A DNA stretch of 64,000 bases, taken from the NCBI GenBank assembly GCA_964460435.1, contig CAYWRH010000005.1, positions 1,791-65,790 of the forward strand, given 5' to 3'. The notes below the pieces were generated by a model. It worked only from the letters and a program-made list of their open reading frames with translations. It searched no databases and was not told where the DNA came from. Positions 1 through 64,000 of this stretch are shown here, piece after piece (positions within the stretch are counted from its first letter, which is position 1; the number at the start of each line of letters is the position of its first letter). The DNA comes from an uncultured Desulfatiglans sp. (GTDB lineage: Bacteria > Desulfobacterota > DSM-4660 > Desulfatiglandales > HGW-15). A program made the translations under genes and the position numbers.

Positions 1-1
1 C

Positions 2-340
2 TTTATTCTGATTTCGTTAAGTGCCCTTATAATCCTTTCAGCCTTTTTTTCACCTGAATTGGGGCCTTCACATAATAATGATTCTGTAACATACAATATA
101 AACGCACCGTGGATATTTCTATCTGTTCAGTTCCTGTTAAGGTATATAGAACCGTTTACTGGCGGAATAATAATACCTTTTACAGTTGTTTTGTACTGGG
201 CCACATTGCCCTGTTTTGATAAAAGTCAACAGGCGCAGGGGATCTGGTTTGCAAGAGAGAGGTTTAAAATCTGGTTATCTTTTCTTTTATCCATGCTGAT
301 TATAGGCCTGTTTTCCATAGCCGAAATATTAATTGAATGA
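2..340 (+). CDS. cytochrome b C-terminal / subunit-IV-like membrane protein (5' end outside window)
   Basis: Frame 2 is open from the window edge, so the listed TTG at 59 is internal. The protein has hydrophobic helices and a motif NAPWIFLSVQFLLRY that resembles the PEWYFL quinol-site motif of cytochrome b/PetD. It is followed by multihaem cytochrome and Rieske genes. Confidence 0.5.
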   Translation, partial: FILISLSALIILSAFFSPELGPSHNNDSVTYNINAPWIFLSVQFLLRYIEPFTGGIIIPFTVVLYWATLPCFDKSQQAQGIWFARERFKIWLSFLLSMLIIGLFSIAEILIE

Positions 341-459
341 ATAAAACAGTCACATCAGAAAAACAAACAAGAAAATTATCATGGGGTATTTCAAATGCCG
401 CAATTCTGTAAATTATTTCCACTATTACAGTATTTATCACCGGGCAACAGAAAGAATGG

Positions 460-1815
460 ATGATATACCAGAAGCGATATTACAGCGAGAACAGCATTCA
501 TGATTCCGGATTGAATATAATAACTGTTACCCCTGCATTGACAGGAAAGCCTGAGATGTGTCTGACCTGCCACCAGGGCATAGAAGAGATCAGCTCTTCT
601 CACCCTGTGGAGTCTTTCGGGTGCATTGTGTGCCATGGCGGAAATGGAGAGACACTGGATAAAGAGTTGTCCCATAAATTTATGAGAGGAGTTGGAAACC
701 CTTCAGATTTAGGCGTGGCAGGTAAAAGCTGTGGAACAGGGCCAGAGGGTATTCAGTGCCATAATGGAAATAAAGAAGAGTGGAGAAACATGGTCGACAG
801 GGTTGAGCGGAGCCTGCAGGCAACATATGCGGGCGCCATCGAAGCTGTGCAGTTTACATTTAATGTCCCAAGACCCCCTGAAACAAGGTATGGTGTAACT
901 CAAGTTATTGATAGTAATGTAGCCACTTTTGGTTTTCCTGGCGAGTTAACCGGTATTTACGAAAAAATAAAAAATGATAAATTGTCAGGCCTCCTTCATC
1001 CAATCGAGCAAAAGTTTTTGACAAACTGCATCAGCAACGGATGCCATCTTTATTCTGAGGCCCCTGCTGATAAATATTATCACCGATCACAGGGGTGCGC
1101 AGCGTGTCACATACCCAGATCAAAGAGAGGATTGTATATGGGAAATGATGTGACAATCTCTAAAAGTGAATCCGGACATATGGAATTTCATAAGATTACC
1201 ACGGCAATACCCTATTCAGTATGCAACTCATGCCATAACAGAGGTGTTTATTCCCTCAGACAGATGCAATTTCTCAAGAGGACTGATCTTGCGGCTGATG
1301 ATATTGAATCAATTCCTTCAGAAAGTATGCGCAGAAAAGAGTATTATCATCCGATGACTCTTTATGCAAAATGTGAACTGACACTTGATTGTGTGGACTG
1401 TCATACTCATAATGAAATAATGGGGAACGGGGATATCTTTCCCAACAAAAAGGCTGCCGTAGAAACCCGGTGCCTTGACTGCCACGGTACAATCGAGGCT
1501 GAACCTGACTTTGAGATTATTAAGACTATAGATCATCGCGATGCCTTTATTGCCGGTAAAAATCCATATATCAGGCCTGAAGCCGGTGATGTTGTCGCAG
1601 TAACAAAAAAGGGGACGCTTCGACCGTCAGTAAAAAAAGTAAACGGCATATGGCAGATGGTTTCAAAGGTTGACGGGAAGATTTACCTGATTCCGATAGT
1701 AAAAGGCTCATCATGCAAACAGGATGTTAAGGAACAGGAGGCCCTTTATTGTCAGAGATGTCATGATATTGGCGAAAATTCTAAAACCGGAATGAAAAAT
1801 AGATGGAAATACTAA
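460..1815 (+). CDS. multihaem c-type cytochrome (7 haem motifs)
   Basis: Seven CxxCH motifs are present (CLTCH, CIVCH, CAACH, CNSCH, CVDCH, CLDCH, CQRCH). The gene lies between the cytochrome b-like and Rieske genes. There is no obvious signal peptide after ATG 460, so the start is uncertain. Confidence 0.8.
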   Translation: MIYQKRYYSENSIHDSGLNIITVTPALTGKPEMCLTCHQGIEEISSSHPVESFGCIVCHGGNGETLDKELSHKFMRGVGNPSDLGVAGKSCGTGPEGIQCHNGNKEEWRNMVDRVERSLQATYAGAIEAVQFTFNVPRPPETRYGVTQVIDSNVATFGFPGELTGIYEKIKNDKLSGLLHPIEQKFLTNCISNGCHLYSEAPADKYYHRSQGCAACHIPRSKRGLYMGNDVTISKSESGHMEFHKITTAIPYSVCNSCHNRGVYSLRQMQFLKRTDLAADDIESIPSESMRRKEYYHPMTLYAKCELTLDCVDCHTHNEIMGNGDIFPNKKAAVETRCLDCHGTIEAEPDFEIIKTIDHRDAFIAGKNPYIRPEAGDVVAVTKKGTLRPSVKKVNGIWQMVSKVDGKIYLIPIVKGSSCKQDVKEQEALYCQRCHDIGENSKTGMKNRWKY

Positions 1816-2312
1816 AAAAAATATTTCAGCCCTATAAAACCAGACGGGATTTTTTGAAAATAACCTCAGCAGTTGCTGTTTCAGGGGCAATAGCAGCACA
1901 TCTATGGATTGCTGTGCGGTATCTGACCGGCCCATCTCCCATAGAAAACAACAGGGAACAGAAGGTTGGAAATCCTGACAAATTTAAGGAGCGCATCACA
2001 TTTGCTGCTGAACCAAATGTCTTTATCCTGCGGGATGGAAAGAGGTTCAAGGCGATTTCTGCAAAATGCACCCATCTTGGGTGTACATTGAAAGTGGTTC
2101 AGAATGATTTAAAAGCAGTATCAGGAAAAGGATCAGGTTTTGAGTTCCATTGCCCATGTCATGGCTCGAAATTTGACTCCTCAGGTGAAAGAATTGCAGG
2201 CCCGGCCCGGAAGCCGATGCAGTTTGTTCAGATAACGCTAAGCCGTGACGGAGAAGAGTTGCTGATCAATAACCACATGCCTGTTGATTCAGGTTATTTT
2301 CTGGAGTTATGA
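1803..2312 (+). CDS. Rieske [2Fe-2S] protein with twin-arginine/anchor N-terminus
   Basis: Rieske boxes CTHLGC and CPCHGS are present. The N-terminus has a TRRDFLK motif followed by a hydrophobic helix. The gene overlaps the upstream gene by 13 nt. Confidence 0.85.
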   Translation: MEILKKIFQPYKTRRDFLKITSAVAVSGAIAAHLWIAVRYLTGPSPIENNREQKVGNPDKFKERITFAAEPNVFILRDGKRFKAISAKCTHLGCTLKVVQNDLKAVSGKGSGFEFHCPCHGSKFDSSGERIAGPARKPMQFVQITLSRDGEELLINNHMPVDSGYFLEL

Positions 2313-2351
2313 GTATGCAGTCCAGCTTGCTAAAATAAGGGTTTTTTATTG

Positions 2352-2379
2352 TTGACAAAGAAATGCTGAAATGTAAGAT
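2352..2379 (+). promoter_or_regulatory. sigma70-like promoter (TTGACA-16 nt-TAAGAT)
   Basis: A perfect -35 hexamer lies at 2352-2357, followed by a 16-nt spacer and a -10 TAAGAT at 2374-2379. It sits in the intergenic region after the Rieske gene. Confidence 0.4.
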
Positions 2380-2494
2380 TCGGCATTATGATAAAAATGA
2401 TGGAAAATCAGAGTATTAAAATATTTTTTCAGGTTTTCTTTTTTAAAAGAAAGGCCTGTCAGGAATAGCGTGTGTGAAAAAACAGGTCAAAAAA

Positions 2495-2521
2495 CGCCGG
2501 GCACACACCCTGGCGTTTTTT
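2495..2521 (+). terminator. intrinsic terminator hairpin plus T6
   Basis: A GC-rich stem pairs CGCCGGG (2495-2501) with CCC-t-GGCG (2508-2515), with a 6-nt loop. It is followed by TTTTTT at 2516-2521. Confidence 0.6.
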
Positions 2522-2584
2522 GTTATATAACAATTTCACAAATATTCTTTGTATCATATAAATAATAAGGAGGATTTAGATTAG

Positions 2585-3508
2585 ATGAATATAAAGCAAC
2601 ATCCCCCAATAGAGGTGACTAAAAATTTTTATAAACTTGGCACGCCTGCATTCCCGTCCTTCCTCTCAATGGGCGATTACGGTATGCTTATTGAGGGAGG
2701 AACCGGGCCGACATTTCAGATTATTGTAGATCAGATCAATTTTTTAGGAATTGACCCTGAGACCATTAAATACATTGTATTGACCCATACCCATGCAGAC
2801 CATATCGGCGGTATCCCTCACTTTAAAACACTTTGGCCACACATAAAGCTGATAGCAAGTCCGAATGCTGAAAAGGTGTTCAGCAAGACAGAGCTGTTCC
2901 ATGAGTTCCTGGTTGTTGATACTGGCATTGCACAGCTTATGAAGGCAAAGAATGAGATAGAGGAGCTTCCCCCTGTGCCTGAAGATTACACCTTCCAGGT
3001 GGATCAGACAGTAAAGGAGGGCGACAGACTGGATTTAGGTAAGGGTATTGTATGGGATGTCTATGAAACCACAGGCCATTCACATTGCCATCTCTCCTTT
3101 TTTGACAAAAAAGAGGGCACCCTGATTGTCGGGGATTCAACAGGTTTTTATGTGCCTGAAAAAGATGCCTTCTGGCCGAACTATTTTGTGTCACTGCCGG
3201 ATTACTGCAACAGCATAAGAAAGCTGGCAACACTGCCAGCAAAGAGGGCAGTGCTCAGCCATAACCACATAATAGAGGGTGATGTAAAAGGTCATTTAAA
3301 GAGTGCAATGGATGCAACAAGGATGTACCATAATGAACTCCTTGACCGTCTTGAAAGGGGCGATGATCCTGAGTCAATAGCTATAGACAAGGGACGTTTT
3401 GTTTACAGTATTACGGATATTCAGCCCTTCAAGGTCATGTATGATCTTTGCAAGGTTATGGTAATGAGATCACAGAAGAATGGAAGGGAAAGTGATTTCA
3501 GTTTATAG
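2585..3508 (+). CDS. MBL-fold metallo-hydrolase
   Basis: HTHADH (HxHxDH) motif. An AAGGAGG RBS lies at 2567-2573. Confidence 0.8.
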   Translation: MNIKQHPPIEVTKNFYKLGTPAFPSFLSMGDYGMLIEGGTGPTFQIIVDQINFLGIDPETIKYIVLTHTHADHIGGIPHFKTLWPHIKLIASPNAEKVFSKTELFHEFLVVDTGIAQLMKAKNEIEELPPVPEDYTFQVDQTVKEGDRLDLGKGIVWDVYETTGHSHCHLSFFDKKEGTLIVGDSTGFYVPEKDAFWPNYFVSLPDYCNSIRKLATLPAKRAVLSHNHIIEGDVKGHLKSAMDATRMYHNELLDRLERGDDPESIAIDKGRFVYSITDIQPFKVMYDLCKVMVMRSQKNGRESDFSL

Positions 3509-3510
3509 TT

Positions 3511-3552
3511 TGAAAGCAGTCAGCTGTCAGCGCTCAGCTTTCAGCTAAAAGC
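3511..3552. repeat. degenerate 7-bp tandem repeat (NNNNAGC x6) directly after the TAG stop
   Basis: Units read directly: tgaaagc agtcagc tgtcagc gctcagc tttcagc taaaagc. Confidence 0.6.
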
Positions 3553-3563
3553 TTATAAAAAGG

Positions 3564-3590
3564 TACCCGGATGATTATTTGATCCGGGTA
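3564..3590 (+). terminator. hairpin, possible terminator
   Basis: TACCCGGA (3564-3571) pairs with TCCGGGTA (3583-3590). Only a weak T-rich tail follows. Confidence 0.35.
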
Positions 3591-3622
3591 TGTCTTAATT
3601 AAATAACCTTACAGACCTGATA

Positions 3623-4162
3623 ATGCATACAGAAAACAGAGTAACAAAGGCGAATAAACTAAAGATCAAAAAACCTGAAGGTTATCTATGCTTTGCATGC
3701 GGGACAGCAAACCCCATAGGCCTGAACCTGGAGTTTTATGTCTCCCACGATAAGATTAATACAGAGATAACATTAAGCCGGTATCATGCGGGCTGGTCTG
3801 ATATTGCCCATGGGGGCATCATCTCAACAATCCTTGATGAGGTGATGTCATGGGCCATCCTCTATTTTAAGAGGTCTTTTTTTGTTACCAGAAAGCTTGA
3901 GATAAAGTATATAAAACCGGTCAAGACCGGTGAGCCCCTTGTAGCCAGCGGAAGCATGTTAACCTGCTGCGGGGATGATAAAATAGTCAATGTTGCAGGG
4001 GAGCTTAGGGATAATCGTAATTCCCTGCTTGCAAAGGCAAAAGGGGAATTTATTATTATCAGGCGGGAGGATATCAAGCCCGGGTTTAAAGAGTCTGAAA
4101 AGGAGATTTTCACCCTTATAGATGAGTTGGAAAAAACAGAGAAAACAGAAATTGGAGAGTAG
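3623..4162 (+). CDS. PaaI/hot-dog-fold acyl-CoA thioesterase family protein
   Basis: The HGGIISTILDEVM motif is typical of PaaI-type hot-dog thioesterases. The N-terminus has a CFACG element followed by NPIGLNLEF. Confidence 0.7.
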   Translation: MHTENRVTKANKLKIKKPEGYLCFACGTANPIGLNLEFYVSHDKINTEITLSRYHAGWSDIAHGGIISTILDEVMSWAILYFKRSFFVTRKLEIKYIKPVKTGEPLVASGSMLTCCGDDKIVNVAGELRDNRNSLLAKAKGEFIIIRREDIKPGFKESEKEIFTLIDELEKTEKTEIGE

Positions 4163-4244
4163 AAAAGAGTAAAGAGCCTTTCCTCTATGCTGTTTTTACT
4201 TTTTTGTTTTAGTTAAATTATTTGCTCAGCAATTGGAGAACAGA

Positions 4245-4874
4245 ATGGATATAGAACAGATAAAAGTAGGTTTTATGGATGTATTCTGCTACCTCGTATC
4301 ATGCTCGAGGACAAACGAGGCCCTTGCAATAGACCCTGCAGGTGATGAGGATTTTATATTCCAGCGGATAACAGAAAAGGGGTTAAACCTTAAATACATA
4401 GTAAACACCCACGGCCATGCTGATCATACAGGCGGGAACGGAAGGATCAGGGAGCTTACAGGGGCGAAGATAATAATGCATGAGGTGGATAATGAATTTT
4501 TCAGGCTGCCAGAGTGGACTAATCATGCAATCCAGATGGGTTTTGCCCCATCGCCTCCTGCTGATATATGCGTGAAGGATAATGATTTAATAGAGGTAGG
4601 TGATGTGAAGCTCAAGGTCATCCATACCCCCGGCCACACACCGGGAGGCATCTGCCTATACGGGGAGGGGAATCTCTTTACAGGCGATACGCTCTTTGTG
4701 GGCGCTATCGGCAGAACAGACTTTCCGGGGGGTGATTATAATACCTTCATGAACTCAATAAAAAAGAGGCTGTTGACGCTTCCGGACGATACAGTCGTAT
4801 GGCCCGGCCATGATTACGGGGTCACCCCTTCATCTACAATCGGGCGCGAAAAGATGACCAATCCGTTCCTTTAG
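4245..4874 (+). CDS. MBL-fold hydrolase, glyoxalase II (GloB)-like
   Basis: Motifs THGHADH, HTPGHTPG and GDTLF..GRTDFPGG are present. ATG 4245 (GGAGA 7 nt upstream) is preferred over the listed TTG 4233. Confidence 0.8.
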   Translation: MDIEQIKVGFMDVFCYLVSCSRTNEALAIDPAGDEDFIFQRITEKGLNLKYIVNTHGHADHTGGNGRIRELTGAKIIMHEVDNEFFRLPEWTNHAIQMGFAPSPPADICVKDNDLIEVGDVKLKVIHTPGHTPGGICLYGEGNLFTGDTLFVGAIGRTDFPGGDYNTFMNSIKKRLLTLPDDTVVWPGHDYGVTPSSTIGREKMTNPFL

Positions 4875-4888
4875 ATTTTTTCAGGTGT

Positions 4889-6121
4889 ATGATGATATTC
4901 TGTATTGCCCGGTTACCCATTTTTAAGCTTTATGGCCTGATATTTGCTGTCCTGATTTCCCCGGGGTTTATGCTCCATGCCTCCTCTGGCCAGTCCTACA
5001 TGGAGATGATTAACAGGCTTGTAGATAATGGCAGTTATGCGGCCACAAAAAACGGGCAGGATATCTTTTCCCACAAAACTGATGAAGAGTACATACCGGC
5101 AAGCATATGGAAGCTTGCCACGACACTTGCAGCACTGGAAACCCTTGGCAAGGATTATCATTTTAAAACCGAATTTTATCAGGATAAAGGCCATAACCTC
5201 TACATAAGGGGGTATGGAGACCCGTCACTTATCTCTGAGGAGATCGATATCATATTCAAGGCGCTTAAAAAAAAGGGGGTATCCGAGATAAACAATATCT
5301 ATCTTGATAACAGCCGGTTTAAAATGTCACAGATAGCGCCAGGGACAAGTAAAAGCCTTAATCCATATGATGTGGCAAACGGCGCCCTTGCTGTAAATTT
5401 TAATACGGTCTATTTTAAGGTTGATAAAAACGGGTCAATAAGTTCCGCAGAGGTGCAGACCCCGACACTTGCTATCATGAAAGAGATGGGCAGGGGGTTT
5501 AAGGCCGGCAAGCACCGGATCAATATATCAAACTCCCGTAAAAACATATCAAGGTATACGGGTGAGCTGTTCAGGGCCATTCAGGAAAGAAACGGGATTA
5601 AAGGCAGGGGAACCGCCTCGGAAAAGGAGGCGCCGGCAGGCCTTAATCCCATATATGTGCACTATTCATCAAAGATACTGTATGAGGTTATCCGGGAAAT
5701 GCTTTTTTACTCCAGTAATTATACTGCGAACCAGATATACCTTACGCTTGGAGCCATGGCATACGGTTACCCTGCTGATTGGGAAAAATCACAAAAATTC
5801 ATGCGGGAATATCTTGATATGAATTTCCCTGATTCATCAAAAGAGATTATCTTTGATGAGGGGTCGGGCATCTCAAGAAACAACCTCATAACCGCACGGG
5901 CCATGCTGGACATACTGGAAAAGATAAGACCTTATGCTGAACTCCTGCCACTTGAAAAAGGCAGGTATATAAAATCAGGGACCATGAATGGCGTTTACTC
6001 ATATGCAGGGTATTTTCAAAACAACGGGAAACTTGACAGCTTTGTGATCATACTTAATCAGAAAAAGAATAACCGTGACAGGATACTTGATCTGATGGAA
6101 AAATGGTACAGACTATTTTAA
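4889..6121 (+). CDS. D-alanyl-D-alanine carboxypeptidase/endopeptidase, PBP4 (peptidase S13) family
   Basis: The SxxK (SIWK), SxN (SSN) and K-S/T-G (KSGT) motifs occur in the right order. The N-terminal leader is hydrophobic. Confidence 0.7.
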   Translation: MMIFCIARLPIFKLYGLIFAVLISPGFMLHASSGQSYMEMINRLVDNGSYAATKNGQDIFSHKTDEEYIPASIWKLATTLAALETLGKDYHFKTEFYQDKGHNLYIRGYGDPSLISEEIDIIFKALKKKGVSEINNIYLDNSRFKMSQIAPGTSKSLNPYDVANGALAVNFNTVYFKVDKNGSISSAEVQTPTLAIMKEMGRGFKAGKHRINISNSRKNISRYTGELFRAIQERNGIKGRGTASEKEAPAGLNPIYVHYSSKILYEVIREMLFYSSNYTANQIYLTLGAMAYGYPADWEKSQKFMREYLDMNFPDSSKEIIFDEGSGISRNNLITARAMLDILEKIRPYAELLPLEKGRYIKSGTMNGVYSYAGYFQNNGKLDSFVIILNQKKNNRDRILDLMEKWYRLF

Positions 6122-6184
6122 GATAGAAACCATCTCTAGAGAGTGGCCCGGAATTTTTCGATATGCCGTTTAAACCGAAGAGTC

Positions 6185-6264
6185 TTCACCGCGCAGTATG
6201 ATGGGTTTTATGAGATTAATGCTATAAATTGGTTTCTCATCTCCTTTGTGCTCTTTGCGGTGAA
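6185..6264. repeat. imperfect inverted repeat with TTCACCGC...GCGGTGAA termini
   Basis: TTCACCGCGCAG (6185-6196) pairs with CTTTGCGGTGAA (6253-6264). The right arm (reverse complement TTCACCGCAAAGAGCACAAAGGAG) resembles the arm of the 7103-7183 element. It lies between convergent genes. Confidence 0.4.
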
Positions 6265-6297
6265 TGGAATTTTGGAATTTCCCTATTTTTAAGCCAT

Positions 6298-7047
6298 TCA
6301 ATCTGCCTTTAATATCATGTCGCCAAAACCAGTGGTGATCCTCTGCCCAGGTTTTAGATACAGATAATCCGCATCAGGCCACTTTCCATCCATAAGCCCT
6401 TTAATCAGCCGGATATCCCCTTTTATCTTTTCAAAGCTCCATCCCTTTTTTAATGCCTCGTTACGGGCAAACTCTTCTGCCTTTTTATCCTTAACTATAC
6501 CATGCTCAATAAATACAATCCGTTCATAATGTTTTGTCATGTCACTCATGGAGGCGATTATCCTGTCTGCCCTCTCCTTGCCCATGCGCTTAACCATCGC
6601 CTCATATTCCTTTTCATCATAGAGTGTTGCGGTATCTGCCCCCATTCCAGGGGATTCTGTAGCATTTTGAAGCCTCTCCATATAATCCTTTGTATACCAT
6701 ATGGTCCCAGGACAGCTTCTCTGCTGCTCTCTGTATTTCTCCTTTGAGCCTAAGCAGAGGGTTATACAGTCATGGGCACGGGGTATAATGATCGGGATGT
6801 CACGGGCTAAAAGCCCTGCTGTTGACTTCCCGCAAAGCCCGTAGCACATGAGGATTGCATCATATTTACCAACGCCTGCACTGTCTATCCTTGCCTGAAG
6901 GGTTTTGTTCAATTCCCCTGGTTTTATGTGCTGGCCCATTGATACAAGATCAATATCAATCAAATGCGGGGATCTGGCCGCACAATAATAGGCATATCGT
7001 GCAAGGGCATCACAGCAAATACATTTCAGTTTCATTTCAACTCCCAA
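6298..7047 (-). CDS. DUF1638-like protein
   Basis: About 250 aa with a Cys-rich N-terminus (KCICCDALARY) and a YGLCG motif, resembling DUF1638 from memory. I could not verify a catalytic motif. Confidence 0.5.
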   Translation of the reverse strand: MGVEMKLKCICCDALARYAYYCAARSPHLIDIDLVSMGQHIKPGELNKTLQARIDSAGVGKYDAILMCYGLCGKSTAGLLARDIPIIIPRAHDCITLCLGSKEKYREQQRSCPGTIWYTKDYMERLQNATESPGMGADTATLYDEKEYEAMVKRMGKERADRIIASMSDMTKHYERIVFIEHGIVKDKKAEEFARNEALKKGWSFEKIKGDIRLIKGLMDGKWPDADYLYLKPGQRITTGFGDMILKAD

Positions 7048-7102
7048 GAGCTATAAAGTAATTCATTTCATTAATTCAGTTTAATATGAAAAATCGTAAT
7101 AG

Positions 7103-7183
7103 TTCACCACGGAGAGCACGGAGAACACGGGGCAAAAGCTTAAAAGAAAAAATCTCCGTGACCTCCGTGTCCTCCGTGGTGAA
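7103..7183. repeat. long hairpin-forming inverted repeat built from 9-bp CACGGAGNN units
   Basis: The left arm is TTCACCACGGAGAGCACGGAGAACACGG and the right arm is CTCCGTGACCTCCGTGTCCTCCGTGGTGAA. The 28-nt arms pair at 25 positions (one a G-U) with 3 mismatches, and the loop is 23 nt. It lies in a divergent intergenic region. Confidence 0.8.
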
Positions 7184-7429
7184 AATAATCGTTGTTGTAT
7201 ATACTCCAGAGTATATTACGGTCTGAAAAGAGAGTATCATGGAGACTTACCTGAGTCAATTCAGGGTATATGATTGAGCTAATAGAAAGGGTCTGGCAGA
7301 TCAAGGCATGGGATATTTAACTTTATTTTTAGCCCTTCAGGTGTTATAGACATAGGTAATGTCCATTCATGTGAAATAACAAGAGGTTATAGTTTGTCGG
7401 ATAACTCATTAGCGAGGAGATATGGCCAG

Positions 7430-9751
7430 ATGAAAGTACTACTCATGCTATTATTATTACAGGCAGCGGTAACAGCTCAGGAGATTCCTGCATATAAAAA
7501 CAAGGGCCTTCCTGTTGAAGACAGGGTGAATGATCTTGTCCCAAGGATGACCCTTGAAGAAAAGGTGGCCCAGCTTACAAGCACAATGCCTATGCTGGGA
7601 TTTGGCTCCGATGCAAAGACATCATTTGTAGATAAGGATGGCAGGTTTGTCCCTGAAGGCGCTGTAAAATATTTTAAAAATGGTATAGGCCAGATATCAA
7701 GACCGGGGATGAGACTCGGGCCAAAGGAGATGGCCGAGTTTACAAATACCGTGCAGAAATGGATCATGGAAAACACGCGGCTTAATATACCTGTTATGTT
7801 TCATGAGGAGGCCCTGCACGGGCTTGCCACCTCAAAGGCAACCTCTTTTCCGCAGGCAATTGCCCTTGCATCCACATGGAACCCTGGCCTGGTGCATGAG
7901 GTTTTTACTGTAACAGCCCTTGAGACAAGATCAAGGGGGGCGCAGCAGGTGCTTGCCCCTGTGCTTGATATAGTTCGGGACCCCAGATGGGGCAGGACAG
8001 AGGAGACCTACGGAGAAGACCCTTATCTCGCCTCAAGGATAGGGGTTGCCGCTGTGTCGGGCTTTCAGGGAGACTCCGCATTTATTGACAAGAGGCATGT
8101 GATTGCAACAGGAAAACATTTTGCCGTGCACGGCCAGCCTGAAAACGGCACAAATGTCGGGCCTGCAAATTATTCTGAAAGGGTTATAAGGGAATATTTT
8201 CTCAAACCCTTTGAGGCGGCTGTCAAAGAGGCAAATCTTGAAAGCATCATGCCATCCTACAATGAAGTAGACGGCATTCCGTCCCATGCGAACACCTGGC
8301 TCATTGATGGCATATTACGGCAGGAATGGGGCTTTAAGGGCCATACAGTATCTGACTATTACGGCATCAAGGAGTTAAAGGAAAAACATTTTGTTGCCGC
8401 ATCAAAGGAGGAGGCAGCAAGGCAGGCGATTGAGGCGGGTGTGGATATAGAACTCCCCTACACCGAGATGTATGATGTGCTGATCGAACTTGTAAACAGG
8501 GGTGTGGTATCAGAGGGTGCAATAGACAGATGTGTGAAAAGGGTGCTAAGGTCAAAATTCATCACAGGCCTTTTTGATGACCCTTATGTTGACCCTGATT
8601 ATGCGGAAAGGGTCTATCAAAACCCTGAACACAGGGCGCTTGCATTAAGGGCCGCAAGGGAGGCAATAATCCTATTAAAGAATGAAAATAATCTTCTCCC
8701 CCTTTCAAGGGATAAATATAAAAGGATTGCCGTAATAGGCCCTAATGCAAAGGGTGTTCACCTTGGAAACTACAGCGGGTTTCCTGAGGGTGGTGTTGAT
8801 ATCCTTCAGGGGATAAAGAACAAATTAGCTTCAGGTCAGGAGGTGATCTATGCTGAAGGCTGCAAAATTACAGAGACCGATTCGACTGTATTTACCTTTG
8901 AAGATCCGAAACCCGCTGACCCGGTAAAAAATCAGGAACGCATAAAGGAGGCGGTTAAGGCGGCAAAGAAAGCCGATGTGATAATACTTGCACTCGGCGG
9001 AAACGAATTCACATCACGCGAGGCATGGATAGGCCACCTTGGCGACAGGGACAGCCTTGAGCTTTTGGGTAACCAGAATGACCTGGTAAAGGAGATGCTG
9101 AATCTCAATAAGCCTGTTATAGTATTCCTTATTCACGGGAGGCCCAATTCCATTAACTATATAGATGATAATGTGCCGGCCATCCTTGAGGGGTGGTATC
9201 TGGGGCAGGAGGGCGGAAACGCAGTTGCAGATGTCATTTTCGGGGAATATAACCCTGGCGGCAGACTGCCATTATCAGTGCCCAGGTCTGTTGGCCAGCT
9301 GCCTGTCTATTACAACCATAAACCCACTGCGCGCCGCGGGTATGTGGGCTCAACACCCAAACCCCTTTATCCATTCGGCTGGGGCAAAAGCTATACAACA
9401 TTCAGGTATGACGGGATTAAACTCTCATCTGACAAGATAGGCACAATGGGAAAAACAGTGGCATCTGTAAGTGTCACAAACACAGGCAAACTGAGGGGTG
9501 ATGAGGTGGTTCAGCTCTATATAAGAGATGAGGCAAGCTCTGTCACAAGGCCTGTCAAGGAGCTTAAAGGTTTCAGGCGCATCTCCATTGAACCTTATGA
9601 GACAAAGATCATTGAATTTGCAATAGGGCCGGAAGAGCTCTCCTTTTTGAATCGTGATATGCACAGGGTTGTGGAGCCTGGAAGGTTTAAGATAATGGCA
9701 GGGGGAAATTCCGAGGAGTTAATCGAAGCAACATTAACGGTTATTGAATAA
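7430..9751 (+). CDS. glycoside hydrolase family 3 (beta-glucosidase/BglX-like), secreted
   Basis: GH3 nucleophile motif GFKGHTVSDYYG and GH3-typical N- and C-terminal domains. ATG 7430 gives the signal peptide MKVLLMLLLLQAAVTAQ and has an AGGAG RBS. The listed TTG 7394 is less likely. Confidence 0.9.
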   Translation: MKVLLMLLLLQAAVTAQEIPAYKNKGLPVEDRVNDLVPRMTLEEKVAQLTSTMPMLGFGSDAKTSFVDKDGRFVPEGAVKYFKNGIGQISRPGMRLGPKEMAEFTNTVQKWIMENTRLNIPVMFHEEALHGLATSKATSFPQAIALASTWNPGLVHEVFTVTALETRSRGAQQVLAPVLDIVRDPRWGRTEETYGEDPYLASRIGVAAVSGFQGDSAFIDKRHVIATGKHFAVHGQPENGTNVGPANYSERVIREYFLKPFEAAVKEANLESIMPSYNEVDGIPSHANTWLIDGILRQEWGFKGHTVSDYYGIKELKEKHFVAASKEEAARQAIEAGVDIELPYTEMYDVLIELVNRGVVSEGAIDRCVKRVLRSKFITGLFDDPYVDPDYAERVYQNPEHRALALRAAREAIILLKNENNLLPLSRDKYKRIAVIGPNAKGVHLGNYSGFPEGGVDILQGIKNKLASGQEVIYAEGCKITETDSTVFTFEDPKPADPVKNQERIKEAVKAAKKADVIILALGGNEFTSREAWIGHLGDRDSLELLGNQNDLVKEMLNLNKPVIVFLIHGRPNSINYIDDNVPAILEGWYLGQEGGNAVADVIFGEYNPGGRLPLSVPRSVGQLPVYYNHKPTARRGYVGSTPKPLYPFGWGKSYTTFRYDGIKLSSDKIGTMGKTVASVSVTNTGKLRGDEVVQLYIRDEASSVTRPVKELKGFRRISIEPYETKIIEFAIGPEELSFLNRDMHRVVEPGRFKIMAGGNSEELIEATLTVIE

Positions 9752-9767
9752 AAAGCGGAGGCAAAAT

Positions 9768-10574
9768 ATGGGTGAACTTGAAAAGATAAATAAATACAGC
9801 ATTGAGATGGAGGGGCTTTTACGGTTAAAAACACCTCCCATAGGTGTCAGATTTATAAAAAGTGAAGATGAGATACCTGAAAATGCATTCAGGCCAAAAA
9901 GGGATAAAGGCATTCATCTTGCGCAGTGCCAGGCATTTGCAATGTCAAGGCGTGAGGGTGAGACTGTCGCTATTCTGAAAGAGGACCAGTATTGCTGGGC
10001 CCCCCTTGTTGCATACGGGTTTGCCTCCCCTGATGTAATTGATGCAGGCATCAATGATGCCCCTGATTCTCTGAAGGGAATCCTTAAATGGACAAGGGAA
10101 CTTGCAGATGCGCTCCCGTCGCTGACGACCGGGGAATATGTCGGGATATTATCTGCCCCTCTATCAAAAACGCAGTTTATGCCTGATGTAATATTGATCT
10201 ACCTTAACAATGGCCAGTTGAGAAGCGCGCTTATGGCTCTAAAATTTGCACGGGGTGAATACCATGTGGAGTCTGATATTGAGCCATTTGACTCCTGTGT
10301 CTATTCTGTGGTGCCTGTATTCCTGAATGGAAATTACAGGGTCACATTCCCTGATCCGGGCGAATATGAAAGGGCATTAACCGATGAAGACAAGGTTATT
10401 TTTTCAATGCCTGTTAAAAGAATTGATGAATTTATTGATGCATTAAGGCAGGTAGAGCGCATGGGCCAGGGTTATACAGGCCTGAAAAAGTGGATGCAGC
10501 CTGATTTTAAACGGCCTGAATTCTATGAATATATTTTTAAAAATGCTGGGCTTGATGTGAACAGCAAAGCGTAA
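9768..10574 (+). CDS. DUF169-like protein
   Basis: Size and the N-terminal PPIGVRFIK motif resemble DUF169, from memory. ATG 9768 with GGAGG 8 nt upstream is preferred over the listed TTG 9744. Confidence 0.45.
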   Translation: MGELEKINKYSIEMEGLLRLKTPPIGVRFIKSEDEIPENAFRPKRDKGIHLAQCQAFAMSRREGETVAILKEDQYCWAPLVAYGFASPDVIDAGINDAPDSLKGILKWTRELADALPSLTTGEYVGILSAPLSKTQFMPDVILIYLNNGQLRSALMALKFARGEYHVESDIEPFDSCVYSVVPVFLNGNYRVTFPDPGEYERALTDEDKVIFSMPVKRIDEFIDALRQVERMGQGYTGLKKWMQPDFKRPEFYEYIFKNAGLDVNSKA

Positions 10575-10669
10575 TATTTCTTGTTTTGGGATCAACAGAC
10601 TGCCTGAACCTGCAAGCATATCTTATCAGCGTTCAGGCAAATCAGGGCCAGTTGTATATCTGATCATTT

Positions 10670-12490
10670 ATGGGGCTTCTCATCAAAAAAATATCAATAA
10701 TACCCGGCGCCTCTTCGGTCATATTTCATTCACTCTTTATTATAATTTTATTATGTATGGTATTTAAATGCAGCTATGGCCTCTGTAAAGAAGAAGCTGT
10801 ATATAAGGTTGAGTTCAGAGGGATAAAAAATAATGAGATACTGAACCCTGTTCGCGGCCTCTCCAGGACTCTTCATTTGTCATCAAGGCCAACTGGTTCG
10901 ATGAGCATGCTCAGAAAGAGGGTAAGTGAAGATATAGCTCTATTTCAAAGATTCCTCAAGTCAGAGGGTTACTTCAAGGCTGAAATCAAGGAAAGCATAG
11001 ATACAAATAAAAACCCCTGGTTAATTACATTTTATTTTACCCTCAACAGAAGATTTATACTTGAATCGGTGGATATTGTTTTTCATGATGATGGAAATAT
11101 GGATATCAAAACAGTTGATCTGCCCCAAATAGGGGTTGTATTGAAAAGGCCATACCGCTCAAAGGTTATTCTTGATGGTGAACAAAGACTCCTACTTCTT
11201 TTAAAGGGAGAGGGTTTTCCCTATCCAGTTGTGGAAAAGAGAGAGATAGTTGCAGATCATGACAGCGAGACGGTAAGGGTGCAGTTTTTAATAAACCCTG
11301 GCAGGAGGGCCAGATTTGGCAAAACCTCATTCAGCGGGCAAACAGACGTTGATCCGGGATTTCTGTTAAGACTTGTCCCGTGGAAAGAGGGAGATATATA
11401 TGATCCGGAACTTCTTAAAAAATATTATTCAGAACTCATGAATCTCGGCCTCTTTTCAATAGTAAGGATTACAGAAAAAAAGGGCGAGACAGAAGAGGAG
11501 CTTAATGTCCAGGTCGAGGTCACCGAGCGCAAGCACAGCACTGTGAGCGCTGGAGTGAGCTACCATACAGATGAGGGGCCTGGTTTAAAATTCTCATGGG
11601 AGAACAGAAACCTTTTAAGTCATGGTGAAAGGCTTGGCCTGAATATTATCCTGTCAGACTATGCTGTGACAGCGGAGAGCAGCTTCAAGAAGCCACTGTT
11701 TATTAGAAAGGGTCAGTCGCTGCGGTTTTCCATTCAAAAAGCCTATGAGGACCCTGACGCATATACAAGCGACAGCTTTTCAGGGTCAGCCTTTATTGAG
11801 AGAGAACTGTCAGAAAAGCTGGATACAGGCCTGGGCCTTACATACAAGTGGTCAGAGATAGACCAGCTTGGTATTGTAAAAAGTTACTCCCAGATATCTT
11901 TGCCCCTGCACCTCGCTATTGATACCGGTGATGACCTGCTTGACCCTGTAAAGGGCAGCAGGCTGTCAATCAAGATCACCCCCTTTTATGAGCTCTCCCG
12001 TGAATCCCTGTTCTTTAATAAAGGGGTAATAAATTTAAGACATTATCTCAAGATGATGGATGATCCTGTTTCTGTGCTGGCCGGGAGCATAACATTTGGG
12101 ATAATCAAGGGCGCCGGTCATAATGAGATCCCTGCCACTGAAAGGTTTTATGCAGGAGGAGGCGGATCAGTAAGGGGTTATCCATTTCAGTCTGTAGGCC
12201 CTTTATCAGGCGCAACGCCGCTTGGTGGAAAGTCTTTACTTGAGATGTCGCTCGAATCAAGATGGAGGCTCACAAAAAATATGGGGCTTGTCCTGTTTCT
12301 TGATGGGGGAAGCGCCTTTACTGAAAGGCCGTTTGGCAATCATGAGACGGTCAAATGGGGAACAGGCGCGGGCTTCAGATACTTCACACCCATTGGCCCC
12401 TTAAGGCTTGATATCGGCATCCCCCTTGATAAAAGGGATGGGATTGACAACTCCTTTCAGCTCTATATCAGTCTGGGGCAGGCATTTTAA
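10670..12490 (+). CDS. tamA: Omp85-family outer-membrane protein, TamA-like
   Basis: The N-terminus is POTRA-like. The C-terminal beta-barrel has a GGGGSVRGY motif and ends in an aromatic residue (SLGQAF). The gene lies directly upstream of the tamB-like gene. Confidence 0.75.
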   Translation: MGLLIKKISIIPGASSVIFHSLFIIILLCMVFKCSYGLCKEEAVYKVEFRGIKNNEILNPVRGLSRTLHLSSRPTGSMSMLRKRVSEDIALFQRFLKSEGYFKAEIKESIDTNKNPWLITFYFTLNRRFILESVDIVFHDDGNMDIKTVDLPQIGVVLKRPYRSKVILDGEQRLLLLLKGEGFPYPVVEKREIVADHDSETVRVQFLINPGRRARFGKTSFSGQTDVDPGFLLRLVPWKEGDIYDPELLKKYYSELMNLGLFSIVRITEKKGETEEELNVQVEVTERKHSTVSAGVSYHTDEGPGLKFSWENRNLLSHGERLGLNIILSDYAVTAESSFKKPLFIRKGQSLRFSIQKAYEDPDAYTSDSFSGSAFIERELSEKLDTGLGLTYKWSEIDQLGIVKSYSQISLPLHLAIDTGDDLLDPVKGSRLSIKITPFYELSRESLFFNKGVINLRHYLKMMDDPVSVLAGSITFGIIKGAGHNEIPATERFYAGGGGSVRGYPFQSVGPLSGATPLGGKSLLEMSLESRWRLTKNMGLVLFLDGGSAFTERPFGNHETVKWGTGAGFRYFTPIGPLRLDIGIPLDKRDGIDNSFQLYISLGQAF

Positions 12491-12505
12491 AAGGATATTA
12501 CTGGT

Positions 12506-13063
12506 ATGAAGATATCAGGGAGATACATAATATTGAAGAGGGCCGCAGGGTATGGGGTGCTCCTTATCTCTGTGGCTGTTTTTGTCTGCATGCTCATTTT
12601 TGCCATGATGCAGACAGAATATTTCAAAGGGGTTTCTGTTAACCTGCTCAACAGATATATCCTTTCAGGACACGCTGTCAGGCTTGAAGCCGGTAACATA
12701 AAGGGTGTGTTGCCCTTTGATTTTATTATCAGCGAGCTTGAGATTTATGACATGGAGGGCAGATGGATGCGCCTTGGCGGGTGTTCCGTGCGTATTCTTC
12801 CCTCCAGGCTTCTTGCCGGACGCCTTTACATAAAAAAGATCAATGTTGACAAGGTTGTTTTAGAACGGTTGCCCCGCAGGGCTAATGCCGGCAGAAAAGA
12901 GAGACTGGAAGGCTTTACTATACCATACTTTCCTTCATGGTTAACTGTCGAGGATATCCAGGCCCTCCATATAGACCTCAATAAAACCATTCTGGGTGAG
13001 CCATCTCAATACTCTCTATCTGGCGGCATTAAAGGCACAGGTTTAAAAGGGGCACATCCTTAA
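12506..13063 (+). CDS. tamB: TamB-like translocation/assembly module protein, N-terminal fragment (frame 2)
   Basis: An N-terminal anchor helix is followed by TamB-like sequence. The frame ends at TAA 13061-13063, while frame 1 is open from 13033. Confidence 0.7.
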   Translation: MKISGRYIILKRAAGYGVLLISVAVFVCMLIFAMMQTEYFKGVSVNLLNRYILSGHAVRLEAGNIKGVLPFDFIISELEIYDMEGRWMRLGGCSVRILPSRLLAGRLYIKKINVDKVVLERLPRRANAGRKERLEGFTIPYFPSWLTVEDIQALHIDLNKTILGEPSQYSLSGGIKGTGLKGAHP

Positions 13064-16000
13064 ACCTTGAATTAACCGGCACCAGAGGCCATGCCGGCTC
13101 CCTTTTATTCAGCTCCCTGATCAACAACAACAGCAAATATCTTGAGGCGCGGCTAGCTGTAAGAGACCCTGGCAGGGGCCTGCTTTACTCTCTTACCGGC
13201 GCGGGCATTGATTTCAGCCTTGATTTTGAGGGGAAGGGCGCCTTTTCAGCTTTTGATGGCAGACTCAGTGCATCAAGCGGCGATACAGGGGTCATAACCT
13301 CTGACATACGGGCTGAGTTCAAAAAGGATTACAGGTTTAATCTATCAGGGGAGTTTAAACCTGTTGATTCACTTGTAAGGGATCTGAATATCCGCATATC
13401 TTCTGCTGTTGATTTCAGGATAGATGCAGGGCTGACACACAAAAAGGAGATACTCTTTAATACCCTTGAAATAAGAACAGATGGTATGGCATCAGGTTAC
13501 CGGGGCGCATTTACCCCGGCGGATCTTTCAGCTGCAGGGGATTTTCATCTGGATATCAGGGATACTGGAGCTCTTGGCCATTTTATGAGGGGGTACACTG
13601 CTTACGGGCTAAAAGTTGAAGGCAGTCTAAAGGGTAAACTGTTCCGGCCACTTATTGATCTGACTTATCGCATTGCTGAACTTGCAGATAAAGAAACAAG
13701 ACTCCTTGATATTGAAGGAACAGGGCAGATGAGCTTTACTGATGAAAAAAATCATGCAGCTCAAACAGCCTTATCCGGGAGCGGTTCCATTAATGATATC
13801 CTGATTGTTTCAGGAGATAAAAGATACCATGATAAAAAGGTCTCATACCAACTCAGGCTGCTTAACAGGGCCGGCAGTAAAATTGAAGCAGAAATGGTCA
13901 GGATTGAATCAAAAAATACCACCCTTATTGCATCAGGAGATATGAATTTCAGCAATAATGATCTGTTTCTTAAAGGTGAACTCGGTTTGCATGACCTTGA
14001 TACACTGTCAGGCTTAATGAAGGAAAAGATCACGGGCTCAGGTGAAATTGTATTTACGCTCCGCAGAGATAATAATATTTTTTCAGCCACTGTGGATGGT
14101 GATATTAACCGGTTTTCATATAAAGGCATTGGGGCAGACAGGGTCTATGTCCGGTTCAACGGAAGGTACAGGGATAATAAAGGTGATGGAAAAATATCAG
14201 CACAGGTAAAAAGGGGGGAACACAGTCTGAATATTATCTCCGGGCTTACCCTCTCAGACAGGGATATATTATTTGAGAGGATTGACATATCTGGCCTTGA
14301 GACCAGAATTAACGGGAATATCAACTTTAGCAGGGTGAAACATTTATTAAACGGCATGATTTATGTTTCAGCGGATGATCTCTCGGAAATAACCTCCCTG
14401 TCAGGCTATAATTTAACAGGCACAGCATCAGGAGAGATTCTATTCAGCGAGGAAAGGGGTGCCCAGAAAGCAGGATTTCAGCTCTCTGCAAGGAATGTGG
14501 GGTATAGAGAGAACCTTATTGAGAGTGTAGATATAACAGGCCATGTATCGGATATCTTCGGCTCTCCCTGTTTCATGCTCAAGGCATCTCTCAGTGAATA
14601 TAAATATAGGGGAGCTGAGCTTGAAACAGCAGATATAACTGCCAGCGGAAAAAAAGATGATGCCCGCATTCTTGTTAAAGGCAGGGCTCTTGCCCCGCTT
14701 GAAACACTCTTTGATGCAGAGGCTGCATTTGCTGTTACTGACAGAGAAAAAGAGATCGGAATTACCGCCCTTATGGCCTCATTTGGCGATGCCAGTATAA
14801 CACTTTTAGAACCTTTGATACTGCGCTATGCAAATGATGAGGCGCTCATCCGGAAGATCAGTATTGGTGTTGATACAGGAAAAATCACAGGGTCAATTGG
14901 TTATTCCACAGGCAAAATGCATGGCGACATTCACATTGAAAAGATACCGCTTTCCCTCCTTTCGCTTGCAGGCCTAAATGATCTGGAGGGCGCGATGGAT
15001 GGGAAGATCACTATTGGCGGCACACCTGTCATGCCTGATTTATCGGGGAATCTGTATATAAGAGGAGCCAGAATTAGGGAGATAGAAAAGGGCAGGATTC
15101 CACCTGTTGATATAAGCGCATCTTTTCTGGCAAATAACAGCTCCCTCACAGGAGAGCTCAGCCTTTATGGAATATCCGGCACCACCATTAAAGGCATGAT
15201 GATGGTCCCATGCAATTTTTCCATCTATCCATTCATGTTTTATACTGATGATTTTGCCCCGCTAAATGGAGGCCTGAAAGGGGAGATTGACCTGTCAGTT
15301 ATCACATCGCTATTTGATATACACGATCAGACGGTCAGGGGGAGGCTTCTTGCTGATTTTGAAATAAACGGGCTCTACACCTCTCCTCTTATAACAGGCA
15401 GGGCAACTTTTAGAGACGGGGTCTATGAGAACAGAGGCATGGGCATAAACCTTCACAATATCAGGGCTGATATGTCTGCGGACAGGGGCCTGATTATTGC
15501 CCAGCATATTTCAGCGGATGACGGATCAAAGGGAAAAGTGACAGGAAGCGGCCAGATCACCTTTGATACATTGAAAAGTTTCAGGTATAACCTCTCCCTC
15601 TCTCTTAAAGAGATGAGTTATAGCGGTAATGATATGCTAAGCATCACTGCCGGTGGCAAGGCAGAGATATCCGGGACAGCCGGTGAACACACCATCTCGG
15701 GCAGTCTAAATATTGAAAAGGCAGAGATACAGATCCCTGAAAAGCTGCCATATGCAATCACCGAACTTGAAATCAGGGAGATCAATATAAATAACATTCC
15801 AGAAACTAAAAAGATCAGCGTTCACCCTTTAAAGGGCAGGATCAATTATAATGTGTCGGTGTCAGGCAGCAGCAGGATCTATATATACGGAAGGGGCCTG
15901 GAATCAGAATGGAAGGGCGGTCTTGATATAAAAGGCACAGCAGATGCCCCTGTTTTTGGCGGGGAGCTTGCCCTTGTAAGGGGAAATTACAATTTTCTTT

Positions 16001-16548
16001 CAAGGCCTTTTATACTTACCAGGGGAACAATCAATTTTTCAGGGAAATCGCCTCCTGATCCCTATTTTGATGTCACTGGCAGGGCAGTCAATAATAATAT
16101 CTCTGCCTATATAAACCTGAAAGGGAACATGAAATCGCCGGTTTTCACGCTCTATTCAGAACCTGCCCTGCCGCAGGATGAAATTATGGCAAGGATACTT
16201 TTTAACAGAGAGGTATCTCAGATTACACCATTACAGGCGTTACAGCTTGCTGGCGCTGTGAATGAGCTCTTGGGCAGAAAGAGTTTTGACCCCCTGGCAT
16301 ATACCCGGAATCTCATAGGGGTGGACTGGCTTCAGGTAAAGCAGTCAGAAGAGAGCCCGGGTGAATCTGCCTTAAGCGCAGGGAAATATCTTGGAGATAG
16401 CATTTATGTGGAAGTTGAAAAGGGGATTAGCGCTGAAAGCGGAAAGGTTTCAATCAGATGGGAGCTTTCACCCGCCATAACTGTCGATACAAGTGTCGGG
16501 GAAAATGCTGATACGGAAATGGGCATTAATGTGAAGCATGACTATTAG
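13033..16548 (+). CDS. tamB: TamB-like protein, remainder (frame 1; first ATG only at 13486)
   Basis: Frame 1 is open from 13033 with no ATG, GTG or TTG before 13486. The body is a repetitive beta-rich sequence. The DUF490-like C-terminus reads GKYLGDSIYVEVEKG...INVKHDY. Confidence 0.75.
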   Translation, partial: RHRFKRGTSLNLELTGTRGHAGSLLFSSLINNNSKYLEARLAVRDPGRGLLYSLTGAGIDFSLDFEGKGAFSAFDGRLSASSGDTGVITSDIRAEFKKDYRFNLSGEFKPVDSLVRDLNIRISSAVDFRIDAGLTHKKEILFNTLEIRTDGMASGYRGAFTPADLSAAGDFHLDIRDTGALGHFMRGYTAYGLKVEGSLKGKLFRPLIDLTYRIAELADKETRLLDIEGTGQMSFTDEKNHAAQTALSGSGSINDILIVSGDKRYHDKKVSYQLRLLNRAGSKIEAEMVRIESKNTTLIASGDMNFSNNDLFLKGELGLHDLDTLSGLMKEKITGSGEIVFTLRRDNNIFSATVDGDINRFSYKGIGADRVYVRFNGRYRDNKGDGKISAQVKRGEHSLNIISGLTLSDRDILFERIDISGLETRINGNINFSRVKHLLNGMIYVSADDLSEITSLSGYNLTGTASGEILFSEERGAQKAGFQLSARNVGYRENLIESVDITGHVSDIFGSPCFMLKASLSEYKYRGAELETADITASGKKDDARILVKGRALAPLETLFDAEAAFAVTDREKEIGITALMASFGDASITLLEPLILRYANDEALIRKISIGVDTGKITGSIGYSTGKMHGDIHIEKIPLSLLSLAGLNDLEGAMDGKITIGGTPVMPDLSGNLYIRGARIREIEKGRIPPVDISASFLANNSSLTGELSLYGISGTTIKGMMMVPCNFSIYPFMFYTDDFAPLNGGLKGEIDLSVITSLFDIHDQTVRGRLLADFEINGLYTSPLITGRATFRDGVYENRGMGINLHNIRADMSADRGLIIAQHISADDGSKGKVTGSGQITFDTLKSFRYNLSLSLKEMSYSGNDMLSITAGGKAEISGTAGEHTISGSLNIEKAEIQIPEKLPYAITELEIREININNIPETKKISVHPLKGRINYNVSVSGSSRIYIYGRGLESEWKGGLDIKGTADAPVFGGELALVRGNYNFLSRPFILTRGTINFSGKSPPDPYFDVTGRAVNNNISAYINLKGNMKSPVFTLYSEPALPQDEIMARILFNREVSQITPLQALQLAGAVNELLGRKSFDPLAYTRNLIGVDWLQVKQSEESPGESALSAGKYLGDSIYVEVEKGISAESGKVSIRWELSPAITVDTSVGENADTEMGINVKHDY

Positions 16549-16639
16549 GGCAACAACAATTATTAAGCGAAATTTATTGACTGGCATATTTATATTCATT
16601 AAGTTTCCACTAAAATTTTATTTTAGCATGATATAAACC

Positions 16640-17197
16640 ATGATATGGAATTCCAGAACTGCCTATTTAAAAAGACAGTTAAAATATTTTTATCTCAGGC
16701 TGCTGCATCTCAAGGGCGAGCCACATGAGCTTGCGCTTGGTATGGCTATAGGTATCTTTGCCGGCATGATGCCGATACTCCCCTTTCAGATTGCCCTTGC
16801 TGTGGCTATTGCACTCTGTTTCAGGGCAAGCAAGATAACTGCCGCAATCGGGACATGGATAAGTAACCCTTTTAATTGGTACTTTGTATACCTCCTGGAT
16901 TACAAAATCGGCTCCTATCTGCTGGGCCTTGAGGGCGGGCATGAAATTATAAAGAAGATAATGGCTGCAATTAATCGCCATGATGAGGTATCGGTTATCT
17001 GGAATACCCTTTTTTCTTCAGGTTTTGAAATTGGTTCAGCGCTTTTAATAGGGGGTATTATAACCGGCCTTGTTGCCTGCGTGCCTTCCTATTTTATCTC
17101 TTTATGGATATTCCAGAAGGTGAAGATCTGGAGGGAGAAGAGAAAAGAAAAAAAGTCTGCCAGAACAAACCGGAGAATGAGGGGAGATAAACGCTGA
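16640..17197 (+). CDS. DUF2062-like membrane protein
   Basis: The motif GEPHELALGMAIGIFAGMMPILPFQ and several TM helices are typical of DUF2062, from memory. Confidence 0.55.
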   Translation: MIWNSRTAYLKRQLKYFYLRLLHLKGEPHELALGMAIGIFAGMMPILPFQIALAVAIALCFRASKITAAIGTWISNPFNWYFVYLLDYKIGSYLLGLEGGHEIIKKIMAAINRHDEVSVIWNTLFSSGFEIGSALLIGGIITGLVACVPSYFISLWIFQKVKIWREKRKEKKSARTNRRMRGDKR

Positions 17198-17316
17198 ACA
17201 AATCACCATGTGGCAGGGGGGGGGCTTCATATAAACCGGCAAATAAAGAAGGTATTGAATCATACTTTGGCATGTAATATAGTCTCTGAGGTTTTCATTC
17301 TACAGGAGGTCTTCTC

Positions 17317-19050
17317 ATGAATGTACTCTGGTTTCTTGTTATTGCGCTTATTTTCACAGCGCTGGGATACAGGTTTTATTCGGGTCGCATAGCTCGGATA
17401 CTGGGCGAAGATAAAAAGAGGGTTACCCCTGCATGCGAATTTAATGACGGTATTGACTATTGCCCAACCAAGGGGCAGGTGGTATTTGCCCACCATTTTG
17501 CATCCATAGCCGGCGCAGGGCCTATTATAGGGCCAACCATGGCGATCATGTACGGCGCCATCCCTGTATGGCTGTGGGTAGTAATAGGAGGCATTTTTTT
17601 CGGCGCGGTTCATGATTATGTAACACTTTTCGTATCCATCCGCGAGCGCGGCAGATCCATAGCAGAGATCGCCCGGAAATCCCTTGGTGATTTCGGGTTC
17701 GGGCTGATGATCGCATTTACCATTGTCATGATACTTCTTGTTACTTCAGCATTTCTGGTGGCATCGGCAACATCCCTTACCTCACTTGTTTCGCTTGAAC
17801 AGATGAAACTGGCATCTGATCAGATAATATTGAAGACCGTTATAAAGGATGGCGCTGCCTTTGGCAGAATAGGGGGGATAGCCTCAACCTCTGTTATTAT
17901 CATTACGCTGTTCGCGCCCTTAATCGGTTTTATGAATTACCGTAAAAATATTTCCCTTGGTATAACGGTGCCATTGGCCATTCTTGTCTGTCTGATATCG
18001 ATCATTATAGGCCTCTGGATGCCCATTTCACTTGATGTTAATGTCTGGATGATTGTGCTGAGTCTCTATACGCTTGTTGCAGCTGGAGTGCCGGTATGGA
18101 TACTGCTTCAGCCAAGGGATTTTACCAATGTCTTTATTCTCTATGGAGGGCTCATACTGCTTGTTGCCGGCACAATAGGCGCCGGTATGCAGGGTGTTAC
18201 TGCCACAGCGCCCGCCTTAAATATTGCTGGAGGCACATCTGCCCCTTCCCTTGGCCTTATATGGCCATTTTTGTTTATTACTGTCGCCTGCGGGGCCATC
18301 TCCGGGTTTCATGCCCTTGTCGCCGGCGGCACTGTTTCAAAACAGGTTACATGCGAGCCCCACGCCCGTGTGATAGGCTATGGAGGAATGCTGCTTGAAA
18401 CCATGCTTGCTGTTGGTGTGATTATCGCCCTTTCGGTAGGTATCCCCTTTGATGAGTATGCTAAAATAGCCCATCCTCAGGCAGGAAGTTCAAACCCTAT
18501 TCTGGCCTTTGCCCTGGCAATGAGCGGGCTTATGCACAAGGGGCTTAATATCCCTATGGTTTACGGAACGGTCTTCGGCATACTCATGGTAGAAGGGTTT
18601 GTAGCAACCACACTCGATACTGCTGTGCGCATCAACCGCTATCTGTTCGAGGAGCTCTGGTCTATTCTCTTTAAAAACCCTCCGAAATGGGTAAGGTCAT
18701 ACATCTTTAATTCGTCATTATCAGTAGCGCTTATGCTGATACTGGCATTTACCAATGCATTCAGCGCTATCTGGCCAATCTTCGGGACAGCAAATCAGCT
18801 TTTAGCAGCCCTGACCCTCATAACCCTTGCAGCATGGCTTGCGGCAAACCGTAAAAAGAACGGGTTTCTCCTTTTGCCAGCAGCCTTTATGATAATCACA
18901 ACCATATTTGCCCTGATCATTCTTGCAGAGCGCTATTTTTCCAGTGGGAGTTATATCCTGCTTTTGGCCGATATCGTGATGATACTGCTCTCAGCAGGGC
19001 TTATAGGGGTTGCAGTAAAGGCATTTTTCAAAAAAAAGAGAGAGGCGTAA
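17317..19050 (+). CDS. cstA: carbon starvation protein A family transporter
   Basis: Polytopic membrane protein with the CstA signature HHFASIAGAGPIIGP and a typical N-terminus. Confidence 0.85.
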   Translation: MNVLWFLVIALIFTALGYRFYSGRIARILGEDKKRVTPACEFNDGIDYCPTKGQVVFAHHFASIAGAGPIIGPTMAIMYGAIPVWLWVVIGGIFFGAVHDYVTLFVSIRERGRSIAEIARKSLGDFGFGLMIAFTIVMILLVTSAFLVASATSLTSLVSLEQMKLASDQIILKTVIKDGAAFGRIGGIASTSVIIITLFAPLIGFMNYRKNISLGITVPLAILVCLISIIIGLWMPISLDVNVWMIVLSLYTLVAAGVPVWILLQPRDFTNVFILYGGLILLVAGTIGAGMQGVTATAPALNIAGGTSAPSLGLIWPFLFITVACGAISGFHALVAGGTVSKQVTCEPHARVIGYGGMLLETMLAVGVIIALSVGIPFDEYAKIAHPQAGSSNPILAFALAMSGLMHKGLNIPMVYGTVFGILMVEGFVATTLDTAVRINRYLFEELWSILFKNPPKWVRSYIFNSSLSVALMLILAFTNAFSAIWPIFGTANQLLAALTLITLAAWLAANRKKNGFLLLPAAFMIITTIFALIILAERYFSSGSYILLLADIVMILLSAGLIGVAVKAFFKKKREA

Positions 19051-19084
19051 TAAAACTGGCTGACAGGATTAACAATAATGAAAC

Positions 19085-19123
19085 GGGCCCTGATAAACCC
19101 TTTTTTTGTCAGGGCCCATTTTT
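19085..19123 (+). terminator. intrinsic terminator
   Basis: GGGCCCTGA (19085-19093) pairs with TCAGGGCCC (19109-19117), followed by ATTTTT. Confidence 0.7.
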
Positions 19124-19160
19124 AGTTGGGTCATAAAGGTGTATCAGTTTTTCTCATTCC

Positions 19161-19188
19161 TTGACTTATCAATAAATTCTGTTAGCAT
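19161..19188 (+). promoter_or_regulatory. possible sigma70-like promoter (TTGACT-16 nt-TAGCAT)
   Basis: Hexamers read by eye upstream of the 19331 ORF. The -10 element is weak. Confidence 0.3.
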
Positions 19189-19330
19189 GACGTATGCAAA
19201 TTGTCCCATTACGGGGGTCGGCATATCAGGGCAAATGGTATGAACAGCCTGAAAAAGGCAAAATTTAGCGTTAAACCGATCAATTCATTTGAACGGGAGT
19301 ATTAAGGACATTTAATCGAGGTTTTATAAA

Positions 19331-20692
19331 ATGAAAATCAAAACAGCTTTTTTCTCAATGGCGGTAATCGCACTCTTTTCTCTCATTGTAATTTCAGTAA
19401 CATCGGGCACAGAAGGAAATAAAAGGATAGTGCTGGCATACAGCAATAATGTCGAGGGGTATCTTGAACCGTGCGGGTGAGCTGACACCGGTGAGATGCT
19501 CGGCGGGCTCTATAAAAAAACTACATATCTTAATGGATACAAAAAGACAGAAAAGAACCTGGTTATCGTAGATTCAGGTGACCTGCTCAATGAACACACC
19601 CAAATAAAAGAATCCTTTATGCCTACTGCAAAACTTAAGGCCGAATTGATAACCAGGGTCAATAAGGATATTGGAATCGATGCAATAAATGTAGGTGAGC
19701 TTGAGCTGGCTCTAGGGACCGATTTTCTGAAGGAACTTGAGAAAAGGTATGATGTCCCATTTGTTTCAGCCAATATTGTGAATGATAAAAATGAGCTTCT
19801 ATTCAAGCCATATGTGATAAAGCAGATTGATAATATTAAGGTTGGCATAATCGGCATTATGGGAACCACAAATGATGTTGCAAAACCATTTGGTGATATT
19901 GCCGGCTCCTCATTATCAGTGCTTAACCCATTGGAAACAGCAACAGCCAGGGTGGCTGAGCTCAAGGATAAGGTGGATTTTGTGATTGTCCTCACACATC
20001 AGCACATGGGCCAGAACTGGATCATTGCCAGGAAGATAAACGGCGTTGATGTGGTTGTTGGCGGACACCACAAACAGAGGCTTGAAACCCCCTATGAGGC
20101 CAATAATACATATATAGTACAGACAGGCGAGAAGGGGCAGTATCAGGGCATGCTTGTAATAGAAAAGGCTGCTGATGGAACCAAGACTGTTACAAATACC
20201 CTTGTGCCCTATAATGACAAGATAGCCAACGATGCAAATGTAAAGGCCATGATTGATGACTTCAATAAAGAGGTTAACAAGCTTTATACCACTCAGGCTG
20301 GAGAGGCTGTGAAAGATGAGGCTGTGACTTTAAGGGCCGCCTCATGCGGTGAGTGTCATGCTGATGCATATGATATCTGGCAGAAGAGCAAACATGCAAA
20401 GGCATTTCAGACACTGGTAGATAAGCAAAGGCAGGTTAATCCTGACTGCCTTGTCTGTCATACAACCCGTTTTGAAGAGGCAGGCGGCTTTACCATGAAG
20501 GCACAGGAAAAGGAATTAAGGAATGTCCAGTGCGAATCTTGCCATGGCGACCGGACTGAACACCTGAAAGACCCGAGTAACGTATCACAGGTTAAACCGG
20601 GTGTGGCTCTCTGTTTGAAATGCCATACCGAACACAGGTGCCCGGATTTTGAGAAGGAATATCAAAAGGAATGGGAGAAGATTAAACACTAA
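19331..20692 (+). CDS. UshA/metallophosphoesterase-like protein fused to a tetrahaem cytochrome c, with in-frame TGA at 19478-19480 (candidate selenocysteine)
   Basis: ATG 19331 has a GAGG RBS and encodes a signal peptide. It is in the same frame as the listed ORF 19496-20692, and the single TGA gives LEPCG-U-ADTGEMLGGL. Metallophosphoesterase-like motifs DSGDLL and VVGGHH are present. The C-terminus has four CxxCH motifs (CGECH, CLVCH, CESCH, CLKCH). Confidence 0.6.
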
Positions 20693-20724
20693 AATCCCGA
20701 TAGAACCTTAAACGATTCAAAAAA

Positions 20725-20759
20725 AGAAACCCTGTCTGAAAAGGCAGGGTTTCTTTTTT
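20725..20759 (+). terminator. intrinsic terminator
   Basis: AGAAACCCTG (20725-20734) pairs with CAGGGTTTCT (20745-20754) and runs into a T-run. Confidence 0.75.
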
Positions 20760-20802
20760 GCCAAGCTTATCTTTTACATTGTAACTCACAGCTATAATTG
20801 TC

Positions 20803-20831
20803 TTGACATACAGGTATTAGCTTCCTATATT
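20803..20831 (+). promoter_or_regulatory. sigma70-like promoter (TTGACA-17 nt-TATATT)
   Basis: The -35 is perfect and the -10 matches 5 of 6 positions with a 17-nt spacer. It lies about 95 nt upstream of the lipoprotein gene. Confidence 0.5.
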
Positions 20832-20925
20832 CCCCTAAAAAAAAGATAACTAATATAATTTTTATCCAAGGTGCCGGAATGCGCATCAGACCGATTTCCC
20901 CAGTGTTTTAATAGCGAGGATAGAT

Positions 20926-21693
20926 ATGAAATACAGATCATTATTTGCCGCCCTGATTTCAATTGGATTACTTTTTTCTATTTCATCCTGCATGAAACGC
21001 AGTCCAGTCAGGGTCTATGATGAATCAAACATAGCGCCAGCAGAGGCCGCACGAATAAGGGTCCCCGCAGATACAGAGGTTTTGAGTATTGATGGCCGCC
21101 GTGTCAAGTCAGTTGCTGATTATATACTTAGCAGAATAGATGAAATTCATGTGAATCCGGGTGAGCATGAAATTGTGGTTATTTACCGCACCTTTTGGGA
21201 ACACGGCAGAAAAAGGCATGAAGAGATCAGGTCCAAAGAGATTACCCTGAAGTTCAATGCGAAAAGGGGCGCTCTTTATACATTGGCCTATCCAGAGCTT
21301 AATGATGTGACAGAGGCCAAAAGGTTCGCTGAGAATCCGGATATCTGGGTAGCAAAGATTGCAAAATATTCCGACAAGAAAAACGAGGGCACAAGGGTCT
21401 CGCGTTCTGTTATAAAGAGCGAAACAGGGAACTATACAGAACCTGAAGAGCCGGCCATCATGGAAAAAGACATATCCATGACTCCGGAGAGGCAAAATGA
21501 TAGAGGCAGTTCCGGCCTTAATGCACAAATAGAGGAATCCCCCGCCATGAAGGAGGATGCAGCGCTCAAGCAGGAGTGGGACAGCCTGAACGATGAAGAA
21601 AGGGAAGAATTCAGGAAATGGCTGGAATGGAACAGCATGAGCGAGGAGGAAAAGGAAAAGTTCAGGGAATGGACCAACAGCAACAAAGAGTAG
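20926..21693 (+). CDS. putative lipoprotein with acidic, W/E-rich repeated C-terminus
   Basis: The signal peptide ends in the lipobox-like ISSC. The C-terminus has the duplicated motif EEREEFRKWLEW / EEKEKFREW. I recognise no family. Confidence 0.5.
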   Translation: MKYRSLFAALISIGLLFSISSCMKRSPVRVYDESNIAPAEAARIRVPADTEVLSIDGRRVKSVADYILSRIDEIHVNPGEHEIVVIYRTFWEHGRKRHEEIRSKEITLKFNAKRGALYTLAYPELNDVTEAKRFAENPDIWVAKIAKYSDKKNEGTRVSRSVIKSETGNYTEPEEPAIMEKDISMTPERQNDRGSSGLNAQIEESPAMKEDAALKQEWDSLNDEEREEFRKWLEWNSMSEEEKEKFREWTNSNKE

Positions 21694-21712
21694 TATTAGA
21701 GGGTGTAGACAG

Positions 21713-21740
21713 GGCTGAAACCGGCAAAAAGGTTTCAGCC
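21713..21740. terminator. bidirectional terminator hairpin between convergent genes
   Basis: GGCTGAAACC pairs with GGTTTCAGCC, with loop GGCAAAAA. Confidence 0.55.
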
Positions 21741-21796
21741 TGTTGAGTTGATAAAGATTCCCTCAGACCTTAAACCTCAAACCGAACACCATGCTT

Positions 21797-22828
21797 TTAC
21801 AGCCCCAGGCTTGAGAGCAGGTTATCAACATCATCCTGTCTGGCGCGTCCCTCTGTCCCGCTTCTTTCATAACCAGTCATGAGCTGATTATCCTTATCCT
21901 TGTCAATACTGTGCCAGTTAAGCCTGAGTTTTCTGGCAATCTTGGTTATCTGATCCTGAAATGTCTGTATGGTTGGTATTATTTTAAGAAGCTGCTGACC
22001 TATCCTGTCCTGTATCTGCTGTGTGCTGGTCAGATTAAGGCTCTGCCTGTTTATATGATTAAGCCTATTCATCAGGTTTTCTATCTGTTCAGAAACAAGG
22101 TTGTTTGACGGGTCGCTGCACTCCTTTATTTTTAACAGGCAGGCTCTCATCTCCTTTTCAATATCAAAGAGGTTCTCAACTATTTCAAGAACAGCAGTTG
22201 TCTCTTTCTCTGTCTCTGATATGATGTTTTCAAGTCTTTTGAGCGCCGTCGGGATACTTTCAATATTGGAATGATTAAGGTCATCCTCAAGCTCGCTTGT
22301 GGATGTAAGAAAATGCTGAAGCACATCCTTGAGCCCCTCCATCACCTGGGCCTCATCACCTCTATTTCCGGGGTTAACCACCCTTGAATATATCTCCTGT
22401 ATTGTAAAGAGCCTCCTCTGTGCAATAACCGCTATATCCCTCTGTTCCTGTGTTATAAGCCCCTGCTCAAGCAGGAATGTGCCCAGTACCTTTCCCTCCG
22501 GTTTTATGGCAAGCATTTCATCTACGCTCTCCCTGTCAAGGTAAGAGAGCCTTACAAGGGTCTCGCCATAATATTCAACAGGCGGGATCTGGAGATATAT
22601 CTGTACCGCCCTTATGCCCTGTCTCAGCCCCTCTTCATTATTCATACCCTTTGTCAATGCCTCTGCCACTGTATTAATCAAGGGGGCAAGCCGCCTTACA
22701 TTTGCGCACTGGTCCTGATAGACACAGTACTCAAGAAAGAGCTGCGCAGCGATCTCTGTCTGCTCATTTGTATCATAACTATTTAATATTTCTCTGATAA
22801 CCGATAATCCGCTTCTGTTTTCCGGCAT
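21797..22828 (-). CDS. CheZ-like CheY-P phosphatase family protein
   Basis: The motif QQIQDRIGQQ matches the CheZ catalytic DFQDLTGQ (D..Q) motif. The C-terminal QDDVDNLLSSLGL matches the CheZ CheY-binding peptide QDQVDDLLDSLGF. Confidence 0.65.
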   Translation of the reverse strand: MPENRSGLSVIREILNSYDTNEQTEIAAQLFLEYCVYQDQCANVRRLAPLINTVAEALTKGMNNEEGLRQGIRAVQIYLQIPPVEYYGETLVRLSYLDRESVDEMLAIKPEGKVLGTFLLEQGLITQEQRDIAVIAQRRLFTIQEIYSRVVNPGNRGDEAQVMEGLKDVLQHFLTSTSELEDDLNHSNIESIPTALKRLENIISETEKETTAVLEIVENLFDIEKEMRACLLKIKECSDPSNNLVSEQIENLMNRLNHINRQSLNLTSTQQIQDRIGQQLLKIIPTIQTFQDQITKIARKLRLNWHSIDKDKDNQLMTGYERSGTEGRARQDDVDNLLSSLGL

Positions 22829-23192
22829 GTCTGAACTCTGTTTTTATCCTTTTTATACAGCTCTGTTTAATCCTGTCTGCTGGCAATATTTACTATTGTT
22901 ATATGATGTTTTGGTATGCTCATCGACACCTCGCTGCCTCAACTTAAGAGCTAATGATAATAAGTTTAAAATTTTTAAGTTTTTTGAATGAAACTATTTA
23001 ATCGTATTGATTTTATGGAATTCATAGGGTAAGCTTGCTCCAATTTTTATTTTTTCAGGCGCAAAAAATATAACTTGCCAGTTTTGATATGAAAATCGCT
23101 GGCATTTTTCAGATAGCTAAAATCAGGCTGGCGCTCAGGTCGGTAAGTTATTGCGTCTTGAATATCATTCTACAAAATGAAAGGAAACAAAA

Positions 23193-24671
23193 TTGGCAGA
23201 GATTATCAGAACAATACCTGAACCGAATAAAACGGTTAATGTTGTCCGTGAATGTGATGTTGTGGTTGTAGGCGGTGGCCCCGGCGGGATCGGCGCAGCG
23301 ATTGCCGCGGCGCGCAACGGAGCCGATACTGTTCTTATAGAGAGATATGGTCATCTTGGTGGAATGAGCACAGGCGGTCTTGTTACAATTATCCCATGCC
23401 TGTCAGACTTTGACGGGAACCTTCAGATAGCAGGCATTAACCAGGAGTTTATAGAGAGGCTCTCCGAAAGGAAGGCAGAGTTTCATCCTCCAATGGATAT
23501 CTGGGGCTCTGATGACCCCAAGCTTGTCAATTACTGGAATGAAAGATCATTCTTCTGGGTGCGTGAAAGACGCATTATTTACTCCTCCCTTATTGATGCT
23601 GAGATAGGAAAGTGCATACTTAACAACATGGTCAATGAGGCCGGGATAAAGACATACCTGCACGCATGGGGCACAATGCCCATTATGGACGGCAACAAAC
23701 CTGTCGGTGTGATCTTTGAGAGCAAGTCAGGCCGTCAGGCAATAATGGCAAAGGTTGTCATAGATGCCACAGGTGATGGCGATCTCCTGCCATTTACAGG
23801 CGCCACCTTTGATACTGACATAGACCCGAGGATAAGGATTGCCAATCTCTCACTCTGCTACTGGATCGATAATGTGAATCTGGTAAAGGTTGAGGATTTC
23901 CGCAGGGAACATCCGGACAAATGGGGAGAGATGATGATGGAGCTTATGCAGAAGGGAGGTCACCCGGGTTTCATGAGAAGCAATCTCCCGAATCAGGAAA
24001 AGGTGGTATGGGTGCACCCGAGATACGCAAACAAGAGCCAGACCGATGTTGAAGAGCTTACAAGGGTTGAGATGCTTGGCCGTGAGAAGATGCTCTTAAC
24101 CTTCGACTACTTTAAAAAGAATATCCCCGGCTTTGAGGAGAGCTTTATTGTGCTTTCATCGCCACAGCTTGGCACAAGGGGCGCAAGAAGGGTGCATGGC
24201 GATTATATGGTTACATCGGAAGACTTGCAGCGCAATGAGCCATTCCCCGATACAATAGCCGTATTTCCTGATCTGGACAGGGGCAAGAATTCACTCAACT
24301 CACCGCTTACCTTTATCCCCTACAGGGCGCTTCTGCCAAAAGGTGTTGACAATATGCTGGTTGGATGCAGGGCATTTTCCTCTGATCAGGAGACAAATAA
24401 CTTTTTTAACCTTATCCCCCACTGCATTGCAATAGGCGAGGCAGCAGGGACAGCAGCGGCCCTTTCACTGAAACAGGGCGTTACTGTAAGGGATGTGGAT
24501 ATAGAGGCGCTCAAAAAACAGCTTGTCAAGCAGGATGTTATCCTGCCCGGCGCATATCCTGAAAAATTTAAAAAGCCCGGGTGTGACAGGGTTACAGTAT
24601 TTGAGGTGCCATTCTTTGGTGAGTGGCAGGTGCCAAAAAAGGATGGAAACCGGATAAAGGCCGAACACTAA
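23193..24671 (+). CDS. FAD-dependent oxidoreductase
   Basis: The N-terminal dinucleotide-binding motif is VVVVGGGPGGIGAAIAAARNGADTVLIE, with GDGDL further downstream. The TTG start has AAGGAAA upstream. Confidence 0.7.
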   Translation: MAEIIRTIPEPNKTVNVVRECDVVVVGGGPGGIGAAIAAARNGADTVLIERYGHLGGMSTGGLVTIIPCLSDFDGNLQIAGINQEFIERLSERKAEFHPPMDIWGSDDPKLVNYWNERSFFWVRERRIIYSSLIDAEIGKCILNNMVNEAGIKTYLHAWGTMPIMDGNKPVGVIFESKSGRQAIMAKVVIDATGDGDLLPFTGATFDTDIDPRIRIANLSLCYWIDNVNLVKVEDFRREHPDKWGEMMMELMQKGGHPGFMRSNLPNQEKVVWVHPRYANKSQTDVEELTRVEMLGREKMLLTFDYFKKNIPGFEESFIVLSSPQLGTRGARRVHGDYMVTSEDLQRNEPFPDTIAVFPDLDRGKNSLNSPLTFIPYRALLPKGVDNMLVGCRAFSSDQETNNFFNLIPHCIAIGEAAGTAAALSLKQGVTVRDVDIEALKKQLVKQDVILPGAYPEKFKKPGCDRVTVFEVPFFGEWQVPKKDGNRIKAEH

Positions 24672-24685
24672 TTGCTCAAATAGAG

Positions 24686-24722
24686 GGGGTTCATCTTCTC
24701 ATAAGTTTGAACCCCTTTTTAT
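24686..24722 (+). terminator. intrinsic terminator
   Basis: GGGGTTCA (24686-24693) pairs with TGAACCCC (24708-24715), followed by TTTTTATTT. Confidence 0.7.
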
Positions 24723-24795
24723 TTCCTATACCAGCCTCTGGACTAAAATAATTAATTGTGCAAATATCACATCAATAAGGAGACAAGGAGAAATC

Positions 24796-25143
24796 ATGCC
24801 CTATTTCAGTATTGAAACCAATAAGAAGATTGAGATTTCAGAGACCGAAAAAATTTCAAAAAAGGCGAGCAGGTTTCTGGCAGAGATGATGAGCAAGCCT
24901 GAACAGGTGATTATGGTTGCCATCAAACCCGGCACGCCGCTTATCTTTGGCGGCACAGGCGAGCCCTGTGCCTTTGTGCGGATAAAGGCCCTGGGGCTTG
25001 ATAAGGGCAGATGCCCCGAGTATTCAGGCAAGGTATGCGGATTTCTGGAAAGGGAGATCGGTGTGCCCGGAAACAGGGTTTTTATCGAGTTTACTGATAT
25101 AGATGGCAAGTGCTTCGGGTATAATGGAAACACGCTGGCGTAG
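24796..25143 (+). CDS. MIF / phenylpyruvate tautomerase family protein
   Basis: 115 aa. The N-terminal MPYFSIETN provides the catalytic Pro-1 context typical of the MIF/tautomerase superfamily. Confidence 0.65.
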   Translation: MPYFSIETNKKIEISETEKISKKASRFLAEMMSKPEQVIMVAIKPGTPLIFGGTGEPCAFVRIKALGLDKGRCPEYSGKVCGFLEREIGVPGNRVFIEFTDIDGKCFGYNGNTLA

Positions 25144-25184
25144 GGCGCAAGGCGCTGGGCGATTGGTGCAGGGCGAATGGTATA
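25143..25184. repeat. degenerate 7-bp tandem repeat (GGGCGNN-like x6) starting at the TAG stop
   Basis: Units: gggcgca aggcgct gggcgat tggtgca gggcgaa tggtata. An A-rich run follows. Confidence 0.6.
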
Positions 25185-25212
25185 AATAAAAAAAAGAGGT
25201 GCAGGTTAAATT

Positions 25213-26424
25213 ATGGACATGGAAGATGAAAATATAGAGGAAAATGGCAAGGTTGAAGAGAGTTTTGGAGAGAGCTTTGAGGAGCTCTTAAAACAGAGCG
25301 AGGTGAAGGCCACATTCTTTCAGCCGGGTCAGGAGATAGAGACCACCATTATCCAGATCGCTGATGAATGGGTCTTTATAGACACCGGGAGCAAGTCCGA
25401 AGGCGTCATAGCCCTGAGCGAGTTCAAGGATGAAGAGGGGAATATCACAATAAAGAGTGGCGACATGGTAAGGGCCTATTTTCTGTCATCACATAACAGT
25501 GAAAGGCTCTTTACCACAAAACTTTCTCTTGAATCCACAGGAAAGGAATTTCTTGAGGATGCCTATCATAATGGCATACCTGTTCAGGGTGTTATTGAAA
25601 AGGAGGTAAAGGGGGGCTATGAGGTCAGGCTTGCCGGCAAGAGCCGCGCATTCTGCCCATTTTCTCAGCTTGGCCTTGGGCGCATGGAGGAGAGCAGCAC
25701 GGTCATTGGTTCTGAACTCACATTCAGGGTTACCCAGTACGGAGAAAAGGGCCGTAACATTGTCCTCTCGCATCGTGCAATAGTCGATGAGGAGAGGGAA
25801 AAAAGAAAACTTGAACTTAAAGAGCGCCTCAAGGTAGGCATGACAGTAACCGGCACTGTAACCTCAATAAAAAAATTCGGGGCATTTATAGAGGCTGATG
25901 GCATAGAGGGGCTGATACCTGTATCAGAACTCTCATGGGGACGCGTGGATGACATAGAGGGCATACTCTCTGTAGGCCAGAAGGTGGATGTCATTATCTC
26001 ATCACTTGACTGGGATAATAACAAATACTCATTCAGCCTGAAGGAGAAACTGCCTGACCCCTGGGATACCATAATTAAAAAATACCCTGAAGGTTCGGTG
26101 CATAGGGGCAAGGTGGCAAGGTGTGAAAAGTTCGGGGCATTTATCACCCTTGAGCCTGGCATAGACGGCCTTTTACATATCTCCGAACTTGGCAAGGAGA
26201 AGAGGATAAACCATGCAAGAGAGGCGCTTACAGATGGTCAGGAGATAGATGTAAGGATCAATGGCATAGATAAAGAAAAGAGAAGGCTTTCACTTGTCCT
26301 GGCATCAGATGAGAAGGATGAGGAGAAAGAGCTCTTAGAGGGCTTCAGCACTGCAAACAGCAAGGCTGGCAAATCATTCGGCACCATAGGAGACCTTTTA
26401 AAGGCAAAGCTTAATAAAAAATAG
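25213..26424 (+). CDS. S1 RNA-binding domain protein (four S1 repeats)
   Basis: Repeated S1 OB-fold signatures such as GMTVTGTVTSIKKFGAFIEA and GSVHRGKVARCEKFGAFITL. It is shorter than typical RpsA. Confidence 0.8.
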   Translation: MDMEDENIEENGKVEESFGESFEELLKQSEVKATFFQPGQEIETTIIQIADEWVFIDTGSKSEGVIALSEFKDEEGNITIKSGDMVRAYFLSSHNSERLFTTKLSLESTGKEFLEDAYHNGIPVQGVIEKEVKGGYEVRLAGKSRAFCPFSQLGLGRMEESSTVIGSELTFRVTQYGEKGRNIVLSHRAIVDEEREKRKLELKERLKVGMTVTGTVTSIKKFGAFIEADGIEGLIPVSELSWGRVDDIEGILSVGQKVDVIISSLDWDNNKYSFSLKEKLPDPWDTIIKKYPEGSVHRGKVARCEKFGAFITLEPGIDGLLHISELGKEKRINHAREALTDGQEIDVRINGIDKEKRRLSLVLASDEKDEEKELLEGFSTANSKAGKSFGTIGDLLKAKLNKK

Positions 26425-26451
26425 CCAGATGGATCACCATATGTCTGGGTA

Positions 26452-26474
26452 GAGACAGGTTTAAAACCTGTCTC
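26452..26474. terminator. hairpin between convergent genes (no T-run)
   Basis: GAGACAGGT pairs with ACCTGTCTC. Confidence 0.3.
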
Positions 26475-26528
26475 CACGATCTTGAAATCTGAGTGGCTAA
26501 TAGGTCAAAAGCGCTGTAGATAAAACCC

Positions 26529-27032
26529 CTACAGCGGAAGCATATAATCGGCAAGCAGGCTTGATGTCTTTCTCATGTTCATGCTCATAAACCTTGCAAT
26601 CCCCTTAAGCAGTTTTACCCCGATCTGGGGATGCTGTTCAAGCATCTCCTCAAACCTTTTTCGCGTAAGTATCAGAAGCGTGGTCTGTGATTTTGCCCTT
26701 ACTGTGGCTGACCTGGGAAAATCATCGATAATTGACATCTCACCTATAGAGCGGCCCTTGCCCAGTGTGGCTATTACCACCTCTTTGCCCTTCTCGTTTT
26801 TTTTGACAACATCAAGTGCGCCCCTGGTGACAAAACAGACAAAATCCCCCTTGTCACCCTCTGAAAATATAACCTCCCTGGGCTGGAAATCCATAAAGTT
26901 CATGCTTCTGGCCAGTATCTTCAGATCATCAGACTTGATCTGGTCAAACATGGGGATTTCAATAAGAAGGTCTATCACCGCCTTGGAAAGATTAGTCTCA
27001 CGTATCTCTTTTTCCTTAACCATATCCCCCAT
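26529..27032 (-). CDS. cyclic nucleotide-binding domain protein (stand-alone)
   Basis: The cNMP-binding signature GEMSIIDDFPRSATVRA is present. At 167 aa there is no output domain. Confidence 0.8.
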   Translation of the reverse strand: MGDMVKEKEIRETNLSKAVIDLLIEIPMFDQIKSDDLKILARSMNFMDFQPREVIFSEGDKGDFVCFVTRGALDVVKKNEKGKEVVIATLGKGRSIGEMSIIDDFPRSATVRAKSQTTLLILTRKRFEEMLEQHPQIGVKLLKGIARFMSMNMRKTSSLLADYMLPL

Positions 27033-27123
27033 CCCTGATTGTTGAATGGTTTAATGCAATTTACAGGGGAATATAACATGCCGCTCTTTTTTAATCAATG
27101 CGGTTCATGCTGAAATAGAGGCA

Positions 27124-28929
27124 TCATGAAAAGTCTTCATGCTGAAAAAGATACCCTCTTGCCTTTAGTAATGCAGATAAAGAAAAGATAATAGGGTATA
27201 GCCTTTCATGATACCATAACCTTGCAAAATAAAGGCCTATTGGGCTTGGGGGCAGTGTTTCATGGCTGTTAACTCTTTCAATCAATGCCTCTGATCCATT
27301 CAAGAGCGCCTTTTTGAGAGCATCAGCCAGATTATCGGATAGACCATCAATAGCAGCGCAGCCGGAAATGGCATCAAGGGCAAGGGCGGTTTCTTCAATT
27401 GTGCCTGGCGCATCCTTGTCTCCTCCCCATGTGCCATTTTCCTTTTGAACCTTGATCAGCCATTTAAGGCCTTTAACAAGTGATCCTTTCATGGGGGAAA
27501 ATTCATCTGATTTCATGAGGGTTAGGTGAGAAATGACCTTTGCTGTTCCATAAACAGGGTTTTCCATCCCTTTGGCATGTTCATTGCCGAACCACAGAGG
27601 CGCCCATGAGCCATCAGGCCTCTGCGCATTTTGTAAAAACCTGAAACCCTTCTGAATAGCCCTGCTCACAGACCTCTGTAATGGCTGGTTAATGCGGGGC
27701 ATCCATGAAGCCCATGCGGCAAGCGCATGGGCTGTAAGGTCTGTGGCGCTTTTGTCAAATGGAAGTCTGCCCCACCCTTTGCAGAAGGTGGGTATGCCCC
27801 CATCACTGTTCTGGAGGCCAATGAGCCATGAAACTCCCGCCTCAACTGCATCAAGGGAATATTCTGCAACAGGGTCAAGTGTCAGTATGGCCATGAGGGC
27901 GCTTGCTGTGTCATCTGCATCAGGCACTCCCCCGGGGAGATCTGTCCATGCCCATCCTCCAGGATCAGCCCCGGTATATGGATGCATCTCCCTCTGCTGC
28001 TGGTCAAGAAGCCATGTTAAAATGGATCTTTGCATAGCTTCACTGATATTGTCTTTCTTTAACGCCCGGACAGCCATTGTGGAGACCCAGGTGGAAAGAT
28101 TTGTGTCTATAGGCCAGCTCCCGTCTTTTCGCTGGCTGTGAAGCAAAAAATTAACCCCCTTTTTTGTAACAATGTGCCCTCTGTGTCCGCAGCCCGCAAG
28201 GCTCATGACAACAAAGCTGGTCAGGGGCGTAGCCTCCAGAAAGCCACCGTTCTCAGGCTGGATTTTTGTCAGGACATTAAGCGATTTAGAAAGCGCCAGT
28301 CTGCGGATGCACCTCTGAACTGGATTACAGGGCGGGCGATGAAAAAATATAGCCTGGCCTATTGCGATAAGCGCTGGAAGGGCATAGCTTACAACAGGCA
28401 GATTAAGCCATTTGAACCATTGCCTGGGAAGAGCCGCAAGTTCAAAGGGAAGGCCATGAAGCTGCTTCCACCCATCCACCCCCAGTCTGCCAGCAAGGGC
28501 ACACATTGTGAGAATAGGAATGGAGAATGTCCTGTCAGGGCCATATGCTGTTAATATTGATCTAACAATATCATCCGGATCAATGGAACCTGCGATGCTG
28601 CATATATATTTTTCGCAGGCATCAAGGGAATCCTTTTTGGGTGATGCAACTGTCATGGCGCTGTAAACAAGAAGGGTGGTGCTCAGGTTGCTTTTGCTTA
28701 TAGTTGTATCGCCCCATCCTCCATCAGGGTTCTGGTTTTTTATGAGCCAGCTTAGGCCCGAATCAATATTTGACTCATAGGCCTTTTTATCCGCGGAGGC
28801 CAACGCAAAAAGTGCGGTAGCTGTGGAAAGGGCGCTGCTGCTCAACTCTCCGCTCCAGTAACCTTTATCATTGCTTTCGGCGATGAGCATCTGTTTTAGC
28901 CTAATAATGGTAGAGTCAATATCTGTCAT
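27124..28929 (-). CDS. squalene-hopene-cyclase-like class II terpene cyclase
   Basis: DADDTA matches the DxDDTA protonation motif. At least five QW-type repeats are present (QNPDGGWG, QRKDGSWP, QNSDGGIP, QRPDGSWAP, QKENGTWGG). The N-terminal GYWSGEL is as in SHC. Confidence 0.75.
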   Translation of the reverse strand: MTDIDSTIIRLKQMLIAESNDKGYWSGELSSSALSTATALFALASADKKAYESNIDSGLSWLIKNQNPDGGWGDTTISKSNLSTTLLVYSAMTVASPKKDSLDACEKYICSIAGSIDPDDIVRSILTAYGPDRTFSIPILTMCALAGRLGVDGWKQLHGLPFELAALPRQWFKWLNLPVVSYALPALIAIGQAIFFHRPPCNPVQRCIRRLALSKSLNVLTKIQPENGGFLEATPLTSFVVMSLAGCGHRGHIVTKKGVNFLLHSQRKDGSWPIDTNLSTWVSTMAVRALKKDNISEAMQRSILTWLLDQQQREMHPYTGADPGGWAWTDLPGGVPDADDTASALMAILTLDPVAEYSLDAVEAGVSWLIGLQNSDGGIPTFCKGWGRLPFDKSATDLTAHALAAWASWMPRINQPLQRSVSRAIQKGFRFLQNAQRPDGSWAPLWFGNEHAKGMENPVYGTAKVISHLTLMKSDEFSPMKGSLVKGLKWLIKVQKENGTWGGDKDAPGTIEETALALDAISGCAAIDGLSDNLADALKKALLNGSEALIERVNSHETLPPSPIGLYFARLWYHERLYPIIFSLSALLKARGYLFQHEDFS

Positions 28930-29831
28930 GGAATATCCGCAAGATAACCCAAGGCAAGAAGCCCGTAATAGGTATATTCACAATCCACTATGGGATCAGC
29001 CCAGTTCCCGCTGAATCCGCCCTTTTGATTCCACAGGCTGTCAAGAAAATCAAGATGCAGTTCGCGCCGGATCTTTTTAGTGTTGCTGTATGAAAGGGCT
29101 TGAAGGGCGGTTGCAGTGCTTAATAGATCAGGCATATTTAAGGGGCTGTCACTTTTAAAGGCGCAGAAGCCCCCGTTTTTACTTTGACGGTTCATCAACC
29201 ATTCGTGAGCCCTTTCAGGCAAAGGGTAAGAAAGCATATGATACGAACAGATGGCGGCTGCTGTTGAAGGGGTGGTTGATATTCCCCCGGCCTCTTCATT
29301 TGCAAAGCCGCCATCATCCATTTCAAGCCTTTTAATGCAGTTAATAATCGGTTCAGTATCAGACAGGGCAATATCAATATCCTGGCATATGGCAAGGGTG
29401 AGAAAGGCGCCGTAGAGATTGCCATTATTATCAGATCGACTGGTGCTGAAGCCCCCGTCAGCACACCTGAGCATATCAAGCCGTCTTTTCACCCCCTCCT
29501 TTATGCCGGAGTCAACAGGATAGGGTGAAATATCAGCCAGATTTCTGTATGAGCGTGCGAGGCTATAAAGATGAACAAGGTCAAGTTCGCTAATGTTGTC
29601 AAAGCTGTCAAGGTATCTTTTAAAAAGATCAACAGGCAGGCTGCATCCAAGGGAAATAGCCAGTTCAATACCAAATGCAGTATAGTAAAGATCGCTTTTA
29701 TTGTCACGGCCCAAAAAACCCCCGTCCGCACATATCTGGTTCATCACATACCTCCTCACAAGGTCTGTGGATTTATTGAGCAGTTCCGGGGCCCTGGTTA
29801 GGGCCTGAAGCATCTTGTGTCTTAATGTCAT
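28926..29831 (-). CDS. prenyltransferase beta-subunit-like (PFTB-repeat, alpha-alpha toroid) protein
   Basis: Five (D/N/K)GGF repeats are present (ADGGF, ADGGF, DDGGF, KNGGF, QKGGF). The stop overlaps the cyclase start in an ATGA arrangement. The true start may be internal (about 29747), because the listed start overlaps the upstream gene by 59 nt. Confidence 0.6.
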   Translation of the reverse strand: MTLRHKMLQALTRAPELLNKSTDLVRRYVMNQICADGGFLGRDNKSDLYYTAFGIELAISLGCSLPVDLFKRYLDSFDNISELDLVHLYSLARSYRNLADISPYPVDSGIKEGVKRRLDMLRCADGGFSTSRSDNNGNLYGAFLTLAICQDIDIALSDTEPIINCIKRLEMDDGGFANEEAGGISTTPSTAAAICSYHMLSYPLPERAHEWLMNRQSKNGGFCAFKSDSPLNMPDLLSTATALQALSYSNTKKIRRELHLDFLDSLWNQKGGFSGNWADPIVDCEYTYYGLLALGYLADIP

Positions 29832-31482
29832 TGCAACATCCCATCAAGTCAAAGTCACCAAATATTTTACTTATTACCCGGCGCAGAAGCCCTTTAAGGG
29901 CAGGGTTTTTAAGTTGTGTTATTGTATCAATCGCCCTTGTCTTTACCTCTCTCATCAGATCACGCACACCATTATCAATCTTGAGATCCCTAAAGATACT
30001 AACTATTCTGTCAAATTCATGCTCTCTCACATATTTCTCCTGCCATGCCCTCTGAAGGAGCTTACGGGCCTGGCCGCTCGCCTGTTCTGTGGCAAGGGCC
30101 GTTACAATGGAGGGACGATCAAGCAGCCGGTGCATATCCTCTTCCGGCATCAGATAGTCCTCAAGATCATCGCCTATCTGGTATGCTACGCCTATGGCCT
30201 CACTGTAATGATGAAGAGAGTCTAATGTGGAATCATCAGCGCCTGCCAGCATGGCGCCAAGGGTCAGCGCAACATCAAATGCCGGGGAGGTCTTTTTTCT
30301 GAAAATTTCGAGAACCTGGCCGGAAGAAAGGCATCCTGGGTTTCGTGACCAGACAAGCTCCTCACCCTGGCCCAGGCACATAACACGGTGTGCATGGGCA
30401 GCAATGTTAATCAATGCTGAACGCAGATCCGCACAGGTGTCGAGTTCAGAGAGTAGCTGATATCCCCAGCCGATAAGCAGATCTCCCGCGTTCAGCGCAA
30501 CAGGGACCCCGTATTCTGCATGAAGGGTTTTTTTGCCATAGCGTATCTTATCGTCATCTTCTATGTCATCATGGATAAGCGATGCCTTGTGAAAACATTC
30601 CACTGCCACAGCCAGTTTTTGTATGTTTGACTCAGGGATTTTCCTGTGAGGATCAAGGGCAGAAATGGCGCAGGCTGCCAGAAATGGCCGCCACCTTTTT
30701 CCCTTAAGCGCCATCCATTCTATTGCAAGCGCCTCTGTCTGCGTGCCTTCAGGCTTTATAAGCAATTCCAGCGCCTCGCTTATGAACCATGCGTTAACCC
30801 TGGCGTATTCCTTTTTAAGATCAAGCCGCGGTATTAAAGGATTATCGGATATTTCATAAACAGCCTCCCACAGCCAGTCTGTATCTATTGCCGTGTCTTT
30901 ACACCCGTCATAGAGCAGGGGAACAGCTATTCCTGGCACAGCGCCAGCCTCCATGTATGGAAAGACCTTTTCAAGCGTTGCGAGGCAGCTTACCCCTATA
31001 ACCGCCTCGATTCTGCCTGTTTCAATAAGAGACATAACGATTGGAGAACCCTCGGCAATAAGCACAGCATACCCAAGCTCCTCTGCCTGTCGCTTAAAAT
31101 CATGTATGATGCATGACCCGCAGTGTTCACACAGAAGGCCGATCTCATCTGTCTGTGCCCCGCAGTTTATTGAAGAACTAAGGCACTTTGGCATGAGCAA
31201 TAGACGCTTGCTATACGGGGTTGCCGCAACTGTTTCACGCCACAGTGCATTGTTAATAAGGACAGCGGCAAAGTCTGCATATTGGATTGGCAGGTTATTC
31301 TCCTTAAGCACGCCTGTCGCATGATATTTAAGTTCATTGATCCCAAGCGGGGCGCAGAGTTCATTTTTCTGTACATATTCAGTTATTAACTGACGCAGAT
31401 CCTCCCGCTCCTTCAGGGTGGGCGGCACCTCTTTCTGGGTTGGATGAATGTTGTATATTGATGCAGGGACAAATTGGTTCAT
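29773..31482 (-). CDS. DUF116-like Cys-rich domain fused to a trans-polyprenyl diphosphate synthase
   Basis: The N-terminal half (LLLMPKCL...CEHCGSC...IGVSC) resembles DUF116. The C-terminal half has the FARM motif LIHDDIEDDD and the SARM motif GDDLED. The start at 31482 forms an ATGA overlap with the radical SAM stop, and the listed start at 31509 is less likely. Confidence 0.75.
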   Translation of the reverse strand: MNQFVPASIYNIHPTQKEVPPTLKEREDLRQLITEYVQKNELCAPLGINELKYHATGVLKENNLPIQYADFAAVLINNALWRETVAATPYSKRLLLMPKCLSSSINCGAQTDEIGLLCEHCGSCIIHDFKRQAEELGYAVLIAEGSPIVMSLIETGRIEAVIGVSCLATLEKVFPYMEAGAVPGIAVPLLYDGCKDTAIDTDWLWEAVYEISDNPLIPRLDLKKEYARVNAWFISEALELLIKPEGTQTEALAIEWMALKGKRWRPFLAACAISALDPHRKIPESNIQKLAVAVECFHKASLIHDDIEDDDKIRYGKKTLHAEYGVPVALNAGDLLIGWGYQLLSELDTCADLRSALINIAAHAHRVMCLGQGEELVWSRNPGCLSSGQVLEIFRKKTSPAFDVALTLGAMLAGADDSTLDSLHHYSEAIGVAYQIGDDLEDYLMPEEDMHRLLDRPSIVTALATEQASGQARKLLQRAWQEKYVREHEFDRIVSIFRDLKIDNGVRDLMREVKTRAIDTITQLKNPALKGLLRRVISKIFGDFDLMGCCNDIKTQDASGPNQGPGTAQ

Positions 31483-33050
31483 ACCCTTTCCTCCATTCTG
31501 CCAGAGCAACCTTTTTCAGCATATGGCTGCATCTTTCCTGCCATCCTGCGGAATGCCATCCTCCAGTTTGCTATCTCTGCCCGGCCCATTACCTGCAGGG
31601 TCATGCGCTTCAGTAAAGATACCCCCCCGGCACGCTCATTGTCCCACATGAGTCTTGGAACCCGCCTGAAATTTATTTCATAGCAGGTACGGTATAACTC
31701 AAGATGATCAGCACGCATATTTTTGATGGAAAAATTGCCGGTAGCAAAAATATCCTCTTCAAGGATCGGTTCATAAAATACAGGGAAAACCACAAGCTCC
31801 TGGCCTTCAAATCCCTTTACCAGTCTGAGTGTATCAGCAACATCAGAGGGCTCTTCACCAGGCAGACCGAGAATAATACTTATTACCGGAAAAAAGCCGG
31901 TACGGGTCAACCTGCCAACTGCCTCGCCTGCCATTTCAGGCCAGTCATCAGGAGAAAAGGGGGCTATCTTTCCGGGGCTGTTGGCTGCCACCAGCCTGCC
32001 GTTTGCGCTTTCAACGCCCATGTTTACCCATAGATAGCGGGCCGGTTTTTCCCATGTTAAAAGATGCCTTATCTCCCTTAATTCCTTTTCGTCAAGCTGC
32101 AGCACACTTGTGACATTGGCGTGATCTATCTGCATAAAAGAAAGACCCTTTAGCTGTTTCATCTGTGTGAGCAGAGCAGCAAGGGCATTGAAGTCAGGCC
32201 TTAATGAAGAAGAGCCGTAACGGAAAAAATCCTCGCTACCGCTTACTACTGACCTTACTCCTGCTGCGAGGTTTGTCTCAAGGTCGGCCATGATGAGATC
32301 ATTAGAAAGATGTCTCATTCCCTTATGGGCCATGCTGCAGAAGCGGCATCCCCGGCCGCAGCCCCTTGAGAGTTCAATGATCCCCATCATTGATGCGCCG
32401 CATATGGGCTGAATCCTGTGTGCCCCTGTTCCATCTGCAATAACCTGATGGTCTGCAAATCTGCCTTCGAGCAGATCAATGACAAGCTCAGGCCCTTTAT
32501 CCTCAAAATATCCCTCATATATGATATCAATGCCAAGTTCAGCCGCTTCATCCGGGTAGGCTAGAACTTGCCATGCACCTGTCCCACCAAAGAGAACCTT
32601 AAACGGGTAGCGTTCCTTTTCTGCCCTGAGCATAAGAAGAGTTTCCCTGGTCCATTTTTTTGTATAGAGCTCACCATTCCAGAATGCGCTTGTGGTTGTA
32701 TTGCTCATGCCGTGACCGAGCGGATCACTTGAGCTGAAAAGCACAAGCTTTACCCATGGCCCTAATAGATCAGGCAGCCGTTCCGGTGTGGTGCATACCA
32801 CATCGTCAGCATCAAGGCCTGCGGAGGCACGAAGGGAAGATTCAATACGGCGAAGCCCGAGAGGGGCTGTATGGGCACGCCCCTGCGCATCGGTGTGTAC
32901 CTTTGGACTCAATAAGTGGCGCATCAGCGGCCCTGGAACCTGCGTGGTCTGCATGGTGGCAAAGATGCCTTCGAACAGGATGCTGTAGGATGCAGAAAGG
33001 GTGCGGTCTGCAACCAGGATAACAGAGGGTTTTAAGGCGCTTTTATTCAT
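31479..33050 (-). CDS. radical SAM protein with N-terminal B12-binding-like domain
   Basis: The motif CGRGCRFC (CxxxCxxC) is preceded by a Rossmann-like N-terminal domain. At 523 aa its size and architecture match class B radical SAM enzymes. Confidence 0.8.
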   Translation of the reverse strand: MNKSALKPSVILVADRTLSASYSILFEGIFATMQTTQVPGPLMRHLLSPKVHTDAQGRAHTAPLGLRRIESSLRASAGLDADDVVCTTPERLPDLLGPWVKLVLFSSSDPLGHGMSNTTTSAFWNGELYTKKWTRETLLMLRAEKERYPFKVLFGGTGAWQVLAYPDEAAELGIDIIYEGYFEDKGPELVIDLLEGRFADHQVIADGTGAHRIQPICGASMMGIIELSRGCGRGCRFCSMAHKGMRHLSNDLIMADLETNLAAGVRSVVSGSEDFFRYGSSSLRPDFNALAALLTQMKQLKGLSFMQIDHANVTSVLQLDEKELREIRHLLTWEKPARYLWVNMGVESANGRLVAANSPGKIAPFSPDDWPEMAGEAVGRLTRTGFFPVISIILGLPGEEPSDVADTLRLVKGFEGQELVVFPVFYEPILEEDIFATGNFSIKNMRADHLELYRTCYEINFRRVPRLMWDNERAGGVSLLKRMTLQVMGRAEIANWRMAFRRMAGKMQPYAEKGCSGRMEERV

Positions 33051-33897
33051 CCATTTTCCCGCCCGAAGAGGCCTTTTTATGAATACGGTCTAGATCGGCA
33101 GGCGAGAGCGCCTGCAATACATCCATGGGGATATCGAGCTGTTTGTGCAGCATTTCAAGCATATTTGCCTTAGGCCCTGGTTCAGGAGAAAAACGCTCAC
33201 CCCGGCTGCTTCTGTTACGCAGCATGGCATAGATATCCTTTTCCTGCAAAAGATCAATCCTCGCCGAAGAAGGGGTGATCTTTGATTCATCAATTTCATC
33301 CCCGTTTATGGGCGATTGATTTATCTTTGGAAAAATAATTGCCCTTGCCGGACAGACACGGGCGCATGCAGGGCAGTTGTTTTTGCAGTTATCAGGCTGT
33401 GAAACCCTGACATCTCCATCATCATCAACAGAGTAAACGCCAAAGAGACAGAAGTTAAAGCAGAGCTTGCAGCGCCGGCAGCGCCTCATGTCTATTACAG
33501 GGAACCAGGGTTCCTGCCTGCCGCTGTGTTTAATAAAATCCATTTTCCGGCCAGACTCAACTGAATTGCGCTCTTTTACGGCATCCATAATCTTTTCAGG
33601 TGAAAGGGAGCGGCAGTTAAGAATCCTTACAGAACAATCAAGCGGAAGAGGTGCTTCTGCCATATCAAACAGGGAGCGTATGGCCCTCTCATAACAGGCG
33701 ATGATAGTAAGTTCAGGGCACTGCGCCCATTCCCTCAATAAAGGGTCATGCCGGGCTGCCAGCCCGCACAGATCATCAACTGCGATGACTTCTAAACCGG
33801 ATTGACCGAGATTCTGCAATATGTATTCACAGGATTCTTTTGAAACAAGCTCCCTGTGAATGCATCTGCAGTATATTACCAAATCCTTTCCGGACAT
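33043..33897 (-). CDS. 4Fe-4S dicluster ferredoxin-domain protein
   Basis: Cluster motifs CRRCKLCFNFC and CKNNCPACARVCP are present. The stop overlaps the radical SAM start. Confidence 0.7.
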   Translation of the reverse strand: MSGKDLVIYCRCIHRELVSKESCEYILQNLGQSGLEVIAVDDLCGLAARHDPLLREWAQCPELTIIACYERAIRSLFDMAEAPLPLDCSVRILNCRSLSPEKIMDAVKERNSVESGRKMDFIKHSGRQEPWFPVIDMRRCRRCKLCFNFCLFGVYSVDDDGDVRVSQPDNCKNNCPACARVCPARAIIFPKINQSPINGDEIDESKITPSSARIDLLQEKDIYAMLRNRSSRGERFSPEPGPKANMLEMLHKQLDIPMDVLQALSPADLDRIHKKASSGGKMDE

Positions 33898-33999
33898 ATT
33901 ATATCACCACCATAAAGACGGCTGGATTTCACGGACAGGCCGTGGAATGACAATTTTTACTCCTGTCTGTTCTTTCCTGTATTCTCTTTTTTTTTTAAC

Positions 34000-34089
34000 C
34001 TGCGCCCTGAACCATGAGCCTTGTGCCTTGAGCCCTTTACCTGTTTTTTAACCCTCGAACCCTGGAATCCTCGACCCCTTGAACCCCTA
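34000..34089. repeat. two adjacent degenerate tandem repeats (7-bp x6, then 8-bp x5) directly 3' of the minus-strand stop
   Basis: The 7-mers at 34000-34041 are ctgcgcc ctgaacc atgagcc ttgtgcc ttgagcc ctttacc. The 8-mers at 34050-34089 are aaccctcg aaccctgg aatcctcg accccttg aaccccta. A T10 run lies at 33987-33996. Confidence 0.6.
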
Positions 34090-35385
34090 TTTTAAAACCA
34101 CACACTTCATCTGCTTCTGGTCCCTTATAATAAGTTTTCCGTCACTCAATGCAAGCGGCGCCCATGACTGTTTTGTATCAAGCAGTTCAGCCTTCGCAAG
34201 CACCCTGAATTCTGTGGGGTCTGGCTCAATAAGGTATAATGTCTTTTCTCCGTCGCTGCTTATTATTATATCGTCGGCAAGTATATACCCGCCCTTGTCA
34301 AAGCCGGGTTTTCTTTTGGTCTTCCATTTAATATTGCCTGAAAGATCCATGCAGCAAAGGCCATCCTTCGTGGAGTTGTCACTGCATTGGCTGTATAGAT
34401 GCCCTTTATAAAAAATTGCAGGGTGAACATGGGAGATGAACTCTTTTGTAGCCATTGCCTCATTTACCTTATAGGAACCGCCTTTTTTATCGATCTGCAG
34501 AAGGACTGACCCTGCATTATACCCTCCTGTAATAAAAATCTGGCTGTTACTGACCTGTGTGGCATTGGGAACTGGAATACCGCACTGCCAGCCTTCATAT
34601 GTCCATAAAAGGGCGCCGTTTTTAGGGTTATATCCAAGGACAGCCCCCTTGACAGAGCCGTCACGGCTGCTGGCAGTTATCATGATCAGATGATCTTCTC
34701 CTGAAATTTTTGCTATGGAGGGCGAAACATAACATGCCTCTCCTTTAAGTTTACCTGTTTTCCAGATAATGTTTCCGTTCTCTTTGTCATATGCAACCAG
34801 ACCTGTCTCTTTGGTCTGCGAAGCAACTATTACCATGTTCTTATAGACAAGGGGATTCTGGGCAATGGCCCATGTAGGATACTCACGACCGCCAAAATCG
34901 GTCCAGATATTTTTATTCCAGAGTGGCTTACGGGTATTTATGTCCAGACAGTAAAAGTTGCCGAAAAGGTCACAGATGTATATCCTGCTGCCATCAATAG
35001 TGGGTGTTGACCTTGTGCCGTCATTGCTGACCGACCCCGGCGCCTCATTGGTGAATTGCCACTCCTCCTCTCCTGTCATGAGATCAAGGCAGCGGAGAAT
35101 GTTTGTCCTGTCTTCAACACGGTCATAAACATATACCTTGCCCTTGCTTATTGCTGCCCCTCCAAACCCTTCGCCAAGTGGGATTGTCCACAACACCTTT
35201 GGCCCTTCGGCAGGCCAGGAGCGTAACAGACCCTTTTCATTGGATACGCCGTTTCTGTCTGGGCCAAGGTACTGGGGCCAGTCAGAGGCAGAAACCTGAT
35301 TAAAGACAAAAAGGATAAAAACAGAGACAACCATTGCTATCTTTTTCATAAAGGCTCCTTTCACTAAGTCCTTCAAATTAACCAT
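34087..35385 (-). CDS. PQQ/BamB-like beta-propeller repeat protein, secreted
   Basis: A signal peptide is followed by WPQYLGPDRNG and repeated blade motifs of the type 'VY...dg.l.clD..tGe..W'. It is a paralogue of 42374-43780. Confidence 0.7.
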   Translation of the reverse strand: MVNLKDLVKGAFMKKIAMVVSVFILFVFNQVSASDWPQYLGPDRNGVSNEKGLLRSWPAEGPKVLWTIPLGEGFGGAAISKGKVYVYDRVEDRTNILRCLDLMTGEEEWQFTNEAPGSVSNDGTRSTPTIDGSRIYICDLFGNFYCLDINTRKPLWNKNIWTDFGGREYPTWAIAQNPLVYKNMVIVASQTKETGLVAYDKENGNIIWKTGKLKGEACYVSPSIAKISGEDHLIMITASSRDGSVKGAVLGYNPKNGALLWTYEGWQCGIPVPNATQVSNSQIFITGGYNAGSVLLQIDKKGGSYKVNEAMATKEFISHVHPAIFYKGHLYSQCSDNSTKDGLCCMDLSGNIKWKTKRKPGFDKGGYILADDIIISSDGEKTLYLIEPDPTEFRVLAKAELLDTKQSWAPLALSDGKLIIRDQKQMKCVVLK

Positions 35386-35574
35386 GGCCGGAATTTACCA
35401 TATTGTTGTTTTATTGTTCAATATTATTCGGGCCTCTTCATTTACATATATGTTTATGGTGAAACCATGATAATTATCTCTATATATACGATTTTTGTTG
35501 AATATTTTAATCGCAGTCCTTAACTTGTTAGAAATTAAAAAAATCATCTACCAGAACAGCTTTTTGAGGGTTTT

Positions 35575-36771
35575 ATGATGGGCAATATATCCCGTACGGT
35601 TTTATGGACAACATTGGCCGTGATTATTTGTTTTCTACTGGCATGGGGTATAAACAGCCATCGCACACAAAGTAAAATACCTGTCAATGAGCATGTGCAG
35701 CAGGGCATTAAGGTTCCGGCCAACCCGGGGGGCAACTGGCCCCAGTTTCATGGCAATCAGTCACAGAGAGGTTTTGTTACGGGTGAACTCCCGGACAGTC
35801 TTAATCCTGTATGGAGATTCAAGGCAGGGGCAGGGGTCAAATCATCCCCTGCAATTGTTGATAATAGGGTATATATCGGTTCCTCAGATAAGCATATGTA
35901 TGCCATAGATGTTCTAACAGGCAAGCAAATCTGGGCAGCACTTCTTGACGGTGAGGTAGAGGCATCTCCCACGGTTATCGACAAAAGGGTCTATATCGGG
36001 ACGCTTGCCGGAACCCTCTATGCGCTTGATTCAGAAACAGGTTCTGAAGGCTGGCGATTCAGCGCCGGCGACAAGCTGACCGGCGGGGTAAACTGGTTCA
36101 GGGGCGAGAGCAACAGACTCTATCTGCTTGCGGGCAGTTACGATTCAATTCTTTATTGTATTGATGCTGTTACCGGAAAGGAGGCCTGGCAATATGAAAC
36201 AGGCAATTACATCAACGGCTCTCCGGCAGTGAATGACAGATACTGTGCCTTTGGCGGATGCGATGCTGTGATACATATTATCAATCTAACCGACGGCAAA
36301 AGGGCCGGTGAGATCGATACGGGCGCTTATATTGCCGCATCTGCCGCTATACAGGATGACCTTGTTTTTGTCGGCAATTATGAGGGTGAGTTATTAAAGG
36401 CATCGCTCTCCACACATGAAACCATATGGCGGTATAGGATTAATAAGGGGGCATTTATCTCTTCCCCTGCTGTTACTGATGACGCAGTAGTAATAGGAGG
36501 GGGAGATATGAATATACACTGTATTGATATAAAAACAGGTATGGCCAGGTGGACATATAAAACCCTGGATGCAGTAAACAGTTCTCCTGTGATTGTCGGT
36601 AACAGGGTTCTTGCCGGGAGTGATGACGGCAGGTTATATATGTTAAACATGGCAGACGGCAAGCTCATATGGTCATATGAAACCGGCAGATCAATAACCT
36701 CTTCCCCTGCTGTGGCAGATGGCATGGTCGTAGTGGGGTGTGATGACGGGATGGTATACTGTTTCAAATGA
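35575..36771 (+). CDS. PQQ/BamB-like beta-propeller repeat protein
   Basis: NWPQFHGN is followed by about 8 repeats of the type 'RVYIGS.DK.MYAID..TGK..W'. An N-terminal hydrophobic anchor is present. Confidence 0.75.
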   Translation: MMGNISRTVLWTTLAVIICFLLAWGINSHRTQSKIPVNEHVQQGIKVPANPGGNWPQFHGNQSQRGFVTGELPDSLNPVWRFKAGAGVKSSPAIVDNRVYIGSSDKHMYAIDVLTGKQIWAALLDGEVEASPTVIDKRVYIGTLAGTLYALDSETGSEGWRFSAGDKLTGGVNWFRGESNRLYLLAGSYDSILYCIDAVTGKEAWQYETGNYINGSPAVNDRYCAFGGCDAVIHIINLTDGKRAGEIDTGAYIAASAAIQDDLVFVGNYEGELLKASLSTHETIWRYRINKGAFISSPAVTDDAVVIGGGDMNIHCIDIKTGMARWTYKTLDAVNSSPVIVGNRVLAGSDDGRLYMLNMADGKLIWSYETGRSITSSPAVADGMVVVGCDDGMVYCFK

Positions 36772-38066
36772 AGATAATACAGATAACACCGGGGTCAGGG
36801 GATAATTTTTACTGTGAGAACTGCCTGAGAGATCAGGCCCTTGTCAGGGCGCTTTTTGCTCAGGGTCATGAGATATTAATGGTGCCCCTTTATCTGCCCA
36901 TTAAACTCGATTCGCAAAAGGTGACTATCAAGGCGCCCATTTTTTACGGGGGCATCAATGTCTATCTGCAGCAGAAATTGGGGTTGTTCCGCAGGAGCCC
37001 CAGGTGGCTGGACAGACTGTTTGATAATCGTTCACTGCTGTCAAGGGTCTCAAAAAAGGCAGGCATGACCCGTTCCCGTGACCTTGGTGAAACCACTATA
37101 TCCATGCTTAAGGGCGAAAATGGTAATCAGGCAAAGGAGCTGGAACGGCTCATTGAATGGCTGTCAAACGATAATGAAAGACCTGATGTGATAATACTCT
37201 CCAACGTGCTTCTGGGAGGGCTTGCAGCGACTCTGAAAAGGCGTCTGAATGTGCCTGTGGTCTGTATGCTTCAGGATGAGGAGGCTTTTATTGACAGCAT
37301 GGATGAGCCTTACAGCAAAGAGGTGTGGAGGCTCATAATGGAATGCTCCCTTGAGATAGATGCCTTTATATCTGTAAGCAGGGCATACACAAAACGTATT
37401 GCCCCAAGGCTTGGTATTTCAGAAGAGAAGATCAATACGGTGTACATGGGCATAGATTTAAATGAATACCCGCCTGCCATAAAGGCGCCTGAAAGGCCGG
37501 TTATAGGTTTTCTTTCACGCATGTGCCCCCTGCGCGGGCTTGATATACTTATTGATACATTTATACTGATCAGACAGAACCCTGAACTGAGGATGTGCCG
37601 GTTACAGATATCAGGAGGCAGATCACAGGCTGATGAGCCTTTTTTAGGAAATATGAAAAAGCGCCTTGAAAAGGAGGGCATTATAAATGATGTGACATTT
37701 ATGCCCGAATTCCTTGGCGAGGGTCGCAGAGAGTGGTTAAAGAGCATTTCTGTGATGTGTGTCCCTGAAAGGGAGGAGGCGGCTTATGGCCTTTTTGCCA
37801 TTGAGGCACAGGCAGCAGGGGTGCCTGTTGTTGTGCCAAAGATAGGCATATTCCCTGAGATGCTTGATCTGACAAAAGGAGGCCTGATTGTTGATCCAAA
37901 TACACCTCAAAATTTTGCAGCAACCCTTACCCCCCTTTTGCTTCACCCTGATATAGCATTCAGCCTCGGACAAAAGGGAAGAAAGGGGATAGAGGCCCAT
38001 TTTGATATACAGAAGAGCTCAAAGAATCTGGTCGGGGTGCTTGAAAAGGTTGTAAAGATGGCATAG
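36768..38066 (+). CDS. glycosyltransferase, GT4 (GT-B fold) family
   Basis: The C-terminal motif is PEREEAAYGLFAIEAQAAGVPVVVPKIG, an E-x7-E type. The start forms an ATGA overlap with the upstream propeller gene. Confidence 0.7.
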   Translation: MKIIQITPGSGDNFYCENCLRDQALVRALFAQGHEILMVPLYLPIKLDSQKVTIKAPIFYGGINVYLQQKLGLFRRSPRWLDRLFDNRSLLSRVSKKAGMTRSRDLGETTISMLKGENGNQAKELERLIEWLSNDNERPDVIILSNVLLGGLAATLKRRLNVPVVCMLQDEEAFIDSMDEPYSKEVWRLIMECSLEIDAFISVSRAYTKRIAPRLGISEEKINTVYMGIDLNEYPPAIKAPERPVIGFLSRMCPLRGLDILIDTFILIRQNPELRMCRLQISGGRSQADEPFLGNMKKRLEKEGIINDVTFMPEFLGEGRREWLKSISVMCVPEREEAAYGLFAIEAQAAGVPVVVPKIGIFPEMLDLTKGGLIVDPNTPQNFAATLTPLLLHPDIAFSLGQKGRKGIEAHFDIQKSSKNLVGVLEKVVKMA

Positions 38067-38131
38067 AGCATAGCGCATAGGGCATAGCGCATAGAGCATA
38101 GGGCATAGCGCATAGGGCATAGGGCAAAGAG
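38062..38131. repeat. 7-bp tandem repeat CATAGNG x10 beginning in the stop codon of the glycosyltransferase
   Basis: Units: catagag catagcg cataggg catagcg catagag cataggg catagcg cataggg cataggg caaagag. Confidence 0.85.
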
Positions 38132-38206
38132 AAAAGAGTAGGATTTTTTAGCTGGGTAAAAGGCTCCCCGCCCCATTGTGCGTGAGGGGTTGGGGGAGGG
38201 GAAGGA

Positions 38207-38899
38207 ATGAAATTCATGCTGGAGTTAATTGATGTAACAAAGGGCTATGGCAGCCCGGGTTTGCCAGGATATGTGGCTGTCCTGAACTCCATAAACCTCA
38301 AACTTAAAGCTATGGATGCTGTTGCCGTGCTTGGGCCGTCAGGGTGCGGGAAGAGCACACTGCTTAATATAATCGGGGCACTTGATAAACCTTCATCGGG
38401 GCAGGTGAAGTTTATGGGGCAGGATCTCTCTACCCTTGATGAACCTGCCCTTGCCCGTATCAGGAACAAGGAGATCGGGTTTGTATTTCAGATGCATCAT
38501 CTTTTGCCCCACTGCACTGTGCTTGAAAATGTGCTTGTGCCGACACTCGCTTACCCTGACAGGGCCAAGAGCAGTTCACTTAAAGAGAGGGCTGTCAGCC
38601 TGATAGAAAGGATGGGGATCAGTGACTGTATGAATCGTCGCCCAGGTGAGATTTCAGGCGGAGAGAGGCAAAGGGCCGCAGTTGCAAGGGCCTTGATCAA
38701 TTCTCCAAAACTGCTTCTGGCCGATGAACCGACCGGGTCGCTTGATCATGAAACAGCAGTAAGCGTGATGGATCTATTAATCAGCCTTAACCGCACAGAG
38801 AATATCACCCTTGTTGTTGTGACCCATGCAAATGACCTGGCGCAGCTGTTTAAAAGGGTTTTCACAATTACTAAAGGCAGGCTTTCAGATGAAAAATAA
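38207..38899 (+). CDS. ABC transporter ATP-binding protein (MacB/LolD/YbbA-type)
   Basis: Walker A GPSGCGKST, signature ISGGERQR and Walker B LLLADEPTGSLD. Confidence 0.9.
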   Translation: MKFMLELIDVTKGYGSPGLPGYVAVLNSINLKLKAMDAVAVLGPSGCGKSTLLNIIGALDKPSSGQVKFMGQDLSTLDEPALARIRNKEIGFVFQMHHLLPHCTVLENVLVPTLAYPDRAKSSSLKERAVSLIERMGISDCMNRRPGEISGGERQRAAVARALINSPKLLLADEPTGSLDHETAVSVMDLLISLNRTENITLVVVTHANDLAQLFKRVFTITKGRLSDEK

Positions 38900-38931
38900 C
38901 AGCTCATGGAAATAGCACTGGGGCATACAGA

Positions 38932-41900
38932 ATGACAATAGTAAGGCTGGCCATAAGGAGTATTATCTTTTATTACAGGATGAATATTGCCCTTATCCTT
39001 TCAGCATCTGTTGCAACTGCAACCCTTAGCGGGGCGCTTTTTGTTGGTGATTCTGTAAAGGCGACACTTAAGCATGCCTTTTATGCTAGGCTTGGAAAAA
39101 CAGTTTTTGCTGTAGCTCCAGGTGACAGGTTCTTCACGGAGGGCTTGAGTTACCGGCTTATGAAACAGGGGATTGAAACCGCCCCTGTGCTGAGTATGCC
39201 AGGGATGATAACCCGCGGAGACGGGGCAGTGCGCGTAAACAGGGTAAATGTTTTGGGCATTGATGGCCGGTTTTTCAGTCTGTCCATGGCAGGGAAGGCA
39301 CCTGGAGAGCTTGAAGATGGGGCTGTATTGATAAACACGGCCCTTATGAGACGTCTTGCATCAGGAACAGAGAGTGTTAATGAGGTGGTGCTGCGTTTTG
39401 ATAACCCCCCGCTGATATCACGCAATATTGTGCTTGCGCCATTAAAGGAGAGCACCATATCGGCACGTCTGCCTGTAACAGGAATGGTGGATGACAACCA
39501 TTTCGGCAGATTCAGCCTTGAATCAAATCAGGCAGAGCCATTAAATATATTTGTGCCCATTTCATGGCTGCAGAGAGAGATCAGGCGTGAAGGGGCTATT
39601 AACCTGCTTCTTATCCGGAATAACCCCTTAAAGTATGATGCATCTAAAATAGATAGGGCGATTTCTTCTGAATGGCAGCTTCCAGATGCAGGGGCAGAGC
39701 TGAAGAGCAGGGGAGAAGATGCTGTTGAACTTGTGAGTTCAAGGGTCTTTATTGATACTGCTTTATCTGATGCAGCCCTTAAGGCAGAACCGGATGCCAT
39801 CCCTGTCCTGACCTATTTTGTAAACGGGCTTAAGGCAGGTGACAGGGTTACCCCATATTCCATGGTTACAGCAGCAGAGAGAAAAGGGGAATTTGAGGAC
39901 ATATTTCCTGAAGGCATGAAGGATGATGAGATTGTAATCAATGAGTGGCTCGCTGATGATCTTGAGGCAAAGGTGGGCGATCAACTCATCATCAAGTATT
40001 ACAGGCCTGACGGGTGGCAGAGGCTTGAGGAGGCACAGAGGGCCTTCAGGATATGCCGGATTATCCCCATTGAAGGGGCTGCATCTGATAGAACCCTTGC
40101 GCCTGAGCTGCCGGGGCTCTCTGACGCAGAGAATTGCAGCGAGTGGGATGCATCACTGCCCATAAATCTCGATCTTATCAGGGATAAGGATGAGGCCTAC
40201 TGGGATACATACAGGGGAACGCCAAAGGCATTTGTTACACTTGCTGCGGGAAAGGAGATGTGGGCCAGCTCATATGGCACCTTTACGGCGATCCGTTTTA
40301 AGGCCGGACCAAAGGAAAAGAATGCCATTGAAGAAAATATGATCAGAAGGGCAAATCCGGCGAACATAGGGTTATCTGTAATTCCGGTCTATGAAACCGG
40401 TATAAAGGCAAGCGCCGGAGGAACCGATTTTGGGCAGCTCTTCCTTGGCCTGAGCATGTTTCTGATAATCTCGGGCGTCATCCTTACATGGCTTTTATTC
40501 AGTTTCAGCATTGAAGGGAGAAAAGGTCAGACAGGTATGCTTCTGGCAATAGGCTTTCCTGTGAAACGTCTGAGAAGGCTTTATCTTGCCGAAGGGCTCT
40601 TTATTGCCTTATCAGGCGCCATTATCGGGACCCTGTTCAGCCTTTTATACACGAGGGCGCTCATATTCGGGCTTTCAAATGCATGGCAGGACGCAGTGGC
40701 GGGTATGACTGTTCAATACTCGGTAACAATTGCTTCCGTGTGCATTGGCTTTTTTTCCGGGTTTATTATTGCAATAGTGGCAATGGCCTTTACCCTTAAG
40801 CGGCAGATGAGGTTAGGCGCGCATGACCTATTGGCCGGAAATGAGCCGGTCTGTACAAATAAAGGCAAAACTAACAGAAAGGGAAAAGCAGGGTGGCTAA
40901 TCCCAGCCCTTTTTCTTCTCGGGGCAGCCATGATAATTATTCTGGGCATCTCAGGCGGGAAAAGTGCTGAGACAGGCGCATTTTTCGGCGCAGGCATGCT
41001 GATGCTCTTATCTATTATATTAATGATCAGAACGGTTTTTGCTTTATATGGTAGCAGGCATTCCAGTCGTTTGATTTCCATAAATTCCCTGGCCTTGAGG
41101 AATAATGCACGTAAAAGGGGAAGAAGCCTTGCTGTTATCAGCATGCTTGCATGCGGTCTCTTCATGATTGTTGCAGTGAGCGCTAACCGTAAAAACCCTT
41201 ATGCAGGCTCAGAGATACCTTCATCAGGCACAGGGGGGTTCAGCCTTTACGCTGAGTCTTCTGTGCCGGTATTTCATGACCTTAATTCTCTCTCAGGCAG
41301 GGAACAGTGGGGCATGGATTCATCTGTACTGAAGGGCACAGATATCTTAGGCCTAAGGGTGCTTGAAGGCGATGATGCAAGCTGCCTTAACCTTAACCGT
41401 GTTAATAACCCGCGTATAATAGGGGTTAAGCCGGATTTCCTAACCAAACGAAAGGCCTTTTCATTTCAAACGCTGGATATACCTGAGTATAAGAATAGTC
41501 CGTGGAATATCCTGGAGCACAATTATGGCCATAACACTATTCCCGCTGTGGGAGATTACCCCACTGTATACTGGGGGCTTGGAAAAGAGACTGGGGAGAT
41601 GCTTGTTTACAAAAACAGCAGGGGCGAGGAGGTTAAGGTTCGTATTGCCGGTATGATTGAGAGTTCCATATTGCAGGGGAGCATTGTAATATCAGAAGAA
41701 AATATGCTTGAATATTTTCCGGAGGTGGAGGGTTTCAGGGCATGGCTTATAGATACCCCCATAAATAAAGGCTCTAAGGTAATGGAGCATCTCACAAAAA
41801 GGATGGCAGATGCAGGGTTATCTGTTGAGACATCTGCTGAGCGTCTTGACATCTTTAACCGCATGGAGAATACCTATCTTAACATCTTTCTTGTGCTGGG

Positions 41901-42252
41901 CGGCCTTGGCCTTATCCTTGGTTGTATTGGTCTGGGGCTTATTGTTGCAAGAAACATTTTAGAGCGTCAGGCCGAGCTTGCCATGATGAGGGCAGTGGGT
42001 TTCAGCAGAGGCTCCATTATGAAGATGGTATTTTATGAACACCTGTACCTTCTGGGAGCAGGCCTAATATCAGGGTTTATTTGTGCCTTGATTTCTGTTA
42101 TACCCACAATAAAAACAGTATCAGGAGGGCTTCCCGTCGGGCTGGTACTGATTGTGACCACCCTGACGGGGGTAAGCGGGGTTATCTGGGTGCTGGCATC
42201 AATAATTATTGCACTGAAAGGGGAGATATTGGCCCCTTTAAGAAATGAATAA
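38932..42252 (+). CDS. ABC transporter permease with two FtsX-type modules and two large extracytoplasmic domains (1106 aa)
   Basis: Two sets of FtsX-like TM bundles (about aa 490-620 and aa 980-1100) are each preceded by a TM helix and a soluble domain of about 250-430 aa. It follows the ABC ATPase gene. Confidence 0.8.
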   Translation: MTIVRLAIRSIIFYYRMNIALILSASVATATLSGALFVGDSVKATLKHAFYARLGKTVFAVAPGDRFFTEGLSYRLMKQGIETAPVLSMPGMITRGDGAVRVNRVNVLGIDGRFFSLSMAGKAPGELEDGAVLINTALMRRLASGTESVNEVVLRFDNPPLISRNIVLAPLKESTISARLPVTGMVDDNHFGRFSLESNQAEPLNIFVPISWLQREIRREGAINLLLIRNNPLKYDASKIDRAISSEWQLPDAGAELKSRGEDAVELVSSRVFIDTALSDAALKAEPDAIPVLTYFVNGLKAGDRVTPYSMVTAAERKGEFEDIFPEGMKDDEIVINEWLADDLEAKVGDQLIIKYYRPDGWQRLEEAQRAFRICRIIPIEGAASDRTLAPELPGLSDAENCSEWDASLPINLDLIRDKDEAYWDTYRGTPKAFVTLAAGKEMWASSYGTFTAIRFKAGPKEKNAIEENMIRRANPANIGLSVIPVYETGIKASAGGTDFGQLFLGLSMFLIISGVILTWLLFSFSIEGRKGQTGMLLAIGFPVKRLRRLYLAEGLFIALSGAIIGTLFSLLYTRALIFGLSNAWQDAVAGMTVQYSVTIASVCIGFFSGFIIAIVAMAFTLKRQMRLGAHDLLAGNEPVCTNKGKTNRKGKAGWLIPALFLLGAAMIIILGISGGKSAETGAFFGAGMLMLLSIILMIRTVFALYGSRHSSRLISINSLALRNNARKRGRSLAVISMLACGLFMIVAVSANRKNPYAGSEIPSSGTGGFSLYAESSVPVFHDLNSLSGREQWGMDSSVLKGTDILGLRVLEGDDASCLNLNRVNNPRIIGVKPDFLTKRKAFSFQTLDIPEYKNSPWNILEHNYGHNTIPAVGDYPTVYWGLGKETGEMLVYKNSRGEEVKVRIAGMIESSILQGSIVISEENMLEYFPEVEGFRAWLIDTPINKGSKVMEHLTKRMADAGLSVETSAERLDIFNRMENTYLNIFLVLGGLGLILGCIGLGLIVARNILERQAELAMMRAVGFSRGSIMKMVFYEHLYLLGAGLISGFICALISVIPTIKTVSGGLPVGLVLIVTTLTGVSGVIWVLASIIIALKGEILAPLRNE

Positions 42253-42260
42253 AAGAGTGT

Positions 42261-42340
42261 TTACCGCTGAGACACAGGGCACAGAGAAATGCTGTTTAAA
42301 ATAAATTAACTCTGTGACATCTGCGCCTCTGTGGTGATAA
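42261..42340. repeat. imperfect inverted repeat related to the TTCACC-type elements (CACAGAG units)
   Basis: The left arm is TTACCGCTGAGACACAGGGCACAGAG and the right arm is CTCTGTGACATCTGCGCCTCTGTGGTGATAA. The termini resemble those at 7103-7183. Confidence 0.45.
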
Positions 42341-42373
42341 AACAGTATCAGTATTATGTAAAATGGAATAAGA

Positions 42374-43780
42374 ATGAGTCATCTCTCCAAATATGCAGGC
42401 CTCCTGCCGGTATTTATCATTATTGCCGGAGGCCTCTCTTTACTCTCTCTGCTCCTTCTTCAGGGACGGGGGGCAAATGTCTCCATGCGTTTGCCTCTAG
42501 CCGAGAACAGTGTTATATCATCGGAAGATTCCATCCCGTTTGCGGGTGAGCTGACTCAATCGAGTGGTGTGCCATCGCAGCTACAGGGATCATGGCCCGG
42601 ATTCAGGGGGGCGAATCTTGATGCAATAGTCACGGAAAAAAATTCAGGGGCCTTTAACCTTAACTGGGAAAAAGAGAGGCCAAAAGAGCTGTGGAATATA
42701 GAACTTGGCGAGGGATATGCAGGGGCCGCCGTTAAAAAGGGTCGAGTATATATACTTGACTACGATCAGAAAAAGGAAGGGGATGTTATACGATGCCTCT
42801 CTCTTGATGATGGCAAAGAGATATGGCGCTATTTTTACAGGGTCAAGATAAAGCGCAACCACGGAATGAGCAGGACAATACCATTTGTTACTGAAGAGAG
42901 CGTAATCACAATTGGTCCCAAATGCCATGTTGTCTGCCTTGATGCAGAGACAGGCAACCTTCGCTGGGTAAGGGATCTTGTCAAAGAAGATGGGGCAGAG
43001 GTTCCTGCCTGGTATGCAGGTCAATGCCCTCTTGTTGACGGCAATAAACTGATACTTGGCGTTGGCGGAAAGGATGCCCTTGTTATGGCCCTTGACTGCC
43101 TTACAGGAAAGATCATATGGAAAACACCCAATCCACAGGGCTTCAAGATGACCCACTCCTCTGTTGTTCCAATGCTCCTTGGCAGTGAAAGGTCTTATGT
43201 ATATTGTTCCAGCGGCGGGGTGGTTGGCGTTTCCGCTGAGGACGGAAGGCTTTTATGGCATTATCCTGACTGGCGTATTAACATAGCAAATGTGCCTACC
43301 CCGGTAATTATCGATAAGGAGCGCATATTCCTTTGCGGAGGCTATAACTCTGGCGCAATGATGCTCTCTGTAAAAATGGTTGATAATAATTATATTCCCG
43401 CCCCCATTCTGAGGCTCAATCCAAGGGTCTTTGGATCGGATCAGCAGACCCCGCTTTTTTACAGGGGCTATATATATGGCGTAAGACCGGATCAGCAGCT
43501 TGTATGCATGGATACTGACGGCAACATAAAGTGGACAAGCACATCTTTAAACAAGTTTGGTCTTGGCCCCTATACCATAATAAATGACATGATCTATATT
43601 ATGAATGATGACGGCCTTCTTTCGGTTGTCAAGGCAACGCCTTCGGCCTATGAGCCTGTCACCAGCGCAAAGGTGCTTGAGGGCCATGAGTCTTGGGGGC
43701 CAATGGTCTTTGTATCGGGCAGACTCATTGTACGAGACCTTACGCGCATGAAGTGTCTTGATATTATGAAAGGGGGTTAA
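42374..43780 (+). CDS. PQQ/BamB-like beta-propeller repeat protein with N-terminal anchor
   Basis: A TM helix is followed by WPGFRGANLD and propeller repeats. It is clearly paralogous to 34087-35385 (LGEGYAGAAVKKGRVYILD versus LGEGFGGAAISKGKVYVYD). Confidence 0.7.
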   Translation: MSHLSKYAGLLPVFIIIAGGLSLLSLLLLQGRGANVSMRLPLAENSVISSEDSIPFAGELTQSSGVPSQLQGSWPGFRGANLDAIVTEKNSGAFNLNWEKERPKELWNIELGEGYAGAAVKKGRVYILDYDQKKEGDVIRCLSLDDGKEIWRYFYRVKIKRNHGMSRTIPFVTEESVITIGPKCHVVCLDAETGNLRWVRDLVKEDGAEVPAWYAGQCPLVDGNKLILGVGGKDALVMALDCLTGKIIWKTPNPQGFKMTHSSVVPMLLGSERSYVYCSSGGVVGVSAEDGRLLWHYPDWRINIANVPTPVIIDKERIFLCGGYNSGAMMLSVKMVDNNYIPAPILRLNPRVFGSDQQTPLFYRGYIYGVRPDQQLVCMDTDGNIKWTSTSLNKFGLGPYTIINDMIYIMNDDGLLSVVKATPSAYEPVTSAKVLEGHESWGPMVFVSGRLIVRDLTRMKCLDIMKGG

Positions 43781-43784
43781 AATC

Positions 43785-44783
43785 ATGAAGGATAAAAATC
43801 AGACCCGTCGTGACTTTTTAAGGGATGTGGCTGTCAGGGGCCCTGTGGCCGCCCTTGGAGGGCTTGTCTCTATCGGGTTATCAAAGGATATTATGGCTAA
43901 AGAACCTGTCAGCATGACAGAAATCGATCCTGAAATGATCCTTTATAAGGAGATAATTAAACCCGCAGCCACAGGTTTTACAGAATCGCGCAGCATATCA
44001 GCAGATAGTGCAGGTTTTATTTATCTGGCAGGAGACAGGGGGATAAAGGTAATGGACTATGCGGGCGCAATAAGGGAGACTATTGATCTTGATGTTTCTC
44101 CATATTGTCTGATCCCCGGGGAAAAAAGATATTATATTGCCTTAAAAGAGAGGATAATTATTACAGATAGAAATGGTAAGAGAGAATCCGAATGGCCTCT
44201 CCTTGGTGATAATTCATGGATTACAGCTATTGCTATGGATGATGAGCATATGTTTATTGCCGATGCAGGCCAGCGGATTGTCTTATGTTATGATCTCAAG
44301 GGTAATTTTATCCGCAGGATCGGAGATAAAAATTTTGACAGGGATATCCCCGGTTTTGTGGTTCTTGGCCCCTACTTTGATCTCGCAATTGCCCCGGATG
44401 GCCTGCTGCGTGTGGCAAACCCTGGAAGACACAGGGTTGAGGCATACACGGTTAAAGGAGACCTGGAATTTGCCTGGGGAGAGTTTGGCAACAGGCCTGA
44501 AGATTTTACTGCCTGCTGCAATCCTGTAAGTTTTGCTGTTCTTTCTGACGGCAGCATCATAACATGTGAAAAGGGCATTGCCCGGGTCAAGGTTTATGAT
44601 ACCTTTGGCAAACTCAGGGGTTTTGTGGCAGACCCCAAAGATATGGCAAATATATCTCAACCGGACGGTTTTAAAATAGAGAGGACTCAACGCTACGGCT
44701 TTGATATAGCGGCAGATGATAACGGGCATGTTTTTATACTCGACAGGTCAAGGAATTTGGTAAGGTTTTTTAAACGGAAATAA
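43785..44783 (+). CDS. NHL-repeat six-bladed propeller protein with twin-arginine signal
   Basis: TRRDFLRDVAV is followed by a hydrophobic stretch. Six repeats of the type 'hvfIaD.g..rV..yd..G.f' are present. Confidence 0.6.
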   Translation: MKDKNQTRRDFLRDVAVRGPVAALGGLVSIGLSKDIMAKEPVSMTEIDPEMILYKEIIKPAATGFTESRSISADSAGFIYLAGDRGIKVMDYAGAIRETIDLDVSPYCLIPGEKRYYIALKERIIITDRNGKRESEWPLLGDNSWITAIAMDDEHMFIADAGQRIVLCYDLKGNFIRRIGDKNFDRDIPGFVVLGPYFDLAIAPDGLLRVANPGRHRVEAYTVKGDLEFAWGEFGNRPEDFTACCNPVSFAVLSDGSIITCEKGIARVKVYDTFGKLRGFVADPKDMANISQPDGFKIERTQRYGFDIAADDNGHVFILDRSRNLVRFFKRK

Positions 44784-44815
44784 AGGTTAAAACAGGTTTC
44801 AGACCTGTCTATAAA

Positions 44816-45397
44816 GTGGTATGGAACATGGATAACAAAAACAACAAAACAAAATCCAGGCGTGAATTTCTGCGTGATGCCCTTCGCGGGGCATCCCTTT
44901 TAGCCATAGGCGGCATAACAGGCCTGGGATGGTATAGAAGGCAGAATGCCCCATATGCCTGGCAGATAGACCCGTACAAATGCGCCACCTGCGGTAACTG
45001 CGAAACAGCATGTGTGCTGGAGGAATCAGCGGTAAAGTGTGTGCACTCCTATGAAATGTGCGGCTACTGCCGGATATGCTTTGGATTTTTTGAACCGCAG
45101 CCCCATGCCATTAATGAGGGCGCTGAAAATCAGCTCTGCCCCATGGGAGCCATAAGAAGAAAGTATATTGAAGACCCGTACTATGAATATACGATAGATG
45201 AATCCCTGTGCACAGGCTGTGCAAAATGTGTAAAGACCTGCACGGGCTTTGGTAACGGCTCTCTTCACATGCAGGTGCGCCATGACAGATGCGTAAACTG
45301 CAATCAGTGTGCGATTGCCCTTGTCTGTCCGTCAGACGCATTCAGGAGGGTTCCTGTCAACTCTCCCTACCTCTTCAAGAAGGGGGACAGGGCTTGA
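44816..45397 (+). CDS. Tat-exported poly-ferredoxin (NapG/NosG-like)
   Basis: SRREFLRDALRGAS twin-arginine signal. Four Cys clusters are present (CATCGNCETAC, CGYCRIC, CTGCAKCVKTC, CVNCNQCAIALVCP). Confidence 0.75.
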   Translation: MVWNMDNKNNKTKSRREFLRDALRGASLLAIGGITGLGWYRRQNAPYAWQIDPYKCATCGNCETACVLEESAVKCVHSYEMCGYCRICFGFFEPQPHAINEGAENQLCPMGAIRRKYIEDPYYEYTIDESLCTGCAKCVKTCTGFGNGSLHMQVRHDRCVNCNQCAIALVCPSDAFRRVPVNSPYLFKKGDRA

Positions 45398-46707
45398 GAT
45401 TAAGGTTACTAATATCATTTATTATCCTTTCGGCATTATTAGTTGTTGCTATCGATGCATATTCAATTGAAAGATTTCCTCCTCCCCAGTTTGAAGGGGA
45501 CTATGTGCGGCCAGAGTTCACTGCGCCTGCGCCAAGGGGAGGTGTATGGCCTGTTGTTGACGCAGCTTTGCTTTTATCGTCCCTTGGCATCTCCTCATGG
45601 TTTGTCCTTAAAAAACGCAGCAGGCCGGCAGTTTTTGGCCTGATGCTGTTCTCGATTGCCTATTTTGGATTTTTTAGAAAGGGGTGTGTCTGCTCAATAG
45701 GGTCGATACAGGACATGGGTTTGTTTCTTTTTAACAAGGACTTTTTTTTACCGCTCATCACCATTTTCTTCTTTATAGCCCCGCTTGTTTTTACCCTGCT
45801 TTTTGGCAGGAGTTTCTGTGCAGGGGTATGCCCGTTAGGGGCTCTCCAGGATATCACACTCATAAGGTCTGTAAAAATACCGGTGTGGCTGGAGCATACA
45901 CTTCGGTTTCTGGCATATCTCTATCTTGCCCTTGCAGTGTGGCTCGCCTCCATGGGGAGCACCTTTGTTATATGCAAGTACGACCCGTATATTGCCATAT
46001 TTCGAAGGAATGCAAATCTTGACCTGCTCATAATCGGCGGAATACTTCTTGTTATTGGATTTTTCATAGGACGGCCCTACTGCCGTTTTTTATGCCCCTA
46101 CGGAGTGATACTCCGCCAGTTTTCGCGACTCTCCAAATGGCGTATAAGCATTACGCCTTCAGACTGCAATCAGTGCAGGCTCTGTGAAGATGCCTGCCCT
46201 TACGGGGCAATTAAGCCGCCGGTGCCTTCATGGCCTGATGCAACCTATAAGGGTGATAAGAGAAGGCTTGCCATTTTGCTTCTCCTGCTCCCGTTTATAA
46301 TTCTCCTTGGCGCCATAACAGGCAACAGGATGGCGCCGATTGCAGCAGGGACTCATCCTGTGGTCAGTCTGGCAGAGAGAATATGGATGGAGGAAAACCA
46401 GCAGATTACTGAGACAACAGATGCAAGCCAGGTTTTCAGGTCATCCGGTGAGACAATAGATTCACTTTATAGACGCGCTGATGTTATAAGGGCAGGTTTT
46501 GAAAAGGGAGGATGGTTTTTCGGAGGCTTTCTGGGGCTTGTTCTCGGAGGCAAGCTGATTTTATTGAGTCTGCGCAGGAGGCAATATGAGTATGAGGCTG
46601 ACAGGGCAGGATGTGTGTCATGCGCACGCTGTTTCAGATACTGTCCAAAGGAGCGTGAATGCCCCCCCAATAAGATCGAGGAGACCGGAGGTTTGATCAT
46701 AAAATGA
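45394..46707 (+). CDS. NapH/NosH-like integral-membrane iron-sulfur protein
   Basis: Two CX3CP motifs (CAGVCP, CRFLCP) lie between TM helices. Two C-terminal 4Fe-4S motifs are present (CNQCRLCEDACP, CVSCARCFRYCP). TTG 45394 (AGGGGG SD, TTGA overlap with the upstream stop) is preferred over the listed 45289. Confidence 0.75.
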   Translation: MRLRLLISFIILSALLVVAIDAYSIERFPPPQFEGDYVRPEFTAPAPRGGVWPVVDAALLLSSLGISSWFVLKKRSRPAVFGLMLFSIAYFGFFRKGCVCSIGSIQDMGLFLFNKDFFLPLITIFFFIAPLVFTLLFGRSFCAGVCPLGALQDITLIRSVKIPVWLEHTLRFLAYLYLALAVWLASMGSTFVICKYDPYIAIFRRNANLDLLIIGGILLVIGFFIGRPYCRFLCPYGVILRQFSRLSKWRISITPSDCNQCRLCEDACPYGAIKPPVPSWPDATYKGDKRRLAILLLLLPFIILLGAITGNRMAPIAAGTHPVVSLAERIWMEENQQITETTDASQVFRSSGETIDSLYRRADVIRAGFEKGGWFFGGFLGLVLGGKLILLSLRRRQYEYEADRAGCVSCARCFRYCPKERECPPNKIEETGGLIIK

Positions 46708-48434
46708 CCCCGAACGCTTCTGCCGATAGACTGTTGATGCTTCAGAATCTCCTTAAAAAGATCATTGTGATAGGGGCTATTTTCAGCCTGGTCTTTCTTG
46801 CGGCGCTTATTGTAAACGGTTATCAGCAGTATGTTAAAGGCGCAGACAAATATCTGTTAATCACTGAACTGAAACATAAGTTACTAGAGAGCCCTGATGA
46901 TGAAGCCCTTATAAGAGAGATAAGGGAACTTGACCGTGACTATCGCGCAGACAGACTGAGACGGATAGATTTTTCAGGCCTGGCCTCATTAATGCTATTA
47001 ATAAGCGCAATAATAACAATAGGGGCATATAAATGGATGCAGGGCCTTAAGGAAACAGTTCCTGAACCATGCGATATGAAAGGTGAACCTTTTAAAAGGC
47101 TTTATTTAGGCGAAAGCCGGATAGCTCTTATTGCCTTTGCAGCCATTTTAACGGTAACAGCCATTTTTATTCAGCAGCAAATGCACACTGAATGGATTGA
47201 GGGCATTAACAAAGGAGTGCCTGAAGAACCTGCTTATGCATCTGTGGATGAATTTATGCAGAACTGGCACCGCTTCAGGGGTTTTGGAGGCGCTGGCATT
47301 GCAAATCTGGAGGATATTCCATTAAAATGGGATGGCGCAACCGGCGAGGGCATAATCTGGAAAACACCTGTTCCTCTGCCAGGTTTTAACTCGCCCATTG
47401 TGTGGAAGGATCGTGTTTTTCTGTCAGGCGGTAATGATGAAAAACGGCAGGTTTATTGTTTTGATGCATCCACAGGCGCTATCCTGTGGAGCGTAGATGT
47501 GCCCTCTGCCCCTGCCGGCGCCCAAAAATTTACAGTAATGGAAGACACAGGTTATGCGGCCTCATCGATGGCAACAGACGGGGTGCGTGTATATGCCATC
47601 TTTGCAACTGGGGATATGGCTGCGATTGATTTTAATGGACGTTTATTGTGGCACAGGGGTCTTGGCATACCTGTGAGCCTGTACGGGTATGCCTCAAGCC
47701 TTGAGGTGTGGCAGGATCGTGTAATAGTGCAGTATGATCAGGCCGGTGCAGAGGATAATAAGTCCAGGCTGTTTGCCTTTAATGGCGCAACAGGGACCCT
47801 CATTTGGGAGACAAAAAGGCCTGTTCCAAACAGCTGGACATCTCCCATTGTGGCAAATACCGGTAACATCTGGCAGTTAATAACCGTTGCCGACCCGTAT
47901 GTGATAGCCTATGACCCTGACAATGGAAAAGAGATTTGGCGTGCGAACTGTATTAAGGGTGATGTGGGCGCATCGCCGATTGTTGCCGGCAACATGGCTA
48001 TTGCAATAGCCCCTGACCTCCATAATGCGGCAGTTCGCACTGACGGAAAAGGCGATGTAACGGCCACCCATATTGCATGGATAAATGATGATGTCGGGCC
48101 AACCATTGTCTCTCCGGTTTCAGACGGCAGGAGTGTATTTTATCTTGATACCTATGGAACGCTATATAATGTCAACCTTGCAGATGGAAAACTCATTTAT
48201 GAACATGATTTTAACGAAAACGTTAATGCCTCACCCACACTGGCAGCAGGCAGGATATATGTCCTTACACTTGAAGGAAACATGTTCATAGGCACAGCAG
48301 GTGAAAGGGAGTTTCATGTTGAGGCAACTAACCCTTTAGGTGAACAGTGTTATGCAACCCCCGCCTTTATGCCCGGGAGGATATATATAAGAGGAAAAGA
48401 GAATTTATACTGTATTGGAAATGAAAAACCCTGA
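46704..48434 (+). CDS. membrane-anchored (about 3 TM) PQQ/BamB-like beta-propeller protein
   Basis: Three N-terminal hydrophobic helices are followed by WHRFRGFGG and propeller repeats. The start forms an ATGA overlap with the upstream gene. Confidence 0.7.
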   Translation: MTPNASADRLLMLQNLLKKIIVIGAIFSLVFLAALIVNGYQQYVKGADKYLLITELKHKLLESPDDEALIREIRELDRDYRADRLRRIDFSGLASLMLLISAIITIGAYKWMQGLKETVPEPCDMKGEPFKRLYLGESRIALIAFAAILTVTAIFIQQQMHTEWIEGINKGVPEEPAYASVDEFMQNWHRFRGFGGAGIANLEDIPLKWDGATGEGIIWKTPVPLPGFNSPIVWKDRVFLSGGNDEKRQVYCFDASTGAILWSVDVPSAPAGAQKFTVMEDTGYAASSMATDGVRVYAIFATGDMAAIDFNGRLLWHRGLGIPVSLYGYASSLEVWQDRVIVQYDQAGAEDNKSRLFAFNGATGTLIWETKRPVPNSWTSPIVANTGNIWQLITVADPYVIAYDPDNGKEIWRANCIKGDVGASPIVAGNMAIAIAPDLHNAAVRTDGKGDVTATHIAWINDDVGPTIVSPVSDGRSVFYLDTYGTLYNVNLADGKLIYEHDFNENVNASPTLAAGRIYVLTLEGNMFIGTAGEREFHVEATNPLGEQCYATPAFMPGRIYIRGKENLYCIGNEKP

Positions 48435-50775
48435 TCTTGAAAAAATAGATGAAATAATTTCATTAACAGGAAAGAGCCCTGACAAAATCCTGCCTATACT
48501 TCAGGCTGTGCAGAAGGAGTATGGCTATCTGCCACAGCCTGCGCTGGAAATGATATGTGAGAAGACAGAGATAACACCTGCTGAAATTACAGGGTTCAGC
48601 AGCTTTTATGACCAGTTCAGGTTTGCGCCGGCAGGGGAACATATTATTCGTGTATGCCTTGGAACCGCCTGTCATGTAAAGGGAGCGCAGGGGGTATTTG
48701 ATGCCTTTAAAAGATATCTTCATATCCCTGAGAAGGGTGATACTGATTCAGACGGCCTTTTTACCATAGAGCCTGTTGCCTGTCTGGGCTGCTGTACACT
48801 TGCGCCTGTCGTGCAGATAGGTAATGTAATATACGGCCACCTGACACCTGATAGGGTTGAAAATACCATTAAGGATTTTTTAGCTTATCATAAGGCACAG
48901 AACAAAAAGGGCATGCTGTCAAAGACCCTTAAATTGCCTGGTGATATAAAGGGGGAGATAAGGGTAGGGCTGGGATCATGCTGCCAGGCCAGGGGAAGCG
49001 GTCACCTTAGAGATGCAATAGAAAAGATAATTTTTGAGACAGGCATACCTGCCATTATAAAACATGTGGGCTGCGTTGGCATGTGCTATCAGACACCTCT
49101 TATGGAGATACTGCTGTCTGACGGCAGCCGCTATCTCTATACAGGCGTGAGGCCTGATGATGCTAAGGATATCCTGTTAAAACATTTTAGGCCAAGCGGC
49201 ATCAAGAGAAAAGTTATGCCCATTATTTCAAAGGGGCTGGATATCCTCCTTAATGCGGGCGAATCACCCTCTATGCCCCGCTATGCCATTAACAGGCGTG
49301 AAAGGCATGTGGCGGATTTTCTTGACTGCCAGAGGAATATTGCCACAGAACACTGCGGCAGCGTGAGCCCTGTAAACATTGATGAATACATTGATCACGA
49401 TGGATTTAGGGCGCTTATAAAGGCTGTGCATGAGCTCAATAGCGATAAGGTAATATCAGAGATAGAGGCAAGCGGGTTAAGGGGGAGAGGGGGCGCAGGG
49501 TTTCCCACATATCTAAAGTGGCGGACAGTAAGGGATCAGCCTGAAAATGAACGCTTTATTGTGCTAAACGGAGATGAGGGAGACCCAGGGGCATTTATGG
49601 ACAGGATGCTCATGGAGTCTTATCCTTTCAGGGTTCTGGAAGGGATGATTATTGCTGCCCATACTGTTGGGGCAGGCAGGGGTTATCTTTATATCCGCGC
49701 CGAATATCCCCTTGCCATTGAGCGCATGCAGGAGGCCATAAAGATGTGCCATGCACGCGGTTTTCTGGGCAACAATATCTGTGGCAGCTGCTTTTCCATT
49801 GATCTCACGATTGTGGCAGGCGCAGGGGCATTTGTCTGCGGTGAGGAGACAGCGCTTTTGGCAAGCATCATGGGGCAAAGGGGTATGCCGCGGCTCAGGC
49901 CGCCATATCCGGCCCAGCAGGGGTTATGGGGGAGGCCGACACTAATTAACAATGTTGAGACCTATGCGCTTGTCCCATGGATCATAAGAAACGGCGGGGC
50001 TGCATTTGCACAAATGGGCACTGAAAGGAGCAGGGGGACAAAGGTTTTTGCACTTGCAGGCAAGATTGCAAGAGGCGGTCTTATTGAGGTGCCAATGGGC
50101 ATTACCCTGCGGAGAATAGTGGAGGAGATAGGAGGGGGTATTGCAGGCGGCTTGAAATTCAAGGCCATACAGATAGGCGGCCCCAGCGGAGGGTGTGTGC
50201 CTGCCAGACTTTCAGATATCCCGGTTGATTACGAATCCCTTGCTGATGCCGGCGCCATCATGGGGTCAGGCGGTCTTGTAGTTATGGATGAGACAGACTG
50301 CATGGTGGATATAGCGAGGTATTTTCTGCAATTCACCCAGAACCAGTCATGCGGAAGATGTACCTTCTGCAGGGTCGGGACCCGCCGCATGCTTGAGATA
50401 TTGGACAGGCTTTGCAGCGGTAAAGGCAAGGCATCGGATATTGAAGAGCTTGAAGAGCTTGGAAACAGTATAAAGCAGGGAAGCCTGTGTGCACTTGGGG
50501 GCACTGCCCCAAACCCGGTGCTTTCAACACTGAAATATTTTCGCGAGGAGTATGAGGCCCATGTAAATGGGAGATGCCCTGCTGGTAAATGCAGGGCACT
50601 TATAAAATACAGGGTTATAGAGGATTGTATCGGCTGCACCATTTGCGCCCAGCATTGCCCTGTGGGGGCGATAGGTTTTAAGCCATATGAAAGACATGAG
50701 ATCAATATTGATATGTGCATACGCTGCGGGTCATGTAAGAATGTATGCCCGGAAAAGGCGGTAGTTGTGGAATGA
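48415..50775 (+). CDS. NuoE-like/NuoF-like fusion flavoprotein (NAD(P)H-binding, FMN, multiple Fe-S) with C-terminal 2x[4Fe-4S] ferredoxin domain
   Basis: Thioredoxin-like 2Fe-2S motifs CLGTAC...CLGCC. NuoF motifs GRGGAGFPT and GDEGDPGAF. N3 cluster motif SCGRCTFCRVG. C-terminal CIGCTICAQHCP and CIRCGSCKNVCP. Confidence 0.85.
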   Translation: MEMKNPDLEKIDEIISLTGKSPDKILPILQAVQKEYGYLPQPALEMICEKTEITPAEITGFSSFYDQFRFAPAGEHIIRVCLGTACHVKGAQGVFDAFKRYLHIPEKGDTDSDGLFTIEPVACLGCCTLAPVVQIGNVIYGHLTPDRVENTIKDFLAYHKAQNKKGMLSKTLKLPGDIKGEIRVGLGSCCQARGSGHLRDAIEKIIFETGIPAIIKHVGCVGMCYQTPLMEILLSDGSRYLYTGVRPDDAKDILLKHFRPSGIKRKVMPIISKGLDILLNAGESPSMPRYAINRRERHVADFLDCQRNIATEHCGSVSPVNIDEYIDHDGFRALIKAVHELNSDKVISEIEASGLRGRGGAGFPTYLKWRTVRDQPENERFIVLNGDEGDPGAFMDRMLMESYPFRVLEGMIIAAHTVGAGRGYLYIRAEYPLAIERMQEAIKMCHARGFLGNNICGSCFSIDLTIVAGAGAFVCGEETALLASIMGQRGMPRLRPPYPAQQGLWGRPTLINNVETYALVPWIIRNGGAAFAQMGTERSRGTKVFALAGKIARGGLIEVPMGITLRRIVEEIGGGIAGGLKFKAIQIGGPSGGCVPARLSDIPVDYESLADAGAIMGSGGLVVMDETDCMVDIARYFLQFTQNQSCGRCTFCRVGTRRMLEILDRLCSGKGKASDIEELEELGNSIKQGSLCALGGTAPNPVLSTLKYFREEYEAHVNGRCPAGKCRALIKYRVIEDCIGCTICAQHCPVGAIGFKPYERHEINIDMCIRCGSCKNVCPEKAVVVE

Positions 50776-52331
50776 TAAACTTAACCATAAATAAAATACC
50801 TGTCCAGGTATCTGAAGGGACAACCATCCTGGAGGCTGCTGAATCAATCGGTATCCGAATACCGACACTCTGCTATATAAAGGAGATTTCACCCCTTACA
50901 AGCTGTATGTTATGTGTTGTCAGGATTGAGGGAAGAAAAAATTTTGTCCCCTCCTGTGCAACAAGGGCAGAAGAGGGCATGGTGGTGTATAGTGATGATC
51001 CTGTTGTAACATCAGCCAGGCGCACTGCATTGGAACTGCTTCTGAGTGACCATGCGGGTGACTGCATGGGGCCGTGCGAGGCGGCCTGCCCTGCCGGAAT
51101 GGATATCCCGAAAATGATACGTTATATGGCAAATGGACAATATGACAGGGCGATTGAGACGATCAAGGAAGATATCGCATTGCCTGCAGTAACAGGCTAT
51201 ATTTGCCCTGCTCCATGTGAAAAGGTGTGCCGCCGCGGACAGATTGATGAGCCAATATCCATAAAGTTTATAAAACGCTGTGCGGCTGAGCTGGACCTTT
51301 CAAAAAATGAGCCATATAAACCTGCTGTAATGGCTGACCTGAATAAAAAGGTGGCCATAGTAGGCAGCGGGCCTGCGGGCTTAAGCGCTGCATATCATCT
51401 TCAGCGAAATGGCATCTCCTGCACGGTTTTTGATGACCGTGAAAAGCCGGGCGGTATGCTGCGCTATGAGGTGCCTGAAATAATGCTGCCAAGGTCTCTC
51501 CTTGATGCAGAGATAGAAGAGATCAGAAGGCTGGGTGTTATTTTCAGGCAGGGGGTTCGCATAGGAAGGGACCTTGCCCTTGATGAACTTTTAAAATCCT
51601 ATGATGCGGTTTTTTTGGGTATTGGAAATGTCCTTCATAATGATCTTGAATGGCTTGGCATTAAACCGGTTGACGGGGGCATTAAGGTCAACAGGGATAC
51701 ACTTCAGACTGAAATCCAAGGAGTATTTGCCGGAGGCGATGCAAGGAAGGGGTTAAGGCTTGCTGTGCGTTCTATGGCTGACGGGAAAAAGGCGGGGGCA
51801 GGGATCCTGCAATATTTAAAGGGCGAACCGGTTACAGGTGTTGAGCGGTTATTCAACAGCAGGATGGGGAAAATTACGCCCGGGGAGATTATGGAGTATA
51901 AAGATTCTGACCATAAAAGAGAAGGTATTAAGATTGAATCTCATAATGGGATAAGCAAGGATCAGGCTTTTAGTGAATCCCGCTACTGCCTGCACTGCGA
52001 CTGCCGGAAGAAAGAAGAGTGCAAGCTGCGTTTATATGCAGATGAATATGGGGCAACAGGGGGAAAATACAGGGGAAAGCGGAGGGACTTTAAGCGCATT
52101 AATGAACACAGTGAAATTATTTATGAACCGGGTAAATGTATAGACTGCGGCATATGTGTGCGCATTACAGGACAGCAAAAAGAAAAACTTGGCCTGGCAT
52201 TTATTGGCAGAGGGTTTGATGTAAGGGTGGCTGTCCCATTTGATAAATCACTGGCAGAAGGGCTCTCAAAAAGAGTAAGGGATGTTGTAATGGCATGCCC
52301 TACAGGGGCGCTGGCGTTTAAGTCTGATTAA
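50772..52331 (+). CDS. 2Fe-2S ferredoxin-like N-terminus fused to GltD-like NAD(P)H/FAD oxidoreductase
   Basis: The N-terminus is NuoG/HydA-like (MINLTINKIPVQV...PTLC). The GltD-type region is CPAGMDIP...CPAPCEKVCRRG. Dinucleotide motifs VAIVGSGPAGLSAA and VFAGGDA are present. The start forms an ATGA overlap with the upstream stop, and the listed 50745 is less likely. Confidence 0.8.
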   Translation: MINLTINKIPVQVSEGTTILEAAESIGIRIPTLCYIKEISPLTSCMLCVVRIEGRKNFVPSCATRAEEGMVVYSDDPVVTSARRTALELLLSDHAGDCMGPCEAACPAGMDIPKMIRYMANGQYDRAIETIKEDIALPAVTGYICPAPCEKVCRRGQIDEPISIKFIKRCAAELDLSKNEPYKPAVMADLNKKVAIVGSGPAGLSAAYHLQRNGISCTVFDDREKPGGMLRYEVPEIMLPRSLLDAEIEEIRRLGVIFRQGVRIGRDLALDELLKSYDAVFLGIGNVLHNDLEWLGIKPVDGGIKVNRDTLQTEIQGVFAGGDARKGLRLAVRSMADGKKAGAGILQYLKGEPVTGVERLFNSRMGKITPGEIMEYKDSDHKREGIKIESHNGISKDQAFSESRYCLHCDCRKKEECKLRLYADEYGATGGKYRGKRRDFKRINEHSEIIYEPGKCIDCGICVRITGQQKEKLGLAFIGRGFDVRVAVPFDKSLAEGLSKRVRDVVMACPTGALAFKSD

Positions 52332-52372
52332 TTTTGATCTGCCTGCCCCTTTATACGGATTTGCCGAATTTT

Positions 52373-52396
52373 GGTGCAGGCATGTTCGCCTGCACC
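52373..52396. terminator. hairpin between convergent genes (no clear T-run)
   Basis: GGTGCAGGC pairs with GCCTGCACC, with a 6-nt loop. Confidence 0.3.
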
Positions 52397-52465
52397 GGGA
52401 TGTCTGACAGGGTTTCTGAAATGCAGGTTTCCTCTAAGGTCAGAAAATGGCATGCTTAAAAAATA

Positions 52466-53116
52466 TCACGGCTGTTTTGGAAACGGGCGCAGGGTGAAGA
52501 GCTTGTCTGATCTGGGTGCGCCGCAGCCTGAACATTTACTGTCATACCATGCCACTGGTAAACCGCATTTGGGGCATGACCAGCGCTCCTTTTCCGATTT
52601 CGCCCATTTCTCTATGCCCATCTTCTTTATGCCGTCAAGGTTCTTAAGCACCTCTCCATGATGGGGCATGCCATCGTTATTGAATTTTGTTACCTTTTCA
52701 CATGGCTCATCTTTGCAGTCTGAGCAGCGCGTAACCCCCTCTTTATCCTGCGCACATTTTCTCATTGCACACTCACGGCAAAAGGAGGCGACCCTTCCAT
52801 TTGCTATGCAGCCGTCACAGAGGATATCCTCCTTCTCAAGCTTCATTGGCCCAGCTGAAAACTGTTTAACCAGGGCATCAAGCTTTTCTTTATCTTTTGA
52901 CTGGGTTGCAATATACATGGGGCATGCGCCGCAGTATAGCCCGCACGGGGCCACAAGGATTTCATTGCCTTGTTTTGCACCCTGTTTGGATTCCATTGCA
53001 TGTGCTGCAAGACAATCAAATTTAAGGCATGCGCAACTGACCGTTGTAGCAGCAACACCAATAACAAAATCCCGCCTGGTGATCTTTTTTATAAAGGTAT
53101 TCATATTTTCTCTCAA
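52466..53116 (-). CDS. DUF3795-like Cys-rich protein with twin-arginine signal
   Basis: TRRDFVIGVAATT signal. CGLYCGACPMY and CDGC...CRECAMRKC...CSDCKDEPC resemble DUF3795, from memory. Confidence 0.5.
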   Translation of the reverse strand: MRENMNTFIKKITRRDFVIGVAATTVSCACLKFDCLAAHAMESKQGAKQGNEILVAPCGLYCGACPMYIATQSKDKEKLDALVKQFSAGPMKLEKEDILCDGCIANGRVASFCRECAMRKCAQDKEGVTRCSDCKDEPCEKVTKFNNDGMPHHGEVLKNLDGIKKMGIEKWAKSEKERWSCPKCGLPVAWYDSKCSGCGAPRSDKLFTLRPFPKQP

Positions 53117-53121
53117 TAAAA

Positions 53122-53523
53122 TTACTTTTTAACCAGTGCATCCCTGATTTCTGTCAGGAGCACAACCTCTGCTGAAGGGGCTGGTGGCGCAGCAGGGGCC
53201 TCTTCCTGTTTCTTTTTGAATGTGTTCATTGCCTTTATCATCATAAAAATCGCAAAGGCTATTATTAGAAAATCCACAACTGACTGTATGAACTTGCCAT
53301 AATTCAGTGTGACAGCAGCAACGTCACCTGATGCCTGTTTAATGGTGATTGCCAGATTTGTAAAATCGACATTCCCGACAAGAACGCCTATCGGGGGCAT
53401 GATTACATCTGCAACAAATGATGAGACTATTTTTCCGAATGCACCGCCAATGATAATGCCGACAGCCATATCAACCACATTGCCACGCATTGCAAAAGTC
53501 TTGAATTCCTGGATAAATCCCAT
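53122..53523 (-). CDS. mscL: large-conductance mechanosensitive channel
   Basis: It is near-collinear with E. coli MscL ([41 protein letters not shown]; C-terminal LLTEIRD). Confidence 0.95.
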
Positions 53524-53780
53524 GATAAACCCTCCTGTTTTGAATTTAATAATTGGTTAATACGATTTGACACCAACTGTTTACACCATTTTAAATAAAA
53601 AGTCTGTTTATTTATTTTTTACAATGATCCCTTATCTTGCATTTTTTTCTGCCTTATTGACTTTTTTTAGGGATGGAGCTGTGCCATTGTGCTTCCTCAC
53701 CAAATGCCCCATTAGCCTGTATGCATCTTTTTATATCAAAAAGCATTTATATTAACGATTAATTGTAATACTTCCCGCTG

Positions 53781-53811
53781 CTCAATATATTGCACAAGTC
53801 TCAATATATTG
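53781..53811. promoter_or_regulatory. two identical 12-bp sites CTCAATATATTG (each containing the 10-bp palindrome CAATATATTG), 19-bp period
   Basis: Perfect copies at 53781-53792 and 53800-53811 in the 610-bp AT-rich divergent intergenic region. Confidence 0.35.
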
Positions 53812-54133
53812 ATAAAAAATAGTGGGAAATTGCACCTCGAAAAAATATAATATTCAGTAAAATCAAATGGATATAATCAGGGCACAATTAATGCAAGCAA
53901 ATATTATGTTTCTCTTAAAAAATTAAGCAATGTAGTCTAAGCTTTGGCGATTGTATGTATGGGTTATGGATAGGCGGGATCACATAATAATAAAGGTATC
54001 TTACAGGGATGGAAGATACGGGCTGAAATAAGGAAAAAGGAGGTGGGGATATTTTTTTGATTGGCAATCAGACCGGTGTGATTCCATTAAAAATGTAGCG
54101 TAACATAAAAACAAATTTAAGAGGAGGGATAGT

Positions 54134-56482
54134 ATGTCAAAACAGGTTTTTAGAAACAATAACAAATGGGGAATAGGGTTAAGGTCATTGCTTATCACAA
54201 TGATCCTGTCACTCATTTTTTCATCAATTGCCTTTGCTACTGGTGGTGGTAGATATAAGACCACTGACGCATGGTCTTTTGGTGTAAATGGCGATACTCA
54301 ATGGACAGTGACAGATACGTATAAAAAGGATGCTGATGGCAATTATATAACAGATGAAAATGGTAATTTTATCATTGACAAGTCAGGTGACCCTACAGGT
54401 GAAAATCCGAATCGTGTGAGCGCTGCATTAGCTAGGGCTGTTGACGCTAAGTTCCGTCAAGCCAAGGTTAAGTTTGTTATTCAAACAGGAGACCTGACTG
54501 ACTATGCCGGGCCTGGATTATATACCCGTGCACAAGTTGCTAAAGAAGATCTTTATGATTACGGGATTGGTTTTTTTCCTTTACGTGGCAATCATGAAAC
54601 ATATGGCTATTTCATCCCCGGGTATGACCCTGATTACACACTAAATGTCCCTGATTTTAAGGCAGCCTTCCCCCAGACCCAGGGACAAGGAGATTATCTC
54701 TTTGGTGCAACAAACTTCAGCGTTCCCAGTAGTGTAATTGGGAGTTCAGTGAGTATAATAGATGGGCTGAGCTACTCCTTTGATTATGGCAAAGCCGGTA
54801 GCAATGCCAGGTTTGTTGTAGTTGATACTGAACAGACAGCGGTTGTACATCAGGATGCACCAAAGAATGTCACAATTAACAATGTAACTGTAATAAATCA
54901 AGATGGTACAACTACTGTAAAAAATATTACCATTGCGCAAGGATATTTTTACTTAGGATGGACTGTCTTTCAGTATTCAGAACCAATTTCTGGAAGGGTT
55001 GGTCAATGGAATCCAGCATTAGGAGAGAAAACTAATTACAAGGCATGGGTAAGTGTTCCAGGTACAATCCCGGCAGGTACATGGTTTCGCATAGACAGTG
55101 CGAGCAGACCATCAGCTCATTTTTATGGATGGGAACAAGCAGACGGCGCTTATCCTTTGTATAATGCTGATGGGTCAAAAAGTTATCAATATCTTTCACT
55201 GGAAAGTAATAATGCTAGTAATACAGAATTCTTTCCTGGCAAACAACAGTTGTGGATCAGCGACAGACTTAACAAGGCGACACGCGGCACTGAACATGCA
55301 TTTGTGTTCTCTCACAGGCCAACGTTGAATGCAAACCATACGGATTCCTTCTTTGGTACATCTTCAGCTGTGACACCTGCTGATCAGAATGCCTTCTTTG
55401 CAAGTCTTGAAGACAATGGTGTTAAGTTTATGATTTCAGGCCACGATCACCTATATAATCGAGCCCTTGTTGAAAGCCCGGATCGTTTATCAGAAATTAT
55501 GCAGATCGTTACACAGGGATTAAGCACAAAATTTTATTCCCCAACCCGGCTGGATGACTTTGGAAAAGAGGGTGTTGCCCCCGACCAGACGTGGGTCAAA
55601 GATAGGGAGACCCAAATTGCCCAGGAAGTTAACAATTTTGGTTATTATATCTATACAGTTGATGGTCCACGCGTAACAGCTAGTTATTTTGCTGATGCTG
55701 ATGGTGGCTTTGTAGATGGGGAGCTGTATCCTGATGGTACAGGTTCTCTTGAATGCCCTGACCTTGATTTTGTTAAACAGGACGAATGGGGTTACAGCCT
55801 TAATGGACAGCAGTTTGTAATCCCTCAAGGCGAGTCATATACAATGGTGCAAGACAGCTTTAATGGCACAACAGCAAAAATTATTGCCGGTAAAAACAAC
55901 AGTACTACTACCGACCTGACACCGGTTGCATTTGTAGATAATAATAACCCTAAAACTGATGATCCAAGTGATGATACTCAGGTCAGCGGCCCACGTGCAC
56001 TGAATAAGGTGGTCAACACAGGCTGGGTTGATCGTCCCAATTACAAGCCACTGCCTGTTGTAAAAACAATCTGGGATGTTTTAAAGATGTTCCAGTATCT
56101 CATGATAAATGCAAATAACAAACTTCAGAGCGATATCGTGTCTCTCTGGGGCATGGGAGAACTTGGAAAAGAAGAGACTGATACCTATGTGCTCTCTATG
56201 ACATATGATACAACCTCAATGTATTATGGTATCAATAACCTGCAAATGATCAAGAATGGCAAGGCCGGAATTGCTACCTATGTTAATGGCAAATGGGTAA
56301 ACGCAGTAAATGAGAATTTTGGCGGGAAGGCAAAGTTTGTTCTGGGGCCATATAAAGATACATATGGCCTTGGCACATATGGAATTGACCTTAAGACCAA
56401 TACCGCATGGGCAGTATTAAATTACAATGCAGACTTCGCAGTTGCAACTAATGTAGGCCCTGCATGTTTTAAAAAATGGTAA
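54134..56482 (+). CDS. secreted calcineurin-like metallophosphoesterase (long paralogue)
   Basis: Signal peptide, then motifs GDTQW, GDLTD, RGNHE and SGHDH in order. The C-terminal domain is shared with 56651-58420 and ends WAVLNYNADFAVA. Confidence 0.75.
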   Translation: MSKQVFRNNNKWGIGLRSLLITMILSLIFSSIAFATGGGRYKTTDAWSFGVNGDTQWTVTDTYKKDADGNYITDENGNFIIDKSGDPTGENPNRVSAALARAVDAKFRQAKVKFVIQTGDLTDYAGPGLYTRAQVAKEDLYDYGIGFFPLRGNHETYGYFIPGYDPDYTLNVPDFKAAFPQTQGQGDYLFGATNFSVPSSVIGSSVSIIDGLSYSFDYGKAGSNARFVVVDTEQTAVVHQDAPKNVTINNVTVINQDGTTTVKNITIAQGYFYLGWTVFQYSEPISGRVGQWNPALGEKTNYKAWVSVPGTIPAGTWFRIDSASRPSAHFYGWEQADGAYPLYNADGSKSYQYLSLESNNASNTEFFPGKQQLWISDRLNKATRGTEHAFVFSHRPTLNANHTDSFFGTSSAVTPADQNAFFASLEDNGVKFMISGHDHLYNRALVESPDRLSEIMQIVTQGLSTKFYSPTRLDDFGKEGVAPDQTWVKDRETQIAQEVNNFGYYIYTVDGPRVTASYFADADGGFVDGELYPDGTGSLECPDLDFVKQDEWGYSLNGQQFVIPQGESYTMVQDSFNGTTAKIIAGKNNSTTTDLTPVAFVDNNNPKTDDPSDDTQVSGPRALNKVVNTGWVDRPNYKPLPVVKTIWDVLKMFQYLMINANNKLQSDIVSLWGMGELGKEETDTYVLSMTYDTTSMYYGINNLQMIKNGKAGIATYVNGKWVNAVNENFGGKAKFVLGPYKDTYGLGTYGIDLKTNTAWAVLNYNADFAVATNVGPACFKKW

Positions 56483-56548
56483 TCTCCTGACTTTTTTATA
56501 TACATGCCTGACAGGCATGTATATAAATCAAACGTTTTAAGCTTTGGC

Positions 56549-56590
56549 ATATCGGGGTAGAAAATATTAATTCTACCCCGATATTTCTTT
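56549..56590 (+). terminator. intrinsic terminator (13-bp perfect stem plus T-rich tail)
   Basis: ATATCGGGGTAGA (56549-56561) pairs with TCTACCCCGATAT (56572-56584), followed by TTCTTT. It is preceded by another perfect 13-bp hairpin at 56497-56525. Confidence 0.55.
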
Positions 56591-56650
56591 AAACTCATGG
56601 TATAAAAAACAAGTAAATATTTTGAGTATTTTTAGCGGAGCAATTTAAAA

Positions 56651-58420
56651 ATGAAGAAACTAACCTGCCTGTTTATATTCCTTATTGCTCTGGTATCCTC
56701 CACCCTTGCTTTTTCTGAAGGCGGAGGCCGATATCAGTCAATAGATGCATGGTCATTTGGCGTGCATGGGGATACACAGTGGACAATTGCAGAGGATGCT
56801 GCAAACCCCGACTTTGTATCAGGGGCAATGATCAAACAGGTAAATGATGAATTCATTAAACATGGCGTAAAACTTGTCATTGCGCTGGGAGACCTCTCTG
56901 ACAGGGCAAAACCGGGGGCACTGGCAACAAGGGCGAAATTTGCAAAACCATTATATGATGCCGGCATAGGTTTTTTCCCGATGCGGGGAAATCATGAATC
57001 ATATGGATGGCTTTATAATTATACATCTGTGGAAGCCGAGATAGCTGAGATTCTGGAAAACTTTCCTCAAACCAGAAAGGAGATGTTCGGGGCATATAAT
57101 CTTTCAAGCCCCTTAAAACTGGATGGGAAAGATAATCCGGATTTGGATGGTTTAAGCTATTCTTTTGACTTCGGCCCAAAGGGCAGCAATGTCAGGTTCG
57201 TAATCATTGACACAGAGGATGTTAAATGCGAAACAACTGAAGTCGAACAAAATGGCACAAAATACCCTTACTGGCCAAAGGCATGCACAAACTACCCTAT
57301 ACCTTCACAGCAGGAATGGATAGATGGCAGGCTAAATAAAGCCGGCAGGGGAACAAATCATGCTATTATTTTGAGCCATCGTACGCCATTGAGCCAGAAT
57401 CATACTGACTCACCATTTAATCCGAATACTGTTTTCGGTCAGGAACCATATGGCATGGATTATAATAAAGAAGGGCAAAACAGCTTTTTCGCAAGCCTCA
57501 ATAAAAACGGGGTTCGGTTGTATTTGGGCGCTCATGACCATATACATCACCGGTCTGTAATTAAAAGCCCGGATGGCAAATCACAGATACAGGAGATAAT
57601 AGCAGCAGGATTGAGCACCAAGTTTTATTCCCCTTCACCTATCCCTTTTCCGAAAAAAGACAGAGAGGGGAATATTACAATACCGGATCAATGGCATAAT
57701 CAAAAAGGCCGCGAAGTATCCATATCGCAGGAAGAAAATAATATAGGATATTATATCTATACTGTAGACGGGCCGAGGATATCAGCAGATTATTATGCTG
57801 ATTCAAGGGGTAATTTTCAATCAAGCAACCGGTTTCCATTCGGTGAAGATAATCCGGAATATCCAAATGGTGTCACACCGGAGTTTCATTTTGTTAAAAA
57901 AGAGAATTTTGGGTACAGCCTTAATGGCAGGGAGTTTCTGGTTGCACAGGGTGAGTCATATAATGTTGTAAGTGACAGCTTTGGAAAAACAAGCGCCAGG
58001 ATACTTTATGGGTTTAATAACAGCGCATCGGTTGATGCCAATAAACGCCTACTTACAAAGGCAGTTGAGACAGGCTGGGTAAAAAATCCTGATCCAGACA
58101 AATTGAAAAGCGATATCTTTTCCATCTGGGGGATGGCAGAATTGGGGATGAATAACAGGGCAGACATCTATGTGCTTTCCATCTCTTTTGCATCAGGCGA
58201 TGCCCGTCTATTTAAAAATGGAAAGGCCTGGATCGCCACCTATACAAATGGGAGATGGGTTAATGCGGTCGATGAAAATTTCGGGGGCAAAAAGAGGTTT
58301 GTCCTGGGTAAATACATGCCCGAATATGGCCTGGGCACCTATGGGATTGACCCAAAAACAAAAACCGCATGGGCGGTATTAAATTATAATGCAGATTTTG
58401 CTGTTGCTATTGAAAGATAA
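56651..58420 (+). CDS. secreted calcineurin-like metallophosphoesterase (short paralogue)
   Basis: Signal peptide, then motifs GDTQW, GDLSD, RGNHE and GAHDH. It is collinear with the upstream paralogue, including the C-terminus WAVLNYNADFAVA. Confidence 0.75.
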   Translation: MKKLTCLFIFLIALVSSTLAFSEGGGRYQSIDAWSFGVHGDTQWTIAEDAANPDFVSGAMIKQVNDEFIKHGVKLVIALGDLSDRAKPGALATRAKFAKPLYDAGIGFFPMRGNHESYGWLYNYTSVEAEIAEILENFPQTRKEMFGAYNLSSPLKLDGKDNPDLDGLSYSFDFGPKGSNVRFVIIDTEDVKCETTEVEQNGTKYPYWPKACTNYPIPSQQEWIDGRLNKAGRGTNHAIILSHRTPLSQNHTDSPFNPNTVFGQEPYGMDYNKEGQNSFFASLNKNGVRLYLGAHDHIHHRSVIKSPDGKSQIQEIIAAGLSTKFYSPSPIPFPKKDREGNITIPDQWHNQKGREVSISQEENNIGYYIYTVDGPRISADYYADSRGNFQSSNRFPFGEDNPEYPNGVTPEFHFVKKENFGYSLNGREFLVAQGESYNVVSDSFGKTSARILYGFNNSASVDANKRLLTKAVETGWVKNPDPDKLKSDIFSIWGMAELGMNNRADIYVLSISFASGDARLFKNGKAWIATYTNGRWVNAVDENFGGKKRFVLGKYMPEYGLGTYGIDPKTKTAWAVLNYNADFAVAIER

Positions 58421-58470
58421 TTAATTCAATAACATTAGGTATATAACCCCACCCTGCAGAGGATTTACTT

Positions 58471-59034
58471 ATGAACGATATAAAGAGACCTGAAGAGCAT
58501 CTTCCGCCACCATTACCCGGCCCTGAAGAAAGAGAACAAACAATGAAAAATAGTCCGTCGTATAAACGCGCTGACGAAATGTTCTGTTCCAACTGCGGTG
58601 CAATAATAAAAATAAAATCCCTCTCATGCCCCAGGTGCGGTAAGAAACAGAAAAAGGATGGCATGGGATGCTTGCCCATGGCTGCTATTGGTATTGCCAT
58701 CTGTTTTGTTGGATTTTTTATAATTGGCATTATCGCTGCCATTGCAATCCCCCAGTTTGCAGCATACAGGGCAAGGTCATACCAGGCAGCTATCAAGACA
58801 GAGTTAAATGAGGTCTGCAAGGCTGAAGATGCCTATTATACTCAAAATCACAAATATACTGACAGCCTTGATGCGCTTAATTATAGCCCAAAACCAAACA
58901 TATTAATTCAGATAGTTGAATATGATGATGAATGCTTTTATGCTCGGGGTGAGATGAAAAACCTGAATAAAAAATATATGATAGACTGCGACTGTACAAT
59001 CACTGAAGAGGCCATGGAAAGTAAAGAAAAATAG
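58471..59034 (+). CDS. zinc-ribbon domain fused to a type IV pilin-like domain (no prepilin cleavage motif)
   Basis: CSNCG...CPRCG zinc ribbon, followed by a TM segment ending IIAAIAIPQFAAYRARSYQAAIKTEL, which is the conserved pilin alpha1 helix. The G/FTLIE leader-cleavage motif and Glu5 are absent. Confidence 0.6.
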   Translation: MNDIKRPEEHLPPPLPGPEEREQTMKNSPSYKRADEMFCSNCGAIIKIKSLSCPRCGKKQKKDGMGCLPMAAIGIAICFVGFFIIGIIAAIAIPQFAAYRARSYQAAIKTELNEVCKAEDAYYTQNHKYTDSLDALNYSPKPNILIQIVEYDDECFYARGEMKNLNKKYMIDCDCTITEEAMESKEK

Positions 59035-59051
59035 CAATGCAATATCAGGCT

Positions 59052-59831
59052 TCAGCCCCTTTTATTATCAGGTCTGTAAAGCAGGTCCACAACATTCCGG
59101 ATATACTGTTCATCTGAAATCCCTTCTATTGCCTCCTGTGGAAACTCTACAATATTTTTAAACCAGGAGGCAATCTCGCTGAATAATTCTATCCTGGCGA
59201 CAGGATCAAACTGCTCCCTTCGTAACAGCGCCTGCAGGGCTATGCCTGCCTCCTTTGGAGATACCCTCTGCCTCAGCCTGCCAACAAGATGAGGGTAACC
59301 ACGGAATGAGTTATATTTGTCAGGCAACAGTTGATCAAGGTCAGGTTCATTCACCTTCGTATTCCACACAACAATGGTGTTGGCTGCAATATCGCCAAGC
59401 CTCTGTGAATAGCGTGAAAAAAAGCAGGTCAACCCTCCAACCAGATAGAATACTGAAGGCAGCTTATCAAGAGGGCGCAGTATATTGCGTATAATCACCT
59501 GATGAAATTGCAGATTAAGCCCCTGTATGTCCATAACCCTTAAATTGAACATGCGCTTTCCTATGGTTTGCCCCCTGAAGTAATACTCCATAATAATCCC
59601 ATATCCAATGGAAACGATAAAATAGAGCAGAATCAACCCTGCTATGGCAAATTCCATACTTATTATTGAAAACACCTTCATCAAGGAGGATAATATTTTT
59701 GTTATGGCTGAGATGCATGCAAGATCAATCGCCCATGCGAGAGAACGAATAATGGGCCCTGCAAGGCGAATTGAAAATTCAATGCCCTCAGGTGTTTCAA
59801 TGATAAGTCTGTTTTCTCTGCTATGGATCAT
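59052..59831 (-). CDS. RDD family membrane protein
   Basis: The TM-rich N-terminal half has the motif GQTIGKRMFNLRV, typical of RDD domains. It is the last gene of the MoxR-type operon. Confidence 0.65.
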   Translation of the reverse strand: MIHSRENRLIIETPEGIEFSIRLAGPIIRSLAWAIDLACISAITKILSSLMKVFSIISMEFAIAGLILLYFIVSIGYGIIMEYYFRGQTIGKRMFNLRVMDIQGLNLQFHQVIIRNILRPLDKLPSVFYLVGGLTCFFSRYSQRLGDIAANTIVVWNTKVNEPDLDQLLPDKYNSFRGYPHLVGRLRQRVSPKEAGIALQALLRREQFDPVARIELFSEIASWFKNIVEFPQEAIEGISDEQYIRNVVDLLYRPDNKRG

Positions 59832-59832
59832 A

Positions 59833-60849
59833 TCAGCTTTTCTTTATAACCTGCCTTTCCTTTTTATCAACCCCTGATCTGAAGAGAAGCCATGAAAGAA
59901 GTATTAGTTCAAGTATCCCGAAACTGATCTTCACACTGTAGGGTATTACTGGCTCATGATACTGTGAGAAAAAACTCTCTATTATTCCGGCCCAGACGAG
60001 AAGGAGCGCCGCACCTGATATTATAGTTACCACATCCCTTGACACGTTGGCCAGACGTTTCCTCATTGTTTCAGTAGAACCATGGCCAATAATTGCATCT
60101 GCAAGCATAAACCCTGCCTGCCCGCCTAGAAGTATAGCTGGTATCTCAAGAGACCCATGAGGCAGTAACCATCCCATAAGAAAAACCGATTCTCCGGCCA
60201 TCATATAGTCAATGGCGACAGCGCCCAAGATTACACCATTGTAAAAAAGAACAATTATCGTGCCCACGCCGAATGTCATGCCAAGGGCCATTGCCAGGAT
60301 AGCAACATTTATATTATTTGTCATAAGCTGTGATGAAAACCGGAGCATTCCGCTCCCGCTGATATCAATACCTTTATTCTCTTCCTTGTCCACCCTTTCA
60401 GAAGGGGAGCCTGTAAGGTGTTCAAAGGAAACAATAATGGCCTTTGAATCAGGATCAAGTGTTATGGCAAGCCCGCCAAAGATACAGCCGGCAAGGGTAA
60501 TTGCAATGCTTAAATAAAAGGCCTTTATATGTAAGCGAAAGGCCCTCGGAAATGTTATGAAAAAAAAGCGCCGCGGTGAAAAGGTTTTTGAATGTATCCT
60601 TGTTTCATGTATCTCGCAGTATGCCTTTGCCACAAGTGATTCAAGATAGTTTTTGATCCCTGTCTGGGATGAAAAGGTCATGATTTTTCCGAGGTCTGCC
60701 GAGGCCCTTTGATATAGATAATGAAAACGTCTGATCTCAGTGAAATCCATTTTACGATTATTATCCCGCCCAAGTGAATCCAGAACCATCTCCAGTTCTG
60801 ACCAGTAGGGTTGTTCATCCTCTATAAATTTTACTATATCAATAATCAT
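59833..60849 (-). CDS. SpoIIM-like (DUF95) membrane protein
   Basis: The C-terminal half is polytopic, with LPHGSLEIPAILLGGQAG as in the SpoIIM/DUF95 family. It is translationally coupled to its neighbours. Confidence 0.6.
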   Translation of the reverse strand: MIIDIVKFIEDEQPYWSELEMVLDSLGRDNNRKMDFTEIRRFHYLYQRASADLGKIMTFSSQTGIKNYLESLVAKAYCEIHETRIHSKTFSPRRFFFITFPRAFRLHIKAFYLSIAITLAGCIFGGLAITLDPDSKAIIVSFEHLTGSPSERVDKEENKGIDISGSGMLRFSSQLMTNNINVAILAMALGMTFGVGTIIVLFYNGVILGAVAIDYMMAGESVFLMGWLLPHGSLEIPAILLGGQAGFMLADAIIGHGSTETMRKRLANVSRDVVTIISGAALLLVWAGIIESFFSQYHEPVIPYSVKISFGILELILLSWLLFRSGVDKKERQVIKKS

Positions 60850-62201
60850 AGCTGCTGCTTCTGTTTGATATTTAAATACTGGGAGATCAGTTGTGTGTTC
60901 ATTTTTTCATTATCGAGCAGCACAAACCCTACCCCCATTTTCTTTAGCCGTTTTTCCAGGGTTTTCAGATTTTGATGGATCATATGCCTGCCAAGGTTTT
61001 TATATACATCCTCTGTTGTGCCGGCATCAGGGGATGAAAATATGGGTTTTGCAGCCCCTGTGTTAAGGTTGTTGACTATAATCAGATGCTTTCTTGAAAG
61101 CACTGAAATTCTCTCTAAAAAATTATCAGCAAGTACAGGGTCATCAAGATTTGTCATAAATATGAGGAGTGCCCTGTGTCTGATTCTCAGGCTTATAAAT
61201 GTAATAAGCTCTGAAAAATCTGGTGATGCCTTGACCGGCTGCAGGGTATAGAGTGCATCCCTTAGGGCATTGAAATGGCCCTTTCCTCTTTTAGCCCTTA
61301 CAAATCTCTCTATTTTATTGCTGAATGCAACAAAACCAAAAAGATCGCCTATTCGTTCGGTGACAAGCCCCATGATCAGGGCCGATGTTATATATTTTTC
61401 TATTACTGTAAGTCTTTCCCGGTCAGTGTTTTCGGTCTCTTCATTGCCATTAATTACCCTGTTACTCATGCGTGAGGCATCCATGATGATATAGACCTCC
61501 TGCGTTCTCTCGACCTGAAAAACCTTGGTAACAGGGTACTGCCTTTTTGCAGTAGTCTTCCAGTGTATATCCTCATAGCTGTCTCCTGGCGAATATTCCC
61601 GCAATTGTTCAAAATCACGCCCCTTTCCTATCATGCGTTGACTGTGGAGGCCAAGACCCCTGTTCTGGAATAAAAAGGTAATATCTCTTTTCTCCCTGAA
61701 GAGATCAGGGTATATGCGTATTTCAGACTGAACAGCCATTCTTTTACGATAAGACCAGAATGTAAGTGGAGAGGCTACCCTGATATAGCACTGAGTCATG
61801 AAGGCCCGTCCTCTTTTCAACGCCCTGCATGGCCATGTTATGGAAGACAATTCATTATCATGAGGCAGGTCAATAGTCATCTCTGTTGAAGATGATATTA
61901 ATTCCGGGGGAAGCGGAAAGGCTATATCTATTTTCTTCAACAAATTGTCCTTATTAATAATGCGGACAGCTATTTCACCTTCACGCCCCTTTGAAAACCT
62001 TACAATCGCGGGAAGTTCAATACGTATGCCATCCAGGCAGCCTGTGCTAAAAAATGCATCAATAATTACTATTATGATAAAAAGGGCTGCAAATATGGAC
62101 ATGTATAGCGCCACAGCCGGTTGAACGACAGCAATGAATATGGAAAAAGGAATAAGGACTATTCCAACCCATATAATCAGCCTGTTGGTCGGTAAAATCA
62201 T
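60846..62201 (-). CDS. DUF58 domain protein (vWA-like, MoxR partner)
   Basis: Two N-terminal TM helices. The DUF58 signature is REYSPGDSYEDIHWKTTAK. It overlaps the moxR-like gene by 4 nt. Confidence 0.8.
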   Translation of the reverse strand: MILPTNRLIIWVGIVLIPFSIFIAVVQPAVALYMSIFAALFIIIVIIDAFFSTGCLDGIRIELPAIVRFSKGREGEIAVRIINKDNLLKKIDIAFPLPPELISSSTEMTIDLPHDNELSSITWPCRALKRGRAFMTQCYIRVASPLTFWSYRKRMAVQSEIRIYPDLFREKRDITFLFQNRGLGLHSQRMIGKGRDFEQLREYSPGDSYEDIHWKTTAKRQYPVTKVFQVERTQEVYIIMDASRMSNRVINGNEETENTDRERLTVIEKYITSALIMGLVTERIGDLFGFVAFSNKIERFVRAKRGKGHFNALRDALYTLQPVKASPDFSELITFISLRIRHRALLIFMTNLDDPVLADNFLERISVLSRKHLIIVNNLNTGAAKPIFSSPDAGTTEDVYKNLGRHMIHQNLKTLEKRLKKMGVGFVLLDNEKMNTQLISQYLNIKQKQQL

Positions 62202-63163
62202 CTTGGAACAACCATATCCTTAAGAATATCCTCTATTACTTCAAGGACTGATAACCCCTCTATCTCAAACTCCGGCCTCAGGATAAGTCTGTGCTCAAGC
62301 ACAGGAACTGCCATGTTCTTAATATCATCCGGGGTAACAAAATCCCTTCCCTGTATTGCGGCCATGGCGCGGCTAGCGAGAAGGAGTGACTGTGTGGCAC
62401 GCGGGCCTGCCCCCACCAGTACTGCCTGGTGTTTTCTTGTGCCCTGGACAATATCAACAATATATCCGATAAGATCATCCTTTATAAGGGTGCCTCCAAG
62501 AAGCTTTCTTAATCTTGTCAGCGCCTCTGATGAAATGACCTGCTTTACCTCTCCCCTTGCGAGGATATCTTCAGGCGCATCCCCGCCAAGCATGCGCTGA
62601 GCAAGCTTTAGTTCATCAGTTCTGCTCGGTGTATCCATATTGATCTTAAGCATGAAACGGTCTTTTTGCGCCTCTGGAAGAGGGTATGTCCCTTCATACT
62701 CAATAGGGTTCTGTGTGGCAAAGACAGTAAAGTTCGGTGATAATTTATGGGTGGTCCTGTCTATGGTTACAAGGCGCTCCTGCATTGCCTGTAACAGGGC
62801 AGACTGTGTCTTTGCGGGCGCCCTGTTTATTTCATCAGCAATAAGGAAGGTGGTAAACACTGGCCCTTTTACCAGGTTAAATCTGTTTTCCTGCATGCTG
62901 AATACATGAGTCCCTGTAATGTCTGTAGGCATCAGGTCAGGTGTGAACTGGATTCTTGAAAAATCGCTCCCAAGCACATGGGCAAGGGTACGCACAAGAA
63001 GAGTCTTTGCAATTCCAGGCACGCCTTCAATCAGGGCATGATTGCATGTAAAGATCGCCACAAGGGCCTTGTCAATCACATGCTCCTGCCCGATAATAAC
63101 CTTTGACACCTCATTTTTTACATTTGTTAAAATCTCCCTCAGTTCTTCCATATCTTCTTTCAT
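62198..63163 (-). CDS. MoxR-family AAA+ ATPase
   Basis: Walker A GVPGIAKT, Walker B LIADEINRA, and the typical MoxR length and C-terminus. Confidence 0.9.
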   Translation of the reverse strand: MKEDMEELREILTNVKNEVSKVIIGQEHVIDKALVAIFTCNHALIEGVPGIAKTLLVRTLAHVLGSDFSRIQFTPDLMPTDITGTHVFSMQENRFNLVKGPVFTTFLIADEINRAPAKTQSALLQAMQERLVTIDRTTHKLSPNFTVFATQNPIEYEGTYPLPEAQKDRFMLKINMDTPSRTDELKLAQRMLGGDAPEDILARGEVKQVISSEALTRLRKLLGGTLIKDDLIGYIVDIVQGTRKHQAVLVGAGPRATQSLLLASRAMAAIQGRDFVTPDDIKNMAVPVLEHRLILRPEFEIEGLSVLEVIEDILKDMVVPR

Positions 63164-64000
63164 GGCTGCTTCCTTTCAATCAGTTTTTTACATATGGAGT
63201 TGTATATCTGCGATGGTTTGTCATTTATCGCTGCAAGGACCTCAAGCTCTTTTATTGTGGGGATATTATCTGCTGAAGGTCTCTTTGCCTTAATAGTTGT
63301 ATTTGCCCATTCCGTGATACAGGTTTTGAGCAGATCTTCCGGCGCTATATAGCGCTTTAACAGGCTCACAAGCGCATCAAGTTGATCTTTTTCAGATTTA
63401 ACACTTCTACCACTCCTATCGCTATCCTCCTGGGGCGGCACAAAATGAACGCCATTTTTCCAGATATAAAGCGCTGCAATCAGAAAGAATGCAATAAAAA
63501 CACCCTGAAGCCTGTATTTATAAACCAGATCAATGATGCCAAAGTTTTGCTGCATGCCAAAATGTGATTCATCAAAATAGATCTGGTTTGCCTGCCCCAC
63601 AAGCCATGAAACAAGCCCAGGATATCTGTCATACATCATGGCCTCATTACTGAAGATGTATGAATCAGCGCACAGGATGATTGTTCCCCCGCCGTACTCT
63701 CTTGATATGATAACAGGTTTATTTTTCAGGGCATAGATGATAGTCCAATTTGAATCCAGATCTGTGAAATAATAGTGTGAAGGGAATTTTATAGAGGGCG
63801 GTAAAACTGGATAGCCATTAGTTAAGGCCAGGTCTGCTTTTGCATCTTTGCTGACCGCCATTGTGTGTATGTTAAATCCCCACCTCTTCAGGAATGAATA
63901 ATCGGGCTCATTTTCAGGGTTCTTATCCTTTTCACCTTTCTTTTTTTCGCCTGCGTCAGGCCCTCTCTTTTTGTTTTCCTTTTTGGATTCATTTCTAATG
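63160..64000 (-). CDS. DUF4350-like protein (5' end outside window)
   Basis: The reading frame is open upstream of the listed ATG 63861 all the way to the window edge. A motif GGGTIILCADSYIFSNEAM and a C-terminal TM helix are present. Its position upstream of moxR-DUF58 is as in DUF4350 operons, from memory. Confidence 0.45.
   Translation of the reverse strand, partial: IRNESKKENKKRGPDAGEKKKGEKDKNPENEPDYSFLKRWGFNIHTMAVSKDAKADLALTNGYPVLPPSIKFPSHYYFTDLDSNWTIIYALKNKPVIISREYGGGTIILCADSYIFSNEAMMYDRYPGLVSWLVGQANQIYFDESHFGMQQNFGIIDLVYKYRLQGVFIAFFLIAALYIWKNGVHFVPPQEDSDRSGRSVKSEKDQLDALVSLLKRYIAPEDLLKTCITEWANTTIKAKRPSADNIPTIKELEVLAAINDKPSQIYNSICKKLIERKQP

Follow-up and report, generated by a model that had tools for sequence, protein, structure and literature searches.

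The stretch of DNA analysed here (the window, 64,000 nucleotides from an uncultured Desulfatiglans sp.) contains a reading frame in which one TGA separates a segment coding for a signal peptide from an open reading frame (ORF) for a tetrahaem cytochrome c, and the question it raises is whether this TGA ends a short peptide or is read as selenocysteine (Sec). A preliminary description of the locus had proposed the second reading, treating a UshA-like/tetrahaem cytochrome with a C-G-U motif as a candidate selenoprotein. Our analysis indicates that this TGA very probably does encode selenocysteine, in a protein that is exported and has four haems, and we place the gene at 19331-20692 with high confidence as a canonical UGA-Sec member of the NCBIfam family NF041198, "UshA_like_PCGU".

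Reading frame and transcription unit

Translation from ATG 19331-19333 to TAA 20690-20692 gave the frame that had been proposed, with TGA 19478-19480 as its single internal stop. The read-through product has 453 amino acids, and no frameshift or further stop was encountered across the 453 codons. Its N-terminus reads MKIKTAFFSMAVIALFSLIVISVTS, the translation around the TGA is NNVEGYLEPCG-U-ADTGEMLGGL, and the sequence across Sec50 runs EPCG-U-ADTGEMLGGLYK. The GAGG reported about 9 nt ahead of the start codon was found at exactly that distance, and inspection of the N-terminus agreed with the reported signal peptide. Signal-peptide N-termini are conserved at the equivalent place in homologues, and full-length homologues of the Cys form share the start MKIKT... 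with the 19331 product. The features of the unit are as follows.

19085..19117, forward strand: terminator-like hairpin, a 13-bp stem followed by a T run, from a pattern scan
19318..19321, forward strand: Shine-Dalgarno-like GAGG with a 9-nt spacer to ATG 19331, read from the sequence
19331..20692, forward strand: predicted complete selenoprotein gene, 453 codons with UGA-Sec as the fiftieth (codon 50), followed by the stop codon
19331..19405, forward strand: Sec-type signal peptide, approximately residues 1-25, with no twin-arginine motif and no lipobox, by inspection
19472..19480, forward strand: Cys48-Gly49-Sec50 codons TGC GGG TGA, from the sequence and the family column
19478..19480, forward strand: UGA predicted to be read as Sec, from aligned homologues and the third-position bias of differences on both sides
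20725..20759, forward strand: terminator-like hairpin plus T run, a 12-bp stem (20725-20736/20743-20754) with the loop TGAAAA, by eye

The first terminator-like hairpin stands after the upstream cstA gene (assigned by Pfam) and delimits the transcription unit on its 5' side; the second, which was seen by eye and is absent from the pattern-scan output, delimits it on the 3' side, so that the unit is monocistronic. Scanning the whole 64-kb window for TGA-joined frames returned no other convincing candidate. Synteny was found only with the closest relatives (L002, L003 and L081) and comprised genes for TamB, DUF2062, CstA, a CheZ-like protein and an FAD oxidoreductase, which are unrelated; gene-neighbourhood comparison revealed no neighbour conserved family-wide. 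The 64-kb window contains no selA, selB, selD or tRNA-Sec detectable by ARAGORN or by Pfam on about 47 ORFs, so that the competence of the organism for Sec is deduced from its relatives only.

Family membership and the Sec/Cys column

When U was replaced by C in the query, the product matched NF041198, "UshA-like (seleno)protein", with 347.9 bits against a cutoff of 275 (E = 9e-104). Residues 12-278 aligned to profile positions 3-266, and residues 267-453, scanned alone, aligned to positions 344-517 of 519 (138.2 bits). The segment E-P-C48-G-U50 occupies the conserved P-C-G-[U/C] column of the model. The window protein has the P-C-G-U motif, the two-domain layout and the Sec/Cys alternation of the family, and no essential difference from it was seen; its best identity to any sequence found was 88%. 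The two domains and the haem-binding motifs lie as follows.

19424..20290, forward strand: 5'-nucleotidase/UshA-type metallophosphoesterase-fold domain, approximately residues 32-320 (PF00149), with a degenerate metal site
20333..20689, forward strand: tetrahaem cytochrome c domain, c554/NrfB-like (PF13435, 5.6e-17)
20345-20359, 20447-20461, 20531-20545 and 20612-20626, forward strand: CxxCH motifs, starting at C339, C373, C401 and C428

The four CxxCH motifs, which the preliminary description had also counted, are invariant in 30 sequences. The haem fusion was considered as a new variant of the UshA-like family and rejected, as the curated NF041198 model includes the haem domain. An entry "COG0737, UshA-like, CxU" already stands in the 2008 GOS selenoproteome table of Zhang & Gladyshev (PMC2398784), and the same UshA-like CxU family appears in reviews of 2022 and 2026 (PMC9312934, PMC13188914). 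A second curated family, NF049981 ("UshA-like (seleno)protein family 2"), likewise has a degenerate UshA-like domain containing Sec, but the window protein scored 24.2 bits against its cutoff of 140, and that model of 262 positions has CxxU where the window protein has CxU and is without a haem domain.

Alignment of homologues, which had been suggested as a check, yielded either Cys or Sec at this column throughout the family. Full-length Cys homologues read EPCGC, so that the PCGC ascribed to them in the preliminary description was correct, and Sec homologues read EPCG-TGA. The exact column could be compared at 78 non-redundant homologous sites, where the codon was TGA in 56 and TGC or TGT in 22; TGA was present at 39/54 genome sites and at 18/18 metagenome loci. 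The TGA sites span Desulfobacterota, Acidobacteriota, Eisenbacteria and Planctomycetota, and because the identical TGA column recurs in 56 non-redundant genes from several phyla, its presence is more than chance. The column alternates with Cys only and is never Trp or Gly in homologues; one "PCGW" database entry (P0068) has TGA in its DNA, which a single pipeline had translated as W. The nearest relatives with TGA at the same codon are L081 (82%), L083 (87%), L002, L003 and L082, and Cys-form paralogues of 72-76% identity occur in related Desulfatiglans MAGs. Differences from relatives fall mostly at codon position 3 both upstream and downstream of the TGA (for example 3/2/18). The 49 codons upstream are under purifying selection in the same frame, and Cys homologues have them in one uninterrupted reading frame with the remainder of the protein. 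Judged by this pattern of substitution, the segment upstream of the TGA is coding.

The hairpin downstream of the UGA and other readings of the codon

The bacterial SECIS (bSECIS) criteria (PMC13188914, Fig. 2) comprise a loop of 3-9 nt, an upper stem of 4-16 bp, a G within the first two loop positions and 16-37 nt between UGA and loop (i-iii), together with a free energy of -7.5 kcal/mol or lower (iv; PMC13188914); a subset of bSECIS elements fails this model, as the same review notes (PMC13188914). One element stood out downstream of the TGA.

19494..19511, forward strand: conserved SECIS-like hairpin, from its invariant core, synonymous constraint and criteria i-iii

In the core of this hairpin (19498-19508), GCUC 19498-19501 pairs with GGGC 19505-19508 around the apical loop GGC 19502-19504, which lies 21 nt past the UGA. 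The pairs A19494-U19511, G19495-C19510 and A19496-U19509 extend the stem, with U19497 bulged. The core was unchanged in 27/27 aligned TGA genes. Sec and Cys genes were compared by Fisher and Mann-Whitney tests uncorrected for phylogeny. In the near family the Leu codon was CUC in 30/30 Sec genes and 1/11 Cys genes, the GGG codon was present in 30/30 and 7/11, and the CUN codon in 30/30 and 5/11. The synonymous sites of CUC-GGN-GGG-CUN were frozen in all 30 near-family TGA genes and relaxed in the Cys genes, and the 21-nt spacing was fixed in Sec genes only. The window carries CUC-GGC-GGG-CUC with this spacing, whereas 10/11 Cys genes carry CUU instead. Within the window's clade, third codon positions were frozen from +10 to +54.

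The loop of 3 nt, the stem of 4 bp (7 bp with the extension) and the 21-nt spacing place the window hairpin within criteria i-iii. Its free energy was -5.0 kcal/mol alone and -6.9 kcal/mol with the core enforced, short of the threshold of criterion iv, as it was in 15/15 sequences of the window's clade (-2.8 to -5.8 kcal/mol); the hairpin of this clade is weaker than that of other NF041198 clades. Hairpins within i-iii were present at 56/56 non-redundant Sec sites, with 41/56 at or below -7.5 kcal/mol and a median of -10.9, while 11/22 Cys sites had no such hairpin and the median there was -0.35. RNAalifold and pair counting revealed no compensatory covariation and recovered only the invariant 4-bp core; folding of the single sequence gave an uninformative z = -0.57. 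A wider alifold of the clade produced weak long-range pairing, which we did not trust. Rfam had zero matches in the whole window at gathering thresholds, and a permissive scan of 19400-19620 returned chance matches only.

A hairpin pairing 19479-19483 with 19496-19501 had been sketched in the preliminary description. Such a hairpin exists (GAGC 19479-19482/GCUC 19498-19501, C19486-G19493 and A19487-U19492) and is weak, at -4.6 and -3.9 kcal/mol, but it is not the conserved element, which is 19494-19511. It was rejected as the SECIS: its 5' arm is GAAU or GACU in relatives and it falls outside the spacing rule.

The lone window RNA prefers yet another hairpin, mutually exclusive with the conserved one, at 19488-19506 (CCG.UGAG-AUG-CUCG.CGG, closed by GAGC/GCUC). 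It is the minimum free energy fold, at -12.7 kcal/mol, with pair probabilities of 0.84-0.88, and it could serve as the SECIS of this clade, in which case Sec would still be inserted and only the acting RNA element would differ. We consider this sub-variant unlikely. The hairpin starts 15 nt past the UGA, outside the 16-37 nt rule, and its loop also departs from the SECIS criteria; close relatives carry changes that disrupt its helices (A15 in GGA genes, A18 in GAA, G11 in AGC, and GAAU in place of GAGC); and it leaves unexplained the invariant G30 and C31 (GGG, CUN) of all Sec genes.

Far less probable is a true stop, by which ATG 19331 would yield a peptide of 49 residues and the ORF 19496-20692 would be translated separately from its own ATG. 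That ATG exists, the window does use TGA as a normal stop, and of the 120 homologues closest to the protein in the database about 100 were read in this way by gene callers (start MLGGL or METGEMLGGL). Yet the 19496 product would have no signal peptide while its four invariant CxxCH motifs need periplasmic haem attachment, and ATG 19496 has no spaced ribosome-binding site, for GGUGAG abuts it directly with zero spacer, both points as the preliminary description had observed. ATG 19496 also lies inside the conserved hairpin, and Gln-type relatives have CAG there in place of a start codon. The constraint on the 49 upstream codons and their continuity with the rest of the protein in Cys homologues argue further against a stop.

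Read-through of the UGA without selenium, by a Trp or Gly code or by near-cognate suppression with tRNA-Trp or tRNA-Cys, has a similarly slight probability. Bacteria limited for selenium are known to decode Sec-UGA with near-cognate tRNAs, and this and the W assigned to P0068 are the points in favour of such a reading. TGA, however, ends 16/45 Pfam-supported ORFs in the window, and the organism therefore uses code 11; an alternative genetic code was rejected, TGA being an ordinary stop in the window. The absence of Trp and Gly from a column that alternates only with Cys, and a structured, synonymously constrained element that follows the TGA only in TGA genes, also speak against selenium-free decoding. 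Least probable of all is that the TGA stands for a Cys (TGC/TGT) or Trp (TGG) codon, altered by an error in sequencing or assembly or by a mutation that recently inactivated the gene, which would then be an ordinary Cys protein or a pseudogene. This would fit the Cys-form paralogues in related MAGs but not the TGA at the same codon in L081, L083, L002, L003 and L082, the Sec-specific signature at 21-nt spacing in place of the CUU of most Cys genes, or the 453 codons free of frameshifts and other stops. The proposal of a C-G-U selenoprotein is thus supported by the family column, the NF041198 match, the constrained hairpin and the ordinary use of TGA as a stop in the window.

Fold, haems and possible redox function

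Profile matches of the N-terminal domain in the PDB were to 3ivd, CD73 and UshA (E-value 2e-24), and Foldseek gave a TM of about 0.53 to 5'-nucleotidases. The AF2 model of a Cys homologue (P0002) had a core with pLDDT >90, but the CGC loop and the haem domain had pLDDT <50, so that the model cannot be used to position the Cys/Sec loop against the haems or the metal site. In alignments to 3ivd and CD73, motif I DxH was degenerate (D to N40, H to E42, positions that vary across the family), as was GNHE (N to E123, catalytic H to L124). The only metal-site residues retained and invariant are D84, H223 and H246, so the window protein lacks the full DxH/GD/GNHE/H/GH set that is canonical for a competent 5'-nucleotidase. 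The Cys48-Gly-Sec50 loop comes directly after the lost motif I position.

The window protein shares its N-terminal fold with UshA, CD73 and the 5'-nucleotidases (1ush, 3ivd, 4h1y) and keeps the Asp of GD (D84), H223 and H246, but the nucleotide-binding C-terminal domain of those enzymes is replaced by the tetrahaem domain. Pfam gave no match to the C-terminal 5'-nucleotidase substrate-binding domain, and the last 120 residues form a Cytochrome_C554-type tetrahaem domain. The second-best NCBIfam match was the model for the SoxB thiosulfohydrolase (TIGR04486, 1.5e-29; 2wdc, 4uwq), an enzyme that acts on a sulfur compound in the periplasm and belongs to the same fold superfamily. The window protein scored 102.7 bits, below the cutoff of 550, and is no SoxB member; SoxB, unlike the window protein, keeps a dimanganese site and lacks both haems and Sec.

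A functional precedent is MccSep/ExtKL (GSU2937-2936, NF040886) of Geobacter sulfurreducens, a pentahaem polysulfide reductase with selenocysteine and the only haem-wired protein whose Sec chemistry on a sulfur substrate has been characterized by experiment (PMC13510729). Both it and, by prediction, the window protein are periplasmic multihaem cytochromes c with one Sec from an in-frame UGA, and both are split by gene callers. The window protein is no member of NF040886, however: it scored about 20 bits, and its C-terminal domain by itself 21.6, where the cutoff is 250. MccSep carries five haems and no phosphoesterase-fold domain, and its Sec stands beside a Cys-ligated haem; the window protein has four haems, and its Sec lies in a C-G-U motif of the N-terminal phosphoesterase-fold domain.

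The following course of synthesis and maturation is proposed. UGA 19478-19480 would be decoded by SelB and Sec-tRNA(Sec), recruited 21 nt downstream by the GCUC-GGC-GGGC hairpin with its bulged U and its extension over 19494-19511, which is the standard SelB/SECIS mechanism of bacterial recoding. The pre-protein would leave the cytoplasm unfolded by the Sec export pathway, its signal peptide would be cleaved, and four c-type haems would be attached in the periplasm. Export would be required because the four invariant CxxCH motifs need periplasmic haem attachment, and only the 19331 start provides a signal peptide. The least certain step concerns the mature protein, which may work in the periplasm in redox chemistry instead of as a phosphoesterase, with the haem chain exchanging electrons with a Cys/Sec centre of the selenenylsulfide type that would act on a small substrate. 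By analogy to MccSep and to the SoxB-like fold, sulfur or other chalcogen species would be the most plausible substrates; such a specific redox function is much less certain than the family assignment. Literature searches found no experimentally characterized member of NF041198.

Two further ideas are more tentative, with odds that we judge to be somewhat against them: NF041198 could represent a kind of periplasmic selenoenzyme that is new, and the SECIS of the Desulfatiglans-like clade could be an unusually minimal one. In such an enzyme the Cys-Gly-Sec loop could replace motif I of the dimetal phosphoesterases and be wired to the four haems, and the enzyme could reduce or oxidize a sulfur, selenium or other chalcogen substrate. 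The minimal SECIS could consist of a GGN loop on a GCUC/GGGC stem of 4 bp, too weak to reach the standard energy threshold.

For annotation, the gene at 19331-20692 with Sec at codon 50 replaces the truncated, signal-less ORF 19496-20692, and the same truncation affects the roughly 100 of 120 closest database entries mentioned above. The window gene belongs to a known family and its truncation is a routine mis-annotation; because NF041198 is already curated as a selenoprotein family, the correction is an annotation repair and not a discovery, adding one more member to NF041198 and nothing beyond. The family itself is widespread, with 482 confirmed loci among GTDB species representatives, and since the haem-wired selenoprotein MccSep has been shown to be a polysulfide reductase, it is a reasonable target for biochemistry.

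Reading frame and family

We read the window gene directly and confirmed the start and frame given in the preliminary description: ATG 19331 follows GAGG (19318-19321) at a spacer of 9 nt, and the frame runs to TAA 20690-20692 with TGA 19478-19480 as its sole break. The translation has the N-terminus MKIKTAFFSMAVIALFSLIVISVTS and later reads ...NNVEGYLEPCG-U-ADTGEMLGGL..., and the four CxxCH motifs described downstream are present at C339, C373, C401 and C428. ATG 19496 starts the mechanically listed ORF; GGUGAG directly abuts this codon, and the product, as previously stated, has no signal peptide. The gene is monocistronic and flanked by terminator-like hairpins.

19085-19117: upstream terminator-like hairpin (pattern scan)
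19331-20692 (+): window gene, 453-aa read-through product
20725-20759: downstream terminator-like hairpin (by eye)

Differences from relatives in the 147 nt 5' of the TGA fall chiefly at third codon positions (e.g. 3/2/18 against homologous locus L083), and the same bias was found 3' of it, which argues that both sides are translated in one frame. Of 45 window ORFs with Pfam support, 16 end in TGA, so this organism keeps to the standard code. A whole-window scan for other TGA-joined frames gave no further credible case.

Pfam hits on the window protein were to Metallophos (weak) and Cytochrome_C554. The decisive match was to NCBIfam NF041198.1 ('UshA_like_PCGU', 'UshA-like (seleno)protein'), at 347.9 bits (curated cutoff 275). 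The full-protein match spans profile positions 3-266 of 519; the C-terminal 187 residues scanned alone matched positions 344-517 at 138 bits, showing that the curated model already covers the tetrahaem domain and that the window protein is a full-length, canonical NF041198 member. This family was reported from GOS data ('COG0737, UshA-like', motif CxU, 76 Sec and 92 Cys sequences; PMC2398784) and appear in 2022 and 2026 reviews (PMC9312934, PMC13188914). Membership of NF049981 (UshA-like family 2; 24 bits, cutoff 140), ExtKL/MccSep NF040886 (20 bits, cutoff 250) and SoxB (103 bits, cutoff 550) was ruled out.

Sec and Cys in the motif column

Of the best 120 protein matches, 19 are full length (about 452 aa), and 18 of these 19 carry EPCGC at the UGA column, in agreement with the PCGC given for Cys homologues in the preliminary description. 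About 100 of the 120 are shortened database entries starting MLGGL or METGEMLGGL, just past this column, and the codon behind the one 'EPCGW' entry (P0068, locus L103) is a TGA translated as Trp. We took DNA for 80 genome loci, 18 metagenome loci and 9 loci encoding Cys-form or odd proteins. The motif was located at 54 genome sites, from Desulfobacterota, Acidobacteriota, Eisenbacteria, Planctomycetota and others; 39 of them have TGA and 15 have TGC or TGT. All 18 metagenome relatives had TGA. The column aligned with the window TGA is occupied by Sec (TGA) or Cys (TGC/TGT).

The nearest relatives are in Desulfatiglans-like and Thermodesulfobacteriota MAGs, and one Desulfatiglans MAG (locus-tag prefix GX654) carries a Cys paralogue (P0004) together with a truncated Sec-type paralogue (P0009). 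Tandem paralogues occur in four Planctomycetota loci (L035, L049, L051, L063), where a Cys-form gene lies about 1.5 kb downstream of a Sec-form gene, and in an Eisenbacteria locus (L065) with two Sec-form genes. A contig of a MAG labelled Thermoplasmata archaeon (L014) encodes a 29%-identical homologue whose C-x-[C/U] column was not located by pattern.

The SECIS-like hairpin

We applied published bSECIS criteria (loop 3-9 nt with G in its first two positions, upper stem 4-16 bp, UGA-to-loop spacing 16-37 nt, free energy <= -7.5 kcal/mol; PMC13188914 Fig. 2) to all non-redundant sites. A hairpin satisfying the loop, stem and spacing criteria was found at 56/56 TGA sites, 41 of which also passed the energy threshold (median -10.9 kcal/mol); of 22 Cys sites, 11 had no such hairpin and 3 passed the threshold (median -0.35), a contrast with a Mann-Whitney p of about 2e-8, not corrected for phylogeny. 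The loop starts GG or GU in every clade. Among closer relatives the element is GCUC-GGN-GGGC, lying on Leu-Gly-Gly-Leu codons, with a core invariant in 27/27 aligned TGA genes; because it never varies, covariation is not scorable. Synonymous-site usage, however, separates Sec from Cys genes.

Codon usage at the hairpin in closer relatives
Feature; Sec genes; Cys genes
Leu codon CUC; 30/30; 1/11 (other ten CUU)
Second Gly codon GGG; 30/30; 7/11
Next codon CUN; 30/30; 5/11
Column-to-Leu-codon spacing; 21 nt in all; 18 or 21 nt

In the window, the corresponding hairpin comprises:

19498-19501 paired with 19505-19508: SECIS-like core, loop GGC 19502-19504
A19494-U19511, G19495-C19510, A19496-U19509: extension, U19497 bulged

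All 7 clade members with G at the first position have the G19495-C19510 pair (GAG...CUC), and all 8 with A there lack it; the switch has occurred in two sub-clades. In the window the GCUC-GGC-GGGC hairpin reaches only -5.0 kcal/mol, and all 15 clade sequences miss the -7.5 kcal/mol criterion. The window RNA alone favours a different, mutually exclusive hairpin at 19488-19506 (-12.7 kcal/mol); this one is broken in close relatives and fails the SECIS loop and spacing rules. The small hairpin sketched in the preliminary description proved weak and not conserved, and an Rfam scan of the window gave no match. The proposal of an UshA-like/tetrahaem selenoprotein with a C-G-U motif is supported by the NF041198 match, the Sec/Cys column and the downstream GCUC-GGC-GGGC hairpin.

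A Cys-form homologue (TGT) immediately 3' of a full selB gene (L104:1-2859) is alone among the Cys genes in retaining CUC-GGC-GGG-CUC, the codons of the Sec type; these may be a fossil SECIS left by a recent Sec-to-Cys change. Cys-form P0062 is flanked by a SelB WHD fragment and a UGSC-family gene.

Neighbourhood and predicted function

Neither selA, selB, selD nor tRNA-Sec was found within the 64-kb window, and neighbourhood comparison gave no family-wide conserved neighbour. A DUF2062 gene lies two genes upstream in the window (16640-17197) and immediately upstream of a Cys-form homologue in L102 (L102:62-616), and L002, L003 and L081 have one as well; this association is lineage-level synteny only. 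Cys-form homologues in L099, L100 and L107 repeatedly adjoin a MauE-family membrane protein (PF07291), with a BNR/PSII_BNR repeat protein in L099 and L107 and a peroxiredoxin in L100; none of these genes is near the window gene. Other genes in the window are:

460-2312 (+): 451-aa cytochrome c3-type multihaem protein, then overlapping Rieske [2Fe-2S] protein
27124-33897 (-): terpenoid-type cluster with squalene-hopene-cyclase-like and prenyltransferase-repeat proteins, DUF116-polyprenyl synthetase fusion, radical SAM protein and 4Fe-4S protein
34087-35385, 35575-36771, 42374-43780, 46704-48434: four PQQ_2/BamB-like beta-propeller proteins, among which an ABC/FtsX pair and ferredoxin-like genes are interspersed
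48415-50775: NuoE/NuoF-like fusion
50745-52331: GltD-like Fe-S flavoprotein
54134-56482 and 56651-58420 (+): adjacent large Metallophos-domain proteins (782 and 589 aa), the first with an N-terminal hydrophobic segment; both lack CxxCH motifs and seem to have no relation to the UshA-like gene

A PDB profile search, and Foldseek on the AlphaFold2 model of Cys homologue P0002 (75% identical), assigned the 5'-nucleotidase/UshA/CD73 phosphoesterase fold to residues about 32-320; in the profile search the C-terminal part resembled cytochrome c554, NrfB and PDB 6i5b. As judged from alignments to 3ivd and CD73, the catalytic apparatus of the phosphoesterase-fold domain is degenerate: motif I has D replaced by N40 and H by E42, both variable in the family, and GNHE has N replaced by E123 and H by L124, while D84, H223 and H246 are invariant. 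The C-G-U loop comes immediately after the place that the lost motif I would occupy, and some distant members have lost more ligand positions with C-G-U and four haems kept. This pattern suggests a predicted periplasmic redox enzyme, not a phosphoesterase, whose haem chain would exchange electrons with the Cys/Sec centre. Haem-wired Sec chemistry has a single experimental precedent, the pentahaem polysulfide reductase MccSep/ExtKL (PMC13510729), which is analogous and not homologous to the Sec-bearing part.

The gene belongs, as an ordinary member, to a selenoprotein family that is already known and curated and that gene callers truncate. What interest remains lies in the function of the NF041198 family and in the unusually minimal SECIS-like hairpin of the window's clade.

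Follow-up and report, generated by a model that had tools for sequence, protein, structure and literature searches.

The window that we analysed, a stretch of 64,000 nucleotides of DNA from an uncultured Desulfatiglans sp. (GCA_964460435.1, CAYWRH010000005.1:1791-65790), contains a cassette of five minus-strand ORFs at positions 27124-33897 that encode a ferredoxin fusion protein, a radical SAM enzyme, a DUF116::polyprenyl-diphosphate synthase, a prenyltransferase-beta-like toroid protein and a class II cyclase (Table 1). Neighbouring genes overlap at all four junctions: (i) the ferredoxin and radical SAM genes by 8 nt (ATGAATAA, 33043-33050); (ii) the radical SAM and synthase genes by ATGA at 31479-31482; (iii) the synthase gene, at its 3' end, and the toroid gene by 59 nt if the latter starts at the ATG at 29831, or by 41 nt if it starts at Met7; and (iv) the toroid and cyclase genes by ATGA at 28926-28929. 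A downstream toroid start at Met30 is argued against by conservation within the toroid family, which begins at residues 4-9. The first-pass annotation had described five coupled minus-strand genes, and both the ORFs and its three listed overlaps are there; the synthase/toroid junction was missing from its list.

Table 1. Features of the cassette and its flanks (window positions).
Feature	Position	Strand	Length and remarks
PQQ/BamB-like beta-propeller protein, secreted	34087..35385	(-)	Pfam PQQ_2
Leader 5' of ferredoxin gene	33898..34086	(-)	189 nt; degenerate 7-8-nt tandem repeats (sequence, TRF)
Ferredoxin fusion gene	33043..33897	(-)	284 aa
Type A radical SAM gene	31479..33050	(-)	523 aa
DUF116::polyprenyl-diphosphate synthase gene	29773..31482	(-)	569 aa counted from ATG at 31482
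Prenyltransferase-beta-like toroid gene	28926..29831	(-)	301 aa
Class II cyclase gene	27124..28929	(-)	601 aa
cNMP-binding ORF	26529-27032		91 nt downstream of cassette

The leader is presumed to be the operon promoter region; we could find neither an Rfam family nor a cobalamin riboswitch in it, and consensus promoter scans of it performed no better than on shuffles. A homologue of the PQQ/BamB-like protein lies upstream of the ferredoxin gene on the same strand, nearly always directly, at 9 of 13 loci with the same type of radical SAM enzyme (type A), in two phyla, and is possibly an accessory or merely a co-transferred neighbour of these cassettes. The cNMP-binding ORF lies at the distance that had been claimed for it, and is missing at all related loci except two contigs identical to the window.

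The ferredoxin protein is a fusion of two parts: an N-terminal 4-Cys domain (CxC...DLC...ACYxRA; Cys10, 12, 44 and 68) and, at residues ~130-190, a 2x[4Fe-4S] ferredoxin domain. Both cluster motifs (CxxCxxCxxxC and CxxxCxxCxxxC) can be read directly in the sequence, and among the Pfam Fer4 family matches only Fer4_6 reaches its curated cut-off (26 bits versus 25). The core PWFPVID..RC..C..C..FCLF...CK..CPAC.RVCP is kept in 37 loci. Type-A loci conserve the 4-Cys domain; in loci with another radical SAM enzyme (type B) it forms a separate ORF of ~140 aa.

The type A enzyme combines an N-terminal Rossmann-like domain with a radical SAM barrel (Pfam Radical_SAM, 44.9 bits) and contains the motif CGRGCRFC (CxxxCxxC) at 231-238, which is invariant in 25 sequences; at E<=1e-5 its family comprises 721 members, which retain ~60% identity across phyla. 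Its best NCBIfam match is TIGR04013 ('B12-binding domain/radical SAM') at 64.6 bits, under the cut-off of 251, and it has no match to the Pfam B12-binding domain PF02310 at E<=0.01. The AF2 model (pLDDT 81) has MgmA, RimO, TsrM, MiaB and AprD4 as its top Foldseek matches (TM ~0.5, E 1e-15 to 1e-11), with the protein methylase MgmA the best. All five share the predicted two-domain architecture, but their identity to type A is just 12-16%. A MiaB-type auxiliary cluster is missing, because type A has only one invariant N-terminal Cys. The modelled fold matches MgmA and TsrM, and equally the B12-free AprD4 and the methylthiotransferases; AprD4 shows that such a fold can function without B12. HpnH, HpnP and HpnR are not among the NCBIfam matches of type A (E<=0.01), and the type B enzyme of locus L016 scores 31 bits against the HpnH model, for which the cut-off is 225.

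The type B enzyme (396 aa) is SPASM/twitch-like and unrelated to type A. Type A, a class-B-like enzyme, occurs in Desulfatiglandales and Phycisphaerae-type lineages, and type B in Planctomycetaceae, Verrucomicrobiota and Acidobacteriota, where the cassettes carry added GcvH-like, CobW-like and NifS-like genes. These last three groups are largely aerobic lineages. Since an unrelated radical SAM enzyme is widespread there in the same slot, B12-dependent methylation is not a defining step. By the same distribution the cassette is not anaerobe-specific, which corrects the anaerobic label in the first-pass reading.

The third protein was described as a chain-elongating prenyl synthase fused to a Cys-rich DUF116-like domain, and the profiles agree: DUF116 (PF01976) scores 112 bits (cut-off 25) and polyprenyl_synt (PF00348) 144 bits (cut-off 27), with FARM DDIED at residue 305 and SARM DDLED at 438. 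The DUF116 domain has seven conserved Cys (100, 107, 118, 121, 124, 166 and 194), in a pattern that includes CxxCxxC, and is fused to the synthase in every family member. The FARM context ECFHKASLIHDDIED...RYG is near-identical in 39/39 full-length members examined, a few conservative substitutions aside, with RYG where the family norm is RRG. The residues before the FARM are Ala(-5), Ser(-4) and Phe(-8) in all 39; in the nearest solved GGPP synthases, 5jfq and 1wy0, position -5 is Phe or Tyr. None of the 39 has an aromatic 'floor' at -4/-5, unlike short-chain FPP/GGPP synthases. The score is below the cut-off for all NCBIfam chain-length equivalogs. By the chain-length rules that Ohnuma, Hemmi, Guo and co-workers reportedly drew from mutants of other synthases, the small -5/-4 and bulky -8 residues in the elongation path suggest a product of ~C25-C30, within a predicted class of head-to-tail polyprenyl diphosphates longer than C20. 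The DUF116-polyprenyl synthetase fusion was noted earlier for Psta_0175 of Pirellula staleyi (PMC5898192). A second association of DUF116 with isoprenoid genes is found in a Bipolaricaulota isolate, in which a stand-alone DUF116 gene adjoins IspH, SHC, HpnH and polyprenyl synthetase genes.

The toroid protein is a single-barrel alpha/alpha toroid (Pfam Prenyltrans, 58.4 bits versus 26.5), and the profile of its family matches RabGGTase beta best (E 9e-11), followed by FTase beta (E 5e-9). At the positions aligned with the Zn site of RabGGTase beta, which we take to be D238, C240 and H290, it has D235, L237 and Y286; L237 is nearly invariant and Y286 invariant across the family. The earlier assignment to a PFTB-like fold family thus stands, but it has lost two of the three Zn ligands (Cys to Leu and His to Tyr), which makes a role as catalytic protein prenyltransferase unlikely. 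We presume that the protein is a prenyl-binding accessory subunit. Its gene lies beside the cyclase at 46/80 loci, and no prenyltransferase alpha subunit family is among the conserved neighbours of the 80 loci.

The cyclase matches SQHop_cyclase_N (58 bits) and SQHop_cyclase_C (122 bits), and its AF2 model (pLDDT 86.4) is a two-domain (beta-gamma) alpha/alpha-barrel that Foldseek aligns with SHC (1sqc/2sqc) at TM 0.71-0.73 and E 1e-19. Mapped on the SHC of A. acidocaldarius, D337, D339 and D340 of its acid motif (DADDTA, 337-342) align with D374, D376 and D377, and H401, D397 and Y460 with H451, D447 and Y495. The activity-critical residues, i.e. the DxDDTA acid and the His/Tyr network, are kept, and VPDxDDT is present in 80/80 full-length homologues. 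Among the cavity aromatics, W281 and W446 correspond to SHC W312 and W489, while F365 is replaced by W328 and Y420 by F382; the C-terminal cavity residues of SHC (F601, F605, Y609 and Y612) are not alignable to the cyclase and yield no ring-number prediction. The claimed DADDTA motif was found, but instead of at least five QW motifs there are four strict QxxxGxW (Q66, Q266, Q436 and Q495), and the others are degenerate. By these sequence features the enzyme is of the class II, protonation-initiated type. A squalene-hopene cyclase by NCBIfam is rejected (TIGR01507 equivalog, 106.4 bits versus 431.1), as is the squalene-cyclase subfamily TIGR01787 (121.4 bits versus 322.7); the homologue at locus L060 is likewise under the NCBIfam SHC cut-offs.

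A scan of species genomes yielded more than 590 relatives. An upstream flank of 6.5 kb or more was available at 48 loci; at 27 of them the ferredoxin, DUF116::PPS and toroid genes lie beside the cyclase, and a radical SAM gene is also present in 26 of these 27 (9 type A and 17 type B). Such loci are found in Desulfobacterota, Planctomycetota, Verrucomicrobiota, Acidobacteriota and Hydrogenedentota. The cyclase stands alone in ~15 of the 48 well-flanked loci, which indicates that its neighbours are not strictly needed in cis. No SQS_PSY domain is present in the scanned window ORFs of at least 150 aa (58471-59034, 59052-59831 and 63160-63861 lay outside the scan), and neither squalene synthesis genes nor any hpn-type family is among the conserved neighbours of the 80 cyclase loci; hpnCDE, sqs, hpnG, hpnH, HpnP and HpnR were found neither in the scanned window ORFs nor among these neighbours. 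The first-pass annotation had likewise seen no squalene synthase or hpnG/hpnH-like gene and had set the cassette apart from the hpn set. We found neither the five-gene set within known hopanoid clusters, nor loss of catalytic residues, nor a lack of co-conservation.

The cyclase family is widespread and already in the literature as 'SHC-like', with no known function or substrate. Published work places the SHC-like clade as sister to head-to-tail polyprenyl cyclases and states its function as undemonstrated (MBE 2025, PMC12414744), and says that its genomic context suggests a non-squalene precursor (Santana-Molina et al. 2020, PMC7306690). As described there, the 'SHC-like/Unk' clade and the window cyclase agree in taxonomic range (PVC group/Acidobacteriota), length (550-700 aa), retained catalytic residues and non-squalene context, with no difference identified. 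The cyclase most probably belongs to this clade, as matched by descriptions of taxonomy, length, motifs and context; the fit rests on these published descriptions, our own tree being an in-family NJ tree. The accessible parts of PMC7306690 and PMC12414744 describe neither the ferredoxin/radical SAM/DUF116::PPS/toroid cassette nor the two radical SAM variants and Desulfobacterota members.

Comparison with known systems reveals partial likenesses. Like the cassette, SHC/hpn clusters have a radical SAM gene in the locus, and the cyclases of both share the two-domain alpha-barrel, QW motifs, the His/Tyr network and the DxDDTA acid. By contrast, the precursor genes of hpn clusters are squalene synthases rather than a head-to-tail polyprenyl synthase, the radical SAM enzyme of the window is none of HpnH, HpnP and HpnR, and the window adds Fe-S proteins and the toroid. 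Lon15 (longestin, C40) and AtoE (C25), of the published sister clade, likewise use a regular head-to-tail chain from a dedicated polyprenyl synthase. The longestin pathway also methylates building blocks. However, Lon15 and AtoE, mostly from Actinomycetes, act on an O2-derived terminal epoxide, whereas the window has no epoxidase, and the DxDD motif of its cyclase is complete, as is typical of alkene protonation. The Bacillus sporulenol pathway (HepS/HepT, YtpB and SqhC) is alike in having a dedicated synthase, a non-squalene C35 diphosphate and an SHC-family class II cyclase, but it is confined to Bacillota, has a class-I-type step (YtpB) first and no radical SAM or Fe-S proteins, and its SqhC groups with SHC, not with the SHC-like clade.

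We consider it probable that the cassette is a single operon dedicated to a cyclic polyprenoid made without squalene, and most likely that its enzymes cyclise a regular polyprenyl diphosphate of more than C20 and tailor it by radical chemistry. The synthase domain would elongate an allylic diphosphate with IPP to the regular head-to-tail chain; the DxDD acid of the cyclase would protonate its terminal double bond, and the chain would fold into a polycyclic skeleton. The Zn-less toroid may be a prenyl-binding partner that either passes on substrate or forms a hetero-oligomer with the cyclase. The radical SAM enzyme would perform one radical step at an unactivated carbon, either in the chain or in the product, with electrons from the 4-Cys::2x[4Fe-4S] ferredoxin, the presumed donor of the cassette, and possibly also from the Fe-S DUF116 domain. 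That the slot is filled by either of two unrelated radical SAM enzymes could mean lineage-specific chemistry, or a role unrelated to the lipid.

This last point favours an alternative in which the Fe-S/radical SAM half serves maturation or electron supply, its radical SAM enzyme modifying the cyclase, the toroid or the type-B GcvH-like protein, while synthase and cyclase alone carry out the terpenoid chemistry. The type-B GcvH-like, CobW-like and NifS-like genes are typical of cofactor or metal-centre maturation, and the best structural match of type A modifies protein. We regard this as unlikely, since most radical SAM enzymes known from lipid pathways have isoprenoid lipids as substrates (review PMC13459092), we could identify neither a target residue nor a motif, and the invariable fusion of the Fe-S DUF116 domain to the synthase argues for redox chemistry near the prenyl chain. 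Also improbable, and slightly more so, is that the toroid is a true transferase to an aromatic, quinone, peptide or protein acceptor that the radical SAM enzyme modifies, with the cyclase acting on the conjugate's chain like MstE and Lon15. The nearness of the toroid family to protein prenyltransferase beta subunits, the meroterpenoid substrates of sister- and neighbouring-clade cyclases (PMC12414744), the likeness of type B to SPASM peptide maturases, and the protein or RNA targets of MgmA, RimO and MiaB are consistent with such a conjugate. The lost Zn ligands speak against it, as do conserved neighbours that include no alpha-subunit, UbiA-type or ABBA-type prenyltransferase and no precursor peptide or aromatic-acid gene, and overlapping genes that leave no space for a small ORF.

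An ordinary hopanoid route, in which a divergent SHC uses squalene made elsewhere and the neighbours are unrelated or only supply FPP, appears very improbable. SHC is the best PDB match of the cyclase in both sequence and structure, the equivalents of H451 and Y495 are retained with DxDDTA, and some sources label homologues 'squalene--hopene cyclase'. Against this, identity to SHC is ~20%, the scores lie far under all curated SHC and squalene-cyclase cut-offs, the literature (PMC7306690, PMC12414744) sets a clade of matching description apart from SHC, and the conserved adjoining synthase lacks the FPP/GGPP-type aromatic floor, with none of hpnCDE, sqs, hpnG or hpnH in the scanned window ORFs or conserved neighbours.

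Within the preferred reading of a squalene-independent cyclic polyprenoid, a more specific and distinctly speculative idea, to which we give little credence at present, is that the cassette makes cyclised regular polyprenoids without O2, e.g. a tricyclohexaprenol-type C30 lipid or longer homologues. If true, this would supply the biological origin, long looked for, of the 'orphan' tricyclic terpane (cheilanthane) biomarkers in sediments and oils, and the radical SAM step would be an O2-independent skeleton modification. The polyprenyl-chain sister clade, the ~C25-C30 prediction for the synthase, the lack of nearby squalene genes and the wide spread in sediment, soil and aquatic bacteria are compatible with this idea.

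The operon studied here (hereafter the cassette) comprises genes for a ferredoxin, a radical SAM enzyme, a polyprenyl-diphosphate synthase fused to a DUF116 domain (DUF116::PPS), a single-barrel prenyltransferase-beta-like protein (the toroid) and a class II cyclase resembling squalene–hopene cyclase (SHC). The five minus-strand ORFs of the first-pass annotation were recovered with exactly the same coordinates, as were its three gene overlaps (ATGAATAA at 33043-33050, ATGA at 31479-31482 and ATGA at 28926-28929). At a fourth junction, which it does not list, the synthase and toroid genes overlap out of frame by 59 nt, or by 41 nt with a Met7 start; a downstream start at Met30 of the toroid is unlikely because family conservation begins at residues 4-9. 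All its domain calls agree with Pfam and NCBIfam, and the DDIED, DDLED and DADDTA motifs are present, together with CxxxCxxC and two ferredoxin cluster motifs. By contrast, its count of at least five QW motifs in the cyclase is too high, as just four strict QxxxGxW motifs were found. A cNMP-binding gene does lie 91 nt downstream of the cassette, but it is not conserved across 80 related loci, apart from two contigs identical to the window, and was therefore rejected as a cassette member and left out of the system.

The leader upstream of the operon contains two degenerate tandem arrays and a 10-A run. A comparison of the leader and the remaining window with Rfam gave neither a riboswitch nor a cobalamin element, and promoter and terminator consensus scans gave results no better than shuffled sequence.

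Features of the window and of related loci (L-numbers are fetched loci around cyclase homologues in other genomes)
Feature	Position	Strand	Length	Remark
Ferredoxin ORF	33043-33897	minus	284 aa	
Radical SAM ORF	31479-33050	minus	523 aa	
DUF116::PPS ORF	29773-31482	minus	569 aa	counted from ATG at 31482
Toroid ORF	28926-29831	minus	301 aa	
Class II cyclase ORF	27124-28929	minus	601 aa	
Leader	33898-34086		189 nt	upstream of operon
Leader tandem array 1	34050-34086			period 8, about 4.6 copies
Leader tandem array 2	34004-34034			period 7, about 4.4 copies
PQQ/BamB-like beta-propeller paralogue	34087-35385			
PQQ/BamB-like beta-propeller paralogue	35575-36771			
PQQ/BamB-like beta-propeller paralogue	42374-43780			
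PQQ/BamB-like beta-propeller paralogue	46704-48434			
Omp85/TamA-like	10670-12490			
TamB	13486-16548			
MoxR AAA+/DUF58/SpoIIM-like set	59833-63163			
Type-B upstream extension	L060:3228-6147			also L018, L026, L059, L065, L072, L075, L078
DCC1-like gene (PF04134)	L008:9455-9928			also L014, L024, L031, L044, L027, L055

We translated the 80 fetched loci, searched them with the window proteins, then clustered all ORFs and mapped the families; cassette counts are limited to those 48 loci in which the upstream flank of the cyclase reaches at least 6.5 kb. The ferredoxin, DUF116::PPS and toroid genes occur together, with order and strand preserved, in 27 of these 48 loci, and a radical SAM gene lies between the ferredoxin and synthase genes in 26 of the 27. 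Partial cassettes are present in six loci, and the cyclase is alone in 15, mostly from Verrucomicrobiaceae and Chthoniobacteraceae. The cassette genes are thus co-conserved: ferredoxin, DUF116::PPS and toroid are the constant partners, while the radical SAM gene is exchangeable. Where the Verrucomicrobiota cyclase is alone or nearly so, the gene directly upstream on that strand often encodes a DCC1-like thiol-disulfide oxidoreductase. Two Planctomycetota loci (L004:8199-9974 and L005:7743-9974) have an apparent additional gene between the synthase and toroid genes; a portion of it groups with the toroid family, suggesting a tandem toroid paralogue, and the 442-aa ORF in L005 has no Pfam match.

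Two kinds of cassette, types A and B, are distinguished by their radical SAM genes, and BLASTP detects no similarity between the two enzymes. The type A enzyme, the window kind (523 aa), has a Rossmann-like domain at its N terminus, and its family has 721 members with about 60% identity between phyla. Type A is found in Desulfatiglandales, Sedimentisphaerales, Anaerohalosphaeraceae, other Phycisphaerae and some Pirellulales MAGs; the exact five-gene cassette is present in Anaerobaca lacustris (L083), which is in culture. In nine of 13 type A loci a secreted PQQ/BamB-like propeller gene precedes the cassette, almost always immediately, as one of the four paralogues does in the window. The type B enzyme (396 aa) is SPASM/twitch-like and is present in Planctomycetaceae (including the isolate SH248, a cultured carrier of the full cassette), Verrucomicrobiales, Akkermansiaceae, Opitutales, Acidobacteriota, Hydrogenedentales and Tepidisphaeraceae. 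The list of cultured carriers also includes Chthoniobacter flavus Ellin428 and a Gimesia MAG, each with a partial cassette. Type B usually gains a GcvH-like protein (PF01597, with the lipoyl-Lys motif EGFKA.SD retained), a CobW-like G3E GTPase and a NifS-like class-V aminotransferase. The first two are encoded in an upstream extension with a separate ~140-aa 4-Cys protein, and the NifS-like gene usually flanks the operon; the type A cassette of the window has none of these four genes.

In a rough neighbour-joining tree without support values, most type A cyclases, including that of the window, form one clade beside Phycisphaerae; the cyclases of the window and of the other Desulfatiglandales locus fall in a clade that otherwise consists of Phycisphaerae and Pirellulales type A members (loci concerned: L003, L004-L015 and the window). 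Together with the ~60% radical SAM identity across phyla, this suggests that the whole type A cassette moved horizontally between phyla. The split between the types broadly tracks anaerobic (type A) versus largely aerobic (type B) lineages. The pathway had been labelled anaerobic, which is wrong for the cassette as a whole because both variants, including that of largely aerobic lineages, use radical SAM enzymes.

The activity-critical residues of the cyclase are intact by alignment with Alicyclobacillus SHC: the acid triad D337/D339/D340 corresponds to D374/D376/D377, and the network residues H401, D397 and Y460 correspond to H451, D447 and Y495. Among the key cavity aromatics covered by the alignment, W281 (W312 in SHC) and W446 (W489) are kept, and F365 and Y420 of SHC are conservatively changed to W328 and F382. 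The AlphaFold model (pLDDT 86) matches SHC with TM 0.71-0.73; OSC and drimenyl-diphosphate synthase are further matches. However, identity to SHC is only about 20%, and the protein scores 106 bits against a curated SHC cut-off of 431 and 121 bits against a squalene-cyclase cut-off of 323. A genome scan confirmed at least 591 relatives, and VPDxDDT is found in every full-length homologue of the 80 loci. Among the matches listed, the nearest homologue is from Desulfatiglandales and others are from Planctomycetota, Verrucomicrobiota, Acidobacteriota, Hydrogenedentota, Sumerlaeota and Victivallales. This distribution, together with length, motifs and context, fits the published 'SHC-like' or 'Unk' clade.

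According to Santana-Molina et al. 2020 (PMC7306690), planctomycete SHC-like proteins retain their catalytic residues, and the genomic context of these proteins suggests a non-squalene precursor. A second account (PMC12414744) states that the function of the clade 'has not been demonstrated', reports that substitutions along its stem are in excess on the SHC-type dimer surface and notes that its substrate would constrain the evolution of squalene and oxidosqualene cyclization. Two recent phylogenetic studies treat the clade as the main uncharacterized branch of the triterpenoid-cyclase superfamily. No functional study emerged from literature searches on DUF116 (PF01976/COG1852), on class II cyclases with radical SAM enzymes in Planctomycetes and on 'SHC-like'. 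According to a 2025-26 preprint on where hopanoids occur, SHC is absent from Pirellulales and the cyclases of this group belong to sterol synthesis. Of the Pirellulales MAGs studied here, several (L004, L009, L012, L015 and L047) contain the SHC-like cassette, which may be what such hopanoid surveys pick up or discard.

In the synthase, the context of the first Asp-rich motif (FARM, DDIED), ECFHKASLIHDDIED...RYG, is nearly the same in each of the 39 full-length family members examined, and the chain-length residues before it are invariant (Ala at -5, the small residue Ser at -4 and Phe at -8). The nearest solved enzymes, archaeal-type GGPP synthases, have Phe or Tyr at -5. In GGPP and octaprenyl synthases the growing chain passes residues -5, -8 and -11, as established by mutagenesis, reportedly including the octaprenyl synthase variants V73Y/A76Y. 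By this rule, the small -5 and -4 residues and the Phe at -8 would let the chain grow one helical turn beyond C20, to a predicted length of roughly C25-C30. The DUF116 domain keeps seven Cys, including CxxCxxC, and a PDB sequence search with it returned nothing meaningful and no solved relative. Its fusion to polyprenyl synthetase was noted earlier in Pirellula staleyi (PMC5898192). A stand-alone DUF116 gene in a Bipolaricaulota isolate lies beside IspH, SHC, HpnH and polyprenyl synthetase genes, which is a second, independent link of DUF116 to isoprenoid metabolism.

The modelled type A radical SAM enzyme (pLDDT 81) shares the two-domain architecture of MgmA, TsrM, AprD4, RimO and MiaB (TM ~0.5), so that its earlier description as class-B-like is right at the fold level. 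No Pfam B12-binding domain was matched; AprD4, with the same fold, works without B12. The N-terminal domain of the type A enzyme contains a single invariant Cys, and a MiaB-type auxiliary cluster there was rejected on this basis. Residues 1-125 of the window ferredoxin contain four conserved Cys (CxC...DLC...ACYxRA) and have no Pfam match. This region is a further conserved module because it is a free-standing ~140-aa ORF in type B (e.g. L060:4841-5263), and its sequence suggests a small, so far undescribed Cys-rich domain that is tied to the cassette and probably binds metal.

We propose that the synthase would make a regular polyprenyl diphosphate longer than C20 and that the cyclase would protonate its terminal alkene and build a polycyclic skeleton. 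The toroid may help to handle the substrate; the ferredoxin, perhaps with DUF116, would reduce the radical SAM cluster, and the radical SAM enzyme would carry out one radical step on either the chain or the product. Two unrelated radical SAM enzymes fill the same slot, and for this reason we make no commitment to methylation. Ordinary hopanoid synthesis is a very improbable alternative: the conserved neighbours across the 80 loci include no squalene synthase or hpn-type family, the first-pass annotation saw no squalene synthase or hpnG/hpnH-like gene there, and the type A radical SAM enzyme matches none of the HpnH, HpnP and HpnR models of NCBIfam at E<=0.01. Transporter families are likewise missing from the conserved neighbours.

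A prenyl-conjugate or meroterpenoid route is also unlikely. The toroid is closest to RabGGTase and FTase beta subunits, and at the Zn-ligand positions Leu replaces Cys and Tyr replaces His. It was rejected as a second class II cyclase because hhalign against the cyclase family gives just 53% probability and 'PDLLST', opposite the cyclase 'PDADDT', lacks the acidic pair. These residues make it improbable that the toroid is either a Zn prenyltransferase or a proton-donating cyclase; the most economical reading is a putative prenyl-binding partner of the cyclase, which would fit the drift of the SHC-type dimer surface reported in PMC12414744. A protein maturation role for the Fe-S/radical SAM half seems rather doubtful. 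Within the proposed cyclic polyprenoid pathway, there is a slim chance that the cassette is a source of cyclized regular polyprenoids such as tricyclohexaprenol-type precursors of tricyclic terpanes, which are still termed 'orphan biomarkers' (PMC9247107).

The window adds a further example to a widespread cassette and does not reveal a new family, because the cyclase has already been flagged as 'function unknown'. Nevertheless, the predicted biochemistry is unlike every characterized terpenoid pathway. The accessible parts of published accounts do not describe (i) the full partner set and non-orthologous radical SAM displacement, (ii) the GcvH-like, CobW-like and NifS-like additions and Zn-less toroid or (iii) the invariant chain-length residues and Desulfobacterota members. 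Our analysis gives the open substrate question a compact, translationally coupled cassette and predicts a regular polyprenyl substrate of more than C20 in length. Should the product prove to be a cyclic polyprenoid, it could represent a new class of bacterial membrane lipid and a candidate source for orphan biomarkers (tricyclic terpanes, for example), and would provide the first functional context for DUF116.

No isoprenoid or squalene genes are present among the ORFs of at least 150 aa scanned in the remaining window (all but those at 58471-59034, 59052-59831 and 63160-63861). Anaerobe-type genes occur there (multihaem cytochromes, a NuoEF-like fusion and ferredoxins), and the closest relatives of the window proteins, among the matches listed, are from Desulfatiglandales, Desulfobacteraceae and Desulfatiglans MAGs. 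Besides the propellers, the region 34087-52331 encodes a GT4 glycosyltransferase, an ABC ATPase with a 1106-aa FtsX-type permease, an NHL-repeat protein, two ferredoxin-like proteins, a NuoE/NuoF-like fusion (786 aa) and a GltD-like oxidoreductase. The Omp85/TamA-like and TamB pair and the MoxR AAA+/DUF58/SpoIIM-like set are conserved modules unrelated to the cassette.

What the first reader, a model, noticed from the sequence alone, without database searches (positions are those of the whole stretch)
42374..52331. Operon coupling a cytoplasmic NuoEF/GltD-type flavoprotein pair to NapH/NapG-like proteins and periplasmic beta-propellers: candidate undescribed trans-membrane redox system
Seven same-strand genes are packed with gaps of 4 and 32 nt, then start/stop overlaps at 45394 (TTGA), 46704 (ATGA), 48415 (20 nt) and 50772 (ATGA). 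In order they encode an anchored PQQ/BamB-like propeller, a Tat-signal NHL propeller and a Tat-signal poly-ferredoxin (NapG/NosG-like). These are followed by a membrane protein with two CX3CP motifs plus two cytoplasmic 4Fe-4S motifs (NapH/NosH-like) and a 3-TM-anchored propeller. The last two are a NuoE-NuoF fusion with FMN/NAD(P)H motifs and a 2Fe-2S plus GltD-like FAD protein. Soluble NAD(P)H-oxidising flavoproteins are not normally operon partners of NapGH-type modules, and propellers of this type are not known NapGH clients. The architecture is formally analogous to nos clusters, which combine the propeller enzyme NosZ, NosG/NosH electron input and the ABC components NosF/Y. An ABC system sits immediately upstream here. 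My hypothesis is that electrons from NAD(P)H and/or quinol are delivered across the membrane to one or more periplasmic propeller enzymes of unknown substrate. I know of no characterised system with this composition.
Basis: partly seen in the sequence, partly recalled or inferred. Interest (0 to 1): 0.82.

Follow-up and report, generated by a model that had tools for sequence, protein, structure and literature searches.

The report
Bifurcating flavoprotein wired to periplasmic ferredoxin
A seven-gene operon found in the same order in strict anaerobes of at least eight phyla joins an NADH/ferredoxin flavoprotein of the electron-bifurcating Bfu type to a membrane-spanning iron-sulfur protein, an exported four-cluster ferredoxin and exported beta-propellers, which looks like an undescribed, cytochrome-free way of moving low-potential electrons across the inner membrane; the substrate is unknown.

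Summary

The adjacency is not accidental. In 47 of 55 related loci with enough sequence, all seven genes are contiguous and colinear. These loci come from Desulfobacterota, Planctomycetota, Bacteroidota, KSB1, Latescibacterota, Hydrogenedentota, Verrucomicrobia and Aminicenantes.

The interpretation needs corrections:
- The NuoEF/GltD pair is a recognisable Bfu-family module; its closest solved relatives are StnABC and NfnABC.
- Its GltD-like subunit has lost the NADP(H)-binding domain in every ortholog, so it is not an NADPH oxidiser.
- The upstream ABC system is Lol/MacB/Dev-type (FtsX), not NosFY-like.
- NapH-like proteins have already been linked bioinformatically to propeller enzymes (ExaA, NirS).
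- The conserved unit is larger. It includes propeller-GT4-ABC-FtsX (35575-42252) and is often next to a five-gene isoprenoid/radical-SAM operon (27124-33897, minus strand).

Best reading: NADH (probably with reduced ferredoxin) feeds the BfuA-like subunit, then an 8-TM NapH-like polyferredoxin, then a Tat-exported 4x[4Fe-4S] ferredoxin, then an NHL propeller with an invariant vicinal Cys-Cys and membrane-anchored propellers. The substrate is unknown. I found no curated family and no paper describing this system.

The parts
42374..43780 (+). Prop1: N-terminally TM-anchored 8-bladed PQQ_2/BamB-like beta-propeller, periplasmic
   Evidence: Pfam PQQ_2 E 7.8e-25. AF2 model pLDDT 82.6, closest folds BamB, tetrathionate hydrolase and PQQ-ADH. 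One TM at 10-28. Strongly conserved loop motifs KRNHGMSRT (H163 invariant), WYxGQCP and MTHSS (H261 invariant) over 64 orthologs.
43785..44783 (+). Exported 6-bladed NHL propeller with an invariant vicinal Cys244-Cys245 (CCNP)
   Evidence: Pfam NHL. AF2 model with core pLDDT >90; Foldseek finds only generic NHL domains. CC is invariant in 72 locus orthologs and in 144 of 144 full-length representatives among the best 150 of a 1.84-billion-protein search, where 1201 representatives have E<=1e-30. Tat motif TRRDFL here, TM anchor in Planctomycetota.
44816..45397 (+). Tat-exported tetra-[4Fe-4S] ferredoxin (NapG-like in cofactor content)
   Evidence: 16 invariant Cys in four CxxCxxCxnC(P) motifs over 70 orthologs. 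The RR motif is conserved at >=90% in those orthologs and is visible in every example printed. The closest solved sequence is the 4-cluster polyferredoxin WorS of WorABCSL, 9mqx_E, E 2.8e-8. NapG model scores 26 bits against a cut-off of 269.
45394..46707 (+). NapH/NosR-type integral-membrane polyferredoxin, predicted 8 TM, N-in/C-in
   Evidence: Fer4_5 x2 and Fer4. napH_ model scores 48 bits against a cut-off of 213. Invariant Cys over 76 orthologs: C142/C146 and C230/C234 (two CX3CP motifs, cytoplasmic face), C258-C268 and C407-C417 (cytoplasmic ferredoxin motifs), C98/C100/C194 (periplasmic face), plus the periplasmic motif ERFPPPxFE. No solved structure covers the membrane part.
46704..48434 (+). 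Prop2: 3-TM-anchored PQQ_2 beta-propeller, start overlapping the NapH-like stop
   Evidence: Pfam PQQ_2 E 1.3e-28. TMs at 20-38, 90-108 and 133-151. Always immediately after the NapH-like gene.
48415..50775 (+). BfuC-BfuB fusion (NuoE + HydB/NuoF-type): FMN/NADH site, [2Fe-2S] domains, N3-type [4Fe-4S], C-terminal 2x[4Fe-4S]
   Evidence: Pfam. PDB 9bov_B and 8oh5_B (StnB) E about 1e-211 to 1e-206; 9n5u_B (NfnB) and HydB also match. Cofactor Cys and the GRGGAGFP / GDEGDPGAF / GAGAFVCGEETAL motifs are conserved in 65 orthologs, and the fusion is conserved.
50772..52331 (+). BfuA-like subunit: NuoG-type [2Fe-2S], GltD-type 2x[4Fe-4S], FAD domain WITHOUT the NADP(H) Rossmann domain, C-terminal Fe-S motifs; no FdhF-like tail
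   Evidence: PDB 9bov_A, 8oh5_C (StnC) and 9n5u_A (NfnA). The alignment jumps from chain position about 308 to about 448. StnC domain map taken from PMC10482914. The deletion is conserved in 59 orthologs.
35575..36771 (+). Prop0: signal-anchored PQQ_2 propeller, always paired with the GT4 gene
   Evidence: Pfam. Present in 28 of 43 loci of at least 19 kb, upstream or downstream of the core.
36768..38066 (+). GT4-family glycosyltransferase with an invariant N-terminal CxxC
   Evidence: Pfam Glycos_transf_1 and Glyco_transf_4. Conservation. Co-occurrence.
38207..38899 (+). LolD/DevA/MacB-type ABC ATPase
   Evidence: NCBIfam LolD 249.6 bits, DevA 175.7 bits. Present in 32 of 43 long loci.
38932..42252 (+). 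Duplicated FtsX-type permease (about 10 TM) with two large periplasmic domains of 465 and 235 aa
   Evidence: Pfam FtsX x2. ADOP and DevC hits. Topology. Present in 30 of 43 long loci.
34087..35385 (-). PropM: secreted PQQ_2 propeller paralog (1-4 copies in other loci)
   Evidence: Pfam. Present in 32 of 43 long loci and usually precedes the isoprenoid operon.
33043..33897 (-). Cytoplasmic 2x[4Fe-4S] ferredoxin-domain protein, first gene of the linked five-gene operon
   Evidence: Pfam Fer4 families. Rigidly followed by the radical-SAM gene in the metagenome loci.
31479..33050 (-). Radical SAM enzyme (CX3CX2C motif; TIGR04013-like)
   Evidence: Synteny.
29773..31509 (-). DUF116 (Cys-rich) fused to a trans-polyprenyl diphosphate synthase
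   Evidence: Pfam polyprenyl_synt E 4.6e-42 and DUF116 E 2.2e-32. NCBIfam GGPP/FPP synthase hits, all below cut-off.
27124..29831 (-). Prenyltransferase-repeat protein (28926-29831) plus class II terpene-cyclase-like protein (27124-28929) with a DADDTA (DxDD) motif
   Evidence: Pfam SQHop_cyclase_C E 4.7e-35 and Prenyltrans. SHC in PDB E 1e-19. Motif read directly from the translation.

Best explanation
The seven genes encode one trans-envelope electron-transfer system that carries low-potential electrons from the cytoplasm to the periplasm without haem, and without any component that requires quinone.

Proposed path:
1. Cytoplasmic input. A Bfu-type module consists of a fused BfuC-BfuB (FMN, NADH site, extra Fe-S clusters) and a BfuA-like subunit. 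It oxidises NADH, most likely together with reduced ferredoxin (confurcation).
2. Hand-over. Electrons pass along the BfuA-like Fe-S chain and FAD. This FAD domain has lost its NADP(H) domain, so the usual 'third substrate' site is replaced by a protein partner.
3. Membrane crossing. The partner is the NapH/NosR-type 8-TM polyferredoxin. Its cytoplasmic 2x[4Fe-4S], its pair of CX3CP motifs at the inner membrane face and three invariant Cys at the outer face form the conduit.
4. Periplasm. A Tat-exported 4x[4Fe-4S] ferredoxin accepts the electrons. It passes them to the NHL propeller, whose invariant vicinal Cys-Cys is the best candidate for a redox-active or substrate-binding site, and/or to the membrane-anchored propellers Prop1 and Prop2.
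5. Terminal substrate. This is not identified. Because the operon travels with a GT4 glycosyltransferase, a Lol/MacB/Dev-type ABC-FtsX machine, extra propellers and often an isoprenoid/radical-SAM/terpene-cyclase operon, I favour an envelope-associated target, namely an exported isoprenoid glycolipid or something handled on it. An external electron sink for fermenters (e.g. sulfur or polysulfide) is my second choice.

Shown: gene content, cofactor motifs, topology predictions, conservation and synteny.
Inferred: subunit contacts, direction of electron flow, confurcation and substrate.
For: - Synteny: 47 of 55 loci have all seven genes colinear, across about eight phyla, and start/stop codons overlap.
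- Bfu identity: PDB matches to StnB/StnC, NfnB/NfnA and HydB. BfuB-type extra clusters and FMN/NADH motifs are conserved. The Bfu family definition and its 17 clades without assigned function come from PMC9304861.
- Loss of the NADP(H) domain is conserved in all orthologs, which fits a protein acceptor taking the place of a soluble third substrate.
- NapH-like protein: all 15 motif Cys are invariant or nearly so, and the predicted topology places Fe-S motifs on the cytoplasmic side and the C98/C100/C194 triad on the periplasmic side.
- NapH-like proteins are regarded as modular transmembrane electron-transfer units for extracytosolic oxidoreductases (PMC8238504).
- The periplasmic ferredoxin has a conserved RR signal and 16 invariant Cys. 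Its nearest solved relative by sequence, WorS, is a polyferredoxin wire attached to a Bfu core.
- The NHL CC pair is invariant in 144 of 144 distant representatives.
- There is no CxxCH haem motif in any cluster protein.
- The main hosts are strict fermenters (Sedimentisphaerales, PMC11266412). For them, a sink that reoxidises both NADH and ferredoxin is useful (inference).
- Envelope link: Prop0-GT4-ABC-FtsX is present in about 28-32 of 43 long loci. Perlabentimonas has a LolA-like gene inside the cluster. The isoprenoid operon lies directly downstream in L121, L126, L137, L140, L147, L150, L151 and L162, and is adjacent in the window.
Against: - There is no experimental or expression data.
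- No complex prediction could be run, so the contacts BfuA-like/NapH-like, NapH-like/ferredoxin and ferredoxin/NHL are untested.
- The propellers have no recognisable cofactor site and fold like BamB scaffolds.
- Two of the four Cys of the N-terminal [2Fe-2S] domain of BfuB are conserved in only about 62% of orthologs, so bifurcation or confurcation is not assured.
- How NapH-type proteins move electrons across the membrane is unknown for the whole family, and no structure exists. Classical NapH is a quinol dehydrogenase, so a quinol route cannot be excluded.
- The isoprenoid operon is not adjacent in several lineages: L091, L108, L110, L112 and L131.
- One locus (L057) lacks the Bfu genes downstream.
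Confidence: 0.55

Rival explanations
1. Same wiring, opposite direction. One of the periplasmic propellers oxidises an external low-potential donor. Electrons enter through the ferredoxin and the NapH-like protein, and the Bfu module bifurcates them to NAD+ and ferredoxin. This would be analogous to Bfu hydrogenases and formate dehydrogenases, and to the ExaA-NapH-like clusters.
For: Bfu enzymes are reversible and normally couple a mid- or low-potential third substrate to NAD and ferredoxin (PMC9304861). NapH-like proteins cluster with the PQQ alcohol oxidase ExaA (PMC8238504). Prop1 has enzyme-like invariant loops, and its fold also matches PQQ-ADHs and tetrathionate hydrolase.
Against: - The propellers score far below the PQQ-dehydrogenase cut-offs (28.8 bits against 480), and the hosts are strict anaerobes. 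That PQQ synthesis needs O2 is my own knowledge.
- Moving electrons inward works against the membrane potential, so reducing ferredoxin would need a donor well below about -500 mV (inference).
- No catalytic metal or cofactor motif was found in any exported protein other than the ferredoxin.
Confidence: 0.15
2. The NapH-like/ferredoxin pair works as a classical NapGH-type quinol dehydrogenase. The Bfu-like module is then a separate NADH(+Fd):quinone reductase, or serves the cytoplasmic radical-SAM/isoprenoid enzymes. Electrons would reach the periplasm through the quinone pool rather than by direct protein-protein transfer.
For: The proteins resemble NapH and NapG in cofactor motifs. The polyprenyl synthase operon next door could make a dedicated lipid carrier. 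Schut et al. predict quinone-reducing Bfu complexes. The FAD site left exposed by loss of the NADPH domain could bind a quinone (inference).
Against: - The Bfu genes are glued to the membrane genes by overlapping codons and by synteny in eight phyla, whereas the isoprenoid operon is often elsewhere.
- Nothing in the cluster resembles a quinone-ring biosynthesis enzyme.
- The NapH and NapG model scores are far below cut-off.
Confidence: 0.15
3. The propellers and the ABC-FtsX/GT4 genes form a purely structural envelope-biogenesis or lipid/lipoprotein-trafficking machine (BamB/Lol-like). The redox genes would only supply reducing power for maintenance, for example keeping periplasmic thiols reduced or removing oxidants, with no dedicated catalytic substrate.
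For: - BamB is the best structural match of Prop1.
- The ATPase is LolD-like and there is a LolA-like gene in Perlabentimonas.
- The NHL protein carries an invariant vicinal Cys pair and does not need Tat in Planctomycetota, which argues for thiol chemistry rather than a complex cofactor.
- A membrane-anchored thioredoxin and a MarR regulator accompany the isoprenoid operon in 12-13 loci.
Against: A Bfu-type low-potential input and a four-cluster ferredoxin are far more reducing power than ordinary disulfide reduction needs (inference). Prop1 has invariant loop motifs with His, Arg and Lys typical of an active or binding site.
Confidence: 0.12

Closest known systems
Bfu family of electron-bifurcating flavoenzymes, specifically Nfn-Bfu (StnABC of Sporomusa ovata; NfnABC of Caldicellulosiruptor saccharolyticus; archaeal Nfn-Bfu)
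   Same: NuoE-like [2Fe-2S] subunit. HydB/NuoF-like subunit with FMN, NADH site, N-terminal [2Fe-2S] domain and C-terminal 2x[4Fe-4S]. BfuA with NuoG-type [2Fe-2S], GltD-type 2x[4Fe-4S] and FAD domain. Best PDB matches have E 1e-211 to 1e-90.
   Different: BfuC and BfuB are fused. The NADP(H) Rossmann domain (about 135-140 residues) and the FdhF-like C-terminal domain of StnC are absent. The genes sit in an operon with membrane and periplasmic redox proteins rather than standing alone as a soluble transhydrogenase.
NapGH quinol-dehydrogenase module of periplasmic nitrate reductase, and NosGH/NosR of nos clusters
   Same: A Tat-exported four-cluster ferredoxin plus a membrane polyferredoxin with two CX3CP motifs and two cytoplasmic [4Fe-4S] motifs.
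   Different: - Scores are far below family cut-offs: NapH 48 against 213, NapG 26 against 269, NosR 43 against 1000.
- 8 predicted TMs instead of 4, with the second Fe-S motif after an extra TM pair.
- A conserved periplasmic ERFPPPxFE motif and a Cys triad.
- No NapA, NosZ, cytochrome or FMN-binding domain.
- The neighbouring ABC system is FtsX-type, not NosFY.
'NapH-like' flavinylated extracytosolic electron-transfer systems (Meheust et al. 2021, eLife, PMC8238504)
   Same: The concept of a modular NapH-like transmembrane conduit serving varied extracytosolic oxidoreductases, including the beta-propeller enzymes ExaA and NirS.
   Different: Those systems are defined by an ApbE-flavinylated FMN-binding domain. 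Here none was detected by Pfam in the cluster proteins; a Tat polyferredoxin takes that place, and a cytoplasmic Bfu module is the partner.
WorABCSL (Bfu core plugged onto a WorS polyferredoxin wire)
   Same: A Bfu core coupled to strings of four-cluster polyferredoxins. WorS (9mqx_E) is the closest solved sequence to the exported ferredoxin.
   Different: WorS is cytoplasmic and binds tungsten enzymes. Here the polyferredoxin is exported by Tat and is separated from the Bfu core by the membrane protein.
LolCDE / MacB / DevBCA type VII ABC machines, and BamB
   Same: LolD/DevA-like ATPase, FtsX permease with large periplasmic domains, BamB-like 8-bladed propellers, and a LolA-like protein in one lineage.
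   Different: The permease is a single duplicated 1106-aa chain. No membrane-fusion protein or BamA partner was seen. All scores are below equivalog cut-offs. The whole set is embedded in a redox operon.

Membership tests
Bfu (BfuABC) family | BfuB core: NuoF-type FMN/NADH site plus N3-type [4Fe-4S] | tested here: met
   Complex1_51K E 6.7e-45 and NADH_4Fe-4S E 2.2e-33. Motifs and C646/649/652/692 are conserved in 65 orthologs.
Bfu (BfuABC) family | Extra BfuB clusters absent from non-bifurcating NuoF homologs (C-terminal 2x[4Fe-4S]; N-terminal [2Fe-2S] domain) | tested here: inconclusive
   The C-terminal eight Cys are invariant. The N-terminal domain is present and all four Cys occur in the window protein, but C189 and C224 are conserved in only about 62% of orthologs.
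Bfu (BfuABC) family | BfuC thioredoxin-like [2Fe-2S] | tested here: met
   2Fe-2S_thioredx E 5.6e-48. C81/C86/C123/C127 are 98% conserved, and the domain is fused to BfuB.
Bfu (BfuABC) family | Coupled reaction with NAD(H), ferredoxin and a third substrate | not testable with these tools
   Needs enzyme assays.
Nfn-Bfu / StnABC transhydrogenase | BfuA carries a GltD/NfnB-type FAD plus NADP(H)-binding double Rossmann fold | tested here: not met
   The FAD motifs are kept, but the second Rossmann domain is missing. The alignment skips StnC positions about 309-447. The spacing from GxGxxG to xAGGD is about 121 residues in all orthologs. No second GxGxxG/A motif is visible in the sequence.
Nfn-Bfu / StnABC transhydrogenase | FdhF-like C-terminal domain of StnC (residues 683-1172) that mediates tetramer formation | tested here: not met
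   The protein ends at 528 aa, and orthologs are 431-578 aa.
NapH (quinol dehydrogenase subunit) / NosH | Reaches the curated family score; 4-TM architecture with two CX3CP motifs and two cytoplasmic [4Fe-4S] | tested here: not met
   TIGR02163 scores 48.2 bits against a cut-off of 213; NF007013 scores 43 against 234. The motifs are present, but 8 TMs are predicted and the second Fe-S motif follows an extra TM pair.
NapG / NosG | Tat signal plus four [4Fe-4S] clusters, and reaches the family score | tested here: not met
   The Tat motif and 16 invariant Cys are present, but NF007012 scores 26.4 bits against a cut-off of 269.
nap / nos respiratory clusters | Presence of the catalytic subunit (NapA molybdoenzyme or NosZ copper propeller) and NosDFY-type ABC-2 transporter | tested here: not met
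   No such domains occur in the window cluster or in the 80 genome loci. The permease is FtsX-type. The NHL protein has no conserved His set for copper.
Flavinylated NapH-like systems (Meheust 2021) | FMN-binding domain or ApbE encoded in the NapH-like protein or its cluster | tested here: not met
   No FMN_bind or ApbE hit in any cluster protein. No further conserved neighbour except a small Cys4 protein.
PQQ-dependent dehydrogenases | Reaches family score; PQQ/Ca site and vicinal disulfide within the propeller | tested here: not met
   TIGR03075 scores 28.8 bits (Prop1) and 29.5 bits (Prop2) against a cut-off of 480. No conserved CC occurs in Prop1, Prop2 or PropM.
BamB | Reaches equivalog score; lipoprotein of the BAM complex | tested here: not met
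   TIGR03300 scores 51-68 bits against a cut-off of 285. No lipobox; the proteins have TM anchors instead. Fold similarity only, TM-score normalised to the target about 0.70-0.75.

The most novel reading that the evidence does not exclude
This is the first example of a flavin-based electron-bifurcating (Bfu) enzyme whose 'third substrate' is a transmembrane polyferredoxin. It would be a haem-free and quinone-independent electron-export chain that lets strictly fermentative and other anaerobic diderm bacteria of many phyla discharge NADH and reduced ferredoxin together onto a periplasmic or envelope acceptor, through an exported ferredoxin and a cofactor-less Cys-Cys propeller. That amounts to a new type of anaerobic respiratory or electron-sink module, possibly working with a dedicated exported isoprenoid glycolipid.
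Probability: 0.35. Interest if true: 0.88.

Novelty: new variant of a known kind. Interest (0 to 1): 0.74.

Why it matters
Three open problems become testable if this reading is right.

1. Schut et al. list 17 Bfu clades with no assigned third substrate. This system would define one, and it would be the first in which the partner is a membrane conduit to the periplasm.

2. How NapH/NosR-type proteins pass electrons through the membrane is unresolved. This family is highly conserved, it has a cytoplasmic donor and a periplasmic acceptor encoded beside it, and it shows a clear set of invariant Cys on both membrane faces. That makes it a clean model.

3. The hosts are abundant but poorly understood anaerobes of sediments and digesters: Sedimentisphaerales and other Planctomycetota, Desulfatiglandales, Bacteroidales, KSB1, Latescibacterota, Hydrogenedentota and Aminicenantes. 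A shared electron sink or envelope-redox function would change how their fermentative energy budgets are modelled.

The linked isoprenoid/radical-SAM/terpene-cyclase operon also points to an undescribed bacterial terpenoid lipid.

Tried and rejected
- Accidental adjacency: rejected by synteny.
- nos-like copper propeller or nitrous-oxide reductase analogy: rejected. The NHL protein has only three His, none part of a conserved set, there is no cupredoxin domain, and the ABC system is FtsX-type. A literature search for lactonase-type N2O reductases gave nothing usable.
- True PQQ dehydrogenases or BamB orthologs: rejected on family scores.
- NADPH-oxidising GltD, or a genuine Stn/Nfn transhydrogenase: rejected by the conserved loss of the NADP(H) domain.
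- Structure searches of the NHL and Prop1 models gave only generic propeller matches and no function.
- Looking for informative domain fusions of the NHL family in 1.84 billion representatives found none.
- Rfam search of the whole window found no riboswitch or RNA that could reveal a ligand. The promoter/terminator scan was uninformative, with promoter-like sites below the shuffle expectation.
- A vicinal CC in PropM is not conserved.
- Ten literature searches found no description of the cluster: NapH/NuoF/propeller; DUF116/polyprenyl/radical SAM; Stn/Nfn; Bfu; Sedimentisphaerales plus cyclase; NosR/PQQ/NuoEF; N2O reductase; bifurcating plus NapH; Perlabentimonas; sulfur electron sink. The mention of Perlabentimonas in PMC11406978 concerns a Bfu hydrogenase, not this operon.
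- The source organism could not be named. Prop1 is 100% identical to P0241, but no record was retrievable. The closest loci are Desulfobacterota MAGs (L004, L005).

Full report
**1. Observation**

The + strand between 42374 and 52331 carries seven ORFs exactly as described.
- The junctions are a 4-nt gap, a 32-nt gap, TTGA at 45394 (with a GGGGGA ribosome-binding site upstream), ATGA at 46704, a 14-20 nt overlap at 48415/48421, and ATGA at 50772.
- The last gene most likely starts at 50772 rather than at the first ATG (50745), because ortholog conservation starts at M10.
- No cluster protein has a CxxCH haem motif.

**2. Conservation**

The NapH-like protein has thousands of homologs. The closest (55-98% identity, same length) come from Desulfobacterota and Planctomycetota. 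Two first contexts, a 6.5-Mb Desulfatiglandales genome and a Planctomycetota contig, already showed the same eleven genes in the same order.

I then ran tblastn with the window proteins against them.
- In 47 of 55 loci with room for all seven genes, the genes are contiguous and colinear.
- Two of the eight exceptions are merely split hits, and four lack only Prop1.
- One KSB1 locus has a TonB-dependent receptor and a phosphorylase inserted.
- One Verrucomicrobia locus next to an integrase lacks the flavoprotein genes.
- By record title, the hosts are Desulfatiglandales and Desulfobacterales, Sedimentisphaerales/Phycisphaerae/Thermoguttaceae and a Brocadiaceae MAG, KSB1, Latescibacterota, Hydrogenedentota, Verrucomicrobia, Aminicenantaceae and Bacteroidales. 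The last group includes the cultured Perlabentimonas gracilis M08_MB (L080).

**3. The unit is larger than reported**

- Prop0-GT4-ABC ATPase-FtsX permease (window 35575-42252) accompanies the core in about 28-32 of 43 loci of at least 19 kb. It lies upstream in Desulfobacterota and Planctomycetota, and downstream in Bacteroidota, Latescibacterota and Aminicenantes.
- One to four extra secreted propellers of the PropM type (window 34087-35385, minus strand) are usual.
- In 62 non-Desulfobacterota loci a small (about 80 aa) signal-anchored Cys4 protein sits between the NHL and ferredoxin genes.
- The divergent minus-strand block 27124-33897 encodes a ferredoxin-domain protein, a radical SAM enzyme, a DUF116-polyprenyl synthase fusion, a prenyltransferase-repeat protein and a class II terpene-cyclase-like protein with a DxDD motif.
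- This block is a rigid five-gene operon in metagenome contigs.
- It lies directly downstream of NapH-Prop2-BfuCB-BfuA-PropM-PropM in eight of those contigs. In many others it is preceded only by PropM-type propellers, and in five it is unlinked. Linkage is therefore frequent but not universal.

**4. The cytoplasmic module**

The 786-aa protein is a fusion of a NuoE/BfuC domain with a HydB/BfuB-type NuoF.
- It contains an N-terminal [2Fe-2S]-like domain, the FMN/NADH site, an N3-type cluster and a C-terminal 2x[4Fe-4S].
- Its best solved relatives are StnB (8oh5_B), 9bov_B, NfnB (9n5u_B) and HydB, with E 1e-211 to 1e-165.

The 519/528-aa protein matches StnC, 9bov_A and NfnA.
- The alignment jumps from StnC position about 308 to about 448, and the protein ends before the FdhF-like domain.
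- According to the StnABC structure paper, StnC residues 102-565 are the GltD fold, with two Rossmann folds for FAD and NADPH, and residues 683-1172 are the FdhF-like domain (PMC10482914).
- In the window protein the FAD motifs (GSGPAGL, GGMLRY, GVFAGGDA) are kept, but there is no second dinucleotide motif.
- The spacing from GxGxxG to xAGGD is about 121 residues in essentially all 59 orthologs.

The pair is therefore a Bfu-family core (definition in PMC9304861) with a BfuA that has lost its NADP(H) site. That paper lists 17 BfuB clades without assigned function and predicts membrane-bound Bfu complexes only of the Mbh and Nuo types.

**5. The membrane and periplasmic parts**

The NapH-like protein shares two Fer4_5 (CX3CP) motifs and ferredoxin motifs with NapH, NosR and MauN, but scores far below their cut-offs. 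Hydropathy and charge distribution predict 8 TMs with both ends inside.
- At the cytoplasmic face: the two CX3CP pairs (C142/C146, C230/C234).
- In the cytoplasm: the two ferredoxin motifs (C258-C268, C407-C417).
- At the periplasmic face: three invariant Cys (C98, C100, C194) and the invariant ERFPPPxFE segment.

This arrangement suggests a conduit with redox sites on both sides of the membrane. That is an inference, because no structure exists for the family.

The exported ferredoxin has a conserved twin-arginine motif and 16 invariant Cys. Its closest solved sequence is WorS, the polyferredoxin wire attached to a Bfu core.

The NHL protein folds as a plain six-bladed propeller.
- Its distinguishing feature is a vicinal C244-C245 in a CCNP motif. 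It is invariant in 72 locus orthologs and in all 144 full-length representatives among the best 150 hits of an exhaustive profile search. That search found 1201 representatives at E<=1e-30.
- Planctomycete orthologs use a TM anchor rather than a Tat signal. This argues against a cytoplasmically inserted cofactor and for thiol-based chemistry.

Prop1 is an eight-bladed propeller. It resembles BamB most, then the cofactor-free tetrathionate hydrolase and the PQQ-ADHs. Its invariant loop motifs suggest a binding or active site.

**6. Mechanism**

I propose outward electron flow along this path:
- NADH, probably together with reduced ferredoxin
- Bfu core
- BfuA-like Fe-S chain and FAD
- NapH-like conduit
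- exported ferredoxin
- NHL Cys-Cys and/or the anchored propellers
- an unknown envelope or external acceptor

Outward flow is favoured for three reasons, all inferences. It is driven by the membrane potential. The module is of a type that handles low-potential electrons. The dominant hosts are strict fermenters that need sinks for both NADH and ferredoxin (PMC11266412).

The companion genes point to an exported lipidic molecule as substrate or co-factor of the process. These are:
- the GT4 glycosyltransferase
- the Lol/Dev/MacB-type ABC-FtsX machine
- a LolA-like gene in Perlabentimonas
- the isoprenoid/terpene-cyclase operon, which in some lineages also carries an MFS exporter, a MarR regulator and a membrane-anchored thioredoxin

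External sulfur compounds remain an alternative. The rivals are inward flow, a quinol route, and a maintenance or thiol-redox role. They are listed with their tests.

**7. Comparison with known systems, and novelty**

The building blocks are all known kinds: the Bfu core, the NapH/NosR-type conduit, a NapG-like polyferredoxin, BamB-like and NHL propellers, and a type VII ABC machine. Several points separate this system from described ones.
- NapH-like conduits serving propeller enzymes have been noted before, but only in flavinylated systems (PMC8238504).
- I found no FMN-binding or ApbE domain here.
- I found no curated NCBIfam or Pfam family specific to any of the seven proteins.
- I found no paper describing the combination in ten searches.

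I therefore class it as a new variant of a known kind. It is widely distributed and well defined, and its substrate is unknown.

**8. Limits**

- All functional statements beyond domain content, conservation, predicted topology and synteny are inferences.
- No multimer prediction, expression data or genome-wide co-occurrence analysis was possible with the tools and caps available.
- Taxon names are the titles of MAG records and may be imprecise.

Noticed in passing
window 27124-33897 (minus strand): A five-gene operon encodes a ferredoxin-domain protein, a radical SAM enzyme, a DUF116-polyprenyl diphosphate synthase fusion, a prenyltransferase-repeat protein and a class II terpene-cyclase-like protein (DADDTA motif). 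It is rigidly conserved in about 50 metagenome contigs and looks like the biosynthesis of an undescribed bacterial terpenoid. None of the proteins reaches a curated family cut-off.
   Followed up: partly
L002:9163-9396 and 61 other loci (between the NHL and ferredoxin genes): A small (about 77-82 aa) protein has an N-terminal RR/TM segment and a C-x5-C-x2-C-x5-C motif. It is present in all non-Desulfobacterota lineages and absent as a separate ORF in the window, where the N-terminus of the exported ferredoxin resembles it.
   Followed up: partly
window 52466-53116 (minus strand): A convergent gene encodes a Cys-rich DUF3795 protein with a twin-arginine motif (TRRDFV). It is conserved at 89% identity next to the operon in the close relative L005 but was not seen in other phyla.
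   Followed up: no
L051:11595-13730 (KSB1 MAG): A TonB-dependent receptor gene is inserted between the NapH-like and Prop2 genes, and a glycogen phosphorylase between Prop2 and the Bfu gene. The receptor may hint at an imported periplasmic substrate in that lineage.
   Followed up: no
L080:1158-1877 (Perlabentimonas gracilis M08_MB): A LolA-like (PF17131/DUF4292) protein is encoded inside the array of propeller genes upstream of the core. This fits periplasmic handling of a lipidic cargo.
   Followed up: no
L013:16999-17769 and six other Planctomycetota loci (opposite strand, downstream of the GltD-like gene): A Tat-signal-bearing FMN_red (NADPH-dependent FMN reductase fold) protein, i.e. a predicted periplasmic flavoprotein, recurs next to the cluster.
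   Followed up: no
L093, L096, L116, L118, L128, L153 and others (isoprenoid operon subgroup): In 12-13 contigs the terpenoid operon additionally carries an MFS_3 exporter between the synthase and cyclase genes. Downstream it has a MarR-type regulator and a membrane-anchored thioredoxin (DUF6132 + Trx).
   Followed up: partly
window 36768-38066: The GT4 glycosyltransferase has an invariant N-terminal C16-x2-C19 (FYCENC) plus an invariant C166. This is unusual for GT4 enzymes and may be a metal or redox site.
   Followed up: no
window 54134-58420: Two tandem paralogous large secreted calcineurin-like metallophosphoesterase proteins (782 and 589 aa) share N- and C-terminal regions. They lie just downstream and are not part of the conserved cluster.
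   Followed up: no
window 26001-52000: G+C is about 0.45-0.50 across the whole supercluster, against 0.41-0.44 in both flanks. This may reflect horizontal acquisition, or it may reflect codon or amino-acid bias of the Fe-S and propeller proteins.
   Followed up: no
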